Part shown: positions 1 to 42,831 of the stretch, one piece after another
Layout of the letters: the number at the start of each line of letters is the position of its first letter
Position numbering within the stretch: position 1 is the stretch's first letter
Source: an uncultured Gammaproteobacteria bacterium
GTDB lineage: Bacteria; Patescibacteriota; Patescibacteriia; Patescibacteriales; UBA12465
Length of the DNA: 42,831 nt
Direction: 5' to 3'
Assembly (NCBI GenBank): GCA_964351585.1
Contig: CAYGOK010000003.1
Location: 10,043 to 52,873, forward strand
Notes under the pieces: generated by a model
Databases searched by the model: none
What the model was told of the DNA's origin: nothing
What the model saw: the letters and a program-made list of their open reading frames with translations, nothing else
Program-made: the position numbers and the translations under genes

Positions 1-629
1 CTCACTTCTTCAATCTTGCCAATTCTTTTTAAATCACGAACAATCATCGCCTTTAGGCTGCCGCAAAATAATCCAGCTGGGCAATCGCTATCAACTACGC
101 AATTCTTAGGTTCTTTAAGTAAACAAGTACCATTAGTTAGCGAGCAGGCCTGATTAGAAGGACATTCGGAGTCCTGTGCACACTTGGTTACCGAGATAGA
201 GCAGGTTGATACCTGGGAAGATAAATTATCATTAAACTTCCAATGAGAAATAATCTGTCCCAAAATATCGGTAGTCATGCTGCTAGAATCTTGATTATAT
301 GAAATCAGATAAATATTGGTATAGATTACTTTTTGAGCCGGGTCAACGTGGGCGGCATTTATATAAACTGTACGTCCATCGCGTAATGCTTCATAGCCAT
401 CAACAGTTAGGGCCTGAGGTGCTCCAGAAAAACCCTGGCTCTGATACCAGCGGTAAACACTGTAGTGGTTGGGATTAGGAATGATACGAATACCAATCGC
501 ATCACTCTCTGTTGTGGGCTGTGCAGCAACGGGATTGTCAGAAGAAAGCAAAACCCCGAAAAGCAAAAGGGCGGTAACAGCCACTAGGCCGACTAACCCT
601 TTCAATTTATTAAATTCTTGATTGACCAT
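1..629 (-). CDS. Secreted Cys-containing protein, N-terminal part only (3' end runs off the left edge); third gene of the surface-protein cluster
   Basis: Not in the ORF track because it is open-ended. My translation from ATG at 629-627: MVNQEFNKLKGLVGLVAVTALLLFGVLLSSDNPVAAQPTTESD...CSISVTKCAQDSECPSNQACSLTNGTCLLKEPKNCVVDSDCPAGLFCGS... The frame stays open to position 1. It has a hydrophobic signal/anchor followed by CxxxxC-type Cys spacing. It starts 10 nt downstream of the stop of the 1928-aa gene. Confidence 0.6.
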   Translation of the reverse strand, partial: MVNQEFNKLKGLVGLVAVTALLLFGVLLSSDNPVAAQPTTESDAIGIRIIPNPNHYSVYRWYQSQGFSGAPQALTVDGYEALRDGRTVYINAAHVDPAQKVIYTNIYLISYNQDSSSMTTDILGQIISHWKFNDNLSSQVSTCSISVTKCAQDSECPSNQACSLTNGTCLLKEPKNCVVDSDCPAGLFCGSLKAMIVRDLKRIGKIEEV

Positions 630-639
630 AAAGAAAAAA

Positions 640-3600
640 TTATCTAACCACACAAGCGCCTGCGACACAAACTTGATTATCGGCACAGGTTATCTTGGAA
701 ATTGTTATTTCATTTGATTTTGCACTTTCATTGCCGGCTGCATCTAAGGCGGATAAAGCAAAGTAATTATCGCCACTACTTAATTGACCAGCGGATAAAG
801 TTAAAGCAGTTGCCCCCTGTTCAGAGTCAAAGGATTCTCCGTATAAAGTGCTACGCGTGCCTCGATAGAGACGAAACGAGGAAGCACTAGTATCGGTGCT
901 CGTCCAATTAAAGCGATAGGAATCACATTTGTTGATTGAAGTTAAGTTAGCCGGAGCTAAAGGCGCCGTTTGATCTGTCGGCGTGGCTGACTTAGTATTA
1001 CTCAACGTACTTTCCGTACGATTGTTAGAAATAACGGAAACACGGAAAGAATATGGTTGATTATTTTTTAAGCCAGAAATAGTGGCAGCGCAAGCAAATT
1101 CTGATCCACCCCAATCACAAGCATCGGCTGCTGTAAACTCTCTAGAAACAGTCGCTGATTTTCCAGTCTCACCATAATAAATTTTAAAACCAACTGACTG
1201 AGCGCTACTGGATTTCCATTCAACTAAAATCTCTCCTCCTGTTTTTTTATCAGTGGCCGCCGTTACTTCTCCGGCTGGCAAAACTGCCTCTCTAAAGAAA
1301 TATGATTCTTTAAGAACGTTCCAAACACAGATGCCATCAGGTAAGCCGTCGCCGTTACGATCATCTCCACAAGAAGAGCCAGCGGCTGAACAAACTGAGC
1401 CATCAGAGCTACAAGCTAAATTAGTGCTCTGTCCTCTAATAACAGCTCTATCAATAATTGCCGGCAAATCATCAAATGTGCCAGGCTGGCCGGCGTCGCG
1501 ACAATAATAAAACTTATAACTAAAGTCCGTGCAAGGCCCACCTAAAGCACCGGTACAGGTATCTGTCCACGGAAACCAGGTGCCATCAATATTAACTGGT
1601 GGCCAAGGATTATTACAAACAAAGACATAGATATTGCTCGCACTAGAAGAATCGTCACCCGTAGAAAAAGCATTGGCACAATTAGCTGTACACTTATCAT
1701 CAGCGCAGACACAGCTTGGACTATAATCTGGATTACTAAGGAAGCGCTCCATGCTAACAGTCGCTGTTAATTTTGTTTCTCCATCAGTAACGCCATTTGC
1801 CGCCGCAACAAAAGCACGATTCATTTCTAAACCATTAACATTAGCAATGGTCACGACTGCGGTATCAAGGACGTTGAAATTCCAGTCCCAGAAATATCCA
1901 GTTACCGGATGCAAAACTTGGCTATCCGCACTAAGCGCCCAAGCAGCAAATACCTTGTCTTTATCTTGAATGGTGTCAAAAGTCTTGTCTAATGGGTTAT
2001 CATCTTTTTCAGCCAAGCTATTATCGGTAGTCTTAAATAAATAAGATACAGGCAACAATCTTACTTGACTGATAGCGCAGACACCAGAATTTTCAGCCTT
2101 ATCAGAAAGTGTTTTAAACTGAATGATATGAGAATTTTTATAATATGTAGTATTAAAAGCTAAGCTTGCCCCCTCAGTTCCGTCCAGGCCCGTTCCATTA
2201 AAGCCAATTCCCTCAATATTAGTTACCCCCAATTGACTATTCAGTTCTTCGTCACCCTTAACAACTAGAAAATAATTGGTATCTGGAGACATTAACTGCC
2301 TAGGCATGACATTAGCCACTGTTCTTTGGCCAGCATGACTACCAGAAACAGCAACCGGAGAAGCACAGTATAGCTTACTAGGGTCCGGAGGGACGGCAAT
2401 CGCGCTTTCATTTTTTGGAAAAAATACGGCCACCACCTGATTCACTGACCTTCTAGCGCTCGAAAATACCCTGGCTAACCAGCCCTCTTTTTTAACTTTA
2501 CCTTCAAAATCATAGGCCATGGTTCCTGCCGGACAAACGCCAGTACCATAATCCATTTCTCTAAGTAGTAAAATATTGGAATTGAAAGTAGCAACATCCA
2601 TTAACTGATCAAAGGTAATATTTAATACTGCATTGCGACAAACATTACTAGCGCCATTAATCGGCAGAGTTTCTATTACATTCGGTCTGGCCTGACAGCA
2701 AGTATCAAAGCCGCAGCCCAATGTTTCGGCATTACCACAATCGCCATCATTCTTACAGCCACAACATAATCCGCGACTAGCACCAGAACAACTTCCTTGA
2801 TCAGCCTTACAATACAAATATGGCGCCTCGGCAGTTTTACAAGCATTAACATCAGTTGGGCTACAGCAACAAGTGCCACAATCAGAAATACCTGTAGCCG
2901 TTGCTCCGCTATCCGTCATGCAGGCCATGTTTGGAAAATTACAAATACTAAAATCACAAGTTGCCGTCATATAAGGAGAGGAGCAATTTTTTCCAGCCCC
3001 ACCATAATTGCCACCGCAACGATCTTGGCAAGTAGTTAAGCTATTGAATGTTCCGGTTGTTCTTGGGATAGCCTCGCAAGTTGCCGGATCTCCTGGAGGC
3101 GTAGCTGCTGGATCACCACAATTATAATAGGCGCAATAACCAGCATCAGCACCAGACGCAATCTGTTCTCCTCCTTGGCACTTAGAAGATGTTTGATTAA
3201 AACAACAAGAAGGAGCGGCTGAACATTCATCTTTATTACCATCAAACAAAGAACAGAAATCAACTCCCTCAGCACAGCCGGTTGTGCAAGTGTCTGTGTT
3301 TTTAAAATAACCAAGCTTAACCGGAGTTGAAGAGGCGCAAGTCGCCGGGTCAGTCGCTGAACAGTTAAAATAACCGCAATAGCCATAATCTGGACTAGCT
3401 GGATCAGAAGAAATTTCTGTGCCCGAACCACCACGACAAATATCATCATCTAAAGATGGGGTTCGTCTAGAATCAAAGCAACAAGCTGCGCTATGATCAG
3501 CACAAGTTGACTGCGTTTTTAAACCAGTACAATCTGAACAAACGCCCTGCGGATTTTCAGCGGTAATGCTGCAATATTGTCCGCCTCGACCAGCACAATT

Positions 3601-6426
3601 ACAGGCAGCGTCATGCTCAGCTTGAGTAGTGCCGACATTAGCACAACCAGAACATTGCCCTAAACCAGCGCCATCATCAGCCTGATCATTACCACAGGTA
3701 CCGGCACATTCTAAAGGAGCACAACAATCTTGAGCACTATTACCAATACGACAACAGCAATCACAACTCGGCGCGTCATAAGCAATACAACGATCAGCGG
3801 CCGCTAAATCAGGATTATCTTCGCAAACTGAACCAGCCGGACAAACCGACCTAGAAACACAACGACCATCAGTTACTACCCTTTCACAAACCAATCCATC
3901 AGTACACAAACTACAAGTTGAATTTTTATCAACACAAATATTATTTACGCCTCTCTCCCAATTATCTGGGCAAGATGTTTGAGTAGAGAATTGCCAGTTG
4001 CCCTCCTGATTACAAGCTACTGTAACCTCAATACTCTGACCACCTAAAGCAAAGGTTTTCTTTTCCGATAAACTACACAAACCATCGGCCCCAGATTTTA
4101 CGCATTTATTAATAGAGGCATCGTAAAAACAAGCTGATGGAAAAGCATTACAGCCGACTACTGAGGCACAAGAATAATCGCAACTACCTACTACTTTTTT
4201 ATTATTTCCTGCATAAGGAGAACAAACGCCGGTTGTATTTGGACAGAATGAACCAACCTGACATGCGCCAGCGTAGGCCGCTAAAGTAGCACAGCTCTCA
4301 GTTGGATCAACTACATCTTTTTTGGCATAGCCAGTACTAAAATTCCATTCAAAAACTGAAGTAGGAATATCAATTAAACAGTCACTTAAACTAGCAACGC
4401 AGCGTCCTTTCTTATAAGTATTAGCTGGACAACAAACTTGTCCGCCTTCACAATTTTCATTAGTAGTACAACTACCAACTTCAAAATTAAGCTCATTGCC
4501 CCATTCGCCATTCTTTACAACTTTAACCGGACCAGTGATAGCCCCTTCAGAAACAGCTGTTGTAATTATATCGGCACCATTTTCTTGACTGATTAAACCT
4601 GAGGTATTTTTATTAACATTAAATTGAACTAAACCATTTTGTCCAACTGACCCAAAGTATTCTCCATAAAGCTTAACGGGCGTGGACACCGCGCCCTGCT
4701 TCGGTTCAATCTTGCACAAGCTAGTCTTTAGAGATAAGGCACTATCAACATTAAAAGAATTGGGGTTAAGCTGGCTAGTATCAATTGTTCCGCTGGCCAA
4801 TTCTACACGAATATAATGATAACCATTAACAGCTGAGGCTGGGACCTTAACAATAATTTGGTTATCACTCCAGACTGAGCTAGCGCAAACTGGTGGAAAT
4901 GCGTAATCAGCTTCAGCGCTTCCAAAGTAAACTTTAGAGTTGCCACGCGCACCACCAAAGCCACTACCAATAATAGTGACGTATTGTCCGGTGCGGCCAC
5001 TATTAGGAGAAAAAGAAACAATAAAGGGCCCATCTCTAGGATCAGACTCTTTGTTAAAATATAGATAATTACTTTTTTCCTGATTACCGCCTAAAGTACT
5101 AATAACAAAACTAGTGGCTTCACCAGATCTTACATTAGGAACACCGGCTGTGCCCGATAGACCGCTGGGATGGCTAAAACCAGAGTTAAGGGCCTGAACA
5201 TTAGTCTTATAACTACCAAAATAAGCTTTACCAGAATACAAACTAATTCCTTGATAAGTCGCTATGGCTCCTAAGCCACCCTGGCTAGGAGTTAATTTAC
5301 ATAAGCCCGGCCTAACTATACTATTAGAAACAAAATCTGGCACCCTGGGACCGTATTCATCATTAGTAGCATCTTCTTTTCCGTCTTGACGAGAAATTTT
5401 AATAGCTCCATTACTGGCGCCTGAAGGAATGGCAATAATAATTTGTTTGTCACTCCAAGAATCAATACAAATTGGATTAATCTCCGAAGGACTGCGTCCT
5501 ATCTGATTTCCACCTAAGAAAACAACCTGACTTAAAACAGGATCATATTCTCCAAAACCCTGACCGAAAATTGTTAAAAAATTATCAGCAGCGCCATTAG
5601 GAGTGTTTTGATTACAGACCGTATTACAACCAGCATCAGTCTGGCAAGATTTATTAATATCTTCCTCACAAAAACCACCTACCGGGCTGATCCCGGTAAT
5701 AACTGGCGGACCAGAGCAGGTGCAAGTATCGGCATCACAAGTCAAAAACTCAGCGCACAAACTATTGTTCGCATCACAAGTCGGCGTACTCTCATCAGCA
5801 TCACAAGAATCACCAGCGGCACCACGCGGCTGACAAGTACAATCAGTCGCACAATAATCCTGAGGCGCACAAATATTATCATCTGCCTGACAACCACCTA
5901 AAATAGAATTGGAATCACAATATTTTTCTGCCGGGTAGCTCGTACAATCAGAGCCGACACAGCCTCCCCAGGAACCAGCTGTACACAACATTGCACCATT
6001 ACAACCACAGGGCCGAGTTGAGCCCTCAATACAGCCACTATCGCCGCCCGTACCACGAGTAGCGTCACTTAATCTATCTAAAACAAAAGAAGCAATTGCC
6101 CAGGACGATAAAATAATTCCTAAACCAATAACTGCGCTAACTAACAATTTTTTAGCTTTAGAAATTTTTTCTTCCTCTCCGGCTGACGTCATCCACAGAA
6201 ATCCAGCATAGATAATCAAGCCCAAGGCGATGACACCCAGTAATCCCAAAGCAACATTAATAATACGAGCAACAATAGCACGTGGATCACTAGTTGATAA
6301 TGAGCCTCCTAGACCAGACGAAACTTCATCAGTACCGAAATTTTGCGCAAAAACTAATCGAAAAGCAAACACTCCGACAAGGATTACGGCAAAAGAAGCT
6401 AGTTGTTTAAATATTCTCTTAGACAC
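640..6426 (-). CDS. Giant (1928 aa) cysteine-rich cell-surface protein: VirB2/TrbC-like pilin-type N-terminal anchor, about 4 IPT/TIG-like domains, a roughly 590-aa hyper-Cys region, an Ig-like (Big_5/SbsA-type) domain and 2 C-terminal FN3 domains
   Basis: Uninterrupted 5.8-kb ORF with an apparent GTG start at 6426. N-terminus: signal peptide (..RLVFAQ|N), then DPRAIVARIINVALGLLGVIALGLIIYAGFLWMTSAGEEEKISKAKKLLVSAVIGLGIILSSWAIASFVLDRL (two TM helices around a charged loop). IPT-like segments, e.g. GPFIVSFSPNSGRTGQYVTIIGSGFGG...IIVKVP. FN3-like segments, e.g. GEILVEWKSS..FKIYYGE..YSFRVSV and PANLTS..YRFNWTS..FRLYRG..YFALSALDAAGNES. About 126 Cys by hand count. Confidence 0.85.
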   Translation of the reverse strand: MSKRIFKQLASFAVILVGVFAFRLVFAQNFGTDEVSSGLGGSLSTSDPRAIVARIINVALGLLGVIALGLIIYAGFLWMTSAGEEEKISKAKKLLVSAVIGLGIILSSWAIASFVLDRLSDATRGTGGDSGCIEGSTRPCGCNGAMLCTAGSWGGCVGSDCTSYPAEKYCDSNSILGGCQADDNICAPQDYCATDCTCQPRGAAGDSCDADESTPTCDANNSLCAEFLTCDADTCTCSGPPVITGISPVGGFCEEDINKSCQTDAGCNTVCNQNTPNGAADNFLTIFGQGFGEYDPVLSQVVFLGGNQIGRSPSEINPICIDSWSDKQIIIAIPSGASNGAIKISRQDGKEDATNDEYGPRVPDFVSNSIVRPGLCKLTPSQGGLGAIATYQGISLYSGKAYFGSYKTNVQALNSGFSHPSGLSGTAGVPNVRSGEATSFVISTLGGNQEKSNYLYFNKESDPRDGPFIVSFSPNSGRTGQYVTIIGSGFGGARGNSKVYFGSAEADYAFPPVCASSVWSDNQIIVKVPASAVNGYHYIRVELASGTIDTSQLNPNSFNVDSALSLKTSLCKIEPKQGAVSTPVKLYGEYFGSVGQNGLVQFNVNKNTSGLISQENGADIITTAVSEGAITGPVKVVKNGEWGNELNFEVGSCTTNENCEGGQVCCPANTYKKGRCVASLSDCLIDIPTSVFEWNFSTGYAKKDVVDPTESCATLAAYAGACQVGSFCPNTTGVCSPYAGNNKKVVGSCDYSCASVVGCNAFPSACFYDASINKCVKSGADGLCSLSEKKTFALGGQSIEVTVACNQEGNWQFSTQTSCPDNWERGVNNICVDKNSTCSLCTDGLVCERVVTDGRCVSRSVCPAGSVCEDNPDLAAADRCIAYDAPSCDCCCRIGNSAQDCCAPLECAGTCGNDQADDGAGLGQCSGCANVGTTQAEHDAACNCAGRGGQYCSITAENPQGVCSDCTGLKTQSTCADHSAACCFDSRRTPSLDDDICRGGSGTEISSDPASPDYGYCGYFNCSATDPATCASSTPVKLGYFKNTDTCTTGCAEGVDFCSLFDGNKDECSAAPSCCFNQTSSKCQGGEQIASGADAGYCAYYNCGDPAATPPGDPATCEAIPRTTGTFNSLTTCQDRCGGNYGGAGKNCSSPYMTATCDFSICNFPNMACMTDSGATATGISDCGTCCCSPTDVNACKTAEAPYLYCKADQGSCSGASRGLCCGCKNDGDCGNAETLGCGFDTCCQARPNVIETLPINGASNVCRNAVLNITFDQLMDVATFNSNILLLREMDYGTGVCPAGTMAYDFEGKVKKEGWLARVFSSARRSVNQVVAVFFPKNESAIAVPPDPSKLYCASPVAVSGSHAGQRTVANVMPRQLMSPDTNYFLVVKGDEELNSQLGVTNIEGIGFNGTGLDGTEGASLAFNTTYYKNSHIIQFKTLSDKAENSGVCAISQVRLLPVSYLFKTTDNSLAEKDDNPLDKTFDTIQDKDKVFAAWALSADSQVLHPVTGYFWDWNFNVLDTAVVTIANVNGLEMNRAFVAAANGVTDGETKLTATVSMERFLSNPDYSPSCVCADDKCTANCANAFSTGDDSSSASNIYVFVCNNPWPPVNIDGTWFPWTDTCTGALGGPCTDFSYKFYYCRDAGQPGTFDDLPAIIDRAVIRGQSTNLACSSDGSVCSAAGSSCGDDRNGDGLPDGICVWNVLKESYFFREAVLPAGEVTAATDKKTGGEILVEWKSSSAQSVGFKIYYGETGKSATVSREFTAADACDWGGSEFACAATISGLKNNQPYSFRVSVISNNRTESTLSNTKSATPTDQTAPLAPANLTSINKCDSYRFNWTSTDTSASSFRLYRGTRSTLYGESFDSEQGATALTLSAGQLSSGDNYFALSALDAAGNESAKSNEITISKITCADNQVCVAGACVVR
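2931..3483 (-). repeat. Two tandem, diverged Cys-rich repeat units of about 80-92 aa inside the giant gene
   Basis: Unit 1 starts at CCFDS (3483) and unit 2 at CCFNQ (3207). Shared skeleton: CCF..C.GG...GYC.Y(F/Y)NC...DPATC...G.F...TC...C. Unit boundaries are approximate. Confidence 0.6.
6070..6426 (-). repeat. Copy 1 of the paralogous N-terminal signal peptide plus two-TM pilin-like module (see 8752-9099)
   Basis: Residues 1-119 of the 1928-aa protein align without gaps from DPRAI to LDRL with the 887-aa protein. Roughly 70% aa identity by eye, with clear nucleotide similarity (e.g. tatgc.gg.tt..tgtggatgac). Confidence 0.8.
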
Positions 6427-6435
6427 AAGTTTATA

Positions 6436-9099
6436 TTATTGGCAGTTGCCATTTTCATCTAAATTATTAGAAGGAGATCCAAAACAACAAGATGGATTTT
6501 CCCAAGTAGCCTCACAGCTTGGACCTGAACTAGGTTTAAAACAATTTTGATAAACGTCTTTAACACCAGAGCCGGCCTGAGAAATATAAGAAAGTGATTC
6601 TGAAAATAAAGAATGTTTAATCTGGGCTACTGTTAAGTCAGTCACACCGTCTAAAGGAGAAACGTCCTTGTCCTCAGAGGTTATCCAATAACCCAGGGGA
6701 GAGGCAGCAGCACTCTTCAAATTAATGAATTTATGCTCCGTAGCAGTCTGACCATTATTCAAAATTTTGCTACCAGACCTAAGTGTACTAGACATCATTA
6801 AGGTATTAAAAGTAATTTCCACCGGATCAGTTAAAGCGGTAATGTCTGTTTGTCCATTGTTTGGCGTAATAGCGGTAATGCGTGGCGAAGATAGCTCTTT
6901 TTGGTCATTAACAAAGAAGGAGAAGCGGTAACTATCTTTATTATCAACTACACCATTATTCTCATTGAAATAAGAGATTGGCCCATCAGCCGCAGTATCA
7001 CGATTACCATCTAAAGAATTGAAGGCGGTATCAGTAATGCCACTCATCGTTGCAATGTTGGCCAGTGGATAGTTTCTCTGTCCTGCGTCTTGGCAGGTAC
7101 GATAACCGAGCGGGCTCATAACACAAGATCTATAAGGACTAAAGGCGGCGCAATCTTGATCGCTCGCACAAGTTTTTAAATCTGCAGCTTTAATTTCTAG
7201 AGCTAAGTTACTATTTGGCGGCAAACAATAAACCTTTTCACCGCAACCATTAATTCCACATTCATTATCAGAAATAAATTCAACTGTTTTGTAACCATTA
7301 GAAATCATAAACTGTCCATTTACATAACTGCCGACGCAGGAACCGCCGTCACATTTATAGGAAAGGCATTCGGAATTGATAGCACAAGCAGTGCCAGCTG
7401 ATTTGCCGCCATTAGCATTTACTAAACGAATATAAGAAGACACGTCGCTAGCGGAACCAGAAAGCGTAGCTGGGTTCATGGCCTCATTAAAGGTCACCTT
7501 GATGGCCGCGTTCATTGGCACATCTTTCTTATCATTAATAACATAGGTAATTCGTTGATCAGCGCCACCAGAAAACTGGGTTAGACCAAGAGCGCTACTA
7601 TTACTAGTGCTGAGGGCTAATCCATTAGCAGCGCTTCCGGCTACTTTAGCCGTCAATGAAACACGACTACCGGTACGAGTTACGTTCACATCGGGGTGGC
7701 CGCTTAACTTAGCCTGGATATCAGCCGCTTGATTATCCGCATTGCAGGTACCAGTCCGAACGATAATATTATTATTTTCACCAGTAGCAGCAAAGACATA
7801 TTTAACATTGCCAACCGTTAGAGTGTCGGCCAATTGTTCAGGGGTAATTTCTATTTCCCAGGAATTACCAGCAGCATGACTATCGGCTTTTAAGCTAAAA
7901 TATCCATCAAAAGTTACTCTATGGTCGGAAGTAAAATCAGCCACGCCCAATAAGGCATTAGTGTTACGATTAAATAGTTGGGCACGATTAGGCTCGTCCG
8001 CTGGGACGGAAACCATGAAACGATTTATTACGCCATGATAATCTAATGTTACCTCGGCTCCCGGGGTAACTCGATTTAACACAGCTGGTATATATACTCT
8101 TGGACAACCATTAACAAATATTTCTGCAGTTGCGTTAGCTGAGACAGTGCTCACCCCAATTTGATCTTGAAGATTATCAGGGCGAGGAAATATAGAACGA
8201 GCAACCACTTGTGGCGGGGTTAAATCTAAACGAGAACCAACTTCAAAACCCCAAACAAGCTCACTTGCGCTACAGGTTCTAAACATAGAGGAGCCATCTG
8301 CCTTCTTTAAATCTGAAGTTATTTTTACGGCATAATCAGTATTAGCCTCTGCTGAACCAAGATAGCTTAAAGGAGAAAATATCAGTGTTCTCTTATCGGC
8401 TGATATAGCTACAGCGACATCGGTAACATTAGAATTTGGGTTTGGACAGTTAACACCACAGGCATCATTTAATTCCTGCTTATATATTCTAATTGTCTTA
8501 GGATTAATTAAAGAGCAGGCGCCATTATCACAAGCGCAAGGACTGCCACCAGCATCCACACAAGCAGAAGCGGCATCAATTTCTTCTTTAAAAGTAACAA
8601 TTATAGAAGTATTTCTAGGTACATCACGCTGATTGCTTTCTGGGTAAACAGTTTGAACTGAGCAGGAGCCAATAGCCCCTAAACCAGCACTAAAATTATT
8701 TCCTGAATAAGCTCCAGGTTGATTAACGCCGTTACCAGAGATAGCACTCATTAATCTATCTAACAAGAAGGTGGTAATTGCCCAAGAAGATAAAATAATC
8801 ACTAAACCAATAACTGCGTTCTTAAGAATATTTTTTGCATTTCTAATTTTCTCCTCTTCGCCGCCAGAAGTCATCCACAAAAAGCCGGCATAGATTATTA
8901 AGCCAAGAGTAACGACACCAAGTAAGCTTAAGGCGACCTGAATAATACGCCCAATAATAGCTCGTGGGTCACTAGAAGACAAAGCGATTGTGCTTTCAAT
9001 CGGATCTAAACCGAAATCTTGCGCTAGAGAGATTTTAGCAGTCAGCAAAACTACTGATGCCAAAAAAAAGCCGAAAATTATCTTGAATCTTTTCAACAT
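6436..9099 (-). CDS. Large (887 aa) secreted surface protein: VirB2/TrbC-like pilin-type N-terminal anchor followed by several Ig-like (Big_5/SbsA-type) domains and Cys-knot-like segments
   Basis: ATG at 9099. N-terminus: MLKRFKIIFGFFLASVVLLTAKISLAQ|D...DPRAIIGRIIQVALSLLGVVTLGLIIYAGFLWMTSGGEEEKIRNAKNILKNAVIGLVIILSSWAITTFLLDRL. Repeated pattern 'P..g..dVp.n..I.vtF.e.m...t', e.g. VYPESNQRDVPRNTSIIVTFKEEID, NDKKDVPMNAAIKVTFNEAMNPATL and ITPNNGQTDITALTDPVEITFNTLM. About 30 Cys. The stop lies 9 nt before the next gene. Confidence 0.85.
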   Translation of the reverse strand: MLKRFKIIFGFFLASVVLLTAKISLAQDFGLDPIESTIALSSSDPRAIIGRIIQVALSLLGVVTLGLIIYAGFLWMTSGGEEEKIRNAKNILKNAVIGLVIILSSWAITTFLLDRLMSAISGNGVNQPGAYSGNNFSAGLGAIGSCSVQTVYPESNQRDVPRNTSIIVTFKEEIDAASACVDAGGSPCACDNGACSLINPKTIRIYKQELNDACGVNCPNPNSNVTDVAVAISADKRTLIFSPLSYLGSAEANTDYAVKITSDLKKADGSSMFRTCSASELVWGFEVGSRLDLTPPQVVARSIFPRPDNLQDQIGVSTVSANATAEIFVNGCPRVYIPAVLNRVTPGAEVTLDYHGVINRFMVSVPADEPNRAQLFNRNTNALLGVADFTSDHRVTFDGYFSLKADSHAAGNSWEIEITPEQLADTLTVGNVKYVFAATGENNNIIVRTGTCNADNQAADIQAKLSGHPDVNVTRTGSRVSLTAKVAGSAANGLALSTSNSSALGLTQFSGGADQRITYVINDKKDVPMNAAIKVTFNEAMNPATLSGSASDVSSYIRLVNANGGKSAGTACAINSECLSYKCDGGSCVGSYVNGQFMISNGYKTVEFISDNECGINGCGEKVYCLPPNSNLALEIKAADLKTCASDQDCAAFSPYRSCVMSPLGYRTCQDAGQRNYPLANIATMSGITDTAFNSLDGNRDTAADGPISYFNENNGVVDNKDSYRFSFFVNDQKELSSPRITAITPNNGQTDITALTDPVEITFNTLMMSSTLRSGSKILNNGQTATEHKFINLKSAAASPLGYWITSEDKDVSPLDGVTDLTVAQIKHSLFSESLSYISQAGSGVKDVYQNCFKPSSGPSCEATWENPSCCFGSPSNNLDENGNCQ
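8752..9099 (-). repeat. Copy 2 of the paralogous N-terminal pilin-like module
   Basis: Residues 1-116 of the 887-aa protein. See 6070-6426. Confidence 0.8.
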
Positions 9100-9157
9100 T
9101 TTTTCCCAGGAGGTCTTTAAAAATACTCCTTTTAATGCTATACTTTATTATGCTTTT

Positions 9158-9166
9158 ATTATAACA
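9158..9166 (-). promoter_or_regulatory. Candidate extended -10 promoter element (TGTTATAAT) for the surface-protein operon
   Basis: The plus strand reads attataaca, so the minus strand reads TGTTATAAT, about 59 nt upstream of ATG 9099. It lies in the 93-nt divergent intergenic region shared with the rel gene. Confidence 0.4.
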
Positions 9167-9192
9167 TAAGCATGGCAAAATAAAAACTATTT

Positions 9193-10656
9193 ATGACCAT
9201 AGAACGGATCATCAAAAAATTTACTGACAACAATCCGGGAGTAGACGCTAGCATCCTAGAAAGAGCTTTTCTTTTTGCTGATGCCGCTCATACAGGGCAG
9301 CTACGAAAAAATGGTGAGCCTTACATTCAACACCCATTACACACCGCTTATATTCTGGCGGAAATTCGCGCCGATCTACCAACTGTAGCCGCTGGTATTC
9401 TTCATGATGTTCCCGAAGATACTGAGAGAACCCTAGAAGAAATAGAGATGGAGTTTGGCGCTGAGATTGCCAGTCTAGTAAAAGGCGTAACCAAATTAAG
9501 TAAAATTAAATATCGTGGCATTGAGCGTTATCGAGAAAATCTTAAGAAAATGTTTCTCGCAATTACCAGTGATTTACGTGTTGTTTTTATTAAGTTTTGT
9601 GATCGTTTAAATAATTTGCGCACGCTTGATTCTTTGCCGCCGGATAAAAAAAGAAGAATAGCAGCAGAAACCCTGGAGATCTATGCTCCTGTTGCTGGCT
9701 TACTAGGAATCGAACGTCTTAAATGGCAAATGGAAGATATCTGCTTTAAGCATCTCTTTCCTGAAAAATTCAATGAGCTGGAGTATAAATATGAAGTGGA
9801 AAAAAAAGTTGAAAGACAACGTTTTTTTCAAAATGTACGTGGTGTTTTAAAGCCAAAACTTGAAGAAGCTGGCATAAATTATGAAATCGAAGCGCGCTTC
9901 AAACATCTCTACAGCATCTTTAAAAAGATGCAAGAAAAAGATAGAAAATTCAACGAAATTTATGATGTATTTGCCATGCGCATTGTTGTTCCCACTATTG
10001 ACGATTGCTATAAAGTATTAGGTGTTATTCATACTATTTGGAAACCAAAACCGAACCGCTTTAAAGATTATATCGCTGTTCCTAAGCCAAACGGCTACCG
10101 ATCACTACACACTACTATTTTTGGCCCCGAAGGCAAGCCAACCGAATTTCAAATTCGTACCAAAGAAATGCACGAAGAGGCTTTATACGGTATCGCCGCT
10201 CACTGGTACTACAAATCTAAGGGCAATAACGACGCCTATCAGCAACCACGCTGGATTAAGGAAATTGTTGATATTCAAAAAGAAATTACTAATACCTCTG
10301 AGTTGGTAAAGAACGTAAAAATGGATATTTTTCGCGACCGCATTTTTGTCTTTTCGCCCAAAGGAGACGTTTTTGAGCTACCAGAAAAATCTACTCCCAT
10401 TGATTTCGCGTATGCAATTCATGGCAATGTCGGCAACAAAGCCTCTGGTGTATTAATCAATGATAAACTTGGACGTCTTGACCAGGAATTAAAAAATGGC
10501 GACATGGTAGAAATAATTATTGAAAAAAATCGTCAACACCCAAATAAAGACTGGATAAAATTTGTTAAAACTAAACGTGCCCGTGATCAAATTAAGCAAC
10601 ATGCAAAAAAATCTACCCTCGAAAACATCAAGCGCTTAATTCCGGGAATGAAATAA
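9193..10656 (+). CDS. rel: RelA/SpoT-homolog (p)ppGpp synthetase/hydrolase, short form (HD + synthetase + TGS domains; no C-terminal ACT/RRM region)
   Basis: HD motif: HPLHTAYILAE...ILHDVPEDT. Synthetase motif: PKPNGYRSLHTTIFGPEGKPTEFQIRTKEMHEEALYGIAAHWYYK. TGS motif: IFVFSPKGDVFELPEKSTPIDFAYAIHGNVG...NGDMVEII. The protein ends about 45 aa after TGS. Confidence 0.9.
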   Translation: MTIERIIKKFTDNNPGVDASILERAFLFADAAHTGQLRKNGEPYIQHPLHTAYILAEIRADLPTVAAGILHDVPEDTERTLEEIEMEFGAEIASLVKGVTKLSKIKYRGIERYRENLKKMFLAITSDLRVVFIKFCDRLNNLRTLDSLPPDKKRRIAAETLEIYAPVAGLLGIERLKWQMEDICFKHLFPEKFNELEYKYEVEKKVERQRFFQNVRGVLKPKLEEAGINYEIEARFKHLYSIFKKMQEKDRKFNEIYDVFAMRIVVPTIDDCYKVLGVIHTIWKPKPNRFKDYIAVPKPNGYRSLHTTIFGPEGKPTEFQIRTKEMHEEALYGIAAHWYYKSKGNNDAYQQPRWIKEIVDIQKEITNTSELVKNVKMDIFRDRIFVFSPKGDVFELPEKSTPIDFAYAIHGNVGNKASGVLINDKLGRLDQELKNGDMVEIIIEKNRQHPNKDWIKFVKTKRARDQIKQHAKKSTLENIKRLIPGMK

Positions 10657-10664
10657 AGATGTTA

Positions 10665-10705
10665 ACACAAAAAACGCCCCCATTTGGGGGGCGTTTTTAT
10701 TTTAT
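10665..10705. terminator. Bidirectional rho-independent terminator between convergent rel and rpsU
   Basis: aaaaaaCGCCCCC-attt-GGGGGGCGttttt: GC stem (10675-10681 / 10686-10693) flanked by an A-run and a T-run. Confidence 0.7.
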
Positions 10706-10717
10706 AGAAGCAAAAAT

Positions 10718-10948
10718 TTATCTTCTGGTAGTTTCTGGAAGTTTGCCGGTCTTGCGCAAAAATTCATTTTTCTTACTCAATGCTAACCCTGACAAAGCGC
10801 GTTTTTTGAAAATACGCTTGGTCTGTTTTGGTTCCAAATGCTGTTTGGATCGGGCTTTATCCAGCCTTTTGCTGTTTTTTAAGCCTTTCTTAAATTTTCT
10901 GAGAAAGCCTTCAAAACTTTCTCCTGGTTTTCTTTTGAAATCAGCCAT
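10718..10948 (-). CDS. rpsU: 30S ribosomal protein S21
   Basis: 76-aa basic protein. GESFEGFLRKFKKGLKNSKRLDKARSKQHLEPKQTKRIFKK matches the S21 pattern (ESLEDALRRFKR...AR.R.FYEKPS.KRK.K). Its ATG overlaps the hisS stop (TAATG). Confidence 0.7.
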   Translation of the reverse strand: MADFKRKPGESFEGFLRKFKKGLKNSKRLDKARSKQHLEPKQTKRIFKKRALSGLALSKKNEFLRKTGKLPETTRR

Positions 10949-12315
10949 TAGAATACACCTCCCTTTCTAAGACTTAGTTTTTTATCATATCTGTCCTTGC
11001 GTGACAGCCTTTCTTTAACCTTTTTAAACACTAGGGTTTCTTGAGCGCCGGAATCTACGTCTCTCATAAGAATAGTTCCGTCCATTATTTCTTTTTTACC
11101 TAATATTAAACAAGTTGTTGCTTTAATGGCAGTCGCCTCCTCAATTTGGAACTTTAGACTATCAGAAGCTAGAGCTTGTCTAACGTTAAAACCGGCTTTA
11201 CGCAAATCTTCAAATAGCTGCAGAGCTTTCAGTTTTGCCTGATCGCCGAGCTGAGCAATGAATACTATATCTTGTTCAGTCTTATTTGTCAAAGCTTGCT
11301 TATCTTTAATACGACCGATAGTTCTTTCGATGCCAATAGCAATTCCAGAAGCTGGTGCGGCTTGTCCACCCAGACTCTCAACCAAGTTATCATACCGACC
11401 ACCGCCTGCTAAAGCTAGGCGACCAACACTACCATCATCATTAACCGGCCAGAATTCAAAAACAATATCATTATAATAATTTAAACCACGAACTAAATAC
11501 GGATTGAAGTTGTAGCTAATATTGAGTTCATCTAAAAATTCCAAAGTCTTGGCCAAGTATTCACGACTGGCATCAGATAAAAAGTCAGCAATCTGTGGCG
11601 CTTCTTCTCTTAACTTTAAACAAGACTCTTCTTTGCAATCTAGTAAACTTAAACAATTCTTGCCTAAACTATTTTTACAGGCATTACACAATTTAGAACG
11701 ATGTCCTCTTTCTTTGTAAAAATTAAATAACTTAGCACAATAGTTCTTACGACACTCAGCGTCTCCCAGGCTATTAATCTGTAGCTGGGCTTTAACCTGC
11801 ATCTCTTCAAAAAAATTATTAGCAATCATTATTAGAACCGCTTCTGCCATTGGTTTTTTATCACCAATAATTTCTAAATCAAATTGAGTTGATTCTCGAT
11901 AGCGACCGCTCTGCAACTTCTCTCTACGAAAAATAGAGCCAATCGAAAACAAGCGAGCAGTTTTCATCTCTGCTTGCAAACCATTCTCTAAATAAGAGCG
12001 CACAATTCCCTGAGTAATCTCTGGGCGCAAAACAGTTTTTTCTCCTTTCTCCCCCTCAACAGCATAAACTTCCTTATCGCTCTCGCGTCGAGATGATTTT
12101 TTATATAAATCAAAGCTCTCTAAAATCGGTGTTTTTACAGGAGAGAAACCGTAAAGTTGGGCTAAGTGATTAGCTTTTTCTACAGCTAGATCAAAACAAG
12201 CCTGTTCAACGCCAGAAAAATCTTTCATCCCCAAAAGACGACCCGGAGTCTTATCATTCTTTCTTTCTGTTTTAACGACCGGAGACTCGGACGCACCTTT
12301 CTTCCTTCTAGGCAT
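10948..12315 (-). CDS. hisS: Histidine--tRNA ligase
   Basis: Class II motifs: LRPEITQGIVRSY, FRREKLQSGRYRESTQFDLEIIG and GGGRYDNLVESLGG, plus a C-terminal anticodon-binding domain. It carries a basic N-terminal extension of about 27 aa. Confidence 0.9.
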   Translation of the reverse strand: MPRRKKGASESPVVKTERKNDKTPGRLLGMKDFSGVEQACFDLAVEKANHLAQLYGFSPVKTPILESFDLYKKSSRRESDKEVYAVEGEKGEKTVLRPEITQGIVRSYLENGLQAEMKTARLFSIGSIFRREKLQSGRYRESTQFDLEIIGDKKPMAEAVLIMIANNFFEEMQVKAQLQINSLGDAECRKNYCAKLFNFYKERGHRSKLCNACKNSLGKNCLSLLDCKEESCLKLREEAPQIADFLSDASREYLAKTLEFLDELNISYNFNPYLVRGLNYYNDIVFEFWPVNDDGSVGRLALAGGGRYDNLVESLGGQAAPASGIAIGIERTIGRIKDKQALTNKTEQDIVFIAQLGDQAKLKALQLFEDLRKAGFNVRQALASDSLKFQIEEATAIKATTCLILGKKEIMDGTILMRDVDSGAQETLVFKKVKERLSRKDRYDKKLSLRKGGVF

Positions 12316-12346
12316 AATGTTATATTTTTATTTTCTCTTTCTTATA

Positions 12347-12928
12347 CTAATTAGAAACTATTTCTCCGTACTGCGGCCAATAATTCCGATCGAAAAGAGT
12401 TACACGACTAAAGGGCCAGCCACGAAATAATACTTTACCGGTAATAAAAGCTTTATCAACTGGACCGAAGCTGCGAGAATCTTTAGAGGCAGGGCGATTA
12501 TCCCCGAGCACAAAATACTCATTATCACCCACCTTAATTAGAGACTCACTATTATCATAAGTCCCCAAACCATCTGGTAAGTATACTTCATTAAGCACCG
12601 TGCCTTCAGGATATAAAGCGTTAAATATTTTTACCCGACCATCTTTTATTTGCACTTCCTCTCCCGGCAAACCAATTATGCGCTTAATAAAGTATTCTTG
12701 TGGATCCTTAGGATAGCGAAAAACAATAACTTGTCCACGGGTCGGCTCATTAAAGCGATAGCTAATTTCATCAATAATCAAATACTCATGATCGTGAAAA
12801 TTTGGCTCCATTGAAGCTCCTTTAACATAAAACGGCTGAATCAAATAGTAGCGCACCGGCAAAATAATAGCCAAAGAAATACTAACAACTTTAATTATTT
12901 CCCAAACGAAAAGAAAAAATTTACGCAT
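12347..12928 (-). CDS. lepB: Signal peptidase I
   Basis: N-terminal TM helix. Catalytic Ser box GASMEPNF, the Lys region in the segment RIIGLPGE, and GDNRPASKDSR. Confidence 0.9.
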   Translation of the reverse strand: MRKFFLFVWEIIKVVSISLAIILPVRYYLIQPFYVKGASMEPNFHDHEYLIIDEISYRFNEPTRGQVIVFRYPKDPQEYFIKRIIGLPGEEVQIKDGRVKIFNALYPEGTVLNEVYLPDGLGTYDNSESLIKVGDNEYFVLGDNRPASKDSRSFGPVDKAFITGKVLFRGWPFSRVTLFDRNYWPQYGEIVSN

Positions 12929-13062
12929 AAAATTGCTAGAGAAATAAAAGATTCTCTGCTTAACTTAATTGTTCTTGATAATAGCAAGAACAGCTTACAG
13001 TTTATCAAAAAAAACAAGAAAAATCAAATATGCCTAAATATGAGATAATCAAGATAAAGTGC

Positions 13063-14121
13063 TTAGATTATCAACATAGCGTCACCATAACTAAAGAAGC
13101 GATAATTTTTAGAAATGGCCTCATGATAGGCTTGTAAAATATTATCTTTACCTGCTAAGGCACTAACTAACATTAGTAAAGTTGACTCAGGAAGATGAAA
13201 ATTAGTAATTAAAGCGTCTACTATTTTAAATTGATATCCAGGATAAATGAAGATATCTGTACGAAATAATAAATCACCTAATAATTTACTAGCGTTAAGA
13301 GAGCCATGCGGGCCAGCGGCCGCTTCTAGGGATCGACAGCTAGTTGTACCAACTGCAATTACTCTGCGACCAGCTTGCTTTGCTTGAATAATATCTTGCC
13401 AAACTTCGGCGGCTATTTCTACCGATTCGCTATGCATCTTATGATCAGTAATCAGCTCGGTTTTAACTGGTGAAAAAGTTCCCAGGCCAACATGCAAGGT
13501 TATAAACTTAATTTTTACGCCCTTGTCTTCAATCTTCTTAAGCAGGCTATCAGTAAAATGAAGACCAGCTGTTGGCGCAGCGACTGAGCCATCCTTACCA
13601 TTCGCCGCAAAAACTGTTTGATAACTAACTTTATCTTTTTTACCTCCACGCGGATTTTTAATATAAGGAGGCAGCGGCACTTCACCAATTTTATTTATCT
13701 CGTTAAAAAAGTCAGCGCCTGTTAAATTAAAGTTTACATTTCTGGTACCGTCTTGATTATCAGAGCCAATAATAGCAAATAGCTTAGTTGATAAATCAAC
13801 TATCTGGCCAGTCTTAAGTCGCCCCCTAACCAAACACTCCCAAGCATCATCGGCTATTTTCTGATGTAAAAAAATTTCGATACTACCACCGGAGTCACGC
13901 TTATGACCATGCAATCTGGCAGGAAAAACCTTCGAATTATTTAAAACCAAAATATCACCCGCTTGGAGATAGTCTACTATATCAAAAAAATGACGATGAT
14001 TAATTTCGCCATCATCTTTATATAATACCAGTAATCGAGAGCTATCTCGTGGTTGAGCTGGTTCTTGAGCAATTAATTTTGACGGTAAACTATAAGAAAA
14101 ATCTGAGGTCTTAAAATCCAT
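13063..14121 (-). CDS. queA: S-adenosylmethionine:tRNA ribosyltransferase-isomerase
   Basis: FSYSLPSKLIAQEPAQPRDSSRLLV, PLPPYI, YQTVFA and GSVAAPTAGLHFT are typical QueA motifs. It sits immediately downstream of ruvB, a common synteny. Confidence 0.9.
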   Translation of the reverse strand: MDFKTSDFSYSLPSKLIAQEPAQPRDSSRLLVLYKDDGEINHRHFFDIVDYLQAGDILVLNNSKVFPARLHGHKRDSGGSIEIFLHQKIADDAWECLVRGRLKTGQIVDLSTKLFAIIGSDNQDGTRNVNFNLTGADFFNEINKIGEVPLPPYIKNPRGGKKDKVSYQTVFAANGKDGSVAAPTAGLHFTDSLLKKIEDKGVKIKFITLHVGLGTFSPVKTELITDHKMHSESVEIAAEVWQDIIQAKQAGRRVIAVGTTSCRSLEAAAGPHGSLNASKLLGDLLFRTDIFIYPGYQFKIVDALITNFHLPESTLLMLVSALAGKDNILQAYHEAISKNYRFFSYGDAMLII

Positions 14122-14127
14122 ATCAAC

Positions 14128-15147
14128 TTAAACTAATTTATCTTGCCCCAGCGGTTTAATTCCTAAATGTTCTAAACCTAAATGAGTAATCACGCGACCA
14201 CGCGGCGAACGATCTAAAAATCCTAACTGCATCAAATATGGTTCATACATATTTTCAATCGTATCCGCTTCTTCTCCCGTTGACGCAGCTAGAGTATTTA
14301 ATCCCACTGGCCCGCCTTTAAATTTATGGGCAATGGTTTCTAGTAAGCGCCTATCAACATTATCAAGACCCAATGCATCTATTTCCAACATTTTAAAAGC
14401 CTCATCACAACCCATAGAATTTACTACGCCATTTCCTTTAACTGCACAGTAATCGCGCACTCTTTTTAATAACCGATTGGCAATGCGCGGCGTCCTTCGA
14501 CTACGTCCAGCAATTGCCTGCTTAGCATCAGCTTCTATTTCAACGCCCAAAATACTGGCACTGCGAAAAACAATACGCTCAATATCTGACTGTTCGTAAA
14601 AATTTAAATGATAAGATAAACCAAAACGATCACGAAGTGGCGCCGACAATAAAGAAGCCATCGTAGTCGCACCGACAATAGTAAATTTGGGAAGATCGAG
14701 TCGTAGAGTGCGCGCACTTGGACCCTTGCCCATAATAATGTCTAGCGCAAAATCTTCCATAGCTGGATATAAAATTTCCTCAACCGCCTTCGGCAAGCGA
14801 TGAATTTCATCGATAAATAAAATATCACCCGCCTCTAGATTAGTCAGAATAGCTGCCAAGTCGCCACTTTTTTCAATGGCCGGCCCAGAAGTAACACGAA
14901 TATTGGCTCCGGTTTCATTAGCAATGACATGAGCTAATGTTGTCTTTCCTAAACCCGGCGCACCATAAAGCAGAACGTGCTCAATGGGCTCGTTCCTCTT
15001 TTTAGCAGCCTCAATGGTGATTTCTAAGCTTTGCTTAATTTTTTCTTGTCCAATATACTCCTGGAACTGACGCGGTCGTAAAGAAAAATCTAATTTTTCA
15101 TCTTCCGGCGTATCTTCTGGAGTTATTAAGCGATCTTCTTCATTCAT
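14128..15147 (-). CDS. ruvB: Holliday junction branch migration helicase RuvB
   Basis: [16 protein letters not shown]..., Walker [10 protein letters not shown], Walker [11 protein letters not shown], and the C-terminal winged-helix segment PRGRV. I prefer ATG 15147 (MNEEDRL) to the track start at 15195, which would overlap the upstream gene by 38 nt. Confidence 0.9.
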
Positions 15148-15157
15148 ATTTTTATCA

Positions 15158-18145
15158 TTATACCTGACGAAATTCACAGATAGAATTAAAGTCACAATAC
15201 TTACACATCATTGATGGCGTTGGCGCAAAGTTACGATTCTTAATTGCGGTGATTTCTTCAATAATTCCTAATTTTAATTTATCAATTTCTTTTTCTGTCG
15301 CCACGAAGGAAATTTTATTACCGGTTTCTAAATAATAAAAACTAAGCTGTCCTACCTTCTCGCCTAAAAATTCCTCTAAGAAAACTTGGTATAAAATTAG
15401 CTGACGCTTCTCCTCAAATGTAAGTTTATCTTTTCCCTTACCCGTTTTATAGTCAACTACCTCTAAGCAACCATCGGCTAAGCGATCGACACGGTCAATT
15501 GTTCCCTTAATAATATTACCACCGATCTTAAAAGAGAATTTCTTTTCTAAAAAAATAGTTTCCGCAGGCGGAGCTGATTGATAGTTACTTAGAAAATCTT
15601 TTAAAGCCTTTTTACCGTTCTGATAATACTTATCTCGCTCTTCTTTGTTATTATAGCCATCGGCCTGCCAAAATTCTTCATACAAAGACAACAGTCTTTT
15701 TTCGCTTAAATCAATCTTTTTAACAGACTTTCCCTCCTCGTCAGAAAACAAGCTAGCCTGCAGCTTCTTGGCCTCAGCTAAAGTCGGTAATAAAAAATTA
15801 TATAAAGTATTATGCAAGACACGACCAAAAATAAGAGACGATTTATCAGTTGAGGCTGGAATTTTTAAAATAAAAGCGAATTTATACTGCAAGGGACAAG
15901 TAGAAAATGCCGCCAGCTGAGAAAAAGAAAACTTAGCCGGCAGCGGCAAGACAATATCTTTATCTTGATTAATCCTTTCTGCTTCTTCTAGTTCATTTAA
16001 ACGATGTAAGTCTTTCAAAAAAGCATTTTGCTTACTGAGCTGTGCCTCCTCGCTTACTAACTCTGGATTTATGCCCATTTCTAAAATAAAGCGAGATGGT
16101 TTTTTTTCTCTAGTGCCACCATAATCCTTAGCACCAGTTAAGTACAACTCTTCTTTGGCTCTAGTTGCTGCCACATAGAACAATCTACGCTCTTCCTCTA
16201 AATGCGCATCAACTGAAACTGTAATTTTTTCCTTAATAAGCGCCTCGGGAATAGAAATTTTTTCACTTCGGGCAATCGTGGGAAATTTTTTATCTACTAA
16301 ATTAACAATAAAGACGTATTTAAACTCTAAGCCCTTAGCACCGTGTACTGTCATAATTCTAACACTCTCATTGTCGGTAAAATCGAGCTTTAAAGAACCG
16401 GTTTCGCCCGCTTCAAGCTCCAAGTTAATTACTTCTAAAAAATCTTTCAATCGTAAATCAGAATTACCATCTTCCAATGTTTTTATTTTTTGATAAAGCT
16501 GATTTAAATAAGAAAATAATTCTAAATCTCTATCATGATCTAATTTTTCTAGCAGCCCAGAGTCATAGGCAAAGTGTAAGAAAATCTTGGTTGGCCTACT
16601 TTTAACAGCAAGTGCGGAGTGTGCCTCAATTAAACCAAGCAATTTAGTAATATTTTTTTCACTCTCTGGTGAGATGCTCTTAATTAAGCGCACATTTTTC
16701 AAGGCTTCATATAAAGACCAGACTTTACGAGCTGCCAACTTATTTATTTCTACTAGTTCAGAATGAGAAACCTTAAAGGTATCCATATTTAAAACTCGAA
16801 ACAAGGCAGAAGATTCATGGTAGTTATCCAACAATCTAAAATAAGCAAGAATATCAAGAATAATTGGCTTATAATAGAGACCGCGCCAAGACATAAAACG
16901 ATGAGGAATGCTTAGGCGACTCAACTCTTTAACATAAGCATCAGCCGTATCATTAGCCCTAACTAAAATTGCAAGGTCTAGCCAGCTAACTTCTTCACCT
17001 TGAGAAATTTTTTCTTCATAAATATCTTTAATGCGCTGACCAACAAAAGAGACCTCATCTTCTTGAGTGGGAAAATTAAAAAAGCGTACCGCTGGGGCAG
17101 AATATTTTTTAATACTCACTTCACCTTTAGCTACTAATTTTTTATCAAGACCAAGTTTAACCTCTAAACGATTTGGATTATTATGTTTAATAAAATCATG
17201 AGACCTGTCTAAAATTTCTTGGCGAGAGCGATAATTCTCGGTTAATATTATTTCCTTAGCCCCGGGATAATCAGATTTAAACTGCATGATATTAGAGATA
17301 GAAGCGCCGCGAAATTTGTAAATTGCTTGATCGTCGTCACCAACTACCAATAAGTTATTTTGTGGCGCCGCTAATAGTTTTACTAATTCATACTGAGCTA
17401 AATTAGTATCCTGAAACTCATCAACCATGATAAATTTAAATTTACCGCGATAGTATTTCAAAATATTTGGCCTATCTTTAAAAAGTTTAATAGCATAAAC
17501 AATTAAATCACCAAAATCGAGGTAATTATTTTCAATCAGTAACTGATTGTACGTATTATAAGCACCGGCCAACTCTTTAATCCGAACCGCCTCCAGCCCG
17601 TCATCATCTTCATCATCAGCATGCTCTGAAACTTCTGAATTTTCCGCGTGCTTTATATACTCAAAAGCTGAAATATCTTCATCCTTCAAGCGAGAAAAAT
17701 GCTTAAGTAATTCGGAAATAAATTTAGTCGGATTTCCTAATGGTCGATAATAATCCAGTTGAAAGCGTGCTAAATTTCTTTTAATCATTACCCATTGATC
17801 GGTTGCTGATAATAACTTAAACCCGGGATTAAGGCCTATTTCTAAAGCATGGTCGCGCAAAATACGTTCGCAGAAACCATGAAAAGTATTAATCCATAAA
17901 TCCGTGTAACCATAAGGTAAAATAATATCAGCCCGCTCTTCCATTTCACCAGCTGCTTTTTCGGTAAAAGTTAAAAGCAGAACTTCGTCAGGAGAAACCT
18001 TTTTAACAGTTAAAAGATGTGCCAAGCGATTTATTAAAACCGTGGTCTTACCAGTACCAGCACCAGCCACAATTAAAAGCGGGCCATTCTCATGAGTAAC
18101 GGCTGCTTTTTGTGCGCTATTTAATTTTGCTAGTGATTCAGACAT
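15158..18145 (-). CDS. UvrD/PcrA-family SF1 helicase fused to a C-terminal PD-(D/E)xK, Cas4/AddB-like 4-Cys nuclease domain
   Basis: Helicase: [64 protein letters not shown] and [11 protein letters not shown]. Nuclease: [27 protein letters not shown]...[13 protein letters not shown] and [10 protein letters not shown] (C...CxxCxxxxxC). Confidence 0.85.
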
Positions 18146-18165
18146 AAATTTTAATATTTTCTTGG

Positions 18166-19281
18166 CTAACGCGACAATTCTAACTTACCACTAGCCACCG
18201 CCTGCGCTTCAATCTCTTCTAAGTTAGACCAGGTAATGAACTTTTTAAAAAAGCTTGCCTGTTCTACTTGACTCATTAAACGAGGAGCAGATTTTTCAGA
18301 ATTAAGCGGAAATAAAACTACAGTCGTTGTTGCCGAACTAAAGTCTAATCTAACTGCCAAGCCTTCTTGAGTATCTTTAGAAAAATATTGATCAAAAATA
18401 AAATTTCCTAAAGAATAAAAAATGGGCTTTCCTTGATAAATTTCCATTCCTTGTACAACATGAGGGTGATGACCGATTATAACATCGGTGCCGGCATCTA
18501 TCAAGGCGTGTCCGATATTTTGCTGATAGCGGTTAAATTGGTGCTCGTACTCTGTTCCCCAGTGAATATTAACTATGACTAAATCAGTGGTTGAGGCTGC
18601 TGAGCTTATTAATTCTTTGGCTTTTTCTAAGTCAAAATTGGCATAAACCATTGATAATCCCATTAGGGCGACCTTTTGACCAGATATTTCTACAATCTGT
18701 AGTGAGTACTCGTCGACCTGAGCATCAGGGGCTCCGCTATAATAAAAATTTAGCGCCTGTAAATTTTTCCTTGTCTCTTCTACGCCTCTAGTTCCTTGGT
18801 CACTAAAATGATTATTAGCTAACGTAAAATAATTGAAGCCGTAATCATAAAGTTCGGCGACTCTTTCGGGAGAAAAAGCAAAATCATAAGCATTCTGCGG
18901 CAAGTAGTGCGCGCCATCATCAGTGACCGCGCCCTCCAGGTTAGCACCGACGATATCGAATCCGGAAAAAAATTGTTTATCTTCACCCGCTAAACCATCT
19001 AATAGAAACCCGATATTTTTCCCTGCCAATCTCTCGCCAACATGACGATCGAGCATCATATCGCCAAAAAAAAGGAATTTAAGATCTCGATTACCCATTA
19101 ATGCTAGGTCGAGGTTTTGACTGGGTGTGTAATCCACCTTTTTATCTGCGATGTTTTCTTGGATATCGACTTCAACTTTTAAATTTTCTCCAGTCGAGTT
19201 AAGAGCATAAAAGGCAGCAGCAATAGCAACTATTATCAAAACTGAGCTAAATGTTATTATCCATAACCCGCGCTCCTTCAT
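18166..19281 (-). CDS. CapA/PgsA-family metallophosphatase-fold protein (poly-gamma-glutamate synthesis-type), membrane anchored
   Basis: N-terminal TM helix. FFGDMMLDRHV, ANLEGAVT, LANNHFSDQG, VNIHWGTEYEH and IIGHHPHVVQG...YSLGNFIFDQ. Confidence 0.8.
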   Translation of the reverse strand: MKERGLWIITFSSVLIIVAIAAAFYALNSTGENLKVEVDIQENIADKKVDYTPSQNLDLALMGNRDLKFLFFGDMMLDRHVGERLAGKNIGFLLDGLAGEDKQFFSGFDIVGANLEGAVTDDGAHYLPQNAYDFAFSPERVAELYDYGFNYFTLANNHFSDQGTRGVEETRKNLQALNFYYSGAPDAQVDEYSLQIVEISGQKVALMGLSMVYANFDLEKAKELISSAASTTDLVIVNIHWGTEYEHQFNRYQQNIGHALIDAGTDVIIGHHPHVVQGMEIYQGKPIFYSLGNFIFDQYFSKDTQEGLAVRLDFSSATTTVVLFPLNSEKSAPRLMSQVEQASFFKKFITWSNLEEIEAQAVASGKLELSR

Positions 19282-19290
19282 ACAAAAAGT

Positions 19291-20556
19291 TTAAAACTTT
19301 AATATTTTTTTTAACTCTCCTTCTTTTAATTTACCAATACCAGCTAAATTTAAACTGGAGTTAACAAATATTTTATTAGCCGTCTTACGTAAATCAGTTG
19401 CTGAAACTTTTTTTATTTTCTTTAAAAATTCTTCAGGGCTGAACAATTGTCCACGCAAAACTGCTTGTCGGGCATACCAGTTAGCCAGATTATCGCTTGC
19501 CTCCATCTGTAAGAACATGCGTCCCTGCAACAAATCTTTAGCACGTGTTAACTCTTCATCAGAAACCAATTCCTCTTTCAAGCGCGCATATTCCGCAAGA
19601 ATAATTCCTATTGCTTTGGAAACTTTATCAGTTGGTACGCCTGCTTGAGTAGAAAGATAGCCAGAGTCAGTATAAAATTCTGTATCAGTTTTTACATAAT
19701 AAGCCAAACCGTTACGCTCCCTAAGATTAATAAATAATCTTGAGCTCATTGCGCCACCTAAAATAACTGCCAAGAGCTTAGCGTTAAGCTCTTCACCGTG
19801 ACCGATGGGGAAAGTGCGGACCGCTAAAGAAATATTAGCCTGGTCAGTATCTTTAAAAACTATTTTAACTTGAGGAGCAGCTTGTTTATAAACATTTTTA
19901 ACTTGTTTCTTCCACTTATTTGCTCCGAGCTTATTTATAATCTCTCGTCCCTTTTTAATGTCGCGATCTTTAATTCCACCAGCCAGGACCAGGGTTACAC
20001 TCTTGGCGCCATACTGCGAACGGAAATAAGATATAAAATCCTGACGGGTAAAATTCTGAATATTTTCCTTAGTACCAATCGTGTCCCAGCCCGCTGGAGT
20101 ATCACCAAATAAACAACGCTCCAAAACATCCTCAATGTGCATCATCGGATTGTCCTCATACATATTTAGCTCTTCAATAATCACCCCTTTTTCTCTTTCA
20201 ATTTCTTCCTTATCAAACTTGGAATGCAAAATCATGTCCCCTAGGATATCCAAAGCTTCAGCTAGTTTATTTTCCGCTGCCTTGACCCAGTAACCCGTAT
20301 ACTCCTTAGAGGTAAAGGCGTTAAACTCGCAACCAAGAGCATCTAAAGCGCTGGAAATCATGAGAGTGTCCGGTCTATTCTCCGTGCCCTTAAAAAACAT
20401 ATGCTCAAGAAAGTGGGAAATCCCACTATTTTTTCTAGTCTCATAGCGGGAGCCGGTCTTAAATACCATTAAGGCGGTCGTGGTTTTAGCTCCTGGCACC
20501 GGAACTGTTATAATCGGCGCCTTATTTGACAAAACTATTCTTTTGTATTTATTCAT
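19291..20556 (-). CDS. M16 (pitrilysin/insulinase) family zinc peptidase
   Basis: Inverted zinc motif HxxEH in GISHFLEHMFFKGT, with a downstream E (EREKGVIIEE). Two-domain length of 421 aa. Confidence 0.85.
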   Translation of the reverse strand: MNKYKRIVLSNKAPIITVPVPGAKTTTALMVFKTGSRYETRKNSGISHFLEHMFFKGTENRPDTLMISSALDALGCEFNAFTSKEYTGYWVKAAENKLAEALDILGDMILHSKFDKEEIEREKGVIIEELNMYEDNPMMHIEDVLERCLFGDTPAGWDTIGTKENIQNFTRQDFISYFRSQYGAKSVTLVLAGGIKDRDIKKGREIINKLGANKWKKQVKNVYKQAAPQVKIVFKDTDQANISLAVRTFPIGHGEELNAKLLAVILGGAMSSRLFINLRERNGLAYYVKTDTEFYTDSGYLSTQAGVPTDKVSKAIGIILAEYARLKEELVSDEELTRAKDLLQGRMFLQMEASDNLANWYARQAVLRGQLFSPEEFLKKIKKVSATDLRKTANKIFVNSSLNLAGIGKLKEGELKKILKF

Positions 20557-20628
20557 ATAAAAAACTGCTTAATTACTTAGCTTGTTTTAAATTTAGCATA
20601 GATTTGATATAATTTAAAGCAACCAGAC

Positions 20629-20637
20629 TGTTATAAT
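20629..20637 (+). promoter_or_regulatory. Candidate extended -10 (TGTTATAAT) for radC; a second TGATATAAT lies at 20605-20613
   Basis: An exact TGnTATAAT 19 nt upstream of ATG 20657, in the 100-nt divergent intergenic region. Confidence 0.4.
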
Positions 20638-20656
20638 TCCTAATATTTTTCGACCT

Positions 20657-21373
20657 ATGAAGTATGCCATTAAGGATCGTAATACCATCCTAACCGACGG
20701 CCATTTTTATAAAATTTCCCGCGTCAAAGATTTACCAGATGACGAAAAGCCACGCGAAAAACTTATAGAAAACGGTGCGGGCGCCCTTAGTTCAACTGAG
20801 CTCTTAGCTATAATTCTTGGCGTCGGGACAAAAAAAGAAGAAGTTTTTTCCATGGCAAATCGACTTTTGCGAGAATACGGCGAAAAAGGAATTGCTTATC
20901 AAAAAGATCCTCAAATTATTCAGAAAGATTTAGGCCTACCAATTGCCAAAGCTTGCCAGATAGTCGCCTGCTTTGAGCTGGGTCGCCGCTTCTATCAAAA
21001 GAAGCCAGGCGGATCTATTACCATTAGAACTGCTAAGCAAGCCTACGAATATCTTAAGGATATGCGCACTCTTAATAAAGAGCAGTTCCGCGGATTATAT
21101 CTTAATACTCATTACCAACTAATCCATGACGAAGTAATTTCTATTGGAACTCTTGACTCCGCTATTGTTCAGCCGCGTGAAGTTTTTCGCCCCGCCTTAG
21201 AATACTCAGCAGCCGCTCTTATTATTGCTCACAATCATCCTTCTGGAGTAGTTAAGGCAACGAAAGCTGATGCTGAAATTACTAATAAACTAGTAGAAGC
21301 TGGGAAAATATTAGATATTGAAGTTCTAGACCACCTCATTATCGGACAAAATAAATTTTTAAGCATTATCTAA
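20657..21373 (+). CDS. radC: RadC-family (JAB/MPN domain) protein
   Basis: N-terminal HhH-like segment ELLAIILGVGTKKEEVFSMANRLL. JAMM motif segment AAALIIAHNHPSG and LDHLII. Confidence 0.85.
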   Translation: MKYAIKDRNTILTDGHFYKISRVKDLPDDEKPREKLIENGAGALSSTELLAIILGVGTKKEEVFSMANRLLREYGEKGIAYQKDPQIIQKDLGLPIAKACQIVACFELGRRFYQKKPGGSITIRTAKQAYEYLKDMRTLNKEQFRGLYLNTHYQLIHDEVISIGTLDSAIVQPREVFRPALEYSAAALIIAHNHPSGVVKATKADAEITNKLVEAGKILDIEVLDHLIIGQNKFLSII

Positions 21374-21375
21374 GC

Positions 21376-21657
21376 ATGACAAAAAAATATCAGATAAAAA
21401 ATCTGGTTTGGCTAGTAAAAGATGAGGCAAGCACGCGCTTTCATGTTGAACAAGACGACTATTTTGGAACAATCGCTACTATCATTAGCCTGCTTAAACA
21501 AAGGGTAACAGAAAATCCGGCCAATCTAGCGCCGGATTTTATGACTACCTTAAACAACTTAGAGAAAGATTTAGTTTGGCTACAAAATAATTATCAGATT
21601 AAGCCGAGAATAAAGAAGAAAAACAAAATTCCGAAAGGCAAAGATAAGAGCCAATGA
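21376..21657 (+). CDS. Hypothetical small protein (93 aa)
   Basis: ATG lies 2 nt after the radC stop. No recognisable motif. The last 64 nt overlap the 3' end of the convergent O-antigen-ligase-like gene, so the basic tail (KPRIKKKNKIPKGKDKSQ) may be an antisense artefact. Confidence 0.4.
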   Translation: MTKKYQIKNLVWLVKDEASTRFHVEQDDYFGTIATIISLLKQRVTENPANLAPDFMTTLNNLEKDLVWLQNNYQIKPRIKKKNKIPKGKDKSQ

Positions 21658-22874
21658 TCAAACATCATTAGAATAACCATCGCCACAACCACTGCCAAAG
21701 AAAAAGATTGTTTGCGACTATCTCGTGCCAAAAAAGAAAGAAACAAAATTAAACCTAAAAAGGCAAACACTCCGCTTTCTGCAAAAGCTAGAATAAAAGC
21801 ATTATGAACTGGCTGATTAAGATAATTATTAGGACGACCATTTAAAACTGTTTCACGAACATAATTCCCTGTTCCAATTCCAAACAGGGGATTTTTTTTA
21901 ATCATGGCCTCAGCATCCGACAAGTAGTCAATTCGCTCGACTAAAGATGCTTTTTCTAAACGTGTGGCCGCGTCTAAACGAGTAAAAACAAGCTCACGAT
22001 AAGGAAAGACTGCTAAAATAAACAGGACGACTGAAAAGAAAGAGACTGCCAAAAAACGTGTTAAAACCCAACGGTCTTCATTTTTTATGATAACAATCAG
22101 AAGACAAATCATGCCCACAACATAAGCTAACCAGGATGCTCGAGAAAAAGAAAAGAACAAAGCAGCTAAAGATACAAAATAACTCAAAAATAAAAGTAGT
22201 ATACCCCAAACATGAATTTGGGAATTAATAATTTTTTTGCGCGCTAATAAAAAAGCGGAAAATAGTAAAGCAAAGACTAAAACTCCGCCTAAAATATTAG
22301 GATGATCTAAGCCACCATAAGCTCTCAGCCAGCGACCAGTGACCGTTTCGACAACAGAGGTGCCTAACATCTCTGGGTCATGACTAGCAATCCCTAAATA
22401 CTTAGACGCAAAGGTTTTTTGGCTTAAAAATTGCCAAACACCTAAAGAGGCATGTAAAAAAATACTTGATAAAAAAACATAAAGAGCGCGGGTCCGATTA
22501 AGACAGCTTTCTTGATAGGCAACATGATTCATGCCCTCACGCAATAAATAAAACAAGCCAAGTCCGCCTAAAAATATAAAGTAGTGATGAGCAGCTAACA
22601 AAGTATCAGGCGCAAAAAAGAAAGAGATGAGAATGGCAATTTCTAAAATTGCTAAAAAATACCAAATTGGCGGAGTTTTTCTCTCATCGTCTCGTCTAAT
22701 TAATTGATAAGCAAAGAAACAGATTAAAGCTAATAATAAAACGAGGTGACTAGCGTATAAACTAATTTCAGTAAAGGCGTTCGTATCTGGCCTCAAAATT
22801 AATTTAGTCTGCCAAGGAAGTAAAAATACAAAAAGCAGCAAAAAAGCTTCAGTTAAGCGTCGTAAAAATTTCAT
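21594..22874 (-). CDS. O-antigen ligase/polymerase (Wzy_C) family polytopic membrane protein
   Basis: About 10-12 TM helices, an external loop with GGLDHPN, and a PVHNAFILAFAESGVFAFLG motif typical of Wzy_C/WaaL-like proteins. I prefer ATG 22874 (MKFLRRL) to the GTG at 22919. Confidence 0.7.
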   Translation of the reverse strand: MKFLRRLTEAFLLLFVFLLPWQTKLILRPDTNAFTEISLYASHLVLLLALICFFAYQLIRRDDERKTPPIWYFLAILEIAILISFFFAPDTLLAAHHYFIFLGGLGLFYLLREGMNHVAYQESCLNRTRALYVFLSSIFLHASLGVWQFLSQKTFASKYLGIASHDPEMLGTSVVETVTGRWLRAYGGLDHPNILGGVLVFALLFSAFLLARKKIINSQIHVWGILLLFLSYFVSLAALFFSFSRASWLAYVVGMICLLIVIIKNEDRWVLTRFLAVSFFSVVLFILAVFPYRELVFTRLDAATRLEKASLVERIDYLSDAEAMIKKNPLFGIGTGNYVRETVLNGRPNNYLNQPVHNAFILAFAESGVFAFLGLILFLSFLARDSRKQSFSLAVVVAMVILMMFDHWLLSLPFGILFFFFILGLI

Positions 22875-23742
22875 GTTTTTTATCTTTAAAAATAGAAGTA
22901 AAATAACGTCGGCGATCACCCAAATAAAGCTTTAATACACTATCAGTAATAACTACGCCATCAGAATTTTCTCGAGCTGCCAGCAAAGCCGGCGACATAA
23001 TTTTTAATTGCAACTTTTTGGCTAGTTTTTCTCCTCTACTCATTTTTACAGAGTGGATATTATTAGTCGACTCAGTAATACCTGGGGACGCGGATAACTT
23101 ATTTGCTTGTAAAAAATTCTCCCAAGTGTTTTGATAATTATAAAGCGGAACTAAGCCTCTTTGCCAATAATAAAAATAGGGGTCTTCTGTTGGCAAGGCT
23201 AACACAGAAATATCTAACTGATCAGCGGCAATATAAAAACTTAAACAAATTTTATCCTTCTTTTTTCGATTGGTCGGTCGACGATTAAGAATCTTCGCTA
23301 AACCGGCACAATATAAACGACTAAGCCAAATTTTTCCTGGTTTAGTAATAACAAAGAAATCAATATCGCTACCTAATCGCAAATTATGGCGACCTATAAA
23401 ATTTGCGGCAGCAACTGCAATAACTCCAGGAAACCAAGAAAATAGACGACTAAAACGGCGGGCGATTTTTAATTTGGCACAAGAATAATTATATCTCGCC
23501 TGACGGATGCCAATTATTTCCTGTCGGTTAGGTAAAAAATAAAAACCTTGATTCTCTTGAATAACTCCTTTAACAACTAATTCCTCAAGGGCCAACACGA
23601 CTTCAGCTAATGGAAATTTACTATCAAGATAATAGCTAATCTCATAAGCAGTTGGGGGGTAATCAAAAATATCTAAAAAAATCACCGGATCTAAAACGGC
23701 ACTAAAGTTTTTATTAACTTCTAACTTTTCCTCAGCTAGCAT
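22849..23742 (-). CDS. Hypothetical protein: N-terminal winged-helix-like region plus possible nucleotidyltransferase-fold core
   Basis: FDYPPTAYEISYYL...LEELVVKGVIQENQGFYFL (wHTH-like). RLGSDIDFFVITKPGKIWLSRLY resembles the GS...DxD segment of Pol-beta-type NTases. The family assignment is tentative. Confidence 0.45.
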   Translation of the reverse strand: MLAEEKLEVNKNFSAVLDPVIFLDIFDYPPTAYEISYYLDSKFPLAEVVLALEELVVKGVIQENQGFYFLPNRQEIIGIRQARYNYSCAKLKIARRFSRLFSWFPGVIAVAAANFIGRHNLRLGSDIDFFVITKPGKIWLSRLYCAGLAKILNRRPTNRKKKDKICLSFYIAADQLDISVLALPTEDPYFYYWQRGLVPLYNYQNTWENFLQANKLSASPGITESTNNIHSVKMSRGEKLAKKLQLKIMSPALLAARENSDGVVITDSVLKLYLGDRRRYFTSIFKDKKHEIFTTLN

Positions 23743-24850
23743 TTTTTGGCTTTTCTATTTTAAGTGGTTCAATATCACCACCCACGTCCGTAATTCTAGT
23801 TATATCCTTATCAATCTTTTTAAACTCAACATAGGCATTATTATAATGATTAACCATTGTTGACATACTAAGCCCCAACTTCTTCATAAACTCATCATAA
23901 CTAAGGATATGTTTGCCGAGTTTTTCAATATTAATGCGTATTTCCTTAGCTTTTTCTTCAATTTGCATTGCCTTTAAACCTTGAAGCACTGTCTGCAAAT
24001 AAGCAAGAAACGAAGTTGGCGAAACAATAATTACCTTCTTGTCACGAAAAGCATATTCAATTAAGTCGCGCGTATTAACTTTAACTGCGCCCACTTTATT
24101 AATTAATAAATCATAATAGATCGCCTCTGACGGAATAAACATAAAAGCAAATTCCATCGTCTTTTTTTCAGGCAACACATACTTAGCAGTTTCATCGATT
24201 CTATTTTTCAAGTCTTGCTTAAATTGCTGCTCAAATTTTTCCCGCGTCTCCTTGTCGGTCGCATTTAAAATACGTTCATAGTTCTCTAGAGAAAACTTTG
24301 CGTCAATAGGAATAACCTTATCTTTAACAAAAACTACTGCATCCACAATTAAGTCCTTACCGGTCTTATCATCTTTACCAAAACTATATTGCATCTGATA
24401 AGAATTTGGCGGCAAGACATTTTTTAAGGTCTCTTCTAAAAAATATTCTCCTAACACGCCGCGCTGTTTAGGATTTTTTAAAATATCTTGCAAATTTTGA
24501 AGCTGTGACGAAAAGTTAACCACTTGTTTATTAGTCTCATCGAGCTTAGTTAGTTTTTCGGTAACATCAGAAATTAGTTTGGCTGATTGGTTGGTAATAT
24601 TTTGAACGATCTTGGCAGTCTGACCAAACTGCTCTTGATTAGAGCGATGGGTTTCTGATAATTTACGGTCTAGCTCAGAGCGCAAATCCGTGTTCTGCTG
24701 AGAAAGTTGAGTTAATTTTTCCGACTGCTGCGCCAATCTCTCCATTAGTGGTAGCATCTGGTCACCAAAATTATCACCTTTTTTCTTAAGTAAAAGATAA
24801 ATCACGGCCGCAAGGGCTGCCAATATTAAAACAAACAAAAAAATATCCAT
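23732..24850 (-). CDS. rmuC: DNA recombination protein RmuC
   Basis: N-terminal TM helix, a long coiled coil, then an RmuC nuclease-like core: VDAVVFVKDKVIPIDAKFSLENY, FAFMFIPSEAIYYDLL and VIIVSPTSFLAYLQTV. Confidence 0.85.
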   Translation of the reverse strand: MDIFLFVLILAALAAVIYLLLKKKGDNFGDQMLPLMERLAQQSEKLTQLSQQNTDLRSELDRKLSETHRSNQEQFGQTAKIVQNITNQSAKLISDVTEKLTKLDETNKQVVNFSSQLQNLQDILKNPKQRGVLGEYFLEETLKNVLPPNSYQMQYSFGKDDKTGKDLIVDAVVFVKDKVIPIDAKFSLENYERILNATDKETREKFEQQFKQDLKNRIDETAKYVLPEKKTMEFAFMFIPSEAIYYDLLINKVGAVKVNTRDLIEYAFRDKKVIIVSPTSFLAYLQTVLQGLKAMQIEEKAKEIRINIEKLGKHILSYDEFMKKLGLSMSTMVNHYNNAYVEFKKIDKDITRITDVGGDIEPLKIEKPKNAS

Positions 24851-24912
24851 AGTATTTGAAATTATTATGCTTCTTTATTATATATCTTTTAATACTTTTT
24901 GGGCATATTGAC

Positions 24913-24940
24913 AAAAAAACCGGATTTTACCCGGTTTTTT
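24913..24940 (-). terminator. Weak hairpin plus T-run downstream of mscL
   Basis: aaaaaaaCCGG-attttac-CCGGtttttt. Short GC stem extended by A:T pairs, 30 nt after the mscL stop. Confidence 0.35.
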
Positions 24941-24970
24941 ATGTATTTTCACTCTGTTTAAAATCTTGTC

Positions 24971-25414
24971 TTAGTTTTTTTGTTCTTTTAGAATGTCTCT
25001 AATTTCTGTTAACAATTTCTGTTCTTCGGTAATTTTTGTCACCTTTTCTTCTTTTGCCGCTTCTTCTTCCTTAATTAACCTCTTTTTTACTCTAGTGAGT
25101 AATTTAATCATTAAAAAAATAGAAGAAGCAATGACTAGGAAGTCGAAAATATTTTGTACAAAGGTGCCAACATTCATTATGACAGCTGCCTGAGTAACTT
25201 CGCCGCCCTCATCTAAAATTGCTTGCTTAAGAATAACTTTCCAGCTGGTAAAATTTACTCCGCCTGCCAAAACTCCGATAAGCGGCATAACTATGTCCGC
25301 CACGAGTGAAGAGACAATCTTGCCAAAAGCGCCACCGATAATAACGGCAACTGCCAAATCAACAACATTACCCTTCACGGCAAACTCGCGAAATTCTCGC
25401 CAATATTTTTTCAT
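24971..25414 (-). CDS. mscL: Large-conductance mechanosensitive channel
   Basis: [40 protein letters not shown] is the MscL signature. 147 aa, two TM helices. Confidence 0.9.
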
Positions 25415-25426
25415 ATATTTAGATAA

Positions 25427-27958
25427 TTAAACCCAAGTTACTCCGGCTACCTGATCAGAGGCCTCTTTGAAGCGCATGACACGAACACCTTGAGTATCGC
25501 GACCTAAAATACTAACGGTCTTAAATGGCGTACGAATAACTTGTCCCTTTTCAGAAATAACAATTAAATCCTTGCCATCCATATTATCTGCATTAACCAA
25601 GAAAGCGTTGGTGATATCTCCCGTCTTGTCAGTCACCTTAGCTGTCTTAATGCCGCTACCGCCACGACCCTGAACTTTATAAGCATTGAGCTCGGTCCGC
25701 TTGCCATATCCCTTGGCCATGATAGTAATAATCTGATAGTTACGTTTACGCTCCTTATCAGTCTTAGCTATTCCCATGCCAATAACTGTGTCATTCTTAT
25801 GTAATCTAATACCAATCACACCAGCCGCCGAACGGCCCATGTCGCGAACATCCGTTTCCTTAAAACGAATTGCTTGACCCTGGGCTGTTACAAGCTGAAT
25901 ATGATCACTGCCGGAAGTTGGTTTAACCCAGGTCAACTTATCATCGTCTTTTATTTTAATTGCAATTAGTCCGCTACGTCTTACATTCTTAAAGGCTTCT
26001 AGTTCTACTTTTTTAACTAAGCCTTTTTCCGTAGCGAAAAATAAATACTTACTAAATACCGCTTTATCTAAAGGTAAAATAGAAGAAACTTGTTCACCGC
26101 TTAGTAGTTGCAGGAAGTTTACCACTGGCGTACCTTTGGCAATACGAGAAGCTTGAGGAATTTCATAAACCTTTAACTGAAAGACTCTGCCTTTAGTTGT
26201 AAAGAAAAGAATATCGTTATGCGTCAAGCTGGTAAACATGAATTGAACCGTGTCTTCTTCTTTGGTTGTTAACCCCATAACACCCTTACCGCCACGAGCC
26301 TGAACCTTAAAAGTATCTGGCTCTAAGCGTTTGATATAACCATCCCTGGTCATTGTTACCACAGTCTCTTCATTAGGAACTAGGTCTTCCATGCTAAATT
26401 CGCCAACGCCTCCTGCTACAACAGCGGTCTTACGGTCGTCGCCATATTTTTCTGCCAAAGCCTTTAGTTCATCTTTAACAATGCTACGAATCTTAGTAAT
26501 TGATTTCAAAATGCTTTCTAATTCTTTAATCAAAAGAAGCTTTTCTTTCAATTCTTCCTCAACCCTGAGCTGTTCTAGGTTGGCTAAATTCTGCAGACGC
26601 ATCTCCAAAATCGCCACCGACTGTCTTTCTGATAATTTAAACTTCTTAATCAAATTTCCCTTAGCAGTTTCTCTGTCTTTAGAAGCTTTAATAGTTTTAA
26701 TAACCTCATCAATATTCTTTAAGGCAATCATTAAGCCTTCAAGAATGTGCGCTCTATCTTTAGCTTTATCCAAATCAAACTGAGTGCGACGCTTTACCAC
26801 TTCAACGCGATGCTTGATATACTCTTCCAAAATCATCTTCAAAGTTAAAACTTTTGGTTGAATGCCATCAATTAAGGCCAGCATATTCAAGTGGAAAGTG
26901 GTTTGCAGGCTGGTGTGTTTATATAAAGAATTGAGAATCTTCTTAGGGTAAGTATCTTTTTTAAGTTCAATCACAATACGGACACCGTCCTTATCAGATT
27001 CGTCGCGCAAAGCTTTAATTCCTTCTACTTTTTTATCTTTAACTAAGTCCGCAATCTTTTCTACTAAATCAGATTTATTAACCTGATAAGGAATTTCGGA
27101 AATAATAATTTGAAAGCCACCAGACTTTTCTTCAATAATTTCAGCTTTACCACGTAAAACGACACCGCCGCGACCAGTCGCGTAAGCAGTTAAAATGTCC
27201 TTCTTATTATATATAATACCACCAGTTGGAAAATCTGGACCCTTAACAAATTGCATCAAGTCCTCAATGCTTGCATCAGGATTTTCAGCTAAATGCTCAA
27301 TCGCACCCGCTAATTCTCTTAAATTATGAGGCGGAATATTGGTCGCCATACCAACCGCAATACCCATTGTGCCGTTTAAAAGTAGATTCGGTAATTTAGC
27401 CGGTAAAACTCTTGGCTCTTTATGGCTGCCATCAAAATTAGGAATAAAATCAACTGTATTTTTATCAATATCAAACAACATTTCTTCAGAAATCGCCGAT
27501 AGTTTGGCTTCGGTATAACGCATCGCCGCCGCATTATCACCGTCCATTGAACCGAAGTTTCCTTGACCACGAACAAGTGGGTAACGCATCGCGAAATCTT
27601 GAGCCATTCTAACCATTGAATCATAAACAGCCGAATCGCCATGAGGATGATATTTACCTAAAACTTCACCGACCACAGTCGCTGATTTTCTAAATTTTGC
27701 ACTCGACTTTAAACCAATACTCCACATCGCATATAGAATACGACGATGAACCGGCTTTAAACCATCGCGAACATCAGGAAGAGCACGTGAAACAATAACG
27801 CTCATCGCGTAATCAAGATAAGACTTACTCATCTCTTCAGTAATTGGCTGATCTTCAACAATACCAAATTCTGTCTGACGACGAGAGTTCCCCAGCGGGG
27901 CATCATCTTCAGGAATAATTTGTGGTTCTTTTATTTCTTCATTATCTTTGTTAGGCAT
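25427..27958 (-). CDS. gyrA: DNA gyrase subunit A
   Basis: [32 protein letters not shown] (catalytic Tyr) and C-terminal beta-pinwheel repeats. I found no canonical GyrA-box (QRRGGKG-type) by eye. The closest segments, [10 protein letters not shown] and [10 protein letters not shown], sit in internal blades and resemble ordinary blade motifs, so a GyrA versus ParC-like assignment rests on overall similarity only. 843 aa. Confidence 0.9.
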
Positions 27959-27980
27959 ATTATCATCAAACTATTACAAA

Positions 27981-28430
27981 CTAATAAGCGATTTGGGTAA
28001 TTTCTTCACAGCCAACCGGAATCTGACATGGTCTCGGCTCACCAATTGATGGCATGCAGTTAATCCACTCCGGACAATTTGTGTTTATATCTGGCGCTAT
28101 AGGCATTTCTGGCATTTCTGGCGTTACTGGCAACATAATCTCCTCAGAAGAAGAGGCTGACTCCTCAACTTCTTCAATTAATTCATTTAGCATTTCACCT
28201 GCATCATCCTTAAGTTGAGAATTTTCTTCCAACTTTTTTTCTAGCTCACCCAAAGATGCATTAATTTCTTCTTTAACTATTCCCAAATCAACATCCTTAT
28301 TTGAACTAGATGGCCAAACATTCTTGAGATTATAAGCCCAAAAAGCAAAAATTAAAGCAGCTAAAATAATAACTAGCGGCCATAACATTTGTTTTTTCTT
28401 GCTTTCTGACCATTTGTCTTCGTGTGCCAT
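27981..28430 (-). CDS. Hypothetical membrane-anchored acidic protein with C-terminal 4-Cys segment
   Basis: One TM helix (LWPLVIILAALIFAFWAY), an acidic low-complexity stretch, then NCPEWINCMPSIGEPRPCQIPVGCEE. Tightly packed between ndk and gyrA. Confidence 0.5.
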   Translation of the reverse strand: MAHEDKWSESKKKQMLWPLVIILAALIFAFWAYNLKNVWPSSSNKDVDLGIVKEEINASLGELEKKLEENSQLKDDAGEMLNELIEEVEESASSSEEIMLPVTPEMPEMPIAPDINTNCPEWINCMPSIGEPRPCQIPVGCEEITQIAY

Positions 28431-28442
28431 ATTTTTATATTT

Positions 28443-29045
28443 TTATTCTTTAATACCATCCAAGTTCACATCGTACAAAATACTTTCCATAAACAAGCGA
28501 TATTTCAAAATCTCTTCTTCGGTAAACCAAATCTTTATTTCTCTTTCTGCTTCTTCCGCTTGGTCTGAGCAATGAATCAAGTTACGAACAGCGCGTTCAT
28601 CCAGGTTTGCTAAGCCAAAAGAGTCGATTGTATAATCACCGCGGATAGTACCGCCATCAGAAGATAAGGGCTCAGTTGAACCAACTAATTTTTTTACAAT
28701 ACCAACGGATTGATTTCCCTCCCAAATCATCGGCACAACTGGACCACAAGTCATAAATTTAACTAAAGCACCAATAATGTCTCGTCCGTATTCGATCGCT
28801 TCTTTTTCAACCGGCATACCAGCCGCTTTTCTATTTTCTACAGTTAAGTCACCCTTTTTTTGATACCATTCATCATCCTTATTATAATGAGTCCAGCATT
28901 GTTCTTCGGTCGCCATGTCCATTTTTAAGGCTACTAATTTCAAGCCAGTACTTTCTATTCTTTTAATAATCTCACCAATTAAACCACGTTGCACTGCATC
29001 TGGTTTCAGGATAACTAGGGTTCTTTCTTTCTTAGGGTTTGTCAT
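28443..29045 (-). CDS. ndk: Nucleoside diphosphate kinase, long variant (200 aa) with internal insertions and a C-terminal extension
   Basis: ERTLVILKPDAVQRGLIGEIIKRIE, FMTCGPVVPMIWEG, TIRGDY and the catalytic His in NLIHCSD. About 30 extra residues after HYNK, plus a tail of about 20 aa. Confidence 0.8.
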   Translation of the reverse strand: MTNPKKERTLVILKPDAVQRGLIGEIIKRIESTGLKLVALKMDMATEEQCWTHYNKDDEWYQKKGDLTVENRKAAGMPVEKEAIEYGRDIIGALVKFMTCGPVVPMIWEGNQSVGIVKKLVGSTEPLSSDGGTIRGDYTIDSFGLANLDERAVRNLIHCSDQAEEAEREIKIWFTEEEILKYRLFMESILYDVNLDGIKE

Positions 29046-29054
29046 AAGTTTTAT

Positions 29055-29699
29055 TTAAATGCTTAATATTATTAATTCCATATCTTCTTGAGGAAGATCC
29101 TTTTTAGAAATTTTTAACTTTTCTTCGTAAACAGGCTCGATTCCTAATTCTTTAATAAACTTTTCCAAAGAATCGAGTTCAATTGTTAGGCCTTCAGTTT
29201 TATAATGCATAGGAATAACTATGCGCGGCTCAATCTGGGAAATGACCTCAACTGCGCCTTTAGCATCAAGGGTGTACTTGCCGCCAACTGGAATAAGTAA
29301 AATATCGGTACCAACTAATTTTTCTAACTGAGAATTATCAAGTGGTGCTCCTAAATCACCAAGATGAGCAACCGAAATGTCGTCTATCTCCATCCTATAC
29401 ATAATATTACGACCTCTCTCGGAGCCATTTTTGTCATCATGAAATGAATCGATGCCCTCTACTAAAACGCCCTTGAAATCATATTCACCCGCGCAATCAA
29501 TCACAAAAGGGTTGCCGCGCAAGGCGCCAACATTGTTATGATCGTCGTGATTATGAGATACGGTCACAATATCTGCCTCAAAATTAGGCACTTTTAAACC
29601 AATATCCTTACCAAATGGATCAGTTACTACCGTTACCCCGTCTGAACCGACTTTGTCTTGAATTTTAAAGCAGGAATGTCCTTGCCAAGTAATCATCAT
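29055..29699 (-). CDS. MBL-fold metal-dependent hydrolase (UPF0173-like)
   Basis: MMITWQGHSCFKI, VSHNHDDHNN and HLGDLG. The track start at 29714 is a TTG; I prefer ATG 29699 (29696 is also possible). Confidence 0.75.
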   Translation of the reverse strand: MMITWQGHSCFKIQDKVGSDGVTVVTDPFGKDIGLKVPNFEADIVTVSHNHDDHNNVGALRGNPFVIDCAGEYDFKGVLVEGIDSFHDDKNGSERGRNIMYRMEIDDISVAHLGDLGAPLDNSQLEKLVGTDILLIPVGGKYTLDAKGAVEVISQIEPRIVIPMHYKTEGLTIELDSLEKFIKELGIEPVYEEKLKISKKDLPQEDMELIILSI

Positions 29700-29743
29700 A
29701 TGAGTATAAAACAATAAAAATTGGGCTGATTTACCCTACTTTG

Positions 29744-29752
29744 ATTATAACA
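29744..29752 (-). promoter_or_regulatory. Candidate extended -10 (TGTTATAAT) for the hydrolase-ndk-gyrA transcription unit
   Basis: The plus strand reads attataaca. It lies downstream of the terminator at 29832-29860 and about 45 nt upstream of ATG 29699. Confidence 0.4.
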
Positions 29753-29831
29753 GAGCAAACTAACCAGGTCAACCAGATGTAAGTGTCTTTAATAGTTTTA
29801 CTCCTTGAAAATCATATTTAATATTAGCAAT

Positions 29832-29860
29832 AAAAAAGGACCCGGGGTTGAGGCGGGTCC
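29832..29860 (-). terminator. Rho-independent terminator of the 326-aa secreted-protein gene
   Basis: Minus strand: GGACCCG-cctcaaccc-CGGGTCC followed by TTTTTT, 54 nt after the stop at 29914. Confidence 0.75.
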
Positions 29861-29913
29861 TAAATATCTTTCTGATATTTTATTAAACTTCAGGGAACGT
29901 TTACCTGGTTAAA

Positions 29914-30894
29914 TTACCGGCTGAAATTTGTAATCACGATATTGTCGCGATTGACTGTTATTTGGTCAACCCCGGCTTTACCGCGAGCCATCATTGGCCT
30001 ACGAAGATCGTTAACCAATAGAATTAGGATTGCCTGAGTTGGCAGTCCGGCAGCGTCTTTATATTGGATTGGTAAAATATTCCAACCCAAGTATAATTCC
30101 AATTTTGTTGGTGCATTGGCAGGAATAACGGTGCCACGAGAAGCACCTTCAGCGATAATGAAATCAAATGGTAATTTAGATACCAATATTTTCTTGATTT
30201 CTTTGCCACTATTGGCTTGCATAATATCCTCCGCCTTGAACTCAAACTCTGTTTGGCCCTCAGTGATAATCTTGTTAACCAGTGCCCAGGAAAAATTAAT
30301 CCCGGTTTTAGTTTCACCATCTTTCTCGGCGACCAGAAACACGGGAAATAAAATTTCCCCAGTCTTTAAGGTAATTTGTTTTTCAGATGCTTGACCTGCT
30401 TTTAAGGCTAGTCCTCGGAATGGTTCCGAAGGCACGAAAATACTATAACCCTCAAGACTGTTTTTCGGAGATACGGTAACATAGGCCCACCAGTCACCTG
30501 AGGCAACATCTTTCATTCCGGTATAATCTATAGCCGGCATCGATTGCGTTTCTGGCATTGTTGCTTCATTGGCATTTGAACGCCTACTAGTACGCTGTTC
30601 GCCATCAGTTGAGAGGTCACGAATTGTGATGCGATTGCCGCGCTCTATCGGGCGAGTTAATGATACTGGTCCGACTTTTTCCTGGCCAACGAAATATTCG
30701 TTAACCTGAAAAGAAGCAACTCCATCGCTAACATCCATACTAACTCCAACAATTTCCTTTGAAGGCACGTTAATGCCGTTCACCTTCATTATCGAATTGG
30801 TAGCGTTGGCCACCTGTACAGTCTGCTTCTGAGCCAAAAGACTCAGCGGGAAAACCACTCCGCAAATCAAAAGTAAAAAAATTAACTTTTTCAT
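29914..30894 (-). CDS. Secreted hypothetical protein (326 aa), monocistronic
   Basis: Sec-type signal peptide MKKLIFLLLICGVVFPLSLLAQ|K. No family recognised. It has its own promoter and terminator and looks more GC-rich than its neighbours by eye. Confidence 0.7.
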   Translation of the reverse strand: MKKLIFLLLICGVVFPLSLLAQKQTVQVANATNSIMKVNGINVPSKEIVGVSMDVSDGVASFQVNEYFVGQEKVGPVSLTRPIERGNRITIRDLSTDGEQRTSRRSNANEATMPETQSMPAIDYTGMKDVASGDWWAYVTVSPKNSLEGYSIFVPSEPFRGLALKAGQASEKQITLKTGEILFPVFLVAEKDGETKTGINFSWALVNKIITEGQTEFEFKAEDIMQANSGKEIKKILVSKLPFDFIIAEGASRGTVIPANAPTKLELYLGWNILPIQYKDAAGLPTQAILILLVNDLRRPMMARGKAGVDQITVNRDNIVITNFSR

Positions 30895-30966
30895 GATTAA
30901 TTATTTTTTTGGTTATTATTTAATTTTCAATGATCTCTTGAATCAAAATTACTATTTTGACCTAAA

Positions 30967-30995
30967 ACTATATCATTTATAAATACTTTTGTCAA
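30967..30995 (-). promoter_or_regulatory. Sigma-70-type promoter: -35 TTGACA, 17-nt spacer, -10 TATAGT
   Basis: Minus strand: TTGACA (30995-30990), aaagtatttataaatga, TATAGT (30972-30967). It lies about 70 nt upstream of ATG 30894. Confidence 0.5.
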
Positions 30996-31016
30996 TATTT
31001 TAGCGATTATGGGGTG

Positions 31017-31850
31017 TTATTTAATATTAGCCAAATTTACCTTAAATTTAACCGTTCCCAGCTCATCGGTTCGCAAAATCTTTATTTTTAGAAAGTCGGC
31101 AATTTCTAGAAATTCAGACGATGGATGGTTAAAGCGATTATTGATGCCGACTGGCACCACTATCGATTGGGGGTTAACCATCCTCAAAAAGTTCTCCTGA
31201 TTAGAAGTTTTAGAACCATGATGAGAGGCCTTAAAAATAGTAGCCGACAAATCATTATCAGAAAACAGCAAACTTTCTTCTACCTCCTTTTCATTATCAC
31301 CAGAAAACAAAAAAGTGTGTTGTTTGCAAGTTAGCTTTACAATTAATGAATTATTACTATCTTCTTTTACTCCCAAGCTAAGTGGATTGATAAATAATAA
31401 ATTACAATTATTATTCAATTTCAGATTTGCCTTATTCTCAATTTCTAACAAAGCTACTTGTTGCACTCTTGCCTTGGCAAGCAAATATTCTCCTAAAGTA
31501 TGTTTATTCAGATTGGTCGCAAAAATAATCTTCTCAACTCTGTATCTTTCTAGCACCGAAATTAGTCCGATAATATGATCGTCATGAAAATGACTGATAA
31601 CAATAAAATTAATTTTTCTTCGAAATGGTGGCAACTCTTCACCGAGACGATTTAAAATTAAATTATCCGGACCACCATCAATTAAAATATTTTTTCCAGC
31701 CGGAAGTTCTATGAGACTAGCGTCACCTTGCCCGACATCTAAAAAAGAAACTTCAAGAAATTTATTTTTTCCAGCTTGCTTCCATGCTAACAACAAAACA
31801 AACAACAAGGCACACAATAAAATAATTTTTACCGCTCTTTTTATTCTCAT
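31017..31850 (-). CDS. ComEC/Rec2-type metallo-beta-lactamase domain protein, standalone with N-terminal TM anchor (no competence channel domain)
   Basis: VSFLDVGQGDASLIELPAGKNILIDGGP, ISHFHDDHIIGL, FSGD and KASHHGSKTS match the C-terminal MBL domain of ComEC. Only one N-terminal TM helix is present. Confidence 0.75.
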   Translation of the reverse strand: MRIKRAVKIILLCALLFVLLLAWKQAGKNKFLEVSFLDVGQGDASLIELPAGKNILIDGGPDNLILNRLGEELPPFRRKINFIVISHFHDDHIIGLISVLERYRVEKIIFATNLNKHTLGEYLLAKARVQQVALLEIENKANLKLNNNCNLLFINPLSLGVKEDSNNSLIVKLTCKQHTFLFSGDNEKEVEESLLFSDNDLSATIFKASHHGSKTSNQENFLRMVNPQSIVVPVGINNRFNHPSSEFLEIADFLKIKILRTDELGTVKFKVNLANIK

Positions 31851-31856
31851 AACAGC

Positions 31857-31865
31857 ATTATAACA
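31857..31865 (-). promoter_or_regulatory. Candidate extended -10 (TGTTATAAT) ending 6 nt upstream of the ComEC-like ATG (possible leaderless mRNA)
   Basis: The plus strand reads attataaca at 31857-31865. The ATG is at 31850-31848 and no SD lies between them. Confidence 0.35.
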
Positions 31866-31918
31866 ATATACAGATAAACGCTGCCTAAATTTTTCTTTAA
31901 TTATGCTTAAAAACTATA

Positions 31919-31947
31919 CAAAAACCGTCCTGATTCCGCAGGACGGT
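31919..31947 (-). terminator. Rho-independent terminator of the histone-like gene
   Basis: 9-bp stem ACCGTCCTG/CAGGACGGT (31924-31932 / 31939-31947) with a 6-nt loop, followed on the minus strand by TTTTT. Confidence 0.7.
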
Positions 31948-32001
31948 CTTTGTATAATTTTCAAATTAATAAAATCTATTATCACTAATAAACTTTAAAA
32001 A

Positions 32002-32166
32002 TTACTTTTTCTTAGCAGCCTTTTTCTTAGCAGCTGGTTTCTTAGCAACCTTCTTAGGGGCAGCTTTCTTGACAGCCTTCTTGACGACCTTCTTTACGGC
32101 CTTCTTGACGACTTTCTTTTTAGCAACCGGCTTTTTAGCGGCGACTTTTTTTGCAGTTTTTTTCAT
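32002..32166 (-). CDS. Small Lys/Ala-rich histone H1-like / nucleoid-associated-type basic protein (54 aa), absent from the ORF track
   Basis: My translation: MKKTAKKVAAKKPVAKKKVVKKAVKKVVKKAVKKAAPKKVAKKPAAKKKAAKKK*. GGAGG (32180-32176) lies 9 nt upstream of ATG 32166. The gene has its own extended -10 and a strong terminator. Confidence 0.7.
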   Translation of the reverse strand: MKKTAKKVAAKKPVAKKKVVKKAVKKVVKKAVKKAAPKKVAKKPAAKKKAAKKK

Positions 32167-32248
32167 AATATATCACCTCCTTTCTTGAAAAATTTTTTTC
32201 TACAGAGTTGTGATAAGAAAAAATTTTTAAAAAATTTCCTACACTTAT

Positions 32249-32256
32249 ATTATACA
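32249..32256 (-). promoter_or_regulatory. Candidate extended -10 (TGTATAAT) for the histone-like gene
   Basis: The plus strand reads attataca. It lies between the glyQS terminator and the SD of the small gene. A TTGACA at 32290-32285 is too far away (28-nt spacer) to serve as its -35. Confidence 0.4.
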
Positions 32257-32295
32257 GCTAATAAAAATAACACGCAATAGTTTTTGTCAAAATTT

Positions 32296-32336
32296 TAAAA
32301 AAAATTCCTTCCTGACATTTCTGCGAGGAAGGAATT
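32296..32336 (-). terminator. Rho-independent terminator of the argS-glyQS unit
   Basis: 11-bp stem AATTCCTTCCT/AGGAAGGAATT (32303-32313 / 32326-32336) with a 12-nt loop and a T-run on the minus strand, 16 nt after the glyQS stop. Confidence 0.7.
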
Positions 32337-32351
32337 CTTCTTTTTCTAATT

Positions 32352-33740
32352 TTAATTTATCGCTTGGCGAAAAAATTTTTCTAGTTCTGATATTTTTATT
32401 CTCTCTTGTTTCATTGTGTCGCGGTAACGAATAGTAACATCATCATTTTCTAAACTATCGAAATCAATTGTTAAACAAAATGGTGTGCCGATTTCATCTT
32501 GGCGGCGATATCTCTTACCGATGTTGCCATTATCATCAAACTCACAGCGCCAATCTTTCTTTAAAGCATCAAACACCGCTTTCGCTTTAGCAACTAACTC
32601 TGGCTTATTCTTTAACAATGGAAAAACAGCAATTTTAATCGGCGCCAATTTAGGTGAAAATCCTAAAACTACGCGAATTTCTCCTTCAAGCTCTTCTTCA
32701 CGATAAGCTTCACTTAAAACCGCAAGAAAAGTTCGACCAACGCCGGCCGAGGTTTCAACTATATGAGGAATAAATTTTTCATTAGTAGTTGGATCCAAAT
32801 AATTAAGTTCTTGTCCGGAAAATTTGCTGTGCTGAGACAAATCGTAATCACCACGTGCATGAACACCTTCTAATTCTTTAAACCCGAACGGGAAATTGTA
32901 TTCAATATCATAAGCTTCTTTGGCATAGAAAACTAAATTCTCATGTTTATGCCAGCGCAAATTTTCTGGCTTAATACCAAGGCTCAAGTAAAAATCGAAT
33001 CTAACTTCTCTCCATTTCTCAAAATGCTCCATATCATCTCCCGGCTTTACGAAATATTGCATTTCCATTTGTTCAAACTCTCGCGTTCGGAAAATAAATT
33101 GACGCGCAGTAATCTCGTTACGAAAAGCTTTTCCAATCTGAGCTATACCAAAAGGAATCTTAACACGGGCAGTATCAACTACATTCTTAAAATTAACATA
33201 GATGCCCTGACAGGTTTCACCGCGCAGATAAGTTGGCTCCTTAGTCCAGTCACCAGTAAAATTACCTAGATTTGATTGCACTAATAAATTAAATTTCTTA
33301 CCGGGGGTAAAATCTTGAGCACCACAATTAGGACATTTTATCTTGCTACGATTAGTTTCGAAAATCTTGTTTATTTCATCTTCTGACATTTTTTCATCCG
33401 CAAATACGCCTGCTTCCTCTAATAAAGAATCAAGACGTAAGCGCCCATGACACTTGCGACATTCGGTTAACGGATCAGAAAATCCTTTTACATGACCAGA
33501 TGCTTCCCAAATCTTTGGACTCATAAAAATTGCTGAGTCAAGACCAACTACATCATCCCGGAGCTGAGTCATGGCTTTCCACCATTCCTTCTTAATATTA
33601 TTAGAGAGTTCGACTCCGTAAGGACCGAAATCATAGATAGCCGTAAAACCATCATAAATTTCTGATGATGGAAACACAAAACCACGACGCTTAGCTAGCG
33701 CCACAATTTTATCCATTTTTTTATCTACTTCCTTTTTCAT
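32352..33740 (-). CDS. glyQS: Glycine--tRNA ligase (homodimeric alpha2 type)
   Basis: IVALAKRRGFVFPSSEIYDG..YDFGPYGVELSNNIKKEWW, FRNEITARQFIFRTREFEQMEMQYF and VETSAGVGR, plus a C-terminal anticodon-binding domain. Confidence 0.9.
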   Translation of the reverse strand: MKKEVDKKMDKIVALAKRRGFVFPSSEIYDGFTAIYDFGPYGVELSNNIKKEWWKAMTQLRDDVVGLDSAIFMSPKIWEASGHVKGFSDPLTECRKCHGRLRLDSLLEEAGVFADEKMSEDEINKIFETNRSKIKCPNCGAQDFTPGKKFNLLVQSNLGNFTGDWTKEPTYLRGETCQGIYVNFKNVVDTARVKIPFGIAQIGKAFRNEITARQFIFRTREFEQMEMQYFVKPGDDMEHFEKWREVRFDFYLSLGIKPENLRWHKHENLVFYAKEAYDIEYNFPFGFKELEGVHARGDYDLSQHSKFSGQELNYLDPTTNEKFIPHIVETSAGVGRTFLAVLSEAYREEELEGEIRVVLGFSPKLAPIKIAVFPLLKNKPELVAKAKAVFDALKKDWRCEFDDNGNIGKRYRRQDEIGTPFCLTIDFDSLENDDVTIRYRDTMKQERIKISELEKFFRQAIN

Positions 33741-33762
33741 ATAAATTAATTAATTCCTGAAA

Positions 33763-35460
33763 TTACATTTCTTCTAATACCGGTAAACCCAAGACTTTGA
33801 AGCCGTTTTCTAAAACTTGCGCAACTGCTTTAACTAAAGCGAGGCGAGCCTTCTTTACTTTTTGCTCTGACTTTAGAATATTTATGGAATGATAATAATC
33901 ATTAGATTCTTTAGCTAACTCAAATAGATATTTAGCAATCTCTCCTGGGTTTTTCTTATCATTAGCGGCCACAATAATTTCCGGATAACGAGCTATCCTC
34001 ATTAGCAATTCCTTTTCTTTTGCTTCTGTTAGTACGGAAAAGTCCGTCCTGCCTAAGAAAAAACTGCTACCTTCTTTTCGCAAGATGCTTTTTAGTCTAG
34101 CATAGCTATATTCCAAATAACAAGCGGTGTAGCCTTCAAATTTAAGGGCTTCTTCAATATTAAAAGTCATAATCTTATCAGCGCTGACTTTTAACATTTC
34201 AAATTTAATAACCGCCACAGCTAAATCTTCAGCTGTTTTAGAAACATCTTCTAAAGACCAATCCTCGCGCTTAGCTCTAGTTTCTTTTTCTAATCTACTT
34301 TTAACCCTATCTTTTAATTCTCGATAGGTAATCACGTTTCCGGTACGAGAAGACATCATGCCTTCTGGCAAGGTCACAAAATCATAAGGCAAATGAGTCA
34401 GTTTTTGTTTATACCCAAGAAGTTCAAGAACTTTAAATAACTGTTTGAAATATTGACTTTGACGAATGTCAACAACATAAATCGACTCCGTTAAATCATA
34501 TAAACTAAATTTATTAACCGCTAAGGCTAAGTCTGCGACTGGATAAAGCGCTGTTCCGTCAGAGCGGATGACTGGCAAAACTCCTAAGCCATATTTTTCC
34601 AAATCTGCAATAATCGCTCCCTGGCTTTCAATTAAGATATTCTTATCACGCAAAGACTTAACCATAGCCAATCCTTCCGAAATTACCTCGCTTTCATAAA
34701 AAGTGCGAACAAACTTAATACCTAGCTCTTTATAGATAGAAGAGAAGTACTCAATACTCCAGTCTCTCGTCTCCTTCCATAACATATAACTCTCTCCCTG
34801 ACGACTCTCTATTTCCTGCATTACTTTAGTAACTTCAATTTTGTATTCAGGTCTTTCTGTTAATTTTTGGCTAGCTTCAGCATAACATTTTCCCAACAAA
34901 AAGCCTTTAGGTTCGTCTAGATTGGCATAGGCCGGATTTTTTTTCCAATTCCATAGGGTTTTAGCAACATGAATACCGAAATCATTAATATATGAAACTC
35001 TAACAGATGAAAATCCATTAGCATCAAGAATGCGACTAACGGCGTCTCCATAGGAAATATTACGCAAATGACCTACATGATACTCTTTGTGAGTATTACC
35101 ATTAGAATATTCAACCATTATCTTATTCCCTTGGCCGCTATTATTGGTCCCGTACTTATTTTTTTCAGTCCTTATCGCGGTTATAATATTTTTTGCTAGA
35201 AAAGAAGAAGAAAAAACAAAGTTCACATACGGGCCTACGGTTTTAATCTCAGAAAAAATTTCTTTTAAATCTTCAGACTTTTGTATTTTCTCCGACCAAG
35301 CAATTGCTAAATTATTAGGACTTTGATTAGCCTTTTTTGCTGCCTCAAAACAAGCCAAACTTAAATCTCCCAGTTCTGAATTAGGCGGATAAGAAAACAT
35401 CGGCTTTTCTTGTTCAAGCAAAGTAGCAATTTTAATTTTTACATCTTCAATCAGAGTCAT
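33763..35460 (-). CDS. argS: Arginine--tRNA ligase
   Basis: HIGH-type motif NGNTHKEYHVGHLRN, the MSSRTGNV loop and a C-terminal DALR anticodon-binding domain. I prefer ATG 35460 (MTLIEDV) to the TTG at 35493. Confidence 0.9.
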   Translation of the reverse strand: MTLIEDVKIKIATLLEQEKPMFSYPPNSELGDLSLACFEAAKKANQSPNNLAIAWSEKIQKSEDLKEIFSEIKTVGPYVNFVFSSSFLAKNIITAIRTEKNKYGTNNSGQGNKIMVEYSNGNTHKEYHVGHLRNISYGDAVSRILDANGFSSVRVSYINDFGIHVAKTLWNWKKNPAYANLDEPKGFLLGKCYAEASQKLTERPEYKIEVTKVMQEIESRQGESYMLWKETRDWSIEYFSSIYKELGIKFVRTFYESEVISEGLAMVKSLRDKNILIESQGAIIADLEKYGLGVLPVIRSDGTALYPVADLALAVNKFSLYDLTESIYVVDIRQSQYFKQLFKVLELLGYKQKLTHLPYDFVTLPEGMMSSRTGNVITYRELKDRVKSRLEKETRAKREDWSLEDVSKTAEDLAVAVIKFEMLKVSADKIMTFNIEEALKFEGYTACYLEYSYARLKSILRKEGSSFFLGRTDFSVLTEAKEKELLMRIARYPEIIVAANDKKNPGEIAKYLFELAKESNDYYHSINILKSEQKVKKARLALVKAVAQVLENGFKVLGLPVLEEM

Positions 35461-35518
35461 AATGATAATTTTTGCAAGCGCCAAGGGCGCCAAATCCTTG
35501 GTAATAATAATATAATTA

Positions 35519-35527
35519 TGTTATAAT
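35519..35527 (+). promoter_or_regulatory. Candidate extended -10 (TGTTATAAT) for the membrane-protein/tandem-ATPase operon
   Basis: An exact TGnTATAAT 75 nt upstream of ATG 35602, in the divergent region shared with argS. Confidence 0.4.
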
Positions 35528-35601
35528 ACTAACAGACTTCTTCAAGTTTTTCAATCAATATAAATAATCAAGCCGACTAACCCGGTCGACTTATAAATCT
35601 T

Positions 35602-36576
35602 ATGTTTTCTTATCGCGCACTCTTACAACAAGCCTGGAAAATTACCTGGGATTACAAAACTCTTTGGCTTTTTGGAGTTTTTGCCTCAATCGCGGCCGCT
35701 AGTGGCTCCTTTGAGTATCAAATTTTGGTTAATAATTTCCAAAATGGAGTTCTAGAAAGCTCTTACTATCACTTAGGCATGTTTTTATTAATTTTAAAAA
35801 CTATTGGTGGCTTTATTCTTGGCCTAATTAATCTTTTTTCCTACAATATCCTTGATATTATCAACACGCTAACTATCCTAATTATTACAGGGACAATTAT
35901 TGCTTCTTTTGTCTGGTTGTCTATCACTTCTCAAGGAGCTTTAGTGTTAAACGCAAAAAAATTAATTGCAACTAAGAAAAAGTCCGAAAACATTGATATT
36001 AAAGAAAGTTTTGCGCAGGGCAATAAATATTTCTGGCAAATTCTTGGATTTAACGTTTTAGCAAAGTTTGCTATTGCCGTAATTCTATTCTTAATCAGCC
36101 TACCTCTTGTCTTCTTAGCCAGCAAAGCCTCTGATTTACTATCCTCTTTATATACTTTAGCTTTTATTATTTTTATACCATTAGCGATTGCTGCTTCCTT
36201 AATCTTAAAATATGCAATTGCCTACTTAGTATTAGAGGATGAAAATTTTTGCTCAGCTTTTAAAAAATCTTGGCGCCTATTTATCAAAAACTGGTTAGTT
36301 AGTGTAGAAATGGGCATTATTCTGTTCTTGATTAGCTTCTTGGTTGGCATCGTTCTACTTGCACTAATGTCTGTCTTCATCTTCCCTTACTTCATTTTTG
36401 CGCTAGACTACGGAGTGGGCTGGTTAATGATAACCTTAGCTCTTATTACTTTCTTCTTGCTACTGATTAGCAGCGCGATTTTATCAACTTTCCAAATTTC
36501 CGCCTGGACTGGCTTATTCTTAGATTTAAAGAACAATCGTGGCTTAGCCAAGCTTGAGAGACTATTTAAAAAATAA
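35602..36576 (+). CDS. Polytopic membrane protein (about 7 TM helices), unknown function; first gene of the operon
   Basis: Hydrophobic segments throughout. N-terminus: MFSYRALLQQAWKITWDYKTLWLFGVF. No GspF/PilC motifs. The stop lies 8 nt before the ATPase gene. Confidence 0.7.
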   Translation: MFSYRALLQQAWKITWDYKTLWLFGVFASIAAASGSFEYQILVNNFQNGVLESSYYHLGMFLLILKTIGGFILGLINLFSYNILDIINTLTILIITGTIIASFVWLSITSQGALVLNAKKLIATKKKSENIDIKESFAQGNKYFWQILGFNVLAKFAIAVILFLISLPLVFLASKASDLLSSLYTLAFIIFIPLAIAASLILKYAIAYLVLEDENFCSAFKKSWRLFIKNWLVSVEMGIILFLISFLVGIVLLALMSVFIFPYFIFALDYGVGWLMITLALITFFLLLISSAILSTFQISAWTGLFLDLKNNRGLAKLERLFKK

Positions 36577-36584
36577 CCTTTATT

Positions 36585-39500
36585 ATGAATCCAGTTGATT
36601 CAATAGAAAATCTGATAAACCCTACAGGCGACGAACAAAGCGTCGCCGGTATTTTTGCTAAAAAGCAAAGGGAGATAAAACAGAAAGAAGCAGAAAGACA
36701 AACTCAGCGCGATGCCTCTGATGTTGCTTTAGAATATATAAATCTATTCGGATTTCCCATTAGCCCCGAGGCACTAGGTCTAATCAGTGAAGAAAGAGCC
36801 AAAGAACTGAAGGCGGTCTGTTTTTTTTATGATGGACACAATTTACGTCTTGCCTGCTTAGCTCCTACTGAGGAAGTCTTAGCCGAACTAAAAAACTTAT
36901 CAGACAAGCACTTTGCTAACGCTAAGCTATATTTAATTTCTGAAAATAGCTTAAGTTACGCTCTAGACGCCTATCGCGCTGTTCCAAAAGTAAAAAAATA
37001 TGATAGCGGAGTAGAAATTAGTAAAGTCCAGCTACAAAAATTTAAAGACGACATTACTAGCTACAAAAGCTTAAATGATAAGATTAACGAAGTTAATATT
37101 ACCGATGTAATCACTTTAATGCTCGCAACCGCGATTAAGGTGGGAGCAAGTGATATCCATATTGAAGCCGAGGAAAGAGGCGTGGTAATTCGCATCCGTA
37201 TCGATGGCGTTCTCCAGGAAGCAGCAGTTATTGCCCGTGATAAGTGGCAAAAAATTATTTCTCGTCTAAAAATTCTTTCTAAGGTAAAGCTTAACATCGA
37301 GAACAAACCGCAAGACGGTCGCTATACAATTTTTCTTCAGGATCATAAAATCGATGTCCGCTGTTCATTTTTACCGACCGCCTTTGGCGAGAGCGTAGTC
37401 ATGCGCTTACTTGATTCTCATACTTCCGCTCTTAATTTAAGCAAGCTTGGAATACGAGCAGAAGTTATGCCGATTTTGCAAAAAGAAATTTCAAAGCCAA
37501 ACGGTTTAATTTTAACAACTGGCCCAACCGGTAGCGGTAAAACTACTACGCTATACTCTGTCTTAAGCCAGCTCAACAAACCTGGTAACAAGATTATCAC
37601 TTTAGAAGAGCCCATTGAATATCAACTTCCTGGCATCAATCAAAGCCAAGTCGACGCTAAGCATGGTTTTAATTTTTCCGAAGGCTTGCGTTCTATTTTA
37701 CGACAAGATCCAAACATCGTTATGGTTGGAGAAATTCGTGATTTAGAAACAGCCGAGATTGCTATTCAAGCTGCTCTAACAGGACACTTAGTGCTGTCCA
37801 CTTTACACACCAACGATGCTTCTGGTGTTATTCCTCGCATGATTGATATTGGAGTTAAGCCTTATTTTCTAGCCCCAGCGGTTAATGCTGTCATTGGTCA
37901 GCGTTTAGTTAGGCAATTATGCACTCACTGTCGACAAGATAAAACGATTACCCCAGATGAAGAAGAATTAATTTACAAGATTCTGGCTGTTATTTCTCCT
38001 AAGGCCGGCATTAACGTACCATCAGCGCTTCCTAAAATTTTTCAATCAGGTGCTGGCTGTGAACACTGTAACTTCACCGGCTACAGTGGTCGCTCTGGTA
38101 TTTTTGAAATTTTTACAATTAGCGATAATATCCGCCAATTAACGATTGATAATGCCCCTTCGTTTAAAATTTTACAACAGGCTATCGAAAACGGCATGAT
38201 AACTATGCTACAAGATGGCGTCTTAAAAGTTTTAGAAGGTGAAACCAGTCTTGAAGAAATTTATCGTGTCATTGGCAATTTCGACTATGTAAATGAGCTC
38301 TATGATATTGTTATTTCTCAAACTATTGGCCGCGGTATTAGAATAAAAGAAGAGGAGATGAATGAAATTACTGAAATCGGCAAAGACATTTTAAATATCG
38401 GTGACCGCGCTAATCAAATCCCGAGCTCAAAATTAGTTGCCCTCACTATGGGATTAGCTGTTTTACGTGATGCTGGCGATGTTCACATTGAACCAACTGA
38501 AAGTGATGTAAAAATCCGCTTCCGTATCGATGGTATTATGCATGATGTTTTCTCAGTACCTAAAACTAGTTACTTGCCATTACTCTCAGAAATAAAAATT
38601 TTGGCCGGTACGCCAACTAACGTAAAGAAGGCAACTTTTGATGGTCGTTTTAGTATTTATTTACCACCAAATAGAAAAATCGATTGTCGTTTATCAATTA
38701 TTGCCGGCGGTTATGGCGAAACAATCGTTGTCCGCTTACTCTCTTCCTCGGCTGCTAGCTTAGAGCTTCCAAAGTTAGGCGTTTCTTCGGTTGCCCTTGA
38801 ATCAATGGGTCGCGCCATGAAGAAAAATCGTGGCATTATTATTACTACTGGTCCAACCGGTAGCGGTAAAACCACGACGCTCTACAGTATGCTCAACCAA
38901 TTAAATCATCCTGATGTAAAAATTATTACTGTCGAAGATCCAATTGAATATCAGCTCGCTGGCGTTATGCAAACCCAAATCGATGAAGCAAACGGCTACA
39001 CTTTTGCCTCAGCGATGCGTTCCTTATTACGTCAAAACCCTAATATCATGATGATTGGTGAAATCCGTGATAATGAAACCGCTAAGATTGCGATTGAGGC
39101 CGCGATGACTGGTCATTTAGTATTATCCACTATTCATGCCAATTCTGCTGCAGGAGCGATTTTCCGTTTTGCTGGTCTTGGTGTAGAAAGACAAATGCTT
39201 GCTAACTCAATGGAGTTTGCTATTGGCCAGCGCCTAGCTAGACGTCTCTGTCCTCATTGTAAACAGACTACTGAAATATCGTCTGAGAATTTAACTCGTG
39301 TTAAAGAAATTCTAAGCGGCATTAAAAACCCAGCAGTTTCAATTCCAGAGCAAATGACATTTTATAAGAGTGTCGGTTGTGAGCAGTGCGGACAAATTGG
39401 CTACAAAGGTAGAATCGGTTTATATGAAACTATTGAGTTAACACCTAACATCCGCAAACTAATGCAATCGGAAGGCATTACCGAATATGAAATTGAACAA

Positions 39501-39599
39501 ACTGCTATAAACGAAGGCATGGTAACAATGCTACAAGATGGTATTTTAAAAGCCTTGGCCGGAGAGACTTCTCTAGAAGAAATTTTCCGTGTCTCTTAA
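36585..39599 (+). CDS. Tandem (duplicated) GspE/PilB-family secretion ATPase: N-terminal T2SSE_N-like domain plus two complete N2-CTD ATPase modules in one 1004-aa chain
   Basis: Module 1 (about aa 172-562): Walker A GPTGSGKTTT (37521-37544 encode GPTGSGKT), Asp box ITLEEPIEY, Walker B IVMVGEIRD, His box GHLVLSTLHTNDA, and Cys pairs CTHC...CEHC. Module 2 (about aa 612-1004): GPTGSGKTTT (38850-38873 encode GPTGSGKT), ITVEDPIEY, IMMIGEIRD, GHLVLSTIHANSA and CPHC...CEQC. The two are joined by a linker of about 50 aa with no stop or frameshift. Confidence 0.85.
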   Translation: MNPVDSIENLINPTGDEQSVAGIFAKKQREIKQKEAERQTQRDASDVALEYINLFGFPISPEALGLISEERAKELKAVCFFYDGHNLRLACLAPTEEVLAELKNLSDKHFANAKLYLISENSLSYALDAYRAVPKVKKYDSGVEISKVQLQKFKDDITSYKSLNDKINEVNITDVITLMLATAIKVGASDIHIEAEERGVVIRIRIDGVLQEAAVIARDKWQKIISRLKILSKVKLNIENKPQDGRYTIFLQDHKIDVRCSFLPTAFGESVVMRLLDSHTSALNLSKLGIRAEVMPILQKEISKPNGLILTTGPTGSGKTTTLYSVLSQLNKPGNKIITLEEPIEYQLPGINQSQVDAKHGFNFSEGLRSILRQDPNIVMVGEIRDLETAEIAIQAALTGHLVLSTLHTNDASGVIPRMIDIGVKPYFLAPAVNAVIGQRLVRQLCTHCRQDKTITPDEEELIYKILAVISPKAGINVPSALPKIFQSGAGCEHCNFTGYSGRSGIFEIFTISDNIRQLTIDNAPSFKILQQAIENGMITMLQDGVLKVLEGETSLEEIYRVIGNFDYVNELYDIVISQTIGRGIRIKEEEMNEITEIGKDILNIGDRANQIPSSKLVALTMGLAVLRDAGDVHIEPTESDVKIRFRIDGIMHDVFSVPKTSYLPLLSEIKILAGTPTNVKKATFDGRFSIYLPPNRKIDCRLSIIAGGYGETIVVRLLSSSAASLELPKLGVSSVALESMGRAMKKNRGIIITTGPTGSGKTTTLYSMLNQLNHPDVKIITVEDPIEYQLAGVMQTQIDEANGYTFASAMRSLLRQNPNIMMIGEIRDNETAKIAIEAAMTGHLVLSTIHANSAAGAIFRFAGLGVERQMLANSMEFAIGQRLARRLCPHCKQTTEISSENLTRVKEILSGIKNPAVSIPEQMTFYKSVGCEQCGQIGYKGRIGLYETIELTPNIRKLMQSEGITEYEIEQTAINEGMVTMLQDGILKALAGETSLEEIFRVS

Positions 39600-39616
39600 A
39601 AATAAACTTTACAACT

Positions 39617-40192
39617 ATGATTGATAAGAAATTTCTAGAAAACCTAAAAGAAGATTACGCTGCTAACGAAAAAGAACGTCGCCAAATTATTAGTGCCTCT
39701 AACGGAATTTTATTTGAAGCGAAAAAAATTATTTTTGCCATTCAGCGCCATGATTTAAAAACAGCAGCTGAAAAATTAACGACTCTCGAAACTGAATTTA
39801 GAAGTCTAGAGAAACGCTTCGGGCTTGACCGTTTGCGCAAAGAAGGCGCATACAAAGCGGCAGCTGAAGAATATCTTGAAGGCAAAACTCTGTTTTTGGT
39901 AATTAAGAAAAAACCAATTACTAAGATTGATGATATATCTTTCGACTATGAAGCCTATTTGGGTGGCATCTGTGATTTAATTGGCGAGCTGGTGCGATAT
40001 GCTACCAATCAAGCAGCTAAAGGAAAATTTTCTGAAGTTGCCAAAATTAAAAAAGCGGCTGATGATATCATGGTGCAATTAGTAGATTTTGACATGACCG
40101 GCTATCTGCGCACAAAATACGACCAAGCACGTGGTCACTTGAGAAAACTCGAACAAATGGCTTACGAAATACGCTTGAAAACTGGAAAATAA
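39617..40192 (+). CDS. Translin-family-like protein (tentative)
   Basis: All-helical 191-aa protein. YLGGICDLIGELVRYA resembles the conserved translin 'Y..g..D..GEL.R' segment. Recognised by eye only. Confidence 0.5.
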   Translation: MIDKKFLENLKEDYAANEKERRQIISASNGILFEAKKIIFAIQRHDLKTAAEKLTTLETEFRSLEKRFGLDRLRKEGAYKAAAEEYLEGKTLFLVIKKKPITKIDDISFDYEAYLGGICDLIGELVRYATNQAAKGKFSEVAKIKKAADDIMVQLVDFDMTGYLRTKYDQARGHLRKLEQMAYEIRLKTGK

Positions 40193-40194
40193 CT

Positions 40195-40689
40195 ATGCAC
40201 CTAGCAATCATTTCCGACCTGCACGACAATCTAATTAATCTGAAACAGTGCCTTGATTGGTGCAAAGAAAGTAAAATCCAAAAGATAATTTGTTGTGGTG
40301 ATGTTGGCAATCAAGAAACTATTTTATATCTCTCTGCTAATTTTAGCGGTGAGATTTTTTTAGTTGAAGGCAACGCCGAAACCTATCAATTAGAAGATTT
40401 AAAACCCTTAACTAATATAAAGTTTTTTGGACTACTGGGTAAAATAGAAACAGAAAATTTAAATATAGGTTTCTGTCATAAAGAAAAAGATATTCCCGGT
40501 TTACTCATAGACAACTCGCAGCTCGACTTTATATTTTATGGACACAGCCACAAGCCTTGGTTAGAAAAAATGGGTAAAACAATGATGGCAAACCCAGGGA
40601 ATCTTGCCGGAATCTTTTTTGCTCCAACTTTTGCTGTGCTTAATACAGAAAATAAACATCTTGAGTTAAAACTACTATCCAACCTATGA
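40195..40689 (+). CDS. Metallophosphoesterase, YfcE/MJ0936-like
   Basis: MHLAIISDLHDN, CCGDVG, EGNAE and YGHSHKPW. Confidence 0.8.
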   Translation: MHLAIISDLHDNLINLKQCLDWCKESKIQKIICCGDVGNQETILYLSANFSGEIFLVEGNAETYQLEDLKPLTNIKFFGLLGKIETENLNIGFCHKEKDIPGLLIDNSQLDFIFYGHSHKPWLEKMGKTMMANPGNLAGIFFAPTFAVLNTENKHLELKLLSNL

Positions 40690-41489
40690 AAAAATCTATT
40701 TACCTAACCACCTTATCACCAATCATTCAAACAGTTGGCCAAAAAGCTCATAAGGCATGGTTAAATTTTGATCGTCGCCAAACAAAATTAAAAAGTCAGA
40801 CCCAAATAGTGACCGCTGTCGACCAAGTGACTGAAAAAGCATTGGTAAAACAAATTAAAAAACATTTTAAAGATCACGCTTTCTTAGGAGAAGAATATGG
40901 CGCGAGTAAAAAAACATCTAACTATACCTGGATTATAGATCCAATCGATGGCACTACTAATTTTTCTATTCATAACCCGCTCTGGTCAATTTCAGTTGGC
41001 TTGGCTTACCAAGGAGAAATAATTTTTGGCATGATTTATGCACCAGTTCTTCAAGAATTATTTTGGGCAGAAAAAGGAAGAGGAGCTTATTTAAATGGCA
41101 AACGTTTACGATTAACAAGGCAGAATATAAAAAATAGAAATGGCAAACTAATTCACGCTTTCTGTCATGGTGACAAAAAACGTGACTTAGAAATTGCTTT
41201 AGCTTATTATCGAAATCAAAAACTTAACGCCTTAGATTGTAGACAGCTTGGTAGCGCCGCTCTTGAGCTAGCTTACGTTGCTAGTGGTCGCATTGATTCC
41301 CTGGTAATCCCTGGTGCTAAATCTTGGGATATTGCCGCCGGAGCCTTAATCGCTCGTGAAGCAGGTGCCGTAGTTAAGGATTTCTCTGGACAGAATTGGA
41401 AAGTTTCCAGCCAAGATATTTTAACTTGTCACGCAGAAATATTACCTGATGTTCTAAAGCAAATAAAAAAAGCTTATCTTAGAAAATAA
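40686..41489 (+). CDS. suhB: Inositol monophosphatase family protein
   Basis: FLGEE, WIIDPIDGTTNF and WDIAAGALIAREAG. An ATGA overlap links it to the upstream gene. Confidence 0.85.
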   Translation: MKKSIYLTTLSPIIQTVGQKAHKAWLNFDRRQTKLKSQTQIVTAVDQVTEKALVKQIKKHFKDHAFLGEEYGASKKTSNYTWIIDPIDGTTNFSIHNPLWSISVGLAYQGEIIFGMIYAPVLQELFWAEKGRGAYLNGKRLRLTRQNIKNRNGKLIHAFCHGDKKRDLEIALAYYRNQKLNALDCRQLGSAALELAYVASGRIDSLVIPGAKSWDIAAGALIAREAGAVVKDFSGQNWKVSSQDILTCHAEILPDVLKQIKKAYLRK

Positions 41490-41504
41490 AGAAATTACAA
41501 AAAC

Positions 41505-41535
41505 AAAAACCCCAGTTTTAACACTGGGGTTTTTG
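41505..41535. terminator. Bidirectional rho-independent terminator between convergent suhB-like gene and uvrA
   Basis: aaaaaCCCCAGT-tttaac-ACTGGGGttttt. Confidence 0.7.
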
Positions 41536-41559
41536 TATAATAAAACTATAGCTTGTATT

Positions 41560-42831
41560 TTATTTTTCCATCACCTCTTGTAGGTAGCGTCCAGTAAAAC
41601 TATTTTTCACTTGAGCTACTTCTGGGGGCGTGCCAGCAGTCACTAAATTGCCGCCCCGCTCTCCCCCTTCTGGACCAAGGTCAATAACCCAATCAGAAGA
41701 TTTAATTACATCGAGATTATGTTCAATTACTAATACGGTGTTACCCTGATCAACTAGCATATTTAAAACCTTAAGCAAACGATCAATATCATCAAAATGT
41801 AAACCAGTTGTCGGTTCATCTAAAATATAAAGAGTCTTTCCAGTTGAGCGACGTGCCAACTCAGTTGCTAGTTTAATACGCTGCGCCTCACCCCCAGAAA
41901 AAGTAGTTGCACTTTGTCCTAGGCGAATATAACCAAGACCAACCTCTTCAAGTGTGCTTAATTTTTGAACAATTGGCGGAACATTGCGAAAAAATTCTCG
42001 CGCCTCGCTCACCGTCATTTCTAAAACTTCGTAAATATTCTTTCCTTGATACAACACTTCTAAAACCTTTTCTTTAAACTTCTTGCCACCACAGACATCA
42101 CAGGTGATATAAACATCCGACAAAAATTGCATTTCGATTTTAATGGAACCATCACCGGCACAATTTTCACAGCGACCACCCGGAACGTTGAAAGAAAAAT
42201 GCCCCGCCCCTAAACCTTTAACGCGTGCCTCTGGCAATTGCGCAAACAAATCACGGATATAGGTAAATAAACCAGTATAAGTAGCCGGGTTAGAACGTGG
42301 CGTTCGACCAATCGGTGACTGATCAATATCAATAACCTTATCGATATTTTCTAGACCTTTAATTTCTTGGTGCGCCCCAACATCTGCTTTAGCACGATAA
42401 AACTTTTTGTTTAAAGCATTCGCCAGAATATCGTTCATTAAAGTTGATTTACCAGAACCAGAAACTCCAGTAATTGAAACTAGTTTGCCAAGCGGAAAAC
42501 TAACATTAATATTTTTTAAATTATGCTCCTTAGCACCAACAATTTCTATTGCCTTACCAGATCCAGCACGAAATTTTGCAGGAACAGCAATTTTTTTGCG
42601 CCCAGAAAGATAGGCCCCGGTTAACGAAGACTGACAGCTCATAATGTCTTTTGGCTTACCAACAAACAAAACTTCGCCGCCATGCTCTCCTGCTCCTGGT
42701 CCAATATCTATGAGATAATCAGCTGCCAACATCGTCGCGGCATCATGCTCAACCACAATTACCGTATTACCGTTATCACGCAAACCTTTAAGCGTGCCAA
42801 TCAATTTATCATTATCTTTCTGATGTAAACC
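41560..42831 (-). CDS. uvrA: Excinuclease ABC subunit A, C-terminal portion (5' end off the right edge)
   Basis: The frame stays open to 42831: [30 protein letters not shown]. Second ABC module: [10 protein letters not shown], zinc finger CENCAGDG...CDVCGGK, LSGGEAQR-type [12 protein letters not shown] and [12 protein letters not shown]. Confidence 0.9.

Follow-up and report, generated by a model that had tools for sequence, protein, structure and literature searches.

The minus-strand operon at the left end of the analysed window (the whole stretch of 42,831 nt) encodes, as we are modestly inclined to believe, a surface fibre or a complex for adhesion, anchored in the membrane and built on modular pilins, with gene 3 as a variable tip. 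The defining feature of genes 1 and 2, missed in the earlier note, is the T4SS_pilin (VirB2/TrbC-like) module with which both open. Falkowbacteria-type Patescibacteria (class ABY1) carry the operon on the chromosome as a conserved trait in single copy, and roles in host contact, in an S-layer or in pilus display are candidate readings of its sequence.

According to the ORF calls, the part of the operon that lies within the window is its promoter and its first 2.2 genes (Table 1). The earlier note had described three close minus-strand ORFs, 9-10 nt apart, as a three-gene operon filling about 21% of the window. The gaps (9 nt at 6427-6435 between genes 1 and 2; 10 nt at 630-639 between genes 2 and 3) and the share (9099/42831 = 21%) were re-derived from the ORFs, and the number of three proved to be a truncation at the window edge, beyond which the co-directional block extends to six or seven genes in related loci. 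The proposed leftward extension completed gene 3 (1298 aa) at 15798..19694 of the near-identical contig L001, which shows a single mismatch to the window across the common 209 aa, and brought up additional members behind it. Specifically, three or four small membrane proteins are encoded 3' of gene 3, two of them with TSP3 calcium-binding repeats: a bitopic protein of ~100 aa (40 loci), a TSP3 membrane protein (43 loci), a second TSP3 membrane protein and, in 11 loci, a membrane protein of ~62 aa. The operon is bordered by divergent RelA on one side and convergent ClpP on the other, and its neighbours in the window are housekeeping genes, as had been noted (RelA/SpoT, HisRS, signal peptidase I, QueA, RuvB, UvrD-like, GyrA and others). 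The GC3 of the operon genes equals that of these neighbours, indicating that they are native.

Table 1. Features of the operon within the window
Feature	Position	Strand	Description
Extended -10 TGTTATAAT	9166..9158	-	operon promoter element; sequence read and conservation
Gene 1 5' leader	9100..9157	-	conserved columns in alignment
Leader motif A..TA.CA	9144-9136	-	window sequence AGTATAGCA; conserved alignment columns
Candidate local hairpin GGAG/CTCC	9129-9126 / 9112-9109	-	in gene 1 leader
Leader motif TTTAAAG	about 9121-9115	-	consensus ATTTAAAAG; conserved alignment columns
Gene 1	6436..9099	-	887 aa, ATG start; modular T4SS_pilin protein (ORF calling, Pfam)
Gene 1 predicted signal peptide	9022..9099	-	aa 1-26; hydrophobic segment aa 7-25
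Gene 1 pilin-type two-helix hairpin	8740..8967	-	aa 45-120, loop GGEEEK
Gene 1 ectodomain	6439..8679	-	aa 141-887; string of Ig-like beta domains, invariant Cys; Big_5 x3
Gene 2	640..6426	-	1928 aa, GTG start; modular T4SS_pilin protein (ORF calling, Pfam)
Gene 2 pilin-type hairpin	6064..6285	-	aa 48-121; PF18895 match aa 52-115
Gene 2 IPT/TIG region	4477..5706	-	aa 241-650; conservation 0.68
Gene 2 central Cys-rich scaffold	2692..4476	-	aa 651-1245; 6-15 Cys/100 aa, mostly 10-15
Gene 2 C-terminal region	712..2691	-	aa 1246-1905; Big_5, conserved motif region, two FN3
Gene 3, partial	3..629	-	ATG at 629, N-terminal 209 codons; exits window

The single candidate extended -10 already recognised at 9158-9166 is phylogenetically kept: TGnTAnAAT was present at 71/77 orthologous loci, in most of them 66-69 nt ahead of the start codon of gene 1, and the TG-n-TATAAT positions were invariant in an alignment of 29 sequences. 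When the region was scanned generically for promoters and terminators, there was no excess over shuffled controls. RNAalifold returned no consensus structure for the gene 1 leader, so the GGAG/CTCC hairpin remains a candidate.

The N-termini of genes 1 and 2 carry three hydrophobic segments, a predicted signal peptide and then a two-helix hairpin; the export-type N-termini described in the earlier note are thus present, but in these two genes the export signal is not a single segment, since the pilin hairpin follows it. PF18895 scored above the gathering threshold in both gene 1 (46.6 bits; cut-off 26.6) and gene 2 (35.2 bits), and the two modules are 68% identical. All sampled modules matched PF18895 (21/21), and 9/21 also matched TrbC/VirB2 (PF04956). 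Each locus contains exactly two pilin-module ORFs. In gene 1, the PF18895 match covers aa 47-112, the AF2 helices span 45-76 and 82-120, the hydrophobic segments of the hairpin span 52-70 and 95-113, and D44, R46, S78, K84 and W106 are its polar invariants. Cleavage of gene 1 is predicted between SLA and QD from the AXA motif, and in the homologue alignment A26 was invariant and F29/G30 almost invariant. Export, cleavage and topology of the gene products are likewise predictions from hydrophobicity and this motif.

The hairpin is the best-conserved part of both proteins, and the signal peptide is among the least conserved. Majority-residue frequencies reached 0.73-0.83 in the hairpin, whereas the signal peptide stood at 0.50, the linker at 0.43 and the ectodomains at 0.57-0.68 (0.66 for that of gene 1, against 0.73-0.83 in its own hairpin), and identity to the window across species was 64-65% in the module and 48-50% in the ectodomains. 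Because the hairpin is conserved above the ectodomains and far above the signal peptide, it may be more than a greasy anchor and may make specific protein contacts, for which its paralogue and an assembly machine, for instance the T4SS known from this class, are candidate partners.

The pilin module stands at the head of 29,282 protein clusters, many being Cys-rich giants of 3000-4978 aa; the architecture is therefore recurrent, and the fusion of a pilin module to a giant protein is common in the phylum. Among the 147 closest pilin-module clusters, 24 contain proteins of 3122-4978 aa with 3-5% Cys, so that the earlier view of disulfide-dense giants as unusual may hold for bacteria generally but not among relatives of this module. 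In the literature, we found no paper describing such a fusion of the module to a giant Cys-rich protein. The module profile found no VirB2 or TraA structure by sequence among solved structures, and therefore the tie to pilus-forming pilins rests on Pfam membership and fold type. No T4SS genes (VirB4, VirB6, VirB3 or coupling protein) were found in the window or among the called genes of five related loci. Falkowbacteria are listed under class ABY1 with a "Yes" in the last column of a published genome table, which we take to mean that VirB4 is present (PMC12102498), and in another class of Patescibacteria, T4SS-pilin-domain proteins are among the highest-expressed signal-peptide genes (PMC10936435).

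Gene 1 has 467 homologues, and relatives are contained in 226 species genomes; the best 120 of the 467 are 870-921 aa long, with 97-100% query coverage and 49-100% identity. Besides the module, Pfam identified three Big_5 domains (64.5 bits), and the AF2 model (pLDDT 77) is nearly all-beta past residue 148. Its best Foldseek matches were the S-layer proteins SbsC (E 3.7e-8), Sap and EA1 and the adhesin SdrE, with TM-scores of ~0.1. In one annotation, the gene 1 start was called differently, giving 875 instead of 887 aa.

Gene 2 has 429 homologues; most of the 120 listed cover 95-100% of the query, with identities of 43-100%. Its Pfam matches beyond the module were TIG (49 bits; one match, aa 467-552), Big_5 (26.4 bits; aa 1246-1308) and fn3 (23.3 bits, slightly below the cut-off of 25; aa 1727-1802). 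Judged by eye from sequence blocks in the translation, the IPT/TIG region may be read as about three repeats. The central scaffold (aa 651-1245) matched no Pfam family. Between Big_5 and the FN3 pair, the C-terminal region contains the conserved motif NPWPP...YYCRDAG...DDLPAI. In the AF2 model of aa 1240-1928 (pLDDT 65), the FN3 pair was confident and the conserved motif region fell below pLDDT 40, so that no fold is assigned to the most conserved motif of this region; Foldseek matched this model to Ig/FN3 ectodomains only.

Gene 3 has one N-terminal hydrophobic segment, and neither Pfam nor hydrophobicity revealed a pilin module in it. Its N-terminal ~700-750 aa are conserved in 59/59 loci, and its C-terminal ~550 aa are variable and Cys-rich. 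Some orthologues contain a Beta_helix domain. One species, represented by locus L029, is missing the gene.

Cys content is 2.9%, 6.5% and 6.2% in genes 1, 2 and 3, respectively, versus 0.78% in the other 27 ORFs, and the ectodomains are therefore probably disulfide-rich. The Cys totals are even throughout (26, 126 and 80). Nearly every Cys of genes 1 and 2 is invariant among homologues (65 sequences for gene 2), including essentially all in the gene 2 scaffold. The Big_5, IPT/TIG, FN3 and dense-Cys modules named in the earlier note were recovered, fn3 below its cut-off, with PF18895 in addition. Its statement that catalytic motifs are lacking agrees with Pfam and NCBIfam, which gave no enzymatic domain for seven operon proteins, and with Foldseek, where the gene 1 and gene 2 C-terminal models matched only Ig/FN3-type structures (S-layer proteins, adhesins and other Ig modules). 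Sequence searches of the PDB found no relatives. LPXTG, lipobox and type IV prepilin motifs were not found in the operon proteins, and anchoring must therefore be N-terminal.

Genes 1, 2 and 3 are collinear in 58-59/79 species-level loci, and nearly all remaining loci end at a contig end or are without a detected gene 3. The synteny search proposed in the earlier note, which had counted lack of joint conservation against its reading, found the triad together in every long-enough locus except L029, and this objection therefore fails. Named genomes with the collinear block are Candidatus Falkowbacteria (class ABY1), and the CPR-type genome suspected earlier is that of a Falkowbacteria-like member of Patescibacteria. 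That the genes represent an assembly artefact, a chimera or decaying pseudogenes is hardly credible. We found no support for it, the irregularities being limited to the GTG start of gene 2 and the alternative gene 1 start in one annotation; against it stand the conserved MxKKxK N-termini and a codon-position GC normal for the genome. It is effectively refuted by an identical 1928-aa protein on three contigs from separate assemblies (NCBI and ENA) and by full-length, constant-length collinear orthologues with invariant Cys in dozens of species.

Genes 1 and 2 can be described as modular pilins, each comprising a putative cleavable signal peptide, a VirB2/TrbC-like hairpin, a short variable linker and a 750-1800-aa ectodomain. 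The Sec pathway and signal peptidase I would place the hairpin in the membrane so that its two ends face outward and its charged loop (GGEEEK) faces the cytoplasm, and the hairpins would keep both giant ectodomains tethered to the cell surface. Gene 3, with a signal peptide or signal anchor, would dock on these ectodomains through its conserved N-terminal ~700 aa and point outward its hypervariable Cys-rich C-terminus, which is a candidate for setting the specificity with which other cells or surfaces are contacted. The small bitopic proteins that carry TSP3 calcium-binding repeats might lend the complex support at the level of the membrane or the wall. From the conserved gene order and the 9-10-nt spacing, we infer that the gene products interact physically. 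The interpretation in the earlier note is supported in part, but its host-contact apparatus is a candidate only: with ~50% identity over their full length, genes 1 and 2 do not resemble most host-specific adhesins, which typically evolve fast, and variation is confined to the last ~550 aa of gene 3. The same identity weighs against the adhesion complex favoured here.

It is possible, though unlikely, that genes 1-3 form an S-layer-like lattice of the kind seen on ultra-small groundwater bacteria, a structural core envelope component and no host-contact device, in which hairpins would replace SLH or wall-binding domains. Luef and colleagues reportedly observed S-layers on groundwater CPR cells by cryo-TEM in 2015. 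The SbsC, Sap and EA1 matches of the gene 1 model, the strongly conserved promoter and the downstream calcium-binding TSP3 partners are consistent with a lattice, and a single-copy operon among housekeeping genes, with conserved order and protein lengths, fits a core role better than an accessory adhesin. However, TM-scores of ~0.1 point to a generic Big_5/Ig string, also seen in SdrE and in L,D-transpeptidase Ig domains, and Pfam and NCBIfam revealed no SLH, CWB2 or other S-layer anchoring family. Gene 3, moreover, is missing in L029 and hypervariable at its C-terminus, and Cys-rich S-layer proteins are, to our knowledge, atypical.

We consider it improbable that genes 1 and 2 are true T4SS pilus components, their hairpins being extracted from the membrane by the Patescibacteria T4SS and either built into a VirB2-type pilus or placed as its cap, where giant ectodomains at the outward C-terminus would decorate the filament or form an adhesive tip. 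PF18895 membership and the PF04956 cross-matches argue for it, and the strong conservation of the hairpin with its polar invariants suggests packing or machine recognition. Epitopes fused to the C-terminus of F-pilin are exposed at the surface of the pilus. T4SS loci occur in class ABY1, reviews regard a Patescibacteria T4SS pilus as plausible and essential for epibiotic growth (PMC12857230), and an analogy is offered by modular type IV pilins, among them Streptococcus sanguinis PilB (PMC8179133). Nevertheless, a homopolymeric VirB2-type helix has no steric room for an appendage of 750-1800 aa on every subunit, and the subunits could be incorporated only sparsely or at the end. Neither a T4SS gene nor a small pilin gene lies near the operon (window and 79 loci), the sequence profile detects no solved pilin, and a module heading so many very different clusters fits general display or anchoring better than a dedicated subunit. 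A secreted enzyme or toxin system attacking host envelopes is very improbable: hydrolase or toxin domains could hide in ~400 aa of gene 2 (aa ~1310-1715, where AF2 confidence is low) and in most of gene 3, which are without family assignment, and the Beta_helix domain of some gene 3 orthologues could be read likewise, but the enzyme and toxin family searches, PDB searches and Foldseek results all speak against it, and conserved positions are mainly Cys, Gly, Pro and aromatics, typical of structural scaffolds.

Compared with known systems, the modular pilins of genes 1 and 2 share with VirB2/TrbC-type pilins the signal peptide, a hydrophobic hairpin whose two helices are joined by a short charged loop, membership of PF18895 and, in part, cross-matches to PF04956. 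Arrays of VirB2-like pilins occur in the same phylum, as in Southlakia epibionticum (Quinonero-Coronel et al. 2025, PMC12102498), with class ABY1 among the carriers of T4SS loci; the reported arrays comprise 2-11 pilin genes, and genes 1 and 2 likewise form a tandem of paralogues. Array pilins are small, average 25% identity within arrays and are often encoded near virB4 (PMC12102498), whereas genes 1 and 2 carry 750-1800-aa ectodomains, have modules 64-65% conserved between species and 68% identical mutually, and lie in a housekeeping neighbourhood without a T4SS gene. Type IV pilins form an unrelated superfamily, marked by one N-terminal helix and by a signal peptide of class III, a motif that is absent here. 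Streptococcus sanguinis PilB (PMC8179133) follows the same principle of a pilin module fused to an adhesive C-terminal module; the appended modules of genes 1 and 2 are far larger than in modular type IV pilins, and their incorporation into a filament is a candidate only. The Gram-positive S-layer proteins SbsC (Geobacillus) and Sap/EA1 (Bacillus anthracis) are elongated Big_5-type Ig-like chains like the gene 1 model, which differs in having no SLH domain, no sequence similarity and TM-scores of ~0.1; the operon proteins also differ from them in Cys-richness and N-terminal membrane-hairpin anchoring. PrgB-type adhesins of Gram-positive conjugation systems are LPXTG wall-anchored and encoded within the transfer locus, unlike the operon proteins, which have no LPXTG motif. 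PrgB-like adhesins are large Ig-rich surface proteins tied to monoderm T4SSs for cell-cell contact, and PrgB homologues are reported absent from Patescibacteria (PMC12102498). The predator Vampirococcus lugosii (Moreira et al. 2021, PMC8080830), also of the Patescibacteria and with a reduced genome, belongs to a different lineage (Absconditabacteria) and is likened to genes 1-3 by description only; the passages concerned mention no pilin-module anchoring, Cys-richness or conserved operon. Giant membrane proteins are already known in CPR from Vampirococcus, where several membrane-localised proteins, 1392-4163 aa long and bearing domains of the PKD, fibronectin and integrin types, are proposed to form a fibrous surface for host recognition (PMC8080830).

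In Falkowbacteria-type Patescibacteria, the locus is an operon, native and conserved, whose six or seven co-directional genes encode exported or membrane proteins; two of these are modular T4SS_pilin proteins with giant, cysteine-rich Ig/TIG/FN3 ectodomains. The ORFs, gaps, Pfam domains and cysteine counts bore out the earlier note's three tightly spaced, cysteine-rich minus-strand genes (genes 1, 2 and 3) at the left edge of the window. The gaps between genes 1 and 2 and between genes 2 and 3 are 9 and 10 nt, and the three-gene block fills 21% of the window. Pfam identified three Big_5 domains in gene 1 and TIG and Big_5 in gene 2, confirming the modules proposed earlier, with fn3 in gene 2 staying sub-threshold; only weak Cys-motif matches were found in the gene 3 fragment. 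Cysteine accounts for 2.9%, 6.5% and 6.2% of the gene 1, 2 and 3 products, compared with 0.78% across the remaining 27 window ORFs, and the counts are even in all three (26, 126 and 80). The surrounding genes were annotated as housekeeping, as had been read from the sequence, and tRNA and Rfam scans of the window gave no matches. The G+C content is 0.41-0.43 in the operon region (window 1-9099) versus 0.34-0.40 in the remainder (9100-42831). This excess lies wholly at codon position 2 (0.46-0.52 versus 0.31-0.38), reflecting proteins rich in Gly, Ala, Cys, Ser, Thr and Pro, and GC3 is the same as in the neighbours. The operon genes are therefore native, and horizontal transfer was ruled out as the source of the raised G+C.

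Features of the operon and its surroundings (window coordinates unless a related locus is named)
Feature	Position	Strand	Description
Gene 3 (window)	ATG at 629, off the left edge	-	partial ORF
Gene 2	640..6426	-	complete ORF, 1928 aa, GTG start
Gene 1	6436..9099	-	complete ORF, 887 aa, ATG start
Gene 1 5' leader	9100-9157	-	two conserved motifs
Leader motif ATTTAAAAG	about 9121-9115	-	conserved
Leader motif A..TA.CA	9144-9136	-	conserved
Predicted extended -10, TGTTATAAT	9166..9158	-	upstream of gene 1
Small ORF between RelA and HisRS	10659-10970	+	103 aa
Overlapping alternative small ORF	about 10718-10948	-	
MshEN/T2SSE protein	36585-39599	+	1004 aa
Translin-family protein	39617-40192	+	PF01997, 63.6 bits
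Gene 3, complete	L001, 15798-19694		1298 aa
Downstream gene 1 of 4	L001		95-aa bitopic protein; homologues after gene 3 in 40 related loci
Downstream gene 2 of 4	L001		249-aa membrane protein with TSP3 calcium-binding repeats; 43 loci
Downstream gene 3 of 4	L001		62-aa membrane protein; 11 loci
Downstream gene 4 of 4	L001		second TSP3-repeat membrane protein; about 30 loci
Locus L029	CAZYNT010000002.1, about 18577-20908		gene 3 missing; ~100-aa bitopic gene directly after gene 2

Elsewhere in the window, the MshEN/T2SSE protein combines an MshEN domain with two T2SSE (GspE/PilB-type) ATPase stretches. Its two P-loops lie near aa 305 and aa 750, and it resembles a fused double secretion/pilus ATPase. 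A Translin-family protein, seemingly unusual in a bacterial genome, is also encoded. Of the alternative small ORFs between RelA and HisRS, the plus-strand one had no Pfam match; related contigs carry a conserved 75-77-aa gene on the HisRS strand, overlapping the HisRS end.

The operon had been taken to comprise three genes, but it extends further. L001, a near-identical contig that differs from the window at a single residue over the 209 aa of gene 3 found in both, carries the complete gene followed by four others. Two long contigs show the limits of the co-directional block: a divergent RelA/SpoT gene upstream and a convergent ClpP gene, then SecD/SecF, downstream. Whether the triad is ever conserved together had been raised in the earlier note; among the 79 related loci kept, genes 1-2-3 are collinear in every long-enough locus except L029, so at least one lineage can do without gene 3. 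Each of the 79 loci has exactly two pilin-module ORFs and none has a small pilin gene. The operon is also present in the complete 977-kb Falkowbacteria chromosome CP066698.1.

The proposed extended -10 proved to be conserved as well. Of 77 loci, 71 have TGnTAnAAT, in most cases 66-69 nt upstream of the start codon, and an alignment of 29 sequences shows no variation at the TG-n-TATAAT positions; this is good comparative evidence that the predicted promoter is real. A generic promoter scan missed it because it has no -35 match; that scan found 25 sites, not above the 19.3±3.9 of shuffled controls, and a generic terminator scan was likewise not above its controls (11 versus 8.7±3.1). The leader can form a GGAG/CTCC hairpin in the window, and other stems occur at the same spot in some relatives. 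RNAalifold on 29 leaders gave no consensus structure, so this hairpin is unsupported as a conserved element. The conserved promoter and leader provide a handle for expression studies.

Searches with gene 1 returned 467 homologues, the best 120 of which are 870-921 aa long, with 97-100% query cover and 49-100% identity, and all carry both PF18895 and Big_5. They are named "pilin" or "Ig-like domain-containing protein" at NCBI and come from Patescibacteria and Candidatus Falkowbacteria MAGs. For gene 2, 429 homologues were found; the best 120 are mostly 1800-2300 aa, most with 95-100% query cover and 43-100% identity, and are named "IPT/TIG domain-containing protein". In a scan of one genome per GTDB species, gene 1 relatives occurred in 226 species. 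Median identities to the window were 76% for RelA, 77% for RuvB, 67% for HisRS, 59% for QueA, 50% for gene 1, 49% for gene 2 and 44% for gene 3. Many operon-bearing MAG records (loci L005, L011, L012, L014 and others) are titled "uncultured Gammaproteobacteria bacterium"; this title is an apparent placeholder or mislabel, because their housekeeping genes show 75-96% identity to those of Falkowbacteria-like genomes.

Genes 1 and 2 had been read as starting with a simple export signal. Instead, each product has three hydrophobic segments (aa 7-25, 52-70 and 95-113 in gene 1; aa 9-27, 55-73 and 94-112 in gene 2), and T4SS_pilin (PF18895) lies on the second and third. The scores of 46.6 bits (gene 1, aa 47-112) and 35.2 bits (gene 2, aa 52-115) exceed the gathering threshold of 26.6 bits, and the gene 1 module in isolation scored 51.8 bits. 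All 21 modules sampled from gene 1 and gene 2 orthologues and other module-bearing proteins matched the family. Gene 3 has a single N-terminal hydrophobic segment and no PF18895 match in Pfam. In both module-bearing proteins, a predicted signal peptide precedes two hydrophobic helices with a short charged loop between them, as in VirB2/TrbC-type pilins; in the AF2 model of gene 1, the helices span aa 45-76 and 82-120 and the loop is GGEEEK. A conserved A26|Q motif suggests cleavage of the signal peptide.

The tests against named pilin families were less uniform. PF04956 (TrbC/VirB2) was matched by 9 of the 21 modules (best E 5.2e-5), the gene 1 module of the window not being among them, and precomputed PF04956 matches exist in a few orthologues. 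An NCBIfam search of genes 1-2 gave sub-threshold matches only, including NF045849, the Mbov_0395 family of pilin-like conjugal transfer proteins from Mycoplasma ICEs, at 36.8 and 38.7 bits, just below the curated cut-off of 40 bits. A profile of the module searched against the PDB found no solved pilin, only spurious matches to designed "Pizza" repeat proteins, so that the module would be tied to pilus-forming pilins by family membership and fold type rather than by demonstrated equivalence. A sortase-anchored adhesin, which would end in an LPXTG-type motif, a hydrophobic segment and a charged tail, was ruled against, as no LPXTG-like motif turned up in genes 1-3 by regex search and the Cys-rich C-termini have no hydrophobic tail. 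A type IV (T4P/T2SS) pilin, with its class III signal peptide and single N-terminal helix, was also ruled against: residues 1-60 of each of the three proteins lack the G|F/M-T-L-I-E motif, and Pfam found no type IV pilin family. No lipobox was found in genes 1-3.

In orthologue alignments of genes 1 and 2, conservation peaks at the hairpin in both proteins, with a majority-residue frequency of 0.73-0.83, followed by the ectodomain regions (0.57-0.68), the signal peptide (0.50-0.52) and the linker (0.43-0.45). Between the gene 1 and gene 2 modules the identity is 68%, and nearly all cysteines are invariant. A plain anchor should drift much as the signal peptide does, and the hairpin does not; specific contacts of the hairpin are therefore probable. 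That genes 1 and 2 are so strongly conserved also argues for a structural core rather than specificity determinants. The first 700-750 aa of gene 3 align in 59/59 loci, compared with only 3-33% of the 59 for its Cys-rich C-terminal ~550 aa. Its orthologues range from about 900 to 1660 aa, with Beta_helix, He_PIG or CarboxypepD_reg added in some.

The AF2 model of gene 1 (pLDDT 77; 64-sequence alignment) has four parts, namely a signal-peptide helix, the helical hairpin, a disordered linker and a nearly all-beta Ig-like chain. Its top PDB matches in Foldseek were the S-layer proteins SbsC, Sap and EA1, followed by the adhesin SdrE, L,D-transpeptidase Ig domains and CopC. For gene 2 aa 1240-1928, AF2 gave a poor model (pLDDT 65; 14-sequence alignment), with a confident tandem FN3 pair and with pLDDT < 40 over the conserved motif region NPWPP...YYCRDAG...DDLPAI; its Foldseek matches were Ig/FN3 ectodomains only. 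Searching PDB sequences with genes 2 and 3 and with a gene 1 profile found nothing useful.

When the 96-aa module of gene 1 was searched exhaustively, 29,282 protein clusters (50% identity) were retrieved at E ≤ 1e-3, and the number at E ≤ 1e-10 was 7,947; the best 147 of the 29,282 were analysed in detail. In 92 of these 147, the module is single and always N-terminal. By length, 23 of the 92 single-module clusters are 200-800 aa, 16 are 800-1200 aa, 14 are 1200-3000 aa and 24 are 3122-4978 aa; the other 15 are <200 aa, and some of these stop within or just past the module and may be contig-end fragments rather than small pilins. The median cysteine content climbs with length from 0.7% to 4.5%. 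After the module, one giant carries Big_5, Big_7 and TIG, and another TIG, LVIVD and Laminin_G_3. The remaining 55 of the best 147 clusters (P0241-P0387) have tandem modules in 2-8 copies, for example P0245 (820 aa, 8 copies) and P0262 (1775 aa); no mention of such "poly-pilin" proteins was found in the literature reviewed. The architecture of module plus giant ectodomain is widespread in the phylum, and the operon proteins are already in databases under generic names. With the module at the head of about 29,000 clusters of every size, "pilin" counts in these genomes merge small true pilins with surface-display fusions.

VirB2-like pilins and T4SSs are common in Patescibacteria and were needed for epibiotic growth in the single species tested (PMC12102498, PMC12857230, PMC11665869). 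The accessible part of a T4SS survey counts PF18895 VirB2-like proteins across 1,948 assemblies, describes 441 arrays in which 2-11 small, divergent pilin genes are grouped, and places Falkowbacteria in class ABY1 with a "Yes" in the last column of its genome table, read as VirB4 present; no mention of fusions to giant ectodomains was found in that part (PMC12102498). In a T4SS review, the Southlakia epibionticum pilin array is taken to hint at a pilus in a monoderm (PMC12857230). In Paceibacteria enrichments, T4SS-pilin-domain proteins were among the top-expressed signal-peptide genes (PMC10936435), and giant membrane proteins proposed to make a fibrous surface are described for Vampirococcus in the accessible part of PMC8080830. 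Freshwater-specific structure clusters are dominated by PF18895. Giant VirB2-module fusions and this conserved operon appear to be undescribed in the searchable literature, mostly non-subscription papers.

On balance, we favour a surface fibre or adhesion complex, with modest confidence. The hairpins would anchor the gene 1 and 2 ectodomains on the outer face of the single membrane, gene 3 would dock onto these ectodomains and present its variable tip, and the TSP3 proteins would brace the assembly. A role in host contact is compatible with the data. An S-layer-like envelope lattice, to which the SbsC, Sap and EA1 matches of the gene 1 model point, is unlikely, since these matches, with SbsC at E 3.7e-8, have TM-scores of only about 0.1, indicating generic Ig-chain similarity, and no SLH or CWB family was found in genes 1-2 by Pfam or NCBIfam. 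A hidden enzyme or toxin function is very improbable; no catalytic motif had been seen earlier, and Pfam and NCBIfam found no enzymatic family in any of the seven operon products. An assembly artefact is scarcely credible.

It is also rather doubtful that the operon proteins are built into, or cap, a T4SS pilus. PF18895 in both proteins and PF04956 in 9/21 modules speak for it, but no T4SS family was found among the 27 other window ORFs or the called genes of five related loci (L001, L003, L004, L084 and L085), and the profile retrieved no solved pilin. In its most speculative form, which we hold to be improbable, the VirB2-type hairpin would have turned into a general display module, with a T4SS-like machine extracting modular pilins and building or capping a pilus with giant disulfide-rich ectodomains; the Falkowbacteria operon would then be the conserved core and the gene 3 C-terminus the host-specificity tip. 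If true, such a decorated pilus would be a conjugative-type filament in a monoderm and would account for T4SS and pilin genes being essential in epibiotic growth.

The module may be a major route for attaching large proteins to the surface of wall-bearing single-membrane cells, and the operon products could explain what cryo-EM has revealed on ultra-small bacteria, be it surface fibres, S-layers or host-contact structures. In a large lineage, the pilin module heads giant Ig-rich, Cys-rich surface proteins of a conserved operon, which offers two conserved anchors, one variable-tip protein and calcium-binding partners as candidates for experiments.

A VirB2/TrbC-type pilin is a small mature protein of roughly 60-120 aa consisting of the hairpin alone, whereas the gene 1 and gene 2 products, of 887 and 1928 aa, continue for 767 and 1807 residues beyond the hairpin and are thus not small pilins. 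VirB2/TrbC-type pilins are encoded in a T4SS locus beside virB3/virB4/virB6, whereas the 27 other window ORFs and the called genes of the five related loci gave no T4SS family. SbsC/Sap-type S-layer proteins join an SLH or equivalent wall anchor to a self-assembling Ig-like chain, and genes 1-2 share with them only the generic Ig-chain fold.

What the first reader, a model, noticed from the sequence alone, without database searches (positions are those of the whole stretch)
2695..4470. Hyper-cysteine core of about 590 aa (about 13% Cys) in the giant protein
From GSCTTNENC to DTCCQARP I count about 78 of the protein's roughly 126 cysteines. They include CC, CCC and CxC clusters (DCCCRIG, DCCAPLEC, TCCCSP, LCCGCKNDGDC). 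The spacing recalls EGF, granulin or knottin-like mini-domains rather than any bacterial domain I recognise.

Such density implies many extracellular disulfides or metal clusters. Small CPR-type genomes are not known for elaborate oxidative-folding machinery, and none is visible in this window.
Basis: seen in the sequence. Interest (0 to 1): 0.65.

Follow-up and report, generated by a model that had tools for sequence, protein, structure and literature searches.

The report
Disulfide-rich stalk of giant Patescibacteria surface protein
The cysteine-packed 598-residue stretch is real and sits in the outward-facing part of a giant surface protein found in hundreds of tiny groundwater bacteria (Patescibacteria); its 78 cysteines are almost perfectly conserved, most likely forming about 39 disulfide bridges in domains that match no described family.

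Summary
The ORF at 640..6426 (-) encodes 1928 aa with 126 Cys, and aa 651-1248 (window 2683..4476) hold 78 Cys (13.0%).

It is not an artefact. Independent metagenome assemblies reproduce the region without indels, and 23 of 24 strain substitutions are synonymous in this frame. At least 245 species-level genomes, mostly Ca. Falkowbacteria/Patescibacteria, encode a relative.

In 62 orthologous cores (34-86% identity), 53 have exactly 78 Cys and 58 have an even number. 68 Cys columns are invariant, and rare losses mostly come in pairs (C1196 with C1221, three times). Everything after aa 117 follows a signal peptide and a VirB2-like two-helix anchor, so it should lie outside the cell. I therefore read the cysteines as structural disulfides, not metal clusters.

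The core consists of separable modules (A1, A2, B, C, D, D, E) that are recombined in paralogues. AlphaFold2 models aa ~707-1134 confidently as beta-rich (module B: pLDDT 91). Neither Pfam, NCBIfam, PDB sequence searches nor Foldseek finds a match, so EGF, granulin and similar families are not supported.

The most likely role is a rigid stalk or adhesive region of a surface protein. The claim that CPR lack oxidative-folding machinery is contradicted by published MdbA-like/VKOR families. None lies in this window.

The parts
640..6426 (-). Giant ORF of 1928 aa with 126 Cys. NCBI labels its orthologues 'IPT/TIG domain-containing protein' or 'hypothetical'.
   Evidence: The identical protein, P0153, is seen on 3 public contigs.
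6346..6426 (-). Sec-type signal peptide, aa 1-27 (...RLVFA|QNFG).
   Evidence: Read directly from the sequence. The cleavage site is inferred.
6082..6273 (-). VirB2/TrbC-like two-helix hairpin (T4SS_pilin, aa 52-115), taken to be the membrane anchor. It places everything downstream outside the cell.
   Evidence: PF18895 scores 35.2 bits against a cut-off of 26.6. NF045849 scores 38.7 against 40. The topology is inferred from the known topology of F-type and VirB2 pilins.
5716..6033 (-). N-proximal Cys-rich linker, aa 132-237, with 18 Cys. It includes two tandem 6-Cys units (aa 170-198 and 208-237). Four more Cys (253-271) sit in the first TIG-like repeat.
   Evidence: These Cys are conserved in 9-11 of 11 orthologues.
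4477..5712 (-). IPT/TIG-like beta-sandwich repeats, aa 239-650.
   Evidence: PF01833 matches aa 467-552 at E=6e-13. Internal repeats. PDB profile hits to CGTase domain D.
4192..4476 (-). Core module A, aa 651-745, with 10 Cys. A1 is a 6-Cys knot (aa 651-690). A2 is aa 691-745. The conserved linear motif IPTSVFEWNFSTG lies at the A1/A2 boundary.
   Evidence: pLDDT is 83-87 for A1 and below 50 for aa 685-706.
3772..4191 (-). Core module B, aa 746-885, with 16 Cys. It is an all-beta domain that is absent from some paralogues.
   Evidence: The AlphaFold2 model of aa 735-890 has pLDDT 91.0 and pTM 0.79. It has no PDB neighbour (best E=0.66, TM<0.2). B is missing in P0002.
3517..3771 (-). Core module C, aa 886-970, with 15 Cys. 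Its motifs include SCDCCCRIG...DCCAPLxCxGTCG...CSGCA..G.T....DAACNC.
   Evidence: pLDDT is about 88-94.
2977..3516 (-). Core modules D1 (aa 971-1060) and D2 (aa 1061-1150), a tandem duplication with 10 Cys each (C-x6-CC-x7/13-C-x14/19-C-x4-C-x7/13-C-x15/16-C-x3-C-x6/10-C).
   Evidence: The self-alignment score is 87, against a maximum of 62 for shuffled controls. Module HMMs.
2683..2976 (-). Core module E, aa 1151-1248, with 17 Cys (CGTCCC...RGLCCGC..D.DCG...GCG.DTCC.ARP). In this protein and the orthologues examined it is followed directly by the Big_5 domain.
   Evidence: The model is of low to moderate confidence here (pLDDT 42-71). C1196 and C1221 are lost together in 3 genomes.
2503..2691 (-). 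Big_5 bacterial Ig-like domain, aa 1246-1308.
   Evidence: PF13205 scores 26.4 bits against a cut-off of 23.6.
1267..2502 (-). Conserved region of unknown fold, aa 1309-1720. It contains the family signature YVFxCxNPWPP...YKFYYCRDAG..DDLPAI...NVLKESYFFRE.
   Evidence: this signature was one of the two patterns used in the genome scan. No Pfam or PDB match.
697..1248 (-). Two fibronectin-III-like domains, aa 1727-1802 and ~1825-1910.
   Evidence: PF00041 scores 23.3 bits, just under the cut-off of 25. PDB profile hits to titin, fibronectin and RPTP-delta.
6436..9099 (-). Upstream paralogue in the same operon, 887 aa, with a VirB2-like anchor, a Big_5 domain and 26 Cys. Its stop lies 9 nt before the giant gene's start.
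   Evidence: It is adjacent to the giant gene in 62 of 80 related loci.
1..629 (-). The 5' part of the downstream operon gene, which runs off the window. The full gene encodes 1298 aa with 80 Cys (6.2%), an N-terminal hydrophobic (possible TM) segment, and no Pfam domain above threshold.
   Evidence: L081:15798-19694. It is adjacent to the giant gene in 66 of 80 related loci.

Best explanation
The hyper-cysteine core is the central extracellular part of a conserved giant surface protein of Patescibacteria (probably Ca. Falkowbacteria). After Sec export and signal-peptide cleavage, a VirB2-like two-helix hairpin (aa 52-115) holds the protein in the cytoplasmic membrane, and the remaining ~1800 residues project outward. 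These comprise a Cys-rich linker, IPT/TIG repeats, the 598-aa core, a Big_5 domain, an unknown conserved region and two FN3-like domains.

The core is a string of small, mostly beta-structured modules (A1, A2, B, C, D, D, E). Their 78 cysteines are oxidised to about 39 structural disulfides. These make a protease- and shear-resistant rigid stalk, and possibly binding surfaces. With the two co-transcribed neighbouring surface proteins, it probably mediates contact or attachment to another cell or surface.

Shown here: the sequence, its conservation, its modularity, the even and fixed Cys number, mostly paired Cys loss, the confident beta-rich models, and the absence of any known family. Inferred: the membrane topology, the disulfide chemistry, the stalk or adhesin role, and oxidation by an MdbA-like/VKOR system encoded elsewhere in the genome.
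For: Counts: 78 of 598 residues are Cys, against 1.8% in the other ORFs of the window.

Reality of the gene: there are no indels in independent assemblies, and 23 of 24 strain substitutions are synonymous. 155 clusters at 50% identity match the core, nearly all of them proteins of 1600-3800 aa with more than 100 Cys. 245 species genomes encode a relative.

Constraint: in 11 orthologues at 38-52% identity, Cys columns are 99% identical while other residues are 38% identical. In 62 cores, 53 have exactly 78 Cys, 58 have an even number and 68 Cys columns are invariant. Cysteines are lost in pairs: C1196+C1221 in L028, L043 and L064 and also in P0002, and a net four Cys (two pairs' worth) in L058.

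Location: a signal peptide is followed by PF18895. The flanking domains are typical extracellular Ig-like folds (TIG, Big_5, fn3).

Structure: the AlphaFold2 core model has mean pLDDT 77.9, and aa ~707-1134 are mostly above 85. Module B alone reaches pLDDT 91 and pTM 0.79. Both are beta-rich.

Modularity: the modules are recombined in paralogues (C-E, B-C-E, E alone, A1-D-D).

Operon: the gene sits in a conserved three-gene cassette of large Cys-rich exported proteins.

Evolution: the protein evolves faster (median 47% identity) than the syntenic housekeeping genes (59-77%), as is usual for surface proteins.

Literature: large Cys-rich extracellular proteins proposed to act in attachment have been described in CPR Peribacteria (PMC4736985). 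An MdbA-like oxidoreductase family with adjacent VKOR is enriched in CPR (10.1101/335083). VirB2-like genes often occur in arrays in Patescibacteria (PMC12102498).
Against: There is no direct evidence for disulfides.

Module E, the densest CC/CCC/CxC region, is only weakly modelled (pLDDT 42-71).

By my boundaries, modules C and E carry odd Cys numbers (15 and 17). This would require an inter-module bridge or different boundaries.

No thiol oxidase was found in the window or in 1.8 Mb of related neighbourhoods. The rest of the genome could not be searched.

The adhesin or stalk role rests on architecture and analogy only. No ligand-binding domain was identified, and no expression data were found (only DNA runs).

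The fixed single-copy, syntenic nature of the gene is less typical of variable host-specific adhesins.
Confidence: 0.6

Rival explanations
1. The VirB2-like N-terminus is a true pilin that polymerises. On this reading the giant protein is a (minor or tip) subunit of a type-IV-secretion-related pilus, and the Cys-rich core is displayed along or at the tip of that filament. It would not be a protein simply anchored in the membrane.
For: The PF18895/NF045849 match. Two VirB2-like genes lie in tandem. VirB2-like arrays are common in Patescibacteria, and a previously reported pilin array in Ca. Southlakia epibionticum strain ML1 is essential (PMC12102498).
Against: No VirB4, VirB6 or other T4SS gene lies in the 42.8-kb window. 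A C-terminal load of 1800 aa on every subunit is hard to reconcile with helical pilin packing (inference). This rival changes the anchoring, not the nature of the core.
Confidence: 0.15
2. The cysteines bind metals (metallothionein-like thiolate clusters, Zn ribbons or Fe-S centres). The core would then act in extracellular metal sequestration or redox chemistry.
For: CC, CCC and CxC clusters are dense, especially in modules C and E. Module E is poorly modelled without ligands.
Against: The Cys number is even and fixed, and cysteines are lost mostly in pairs. Cys makes up only 13% of the core, and 39 aromatic residues are present. There are only 2 His in the core. Beta-rich models are confident without metals. 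The predicted location is extracellular. No metallothionein or ferredoxin family matches.
Confidence: 0.07
3. The core is a polyprotein precursor. Proteolysis would release individual disulfide-rich peptides (defensin-, knottin- or granulin-like effectors) that act on a host cell.
For: The organisation is modular, with low-confidence linkers at aa 685-706 and 1135-1164. Modules behave as independent units in paralogues.
Against: The modules are unlike one another, apart from D1 and D2. Their order is conserved in the 105 proteins that carry the canonical order A2-B-C-D-D-E, 38 of them with A1 detected. The linker at 685-706 is itself a strongly conserved motif, not a generic cleavage site. No protease is encoded in the operon.
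Confidence: 0.05
4. The region is an artefact: a mis-assembly, a frameshifted pseudogene or a chance ORF.
For: None found.
Against: Independent assemblies contain no indels. 23 of 24 substitutions are synonymous. Intact orthologous ORFs occur in all 80 fetched loci.
Confidence: 0.01

Closest known systems
Large cysteine-rich extracellular proteins of CPR Peribacteria (Anantharaman et al. 2016, PMC4736985)
   Same: Both come from CPR bacteria with small genomes. The proteins are very large (mean 1655 aa there, 1928 aa here) and carry signal peptides. Cys content is similar (7.2 +/- 2.4% there, 6.5% here). The genes are clustered. Attachment or rigidity was proposed as the role there too.
   Different: The lineage differs (Falkowbacteria-like versus Peregrinibacteria). 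Those proteins showed weak similarity to Myxococcus Cys-rich repeats and FG-GAP, whereas this core matches no family. The VirB2-like anchor and the fixed 78-Cys framework were not described there. Homology between the two sets was not tested.
VirB2/TrbC-like pilins and pilin arrays of Patescibacteria (PMC12102498)
   Same: The N-terminal domain matches PF18895, and two such genes lie in tandem.
   Different: Described VirB2-like proteins are small pilins. Here the hairpin carries an extracellular extension of about 1800 aa, and no T4SS genes are nearby in the window.
Plexin, Met and integrin ectodomains (PSI domains alternating with IPT/TIG domains)
   Same: Small disulfide-rich modules are interleaved with IPT/TIG beta-sandwiches in a long extracellular stalk. 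This comparison rests on my own knowledge of those architectures.
   Different: No PSI (PF01437) or other eukaryotic Cys-rich domain match was found, even at E<=1, in 62 family members. The resemblance is an analogy, not membership.
Cys-rich surface coats of parasitic protists (for example Giardia variant-specific surface proteins, about 11-12% Cys)
   Same: Cys density in a membrane-anchored surface protein of a host-dependent microbe is similar. Those coats are thought to confer protease resistance. This comparison rests on my own knowledge.
   Different: VSPs are built on CXXC repeats, are highly variable multigene families and are reported to bind metals. This protein is a single-copy, syntenic orthologue with an invariant Cys framework and few CXXC motifs. 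No Pfam match to VSP was found.
Granulin, EGF and knottin mini-domains
   Same: They are small disulfide-stabilised units. Sub-module A1 (C-x5-C-x5-CC-x9-C-x6-C) resembles the first half of the granulin spacing.
   Different: No HMM match was found and there is no Foldseek neighbour. Modules B to E are 85-140 aa with 10-17 Cys, much larger than those mini-domains.

Membership tests
EGF-like domains (Pfam EGF clan) | A match to an EGF HMM, with 6 Cys in about 35-40 aa | tested here: not met
   No Pfam hit for the core at E<=1, nor for any of 62 orthologous cores.
Granulin (PF00396) | A 12-Cys motif with four CC pairs (C-x5-6-C-x5-CC-x8-CC-x6-CC-x5-CC-x4-C-x5-6-C) | tested here: not met
   Only A1 resembles the first half of the motif, with single Cys where CC pairs are expected. 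There is no HMM hit.
Knottin / inhibitor cystine knot | Three disulfides in a knotted I-IV, II-V, III-VI topology | not testable with these tools
   Model coordinates are not returned, so connectivity is unknown. Foldseek found no knottin-like neighbour.
Metallothionein-like metal-thiolate proteins | About 25-33% Cys, essentially no aromatic residues, and no stable fold without metal | tested here: not met
   The core has 13% Cys and 39 aromatic residues (Y, F, W). Beta-rich models are confident. Cys losses are mostly paired. Metal content itself could not be tested.
Myxococcus cysteine-rich repeat (TIGR02232) | A match to the NCBIfam/TIGRFAM model | tested here: not met
   The NCBIfam scan of the core and of the whole protein gave no such hit at E<=1.
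PSI domain (PF01437), plexin-like PSI-IPT stalk | A PSI HMM match next to IPT/TIG domains | tested here: not met
   IPT/TIG is present, but there is no PSI hit.
T4SS_pilin / VirB2-like (PF18895), N-terminal anchor only | An HMM match above the gathering score, plus a signal peptide and two hydrophobic helices | tested here: met
   35.2 bits against a cut-off of 26.6, at aa 52-115. NF045849 scores 38.7, just under its cut-off of 40. The helices are visible in the sequence.
T4SS_pilin / VirB2-like (PF18895), N-terminal anchor only | Genomic association with T4SS genes (VirB4, VirB6) and assembly into a pilus | tested here: not met
   No T4SS component lies in the 42.8-kb window. Pilus assembly cannot be tested with these tools.
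IPT/TIG, Big_5 and fn3 flanking domains | Pfam matches above the gathering score | tested here: met
   TIG scores 49.0 against 20.9, and Big_5 scores 26.4 against 23.6. fn3 scores 23.3 against 25, slightly below threshold, but is supported by PDB profile hits to titin and fibronectin.
Large Cys-rich extracellular proteins of CPR (descriptive class, PMC4736985) | More than 1000 aa, a signal peptide, about 5-10% Cys, predicted extracellular, from a CPR genome | tested here: met
   The protein has 1928 aa, 6.5% Cys and a signal peptide. Relatives are found in Falkowbacteria/Patescibacteria MAGs. Sequence homology to the Peribacteria proteins was not tested.

The most novel reading that the evidence does not exclude
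The core defines five or six previously undescribed disulfide-rich extracellular folds. Module B, modelled at pLDDT 91, has no PDB neighbour. Together the modules form an invariant stalk of about 39 disulfides (about 63 in the whole protein) on a VirB2-anchored giant protein, encoded in a conserved three-gene cassette. That cassette would be the host-contact apparatus of Falkowbacteria-like episymbionts. It would also mean that these ~0.9-Mb-genome organisms, many of which are thought (from general knowledge, not tested here) to be anaerobic and unable to make quinones, sustain very heavy oxidative protein folding. They might do so with an MdbA/VKOR system fed by scavenged quinones, which would be a testable metabolic dependency on the host.
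Probability: 0.2. Interest if true: 0.7.

Novelty: new variant of a known kind. Interest (0 to 1): 0.45.

Why it matters
Patescibacteria/CPR make up a large share of bacterial diversity, and those cultivated so far live attached to other cells. The molecules that make that contact are mostly unknown.

This family is conserved, single-copy and syntenic. With its two neighbours it takes up about 12 kb of a genome of roughly 0.9 Mb. It contains domains absent from Pfam and the PDB. That makes it a concrete candidate for structural and localisation studies of the CPR cell surface.

The invariant 78-Cys framework also sharpens an open question: how do organisms with minimal redox metabolism oxidise dozens of disulfides per exported protein? 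Even so, Cys-rich giant surface proteins in CPR are already on record, so this extends a known theme and does not overturn it.

Tried and rejected
1. Known families. Pfam and NCBIfam scans of the core, and a Pfam scan of 62 orthologous cores at E<=1, gave only scattered chance hits.

2. Solved structures by sequence. phmmer and a 62-sequence profile against PDB sequences gave nothing for the core. The full-length profile hit only the TIG and fn3 parts.

3. Fold comparison. Foldseek of the 611-aa model against PDB and BFVD, and of module B against PDB, gave a best E of 0.07-0.7 and TM<0.2. The recurring rotavirus VP8* hits have rmsd 15-23 angstroms, so I rejected them as noise.

4. Periodicity. 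blastp self-comparison printed nothing in my script. Tile-wise Smith-Waterman with shuffled controls found only the D1/D2 duplication and the TIG repeats.

5. Oxidative-folding genes. I looked for CxxC, TM or thioredoxin-like ORFs in the window and in 1.8 Mb of related loci. I found only a prepilin-peptidase-like protein, a pilin and unknowns, and no Dsb/VKOR. One search was an empty script.

6. Module similarity to the two operon neighbours. Module HMMs gave only insignificant matches.

7. First word-indexed homologue search. It returned only 3 fragments. The family appeared only with the exhaustive search and with the profile.

8. Expression. Only DNA metagenome runs hold the sequence, and no RNA evidence was obtained.

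9. Literature. Searches for this specific family (Patescibacteria or Falkowbacteria with 'cysteine') found no description of it.
Full report
**Observation.** The window's first large ORF (640..6426, minus strand, GTG start) encodes 1928 aa with 126 Cys. The stretch from GSCTTNENC to DTCCQARP is aa 651-1248, or window 2683..4476. The stated coordinates (2695-4470) fall 6-12 nt inside the true limits. The other ORFs of the window average 1.8% Cys, so the enrichment is far beyond chance (binomial P about 8e-42). A second Cys-rich stretch lies at aa 132-271 (22 Cys).

Periodicity is weak. Tile-wise local alignment with shuffled controls finds one clear internal duplication in the core, aa ~975-1058 against ~1068-1148, each with 10 Cys in the same spacing. 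It also finds the IPT/TIG repeats upstream.

**Is it translated as read?** Yes.
- Contigs from four runs of one study and one groundwater run of another study cover 2500-4700 with no insertions or deletions.
- Of the 24 substitutions seen in related strains, 23 are third-position synonymous changes in the minus-strand frame. Five of these fall within Cys codons.
- All 80 related loci fetched from species-representative genomes carry an intact orthologous giant ORF.

**Context.** The window is a typical Patescibacteria/CPR chromosome segment. It encodes RelA/SpoT, HisRS, signal peptidase I, QueA, RuvB, an AddA-like helicase-nuclease, GyrA, tRNA synthetases and a PilB-like ATPase.

Named relatives of the giant gene are mostly Ca. 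Falkowbacteria or 'Patescibacteria group' MAGs, including two complete chromosomes of about 0.9-1.0 Mb (taxonomy). Many record titles reading 'uncultured Gammaproteobacteria' look like placeholder labels.

The gene is the middle of a tight three-gene cassette:
- Upstream is an 887-aa paralogue with the same VirB2-like N-terminus, a Big_5 domain and 26 Cys. Its stop lies 9 nt before the giant gene's start.
- Downstream, 10 nt after the giant gene's stop, is a 1298-aa protein with 80 Cys (6.2%) and no Pfam domain above threshold.
- The upstream gene is adjacent in 62 of 80 related loci and the downstream gene in 66 of 80. The housekeeping synteny is also kept.

**Architecture.** The order along the protein is:
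1. a signal peptide (aa 1-27);
2. a T4SS_pilin/VirB2-like two-helix hairpin (PF18895, aa 52-115, above the gathering score);
3. a Cys-rich linker;
4. IPT/TIG repeats (PF01833);
5. the core;
6. a Big_5 domain (PF13205);
7. a strongly conserved region of unknown fold (aa ~1309-1720);
8. two FN3-like domains.

From the known topology of F-type and VirB2 pilins, both ends of the hairpin face outward. Everything after aa ~117 is therefore predicted to be extracytoplasmic. This is an inference.

**The family.** The word-indexed search with the core alone found only three fragments. The exhaustive HMMER search found 155 clusters at 50% identity (91 of them at E<=1e-30), nearly all proteins of 1600-3800 aa with more than 100 Cys. 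A profile search found at least 462 proteins at E<=1e-20. Where they are named at all, they are called 'IPT/TIG domain-containing protein' or 'hypothetical'. At least 245 species-level genomes encode a relative.

**Constraint on the cysteines.**
- In 11 full-length orthologues at 38-52% identity, every one of the 78 core Cys is conserved in at least 9 of the 11. Column identity is 99% for Cys and 38% for other residues.
- In 62 cores from different species (34-86% identity), 53 have exactly 78 Cys, 58 have an even number, and 68 Cys columns are invariant.
- Several apparent losses are shifts of 2-4 residues: position 712 to 715 in 8 genomes, and 1051 to 1055 and 880 to 882 in one genome each. 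True losses come mostly in pairs. C1196 and C1221 are lost together in three genomes and in the paralogue P0002, and L058 has a net loss of four Cys, two pairs' worth.
- The whole protein evolves faster (median 47% identity) than its syntenic housekeeping neighbours (59-77%), as is usual for surface proteins, yet the Cys framework stays frozen.

Together with the predicted extracellular location, this is the signature of structural disulfides: about 39 in the core and about 63 in the whole protein. Metal-thiolate clusters are much less likely. The core has 13% Cys, 39 aromatic residues and only 2 His, and it is modelled confidently without ligands.

**Modules and structure.** Alignment with paralogues shows that the core is modular. 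I divided it into A1 (651-690, 6 Cys), A2 (691-745, 4), B (746-885, 16), C (886-970, 15), D1 and D2 (971-1060 and 1061-1150, 10 each) and E (1151-1248, 17).

HMMs of these modules find the canonical order A2-B-C-D-D-E in 105 proteins, 38 of them with A1 also detected. More distant giants have recombined sets such as C-E, B-C-E, E alone and A1-D-D.

AlphaFold2 with a 50-sequence alignment gives mean pLDDT 77.9 for aa 645-1255. Residues ~707-1134 are mostly above 85-90 and consist of short beta-hairpins and sheets. Confidence is low at aa 685-706, at 1135-1164 and across most of module E. Module B modelled alone reaches pLDDT 91.0 and pTM 0.79 and is all-beta.

Coordinates are not returned by the tool, so I could not read the disulfide connectivity. 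By my boundaries, C and E have odd Cys counts. This suggests either an inter-module bridge or slightly different boundaries, and it remains unresolved.

**Comparison with known families.**
- Pfam and NCBIfam give no hit for the core.
- None of 62 orthologous cores matches any Cys-rich family at E<=1.
- PDB sequence searches with one sequence and with a profile find nothing.
- Foldseek of both models against PDB, and of the core model against BFVD, gives no match with E<0.001. The best TM-scores are below 0.2. The repeated rotavirus VP8* hits have rmsd 15-23 angstroms and I reject them.

EGF, granulin, PSI, Myxococcus Cys-rich repeat and metallothionein membership were each tested and not met. 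Only A1's spacing recalls half a granulin motif.

The nearest described thing is descriptive, not homologous: the large (about 1655 aa), signal-peptide-bearing proteins with about 7% Cys reported in CPR Peribacteria and proposed to give rigidity or attachment (PMC4736985).

The N-terminal anchor ties the protein to the VirB2-like pilin genes that are widespread, and often arrayed, in Patescibacteria (PMC12102498). However, no T4SS gene lies in this window.

**Oxidative folding.** I also found none in 1.8 Mb of related gene neighbourhoods.

The general premise is contradicted by the literature, though. A membrane-anchored MdbA-like thiol-disulfide oxidoreductase family is enriched in CPR, its CxxC motif is kept in 92% of members, and VKOR is its most frequent neighbour (bioRxiv 10.1101/335083).

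**Mechanism.** My preferred reading has an overall confidence of about 0.6. I put roughly 0.85 on 'extracellular, disulfide-stapled structural modules' and about 0.45 on 'adhesion or host contact'.

The protein is exported by Sec and held in the membrane by the VirB2-like hairpin. It then projects a chain of about 15 small domains. The core forms a rigid, protease-resistant middle section with about 39 disulfides, and it may also present binding surfaces. The two co-transcribed Cys-rich neighbours probably act with it.

The rivals are:
- display on a T4SS-type pilus instead of simple membrane anchoring (0.15);
- metal binding (0.07);
- a polyprotein of releasable Cys-rich peptides (0.05);
- an artefact (0.01 or less).

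**Novelty and verdict.** The finding is real, and the feature is strongly conserved and unannotated. Its modules are absent from Pfam and have no detectable PDB relatives. The general kind, giant Cys-rich surface proteins in CPR, is already on record, and no mechanism beyond structural disulfides is demonstrated. I rate it a new variant of a known kind, with interest 0.45.

Noticed in passing
window 6436-9099 (-): An 887-aa paralogue lies immediately upstream, its stop 9 nt before the giant gene's start. It has the same signal peptide and VirB2-like hairpin, a Big_5 domain and 26 Cys. It is adjacent to the giant gene in 62 of 80 related loci.
   Followed up: partly
window 1-629 (-), continued in L081:15798-19694: The downstream operon gene runs off the window. 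The full protein is 1298 aa with 80 Cys (6.2%) and an N-terminal hydrophobic (possible TM) segment, and it has no Pfam domain above threshold. By eye its C-terminal half carries CGDG...E.CD and C..C..G.Y-type motifs reminiscent of Myxococcus Cys-rich and ephrin-receptor-like repeats, but Pfam did not confirm this. It is adjacent in 66 of 80 loci. Two small TSP3_bac (calcium-binding repeat) proteins follow.
   Followed up: partly
window 4330-4371 (-), aa 686-699: The motif IPTSVFEWNFSTG is among the most conserved non-Cys stretches of the core (S690 and F696 are invariant; P688, E693, W694 and T698 are at least 90% conserved). Yet it lies in the segment that AlphaFold2 models with pLDDT below 50. 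It resembles the terminal strand of Big_5-type domains (...W.F.T) and could be a strand that docks onto a partner.
   Followed up: no
window 1282-1659 (-), aa ~1590-1715: This is the most strongly conserved signature of the whole family (YVFxCxNPWPP ... W.PW.D ... YKFYYCRDAG..DDLPAI ... NVLKESYFFRE). It lies in a region with no Pfam or PDB match and may be the functional head of the protein.
   Followed up: no
window 36585-39599 (+): A 1004-aa PilB-type protein with an MshEN domain and two T2SSE/P-loop regions (around aa 300 and aa 750). It appears to be a tandem-duplicated, fused type IV pilus ATPase.
   Followed up: no
window 39617-40192 (+): A 191-aa Translin-family protein (PF01997, E=3e-17). 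From my own knowledge this family is better known from eukaryotes and archaea; I did not check its distribution.
   Followed up: no
window 1-8000: The giant gene region has a higher G+C content (0.42-0.435) than the rest of the window (0.35-0.39). This is probably an effect of its Gly/Ala/Cys/Ser-rich composition and not of foreign origin, since the gene is syntenic in related genomes.
   Followed up: partly
loci L001-L080 (record titles): Many TPA_asm MAG records that carry this Patescibacteria-type cassette are titled 'uncultured Gammaproteobacteria bacterium'. Single records are labelled Balneolaceae or Bacillota. These look like placeholder or mis-binned labels.
   Followed up: no

Follow-up and report, generated by a model that had tools for sequence, protein, structure and literature searches.

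The 42,831-nucleotide stretch of DNA analysed here (the window), which comes from an uncultured, ultra-small bacterium of the Patescibacteria, encodes in neighbouring genes two giant proteins, A and B, which begin with the same short membrane module, and this module resembles the small VirB2/TrbC-type pilins of T4SS. The locus therefore raises the question of what a pilin module does at the head of a very large protein, that is, whether it acts as a membrane anchor, as a polymerisation handle or as a leader that is cleaved off after export.

Layout of the locus and topology of the module

The features of the locus, with the grounds on which each was assigned, are as follows.

6436-9099, minus strand: protein A, 887 aa (ORF read)
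9022..9099, minus strand: signal peptide of A, residues 1-26 (hydrophobic segment centred on 10-18; model helix 2-24)
8971..9021, minus strand: short N-terminal segment of mature A, predicted extracellular, residues 27-43, QDFG... (conserved residues)
8872..8970, minus strand: DPR motif and putative TM helix 1 of A, residues 44-76 (PF18895 match; model helix 45-76)
8830..8871, minus strand: charged loop of A, TSGGEEEKIRNAKN, residues 77-90, predicted cytoplasmic (model turn 77-81)
8749..8829, minus strand: putative TM helix 2 of A, residues 91-117 (hydrophobic segment; model helix 82-120)
8683..8748, minus strand: Gly/Ser/Asn-rich flexible linker of A, residues 118-139 (pLDDT 31-49, no conserved motif)
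6436..8682, minus strand: ectodomain of A, residues 140-887, and stop codon (beta-rich, three Big_5 Ig-like stretches)
640-6426, minus strand: protein B, 1928 aa (ORF read)
6067..6426, minus strand: signal peptide and paralogous hairpin of B, residues 1-120 (PF18895 at residues 52-115, positions 6082-6273)
640..6066, minus strand: ectodomain of B, residues 121-1928 (126 Cys; TIG, Big_5 and fn3 domains)
1..628, minus strand: 5' part of a third gene of the cluster, the rest of which lies beyond the window (sequence read)

A preliminary description of this DNA had assigned 8752-9099 on the minus strand to residues 1-116 of A and 6070-6426 to the start of the B ORF, and had described the module as fused to ectodomains of about 770 and 1800 residues; the ORFs of 887 and 1928 aa agree with both statements. 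The third gene starts 12 nt past the stop codon of B and encodes a signal peptide and no hairpin, and its homologues, of 1000-1220 aa, lie downstream of B in 57 related loci. The neighbourhood of A and B consists of housekeeping genes, likewise in related loci, and a domain search among the ORFs of the window found no VirB4, VirB6 or VirD4, as was first reported. Promoter and terminator scans of positions 1-9400 gave signals at chance level only, and no tRNA genes were found in the window.

The N-termini of A and B share 59% identity over ~125-127 residues (E 5e-46 in a pairwise alignment), and the motif quoted for them in the preliminary description is present in both, in agreement with their proposed paralogy. 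Hydropathy analysis reveals just three hydrophobic segments per protein, none of them beyond residue ~117, which correspond to the signal peptide, TM1 (~50-76) and TM2 (~92-113). AlphaFold2 predicts helices at residues 45-76 and 82-120 connected by a 5-residue turn, with a pLDDT of 85 for the module, and the two methods agree on the arrangement proposed at the outset, two TM helices around a short charged loop. Both proteins carry a signal peptide. Specifically, signal peptidase I most likely cuts at S-L-A/Q in A, a site deduced by reading the -3/-1 rule off the sequence, and at V-F-A/Q in B; A26, at the end of the signal peptide, is invariant in 61 homologues. Mature A and B would then begin with Q, and the earlier wording that the signal peptide ends in AQ probably runs one residue too far. 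In the segment that follows, G30 is invariant and F29 nearly invariant among the same 61 homologues, and similar (D/N)(F/L)G...L segments occur in many relatives. S78, G80 and K84 of the loop and I97, G98 and W106 of helix 2 are likewise invariant in this set. We infer that the loop faces the cytoplasm because a cleaved signal peptide lies upstream of the hairpin and domains of extracellular type lie downstream.

The signal peptide and the hairpin together would place the large domains of A and B outside the cell, the location first proposed for them; the predicted topology takes in the cleavable signal peptide, the hairpin, the Ig-like folds and the 26 and 126 cysteines of A and B, respectively. 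None of the cysteines of A falls within its first 125 residues, and many of them are invariant in the 61 homologues. Pfam recognises Big_5 in A (1.7e-17), and hydropathy reveals no C-terminal anchor in B. In the AlphaFold2 model, A proceeds from a helical hairpin through a disordered linker to a beta-rich ectodomain, with a pLDDT of 80-94 over about residues 140-700. A Foldseek search with this model returned the S-layer proteins SbsC (4uj6) and Sap (6qx4, 9g93) as the best matches (E 8e-9 to 5e-5), and the ectodomain resembles the Ig chains of S-layer proteins and adhesins. TM-scores of about 0.1 against SbsC and Sap confine this likeness to the level of domain type, that is, to chains of Ig-like beta-sandwich domains. 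Pfam found no SLH or other wall-binding domain in A or B; unlike SbsC and Sap, A would be anchored by a membrane hairpin.

Relationship of the module to T4SS pilins

Both proteins exceed the gathering score of the Pfam family PF18895 (T4SS_pilin; 26.6 bits), A with 46.6 bits over residues 47-112 and B with 35.2 bits, which bears out the original assignment to T4SS pilins. PF18895 is also matched by 38 of 38 diverse modules in an alignment of relatives. The assignment had extended to VirB2/TrbC-type pilins in general: PF04956 (VirB2/TrbC; gathering score 27.9 bits) gave no match to A or B at E <= 0.1, whereas weaker, in-register links run through their relatives. Specifically, 18 of the 38 related modules cross-match PF04956 at E <= 1 (best 2.1e-5), relatives with tandem modules exceed its cutoff with 83.8 and 144.6 bits, and hhalign placed the 38-module alignment in register with a VirB2/TrbC profile over 58 columns (probability 69%, P 4.4e-5). 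This profile was made from VirB2 verified at 100% on Ti plasmids and eight TrbC/VirB2 sequences from MPF_T plasmids. Additionally, NF045849, a model of 80 positions for the Mollicutes-ICE pilin-like protein Mbov_0395/MMCAP2_0565 that is named for an ICE conjugal-transfer protein, aligns with nearly the full hairpin (model positions 12-78) at 36.8 bits for A and 38.7 bits for B (E 2.4e-9 and 6.1e-10), scores that lie below its 40-bit cutoff; this protein, too, belongs to a monoderm conjugation context. Judged by these profiles, the kinship of the module to classical VirB2/TrbC appears remote but consistent.

Structural searches with the hairpin alone against the PDB returned nothing at E <= 0.001 in Foldseek, and the 50 listed matches included no pilin, only generic helical hairpins; a shape as simple as this does not discriminate between folds, and the result is uninformative as to a VirB2 fold. 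PDB sequence searches with A-family and module profiles retrieved only spurious repeats of designed 'Pizza' proteins. As for traits of type IV (class III) pilins, neither an N_methyl match nor a single helix was found; the signal peptide is of type I and there are two helices.

A and B share with VirB2/TrbC/TraA (PF04956) the A/Q-type site, the D-P before helix 1, the W-M at the end of helix 1, the short loop and the Gly-rich helix 2, but PF04956 itself does not recognise them, and at the point where a classical pilin stops or is trimmed they continue into a very large C-terminal extension. Unlike classical pilin systems, their host is monoderm; moreover, cyclisation, lipid binding and pilus formation would be conjectural for A and B. 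The PF18895 pilins of Southlakia epibionticum, whose VirB2-like array SEML1_0014-0019 is essential, have the same Pfam family, the same layout of signal peptide, helix, loop and helix, and the same phylum-level host group as A and B. However, they are small (the gene table annotates two as 'pilin', 417 and 435 nt long, and in no member of the array does the PF18895 match extend past residue 180), and pilins of this type form arrays in or near the T4SS cluster, whereas A and B occupy a housekeeping neighbourhood without T4SS genes and their modules carry 770 and 1800 residues of ectodomain.

The module had been expected to be conserved beyond these two genes, and 28,575 representatives carry it at E <= 0.001; on each of the three points that could have refuted the preliminary description, profile match, topology and conservation, the outcome favoured it. 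The view that it normally stands alone holds partly, since 97 of the 150 best representatives are at least 300 aa long; in some natural proteins, moreover, 2 to 14 or more modules occur in tandem. At 887 and 1928 aa, A and B are not small stand-alone pilins, for which about 100-190 aa would be expected. In all of 200 long relatives the module occupies the N-terminal part, with a start between residues 22 and 77.

Conservation and co-variation of the A-B pair

A-type relatives are found in 298 species genomes, the named ones being Falkowbacteria and other Patescibacteria, and A proteins of 870-920 aa form at least 468 clusters at 90% identity. A B-type gene, usually encoding 1500-2400 aa, directly follows A in 73 of 80 loci, and the pair sits at a fixed chromosomal site; a Magasanikbacteria-like contig has an A of 756 aa and a B of 4978 aa at the same site. 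Five loci contain A without an adjacent B, which indicates that A is not strictly dependent on a neighbouring B. In 79 of the 80 related loci, the surrounding ±10 kb contain no other gene with a pilin module. The fusion of module and ectodomain is thus real, as the preliminary description held, but it recurs beyond the window and marks out two protein families, both of them conserved and encoded next to each other. That the pair is kept in hundreds of related species points to a real and little-described use of the pilin module. We found no pilin-module fusions in the literature, including the Patescibacteria T4SS survey, a 2025 T4SS review, the Southlakia Tn-seq study and the Vampirococcus and giant-gene papers, which does not prove their absence.

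Two other accounts of the fusion were rejected. An assembly or annotation artefact is at odds with the recurrence of architecture and gene order in dozens of independent assemblies, and a generic anchor borne by many different ectodomains does not fit the 79 long single-module proteins, 75 of which resemble A or B or match them in part.

Within the A family, the hairpin is 71% identical, compared with 56% for the ectodomain. The frequency of the majority residue is highest in the DPR/helix 1 region (0.81) and lowest in the linker (0.44), the flanking signal peptide and linker being the least conserved parts of A, and the pattern YAGF-WMTSGG-EEK-AK-NAVIGL is near-invariant across 307 modules. 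A and B hairpins also track each other: they are 63.8% identical within a genome and 54.7% between genomes, and 0 of 10,000 permutations reach 63.8%. These data bear on the reading that the hairpin is a passive two-helix anchor of pilin descent with neither a partner nor a role in assembly. Passive anchors are usually poorly conserved, whereas the hairpin with its loop is the best-conserved part of A, and it co-varies between A and B within genomes. Although a passive anchor would account for the missing linkage to T4SS genes, both among the window ORFs and in related loci, and for a fold search that yields only generic helical hairpins, we regard it as very unlikely.

Occasional gene conversion, older or patchy, rather than physical interaction, could lie behind the within-genome likeness of the A and B hairpins, given a codon identity of 0.50 versus 0.42 and an identical tract of 68 nt in one genome. 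For the window, we rejected the idea that recent conversion alone accounts for the likeness of A and B, as third-position identity is just 50% and 33 of the 56 identical residues use the same codon.

Membrane base, cleaved leader or pilus subunit

We propose, as a reading that we consider somewhat probable, that the hairpins associate with one another and serve as specific bases in the membrane, from which the ectodomains are presented at the cell surface; this proposal builds on homology, domain order, conservation, synteny and co-variation. A and B would be co-transcribed, co-conserved surface proteins, and 8752-9099 would encode the export and membrane module of A. Each protein would be exported by Sec, with removal of the signal peptide at A/Q. 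The hairpin, a homologue of the VirB2-like PF18895 pilins found in Patescibacteria, would then reside in the cytoplasmic membrane with both ends outward and its conserved acidic/basic loop toward the cytoplasm, and the flexible Gly/Ser-rich linker would join helix 2 to the disulfide-rich Ig-like chain on the cell surface. The hairpin is unlikely to be a generic anchor, as it is the most conserved part of A and as its A and B versions resemble each other more closely within a genome than between genomes; from the same two observations we infer lateral packing of the A hairpin against that of B, perhaps together with additional copies, in the way that pilin subunits associate before assembly. 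Hairpins packed in this way may provide a specific base in the membrane, by which a conserved structure on the surface of ABY1-class Patescibacteria, be it an envelope layer or one for host contact, is tethered and organised.

Alternatively, the hairpin might be a transient export or processing module, in which a cut behind helix 2 yields two products, a small mature pilin and a free ectodomain that is secreted or bound to the wall. Cleavage at this point has precedents: TrbC loses 27 + 4 C-terminal residues, the last step being catalysed by the LepB-like TraF, and the TrhA pilin is cleaved C-terminally too, in both cases behind helix 2, where the ectodomains of A and B start (PMC13434634). 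The junction in the AlphaFold2 model is a disordered, exposed linker, and 58 related loci, as well as that of the Magasanikbacteria-like contig, keep a signal peptidase S26 gene at a position a few genes upstream. However, the linker is the least conserved part of A and contains no conserved cleavage motif, the S26 gene lies amid the housekeeping genes HisRS, QueA and RuvB and could be an ordinary LepB, and the third gene uses a plain signal peptide, which argues that secretion does not need the hairpin. We give a cleaved leader little credence.

In modular type IV pilins such as PilB and PilC of Streptococcus sanguinis, a functional domain is grafted onto a pilin module. A and B resemble them in having an N-terminal polymerisation or anchor module and a bulky adhesive C-terminal domain, but they belong to an unrelated pilin class, lack both the class III signal peptide and the N-methylation motif, and possess two helices instead of one. 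In a further alternative, which we consider improbable, A and B would be modular pilins of VirB2 type: an unlinked, VirB4-dependent T4SS might extract their hairpins and polymerise them into a filament that bears giant adhesins covalently. The hairpin is homologous to T4SS pilins (PF18895, the related modules, NF045849 and hhalign), and hairpin and loop are highly conserved. The joined termini of the pilin are exposed on the surface of those conjugative pili whose structures have been solved, and a C-terminal fusion would accordingly face outward (PMC13434634). VirB4 is present elsewhere in 3 of the 4 named Falkowbacteria genomes that carry A (Table S1 of PMC12102498), which means that a T4SS able to pull the hairpins into a filament is available in these. 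The natural tandem-module proteins indicate that covalent linkage of modules is tolerated, the published survey did not find a PrgB-like adhesin in Patescibacteria, and these bacteria are monoderm (PMC12857230), which suggests that no outer-membrane channel would block bulky subunits. On the other hand, neither a T4SS gene nor a short pilin occurs within 10 kb, which holds for the window and for 79 of 80 related loci, and the Southlakia T4SS pilin array that has been studied by experiment contains small pilins only. Strong conservation and a fixed length set A apart from variable pilins and adhesins, and a homopolymer with 770-1800 residues on every subunit would be sterically hard to picture. 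A and B would probably be minor or tip subunits among short pilins in such a filament, and the filament would be the host-contact adhesin of the Patescibacteria T4SS.

In a broader form of this idea, likewise rather unlikely in our judgement, A and B would be the first modular VirB2-type pilins, their hairpins co-assembling either with each other and with short pilins through an unlinked T4SS, or as a T4SS-independent VirB2-like polymer. If so, the product would be an envelope-spanning filament or lattice carrying covalent, giant, Ig-rich adhesins, and it would supply the missing T4SS adhesin or host-contact structure, or the surface-layer proteins, of Patescibacteria. Among the roles that the preliminary description had left side by side, anchor, polymerisation handle and cleavable leader, the evidence gathered here would favour an anchor that is specific and self-associating.

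VirB2-like pilins in monoderm Patescibacteria have been regarded as an oddity, essential in the sole species tested and of unknown function; published surveys have taken them to be small proteins and have reported no T4SS adhesin. PF18895 has also been reported as dominant among freshwater-specific structure clusters, a count that calls for caution, as a PF18895 match may not always be a T4SS pilus subunit. The same module at the head of surface proteins of 900-5000 residues, away from T4SS genes, may have either of two meanings: the pilin fold may have been recruited as a specific membrane base for the surface architecture of episymbionts, or the pili of these episymbionts may bear built-in adhesins. 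Either would single out particular proteins as candidates for the envelope of a large uncultured lineage or for the structures by which it attaches to its hosts.

The paired genes and their N-terminal module

Protein A (887 aa) and protein B (1928 aa) are encoded by adjoining genes, followed by a third ORF whose product is secreted, with a signal peptide and without the N-terminal hairpin of A and B. The ORF reading of the window gives the following layout:

6436-9099, minus strand: A, 887 codons
8752-9099, minus strand: 5' end of A, the stretch initially flagged
640-6426, minus strand: B, 1928 codons, starting 9 bases past the A stop codon
from 628 and running off the window, minus strand: third ORF, starting 12 bases past the B stop

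As the preliminary description held, the N-termini of A and B are paralogous, with 59% identity over the first ~125 residues (E 5e-46) and nothing alignable beyond them. Hydrophobic segments number only three per protein, all N-terminal: one is the signal peptide, and the other two are longer helices. Reading the sequence places the likely signal-peptidase sites at S-L-A↓Q (A) and V-F-A↓Q (B), and A26 is invariant among homologues. None of the 26 cysteines of A and 126 of B lies within the module.

The module belongs to the T4SS_pilin family PF18895, as initially proposed. Specifically, A residues 47-112 score 46.6 bits and B residues 52-115 score 35.2 bits, against a gathering score of 26.6. 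The nearest NCBIfam model, NF045849 (the Mbov_0395/MMCAP2_0565 'pilin-like conjugal transfer protein' of Mollicutes ICEs), aligns over positions 12-78 of 80 at 36.8 and 38.7 bits, both just under its 40-bit cutoff. A and B themselves do not reach PF04956 (TrbC/VirB2), but 18 of 38 diverse modules of the same subtype match it at E <= 1, a count that exceeds that of every unrelated membrane family; tandem-module relatives exceed the PF04956 gathering score. In hhalign, a classical-pilin profile, built from Agrobacterium VirB2 (100% identical to annotated virB2 genes) and eight TrbC/VirB2 proteins from MPF_T plasmids, aligns with the profile of the 38 modules at a probability of 69% (P 4.4e-5), in register through the D-P motif before helix 1, the W-M ending helix 1, the loop and helix 2. 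A distant evolutionary relationship to classical VirB2/TrbC is likely, not proven. AlphaFold2 predicts a clean helical hairpin for the module alone (pLDDT 85) and, in full-length A, helices at 45-76 and 82-120 with a disordered linker after them. No pilin is described among the 50 Foldseek matches listed for the hairpin, which is too simple for Foldseek, and PDB sequence searches with the A-family and module profiles were empty.

Recurrence of the A/B pair and its relatives

The fusion had been regarded as an unusual case, a view that the survey corrects: A relatives form a tight family, and the A/B pair recurs at a fixed site. The A family comprises at least 468 90%-identity clusters of 870-920 aa, 49-85% identical, all combining PF18895 with Big_5 and named 'pilin' or 'Ig-like domain-containing protein' by NCBI. 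Relatives occur in 298 GTDB species genomes, the informative names being Falkowbacteria, Parcubacteria and Patescibacteria. Of the species-representative assemblies with the A family, many bear the title 'uncultured Gammaproteobacteria bacterium' (TPA_asm MAGs) and a single one 'Bacillota'; because their A/B gene order is the same as in Falkowbacteria- or Patescibacteria-titled assemblies, they seem to be mislabelled.

In 73 of the 80 loci examined, the gene directly after A also bears the module and encodes 1500-2400 aa; A stands alone in five, and the remaining non-pair loci are truncated or masked. In a sub-lineage (L062, L071, L074, L075, L077), an A-type gene of ~895 aa is followed by a ~350-aa gene in place of B, so A can exist without an adjoining B. 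The order upstream is fixed (UvrD-type helicase, RuvB, QueA, signal peptidase S26, HisRS, the 76-aa S21-like gene and a divergent RelA/SpoT), as is the order onward (A, B, a secreted protein of ~1000-1200 aa, a ~110-aa gene and a TSP3_bac protein). A Magasanikbacteria-like contig, so linked because its B equals in length a cluster member named Candidatus Magasanikbacteria, carries at the same site S26-HisRS-81 aa, then a 756-aa A, a 4978-aa B and TSP3_bac genes. The small upstream genes are as follows:

12347-12928, minus strand: signal peptidase S26, position kept a few genes upstream of A/B in 58 related loci
L087:3221-3811: S26 gene of the Magasanikbacteria-like locus, position kept upstream of A/B
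10718-10948, minus strand: 76-aa ORF, weak ribosomal S21 match (E 0.0013), counterpart in 64 related loci, 93% identical to that in a Falkowbacteria chromosome
10659-10970, plus strand: overlapping 103-aa ORF, no Pfam match

The module itself is conserved beyond A and B, as had been anticipated: an exhaustive phmmer search retrieved 28,575 representatives at E <= 0.001. Among the best 150, 97 are at least 300 aa, 23 are at least 3000 aa and about 35 are two-module proteins of 220-280 aa. Among the 79 long single-module proteins, 27 resemble A and 35 resemble B, 13 match in part and just 4 are of another kind, so these are not a set of many independent fusions. The module starts at residue 22-77 in 200 of 200 long relatives examined and is therefore always N-terminal.

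Proteins made almost wholly of tandem pilin modules were also retrieved (P0262, at L088:10001-15328, P0252, P0207 and about 45 others). Three of them contain 6, 11 and 14 PF18895 stretches by Pfam (up to 16 by phmmer), and two of the three pass PF04956 too. The P0262 gene adjoins a ribosomal L39e gene and a Csa1/Cas4-type gene, neighbours that suggest an archaeal genome.

Topology and constraint on the hairpins

Because a cleavable signal peptide precedes it, helix 1 is expected to start outside the membrane. Helix 1 would then cross inward, the TSGG-EEEK-AK loop would be cytoplasmic and helix 2 would cross outward, a predicted topology that places the C-terminal part outside the cell. The cysteine-rich, Ig-type ectodomains (Big_5, TIG and fn3 by Pfam) agree with the extracellular location initially suggested. 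The same location is in keeping with the A model, which is rich in beta structure and finds its closest structural counterparts in SbsC and Sap, S-layer proteins built as Ig chains; this likeness is one of domain type only (TM about 0.1).

Conservation within the A family peaks in the hairpin (residues 44-117), whose mean identity to the window's A is 71% versus 56% for the ectodomain, and is lowest in the flanking signal peptide and linker. Over 307 modules of all architectures, YAGF-WMTSGG-EEK-AK-NAVIGL is nearly invariant. Plain divergence after an old duplication would leave A-B identity equal within and between genomes. However, hairpin identity is 63.8% within genomes versus 54.7% between them; no permutation among 10,000 reaches the observed value, and the partner from the same genome has a median rank of third among 72. 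Synonymous similarity is modestly raised (0.50 versus 0.42), and the longest identical run has a median of 14 nt within genomes versus 11 nt between them. In one genome among 71 related loci, the hairpin coding regions share an identical 68-nt tract, which points to gene conversion in that genome. The likeness within genomes may stem from co-adaptation or from occasional gene conversion, which these data do not separate; in both cases the two hairpins are kept alike, consistent with packing side by side or with a partner in common. Both the conservation and the A-B co-variation speak against a purely passive anchor, which we consider improbable.

Secretion genes and the proposed surface structure

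The window's ORFs include no VirB4, VirB6 or VirD4 domain, as first noted, and no short pilins or T4SS genes were found flanking the pair in related loci. The window has only one secretion-type ATPase, with T2SSE present twice, apparently a secretion/pilus ATPase duplicated within a single polypeptide:

36585-39599, plus strand: 1004-aa protein with two T2SSE (GspE/PilB-type) ATPase stretches and MshEN, by domain matches
35602-36576, plus strand: DUF7544-like protein preceding it, by domain likeness

The closest stand-alone module relatives (L084, L085, L086) form arrays of 9-13 PF18895 genes (104-448 aa), with no VirB4 within 10 kb. Two of the three arrays adjoin an SBP_bac_1 solute-binding gene, an NTP_transferase and an MGDG-synthase-type glycosyltransferase. 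In the literature searched, Patescibacteria VirB2-like pilins are described as small proteins in arrays near virB4, essential in Southlakia, and published T4SS work reports finding no PrgB-like adhesin.

On one rival reading, A and B would be true modular pilins built into a filament by a distant T4SS. VirB4 is encoded somewhere in the genome in three of four named A-carrying Falkowbacteria assemblies (Table S1, PMC12102498). The solved structures of conjugative pili have the joined ends of cyclic pilins exposed on the surface (PMC13434634), so a C-terminal fusion would point outward in a filament too. We regard this reading as rather unlikely. Lower still we place a TrbC-like cut behind helix 2 that frees the ectodomain: TraF, a LepB-like enzyme, matures TrbC pilins and provides a precedent (PMC13434634), but no site in the linker is conserved. 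The S26 gene near A/B could be a housekeeping LepB.

Taken together, we favor, by a modest degree, a reading in which A and B are exported by Sec and tethered at the surface through their pilin-derived hairpins, which would associate specifically within the membrane and present the Ig-rich, disulfide-bonded ectodomains. A and B, joined by the secreted partners whose genes lie downstream, may make up a conserved structure of the envelope or for host contact in ABY1-class Patescibacteria. The module and PF18895 are already known, and automated annotation labels these proteins 'pilin'; no description of the fused form was found in the literature searched, where the conserved A/B arrangement, its location away from T4SS genes and the way the two hairpins evolve in concert likewise appear undescribed. 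The significance would be greater if the hairpins do build a filament or lattice bearing the giant ectodomains.

What the first reader, a model, noticed from the sequence alone, without database searches (positions are those of the whole stretch)
36585..39599. Covalently duplicated PilB/GspE secretion ATPase (two full motor modules in one polypeptide)
Typical T2SS/T4P assembly ATPases are about 400-600 aa with one N2-CTD motor and work as homohexamers. This ORF is 1004 aa. It holds one T2SSE_N-like N-domain followed by two complete motors.

Each motor has intact Walker A, Asp box, Walker B, His box and the tetra-Cys (CxxC...CxxC) zinc motif. Each even ends with the same helix, (M/V)TMLQDG(V/I)LK.L.GETSLEEI(Y/F)RV. 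The halves are identical at only about half their positions by eye. The fusion is therefore old and under selection in both halves, and it is not a recent assembly duplication.

Inference: the active ring could be a trimer of fused dimers with built-in asymmetry, or two stacked rings. No pilin, PilC/GspF platform, PilM/N/O or prepilin peptidase gene is present in the window.
Basis: partly seen in the sequence, partly recalled or inferred. Interest (0 to 1): 0.75.

Follow-up and report, generated by a model that had tools for sequence, protein, structure and literature searches.

The report
Natural double-motor PilB-type ATPase in CPR bacteria
This gene really does encode a pilus/secretion motor ATPase with two complete, apparently active motor units in one chain; the design is conserved across many ultra-small (CPR) bacteria, has not been studied, and probably builds its six-part ring from three chains instead of six.

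Summary
**Observation: confirmed.** Window 36585-39599(+) is one 1004-aa ORF. It has an N1 (MshEN/T2SSE_N) domain followed by two PilB/GspE-type N2+CTD motor modules. The modules are 43% identical (E 6e-125), and each has Walker A, Asp box, Walker B, His box and a tetra-Cys site.

**Not an artefact.**
- At least 120 protein clusters, all 1003-1027 aa, share the architecture.
- At least 80 species-level Falkowbacteria/Patescibacteria genomes carry the same uninterrupted ORF.
- Catalytic motifs are near-invariant in both halves, and dN/dS is about 0.01-0.07 in both.
- The inter-module linker helix is the most conserved segment.

**Origin.** It is the positional ortholog of a single-module "orphan" PilB-like gene of CPR bacteria. 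That gene sits in a housekeeping slot next to a DHH-family gene, PolA and TsaE. Deep tandem lineages lie next to ruvB or yebC-ruvC. No pilus gene lies within 10 kb in any of 95 sources. Three other proteins show separate duplications, or homogenised halves.

**Mechanism (inferred, about 0.5).** Three chains form an alternating pseudo-hexameric ring that drives type IV filament assembly. Stacked rings or a non-pilus role are not excluded. AlphaFold did not resolve the inter-module geometry.

**Novelty.** No paper in the searched library describes it. I class it as a new variant of a known kind, of moderate to high interest.

The parts
36585..39599 (+). Whole ORF, 1004 aa plus stop: tandem PilB/GspE-family ATPase
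36729..36977 (+). N1 domain (MshEN/T2SSE_N, residues 49-131). There is only one copy per chain. By inspection of the sequence it contains no RLG tripeptide, so I could not find the RLGxx... c-di-GMP-binding motif as I recall it; I did not run this as a formal motif search.
   Evidence: PF05157, E 8.8e-6, 26.1 bits against cut-off 23.1; one search aligns residues 50-563 with Geobacter PilB 83-584
37008..38270 (+). Motor module 1 (residues 142-562): pre-N2 segment, N2 domain (about 170-290) and CTD (291-562). This is the more conservative, canonical-PilB-like copy.
   Evidence: (123 of 132 single-module relatives are closer to module 1)
37521..37544 (+). Walker A of module 1 (GPTGSGKT, residues 313-320)
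   Evidence: conservation 0.94-1.00 across 120 clusters
37716..37742 (+). Walker B of module 1 (IVMVGEIRD, residues 378-386)
37920..38069 (+). Tetra-Cys zinc site of module 1 (C446, C449, C492, C495)
   Evidence: all four Cys invariant
38271..38417 (+). Inter-module linker (residues 563-611). It contains the most conserved segment of the protein (563-583, VIGNFDYVNELYDIVISQTIG, predicted helix 567-581) and a segment homologous to the pre-N2 segment of module 1. It is probably a remnant of the last N1 helix.
   Evidence: 0.92 conservation; hhalign aligns 122-200 with 565-642, probability 97%
38418..39596 (+). Motor module 2 (residues 612-1004): N2' (612-733) and CTD' (734-1004). It is PilB/GspE-type rather than PilT-type, and is the more diverged copy.
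   Evidence: PilB 417 bits, GspE 424 bits, PilT 156 bits
38850..38873 (+). Walker A of module 2 (GPTGSGKT, residues 756-763)
   Evidence: 1.00 at every position
39045..39071 (+). Walker B of module 2 (IMMIGEIRD, residues 821-829)
39249..39389 (+). Tetra-Cys zinc site of module 2 (C889, C892, C932, C935)
35602..36576 (+). Upstream co-directional gene, 8 bp before the ATPase: a 324-aa protein that looks polytopic and hydrophobic by eye (weak DUF7544 match). It lies immediately upstream in 82 of 82 loci of this clade, but not in distant tandem lineages.
39617..40689 (+). Downstream co-directional genes: a translin-family protein (39617-40192) and a YfcE-type phosphodiesterase (40195-40689). The translin-like gene is found downstream in all 79 loci with enough flank; the phosphodiesterase in 78 of 82.
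35498..35527 (+). Best promoter-like site (TTGGTA-18-TATAAT with TG), upstream of the membrane-protein gene. It is a possible start of a five-gene unit that would end at the terminator-like hairpin 41503-41536.
   Evidence: consensus matches only

Best explanation
**Shown**
- The gene encodes a PilB/GspE-family (type IV filament assembly-type) ATPase.
- The motor unit (pre-N2 segment, N2 domain, CTD with zinc site; about 441 aa) is present twice in one chain, behind a single N1 domain.
- Both modules keep every catalytic motif and both are under strong purifying selection.
- The architecture is vertically conserved in Falkowbacteria and related Patescibacteria.
- It arose by internal duplication of a single-module 'orphan' PilB-like gene that CPR bacteria keep in a housekeeping locus.

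**Inferred**
- Three chains assemble into one pseudo-hexameric ring in which module 1 and module 2 alternate (A-B-A-B-A-B).
- All six ATP sites fire, but the ring carries only three N1 domains and has at most three-fold true symmetry.
- The ring docks on the PilC-type platform and powers polymerisation of pilins, for attachment and/or DNA uptake. PilC is itself an internally duplicated protein reported to act as a trimer that presents six cytoplasmic domains.
- The covalent link fixes the 1:1 alternation and lets the two modules specialise, module 1 staying canonical and module 2 diverging.
For: **Architecture and motifs**
- Domain architecture and motif positions.
- The closest solved structures are PilB hexamers. 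Geobacter PilB 5TSG/6OLJ match by sequence at E 1e-103; Foldseek gives TM 0.85-0.88 to 5TSH, 5ZFR and 5OIU.
- Both modules are PilB/GspE-type and not PilT-type.

**Conservation and selection**
- 120 clusters of 1003-1027 aa.
- At least 80 species genomes.
- Uninterrupted ORF in 83 of 83 sources.
- Motif conservation of 0.94-1.00 in both halves, with equal domain conservation (0.86 against 0.85 for the CTDs).
- dN/dS about 0.01-0.07 in both halves.
- The N2 arginines (R203/R205/R246 and R645/R647/R688) are invariant.

**Origin by internal duplication**
- The single-module proteins P0140 and P0143 sit in the same PolA-TsaE-(BacA)|DHH-like-ATPase slot as the tandem proteins P0122, P0124 and P0126.
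- The DHH neighbours are homologous, E 1e-44 to 1e-81.
- The repeat unit is defined by hhalign.

**Ring model (indirect support)**
- In PilB hexamers the N2 domain of one protomer rests on the CTD of its neighbour.
- PilC/PulF is proposed to be a trimer whose two cytoplasmic domains per chain face the six ATPase protomers (review PMC11656802).
- The linker is long (49 residues, three predicted helices) and highly conserved.
- T4P machinery is widespread in CPR bacteria (PMC6744442; PMC12206443).
Against: - There is no direct evidence on oligomeric state. AlphaFold gave pTM 0.49 for the full chain and pLDDT 62 / pTM 0.48 for CTD1-linker-N2'.
- No pilin, PilC, PilM or PilT gene, and no second T2SSE gene, lies within 10 kb in any of 95 sources. 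A partner machine is therefore assumed, not shown.
- Each module alone is below the NCBIfam equivalog cut-offs for PilB (480 and 417 bits against 676) and GspE (485 and 424 against 630).
- The gene neighbourhoods are DNA-metabolism and housekeeping, not pilus.
- To my knowledge, natural precedents for tandem ring ATPases (KaiC, p97/ClpB, EccC) stack their modules rather than alternating them within one ring.
Confidence: 0.5

Rival explanations
1. Stacked double ring. Six chains assemble so that the six module-1 units form one hexameric ring and the six module-2 units form a second, coaxial ring. This resembles KaiC, p97/NSF/ClpB or the tandem FtsK-like domains of EccC. The module-1 ring, which carries the N1 domains, would face the membrane platform.
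For: Both modules are complete and self-sufficient N2+CTD units. The 49-residue, partly helical linker could bridge two rings. To my knowledge, every well-studied natural tandem ring ATPase stacks its modules. AlphaFold did not predict a confident intra-chain CTD1:N2' packing unit.
Against: A distal ring could not touch the platform protein, so its mechanical output would have no obvious target. PilB-type rings have two functionally distinct faces (review PMC11656802). The AlphaFold results are uninformative rather than negative.
Confidence: 0.2
2. Not a pilus motor. The orphan PilB-like ATPase of CPR bacteria, single or tandem, has been recruited to another task linked to nucleic-acid handling. 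Examples would be energising DNA uptake or processing together with its DHH, translin or phosphodiesterase neighbours and the ruv genes. It would act independently of a classical pilus cluster.
For: The gene never lies next to pilus genes. Méheust et al. report that CPR T4P genes co-localise in numerous genomes. There is conserved pairing with a DHH-family (distant NrnA-like) gene across single and tandem forms. ruvB or yebC-ruvC lies 6 bp to 2.5 kb downstream in 5 of 5 deep tandem loci that have downstream sequence. PolA or PolX lies upstream. In the window clade, a translin-like gene and a YfcE phosphodiesterase lie downstream.
Against: All sequence and fold features are those of filament-assembly ATPases, including the N1 domain that binds PilM/GspL-type partners in known systems and the zinc site. 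To my knowledge, orphan pilB genes away from pilC occur in bona fide pilus systems, for example Thermus pilF. In small CPR genomes nearly every neighbour is a housekeeping gene, and the whole region is syntenic, so adjacency may be only inherited gene order.
Confidence: 0.12
3. Functionally asymmetric ring. One module is the working motor, and the other binds nucleotide mainly as a structural or regulatory subunit, as with the alpha subunit in F1 alpha3-beta3.
For: Module 2 is the more diverged copy: 123 of 132 single-module relatives are closer to module 1. Only module 1 carries N1. In other lineages one module does decay. P0134 module 1 has lost the Walker A lysine and the Asp box, and P0123 module 2 has lost its zinc cysteines.
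Against: In the window's clade every catalytic residue of both modules is invariant or nearly so across 120 clusters, and dN/dS is equally low in both. Walker A lysine, Walker B glutamate and the His box are intact in both modules of 13 of the 14 deep tandem representatives.
Confidence: 0.15
4. Artefact: two adjacent genes fused by a sequencing, assembly or frameshift error, or a recent assembly duplication.
For: None found.
Against: The same uninterrupted ORF occurs in 83 of 83 sources of the clade, from independent NCBI, JGI, ENA and Logan assemblies including closed chromosomes. The halves are only 43% identical. The junction is the most conserved part of the protein. There is no conserved internal Met at the junction (consensus).
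Confidence: 0.01

Closest known systems
PilB, the type IVa pilus extension ATPase (Geobacter metallireducens/sulfurreducens PilB: PDB 5TSG, 5TSH, 6OLJ, 5ZFR)
   Same: N1 + N2 + CTD organisation, Walker A, Asp box, Walker B, His box and tetra-Cys zinc site. Residues 50-563 align end to end with PilB 83-584 (E 1e-103). Foldseek gives TM about 0.87 and 45% identity.
   Different: A second complete N2+CTD module follows in the same chain. Each module alone scores below the TIGR02538 cut-off. The gene is not next to pilC, pilT or pilM. A homohexamer of identical protomers is impossible by construction.
GspE/EpsE, the type II secretion ATPase (PDB 1P9R, 4KSR, 4PHT)
   Same: Same fold and motifs. The TIGR02533 match is as strong as the PilB match.
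   Different: The host organisms are CPR bacteria; Méheust et al. found no PilQ secretin and infer a non-Gram-negative envelope (PMC6744442). I know of no T2SS in them, and no Gsp genes lie nearby. Each module is below the equivalog cut-off, and the motor is duplicated.
Thermus thermophilus PilF (PDB 5IT5, 5OIU, 6F8L) and other long PilB variants
   Same: An unusually long PilB-family protein encoded, to my knowledge, away from the pilus genes. It shares the same motor fold.
   Different: PilF is long because it repeats the N-terminal GSPII/N1 domains in front of one motor. Here the motor itself is repeated behind one N1 domain.
Two-extension-motor systems (PilB plus TfpB in Acinetobacter baylyi, PMC8213720); possible hetero-oligomers are discussed in PMC11656802
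   Same: Two diverged PilB-type motors cooperate in one organism. The review raises the question of whether they form mixed rings.
   Different: There the paralogs are separate genes and chains. Here the two paralogous motors are covalently joined at a fixed 1:1 ratio.
Tandem ring ATPases (KaiC, p97/NSF/ClpB, EccC of type VII secretion) and alternating hetero-hexamers (F1/V1 alpha3-beta3). This comparison rests on my own knowledge and was not tested here.
   Same: Internal duplication of a P-loop motor within one chain, or alternation of two diverged paralogs around a six-fold ring.
   Different: These belong to different ATPase superfamilies or folds. Those tandem proteins stack their modules. 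To my knowledge, no member of the PilT/VirB11/GspE family has been described with two motors in one chain.
PilC/GspF platform protein (internal duplication of the T2SSF domain; trimer model for PulF, PMC10790770 as cited in PMC11656802)
   Same: Three chains of two repeats each, giving six domains. This is the same arithmetic as proposed here for the ATPase.
   Different: It is a different, membrane-embedded protein. It is a presumed partner rather than a relative, and its presence in these genomes was not verified.

Membership tests
GspE/PulE-PilB family of type IV filament assembly ATPases (Pfam PF00437 T2SSE with N1 domain) | N2 + CTD RecA-like motor with Walker A, Asp box, Walker B and His box | tested here: met
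   Present twice
GspE/PulE-PilB family of type IV filament assembly ATPases (Pfam PF00437 T2SSE with N1 domain) | Tetra-cysteine zinc site in the CTD. From my own knowledge, this distinguishes PilB/GspE from PilT. | tested here: met
   C446/449/492/495 and C889/892/932/935, all invariant in 120 clusters
GspE/PulE-PilB family of type IV filament assembly ATPases (Pfam PF00437 T2SSE with N1 domain) | N-terminal N1 (GSPII/MshEN-type) domain | tested here: met
   PF05157 at residues 49-131, 26.1 bits against cut-off 23.1; one copy only
Type IVa pilus PilB (NCBIfam TIGR02538, equivalog) | Score of a single motor-bearing protein at or above the curated cut-off (675.65 bits) | tested here: not met
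   N1+module 1 scores 480.3 bits and module 2 scores 417.4 bits. The whole protein passes (886.8) only because two modules are summed.
Type II secretion GspE (NCBIfam TIGR02533, equivalog) | Score of a single motor-bearing protein at or above the curated cut-off (630.25 bits) | tested here: not met
   485.5 and 424.2 bits for the two parts
Type IV filament assembly ATPase as a system component | Encoded with, or in the same genome as, a PilC/GspF platform, prepilin peptidase and pilins | tested here: inconclusive
   None within 10 kb in 95 sources. The whole-genome content of tandem-bearing genomes could not be read. The contig-length matching trick with a Parcubacteria PilB gave no hit. The literature reports T4P genes in most CPR classes.
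Type IV filament assembly ATPase as a system component | Homohexameric ring of identical protomers; ATPase activity | not testable with these tools
   Needs biochemistry or multimer modelling. Monomer AlphaFold runs did not define the inter-module geometry.
PilT/PilU retraction ATPases (TIGR01420) | Score at or above 319.1 bits; no zinc site; no N1 domain | tested here: not met
   184.5 and 156.2 bits. Both modules carry the zinc site.
Tandem stacked-ring ATPases (KaiC/p97/EccC type) | Two P-loop motor modules in one polypeptide | tested here: met
Tandem stacked-ring ATPases (KaiC/p97/EccC type) | Modules form two coaxial rings | not testable with these tools
   No multimer prediction or coordinates were available.

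The most novel reading that the evidence does not exclude
The tandem protein is not a conventional pilus extension motor. It would be a PilB-derived double motor that CPR bacteria keep in a DNA-metabolism neighbourhood (DHH/NrnA-like, PolA/PolX, ruvB, yebC-ruvC, translin-like, YfcE phosphodiesterase). It would energise uptake or handling of foreign DNA, the nucleotide supply of these auxotrophic cells. It would do so as an obligate three-chain ring whose two alternating, diverged modules engage two different partners. A milder version is better supported, at about 0.3. In that version it is the pilus motor, and its 3 x 2 design co-evolved with the 3 x 2 design of the PilC platform, each module serving one of the two PilC cytoplasmic domains.
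Probability: 0.12. Interest if true: 0.8.

Novelty: new variant of a known kind. Interest (0 to 1): 0.6.

Why it matters
**Relevance to the mechanism debate.** PilB/GspE/PilT-family motors are described as rings of six identical protomers. Their mechanism (C2 sequential versus C3 or C6 states) is still debated (PMC6858323, PMC11656802). A natural protein that hard-wires two diverged motors into one chain shows three things:
- A ring with at most three-fold true symmetry and only three N1 domains is viable, and selectable over long evolutionary time.
- It offers a ready-made system in which alternate sites of the ring can be mutated independently, one gene and two Walker sites. This is the experiment that resolved subunit coordination in other ring ATPases.
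- It parallels the internally duplicated, reportedly trimeric PilC platform, suggesting a testable 3:3 motor-platform match.

**Relevance to CPR biology.** It is a conserved, unexplored feature of Falkowbacteria and Parcubacteria, organisms whose episymbiotic lifestyle is thought to depend on pili and DNA scavenging.

**Limits.** It remains a member of a well-known enzyme family, and its cellular role is inferred, not shown.

Tried and rejected
- **tRNA and Rfam scans of the window** found nothing.
- **PADLOC scan** gave only generic P-loop hits, so there is no defence-system link.
- **Global NJ tree** of 169 modules was unresolved at saturated distances, and fragments mislabelled as singles broke the clades. 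I replaced it with pairwise orthology tests and a smaller bootstrapped tree. Its deep nodes remain weak, so 'one origin for the main CPR tandem family' is supported mainly by the shared linker motif and synteny.
- **AlphaFold of the full chain** folded the domains but gave pTM 0.49. The CTD1-linker-N2' sub-construct was worse, at pLDDT 62. Neither supports or refutes any ring model. No coordinates were available for geometric checks.
- **Co-occurrence with a canonical PilB or PilC in the same genome** stayed unresolved. I tried matching contig lengths of hits to a Parcubacteria single PilB. I searched the supplement of PMC12206443 for Falkowbacteria, which only listed genomes. I also scanned 1.77 Mb of held loci for prepilin motifs and extra T2SSE genes. 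All were negative.
- **The upstream membrane protein as a dedicated partner** was considered and rejected. It is conserved only within the syntenic Falkowbacteria clade and is replaced by a DHH-like gene elsewhere.
- **c-di-GMP control through the N1 (MshEN) domain** was considered. By inspection the sequence has no RLG tripeptide, so I could not find the motif as I recall it. I did not run a formal motif search.
- **P0134** (T2SSF + 2 x T2SSE) turned out to be a singleton within a family of about 615 aa with a T2SSF domain plus one T2SSE. It is therefore weak evidence for recurrence.
- **Literature searches** for tandem, fused or duplicated PilB/GspE found nothing.


Full report
**1. The observation**

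Window 36585-39599(+) is a single ATG-initiated ORF of 1004 aa. Pfam finds one MshEN/T2SSE_N domain (residues 49-131) and two T2SSE (PF00437) stretches. NCBIfam gives two-stretch matches to GspE and PilB.

A self-comparison aligns residues 142-562 with 584-1003 at 43% identity and 65% similarity with 5 gaps, E 6e-125. Walker A (313, 756), Walker B (378, 821), His box (399, 842), Asp box (340, 783) and two CxxC pairs per module are all present.

The residue before TMLQDG is I/V rather than M/V, and identity between the halves is 43% rather than about one half.

The window holds no pilin, PilC, PilM/N/O, PilD or PilT gene. Its content identifies a Patescibacteria (CPR) genome. It carries aminoacyl-tRNA synthetases, GyrA, RuvB, RelA/SpoT, UvrA and giant surface proteins with a PF18895 N-terminus. 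The identical protein comes from an NCBI contig of 63 kb.

**2. Real and conserved, not an artefact**

- The best 120 clusters from a search of 5.8 billion proteins are all 1003-1027 aa, 69-100% identical, with 99-100% coverage. They come from independent NCBI, JGI, ENA and Logan assemblies, including contigs of 0.8-1.0 Mb.
- A scan of GTDB species genomes found 178 relatives. The 80 kept are all full-length, at 62-94% identity. They are titled Falkowbacteria, Patescibacteria or Parcubacteria. Many bulk-submitted MAGs carry an evidently wrong 'uncultured Gammaproteobacteria' title.
- All 83 sources of this clade have one uninterrupted ORF of at least 1004 aa.
- Across the 120 clusters the two CTDs are equally conserved (0.86 and 0.85), and every catalytic motif is 0.94-1.00 conserved in both modules. 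All eight cysteines are invariant. The most conserved segment of the whole protein is the junction, residues 563-583 (0.92).
- dN/dS against the closest orthologs is about 0.01-0.07 in every domain of both modules. dS is saturated, so these are rough values.

**3. Anatomy**

Residues 50-563 align end to end with Geobacter PilB (E 1e-103). The AlphaFold model (pLDDT 76) matches PilB, PilF and EpsE chains at TM 0.85-0.88.

Scored separately, both parts are PilB/GspE-type: 480 and 417 bits for PilB, 485 and 424 for GspE, against 185 and 156 for PilT. Both also fall below the curated equivalog cut-offs, as does the single-module ortholog P0140. This is therefore a divergent CPR branch of the GspE/PulE family, not a certified T4aP PilB or T2SS GspE.

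A profile-profile alignment extends the repeat colinearly from residue 122 to 565. The chain is thus an N1 core (1-121) plus two units of about 441 aa. The conserved 'linker helix' (predicted helix 567-581) is probably the remnant of the last N1 helix. There is no conserved internal start codon at the junction.

**4. Wider distribution and origin**

An exhaustive HMMER search of 1.84 billion cluster representatives gave 57,118 family hits (15,898 at E 1e-30 or better). Only 14 representatives among the 150 listed had two complete modules, at 978-1047 aa and 36-62% identity. Those that carry a source name are from the Parcubacteria group or Paceibacterota. A further search surfaced about 20 more clusters of about 1000 aa.

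In these deep members both P-loops, both Walker B glutamates and both His boxes are intact. There are two exceptions: module 1 of P0134 has lost its lysine, and module 2 of P0123 has lost its zinc site.

Within the window's clade and its nearest outgroups, modules are orthologous position by position (module 1 to module 1 at 0.53-0.80, against 0.44-0.46 across modules). Module 2 is the more diverged copy: 123 of 132 single-module relatives are closer to module 1.

A bootstrapped NJ tree groups the module 2 copies of the main CPR family, with weak deep support. They also share the linker motif G-D-x-x-Y-[IV]-x-x-[LM]-Y.

Three proteins (P0128, P0130, P0134) have halves that are each other's sisters with 100% bootstrap, at 53%, 71% and 43% identity. 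P0130 and P0134 nest among single-module proteins. The architecture has therefore arisen again, or the halves were homogenised by gene conversion. P0134 is a singleton inside a family with a T2SSF domain plus one T2SSE.

**5. Genomic context**

In the window's clade the order is ArgRS(-), then membrane protein, tandem ATPase, translin-like and YfcE phosphodiesterase. The membrane protein is present upstream in 82 of 82 loci, and the translin-like gene downstream in 79 of 79. The whole region is syntenic, so this may be inherited order. A promoter-like site precedes the membrane-protein gene, and a hairpin follows the IMPase gene.

Distant tandem members sit in a different, mutually conserved slot:
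- PolA(-) and TsaE(-), then a DHH-family gene followed by the ATPase (P0122, P0124, P0126).
- ruvB, or yebC-ruvC, lies 6 bp to 2.5 kb downstream in all five loci that have downstream sequence.

The closest single-module relatives, P0140 and P0143 (50-51% identical to module 1), occupy the same slot: S20-HolA-PolA-TsaE-BacA, then a DHH-like gene and the ATPase. The DHH neighbours are homologous. P0139 also has TsaE nearby.

The tandem gene is therefore an internal duplication of a CPR 'orphan' PilB-like gene. No second T2SSE gene and no prepilin motif occurs in the 1.77 Mb of loci held.

Whether the same genomes carry a pilus cluster could not be determined. Published surveys find PilB/T, PilC, PilM/N/O, PilD and pilins in most CPR classes, often co-localised (PMC6744442; PMC12206443).

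**6. Mechanism**

*Shown:* two complete, conserved, apparently catalytic PilB-type motors and one N1 domain per chain.

*Inferred:*
- In PilB hexamers the N2 domain of each protomer rests on the CTD of its neighbour, and all six protomers face the platform protein. The most economical assembly is therefore three chains forming one alternating pseudo-hexamer.
- Such a ring would carry three N1 domains. It would match the proposed PilC/PulF trimer, which offers two cytoplasmic domains per chain (PMC11656802).
- The fixed alternation would allow the two modules to specialise.
- Stacked rings, a non-pilus DNA-linked role, and a partly regulatory module remain open.
- Two AlphaFold runs did not define the inter-module geometry.

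**7. Comparison and novelty**

The closest known proteins are PilB and GspE (same fold and motifs). Thermus PilF is long through N1 repeats, not motor repeats. The PilB and TfpB pair are separate paralogous motors.

I know of no described PilT/VirB11/GspE-family protein with two motors in one chain. Six full-text searches found none, and the 2024 PilB review does not mention one. Databases name these proteins only 'GspE/PulE family protein' or 'PilB'.

I class the finding as a new variant of a known kind. It is real, widespread in a poorly studied lineage and mechanistically suggestive, but its cellular role and oligomeric state are untested.

Noticed in passing
L083-L089; window 13063-15195: In deep CPR lineages the tandem ATPase gene lies directly upstream of ruvB or yebC-ruvC, at 6 bp to 2.5 kb, in 5 of 5 loci with downstream sequence. 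The single-module orthologs have a TPR gene there instead. In the window, RuvB and QueA are 21 kb away. This could be inherited gene order or a DNA-related function.
   Followed up: partly
L083:8823-9974, L084:8710-9879, L088:5437-6594, L091:7736-8872, L094:8746-9900: A DHH-family protein of about 380 aa (distant NrnA-like, 52.6 bits) sits immediately upstream of the orphan PilB-like gene in both single-module and tandem lineages. Four of these proteins were compared and are homologous (E 1e-44 to 1e-81); the L094 gene was not compared. Some Falkowbacteria-clade loci have a homolog 7-10 kb upstream.
   Followed up: partly
L087:10001-13144 (P0134) and relatives P0306, P0310, P0334 and others: A non-CPR organism, with sulfatase, CBM9, ECF-sigma and BatA genes nearby, encodes a 1047-aa protein. 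It has an N-terminal T2SSF (PilC/GspF cytoplasmic) domain, a T2SSE module with a dead P-loop (GSGTT), and an intact T2SSE module. It is a singleton within a family of about 615 aa with a T2SSF domain plus one T2SSE, seen for example in Candidatus Brocadiia. This platform-domain-to-ATPase fusion may deserve its own look.
   Followed up: partly
window 39617-40192: A translin-family protein (PF01997, E 3e-17; its best NCBIfam matches are PRK14562-type models named 'haloacid dehalogenase superfamily protein') is encoded 17 bp after the ATPase. It is conserved there in 79 of 79 loci. To my knowledge translin is unusual in bacteria.
   Followed up: partly
window 640-6426 and 6436-9099 (- strand): Two giant proteins (1928 and 887 aa) have an N-terminal PF18895 'T4SS_pilin' domain followed by TIG, Big_5 and fn3 repeats. 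They look like surface or adhesin proteins. They are unrelated to type IV pilins.
   Followed up: no
loci L003-L082: About half of the GTDB genome records that carry this Patescibacteria gene are titled 'uncultured Gammaproteobacteria bacterium' (bulk co-assembly MAGs), and one is titled Saccharimonadales (L010). These titles are evidently placeholder or wrong taxonomy.
   Followed up: no
window about 35500: There is a strand switch. All listed genes from about 10.9 kb to 35.5 kb are on the - strand except one (RadC-like, 20657-21373). Five genes from 35.6 to 41.5 kb are on the + strand. GC skew changes from about -0.2 to about 0 at the same place.
   Followed up: no
P0128 (L085) and P0130: These are tandem ATPases whose two halves are 53% and 71% identical and are sisters with 100% bootstrap. 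They represent recent independent duplications or gene conversion between halves. P0128 keeps the ruvB synteny, which favours conversion.
   Followed up: partly
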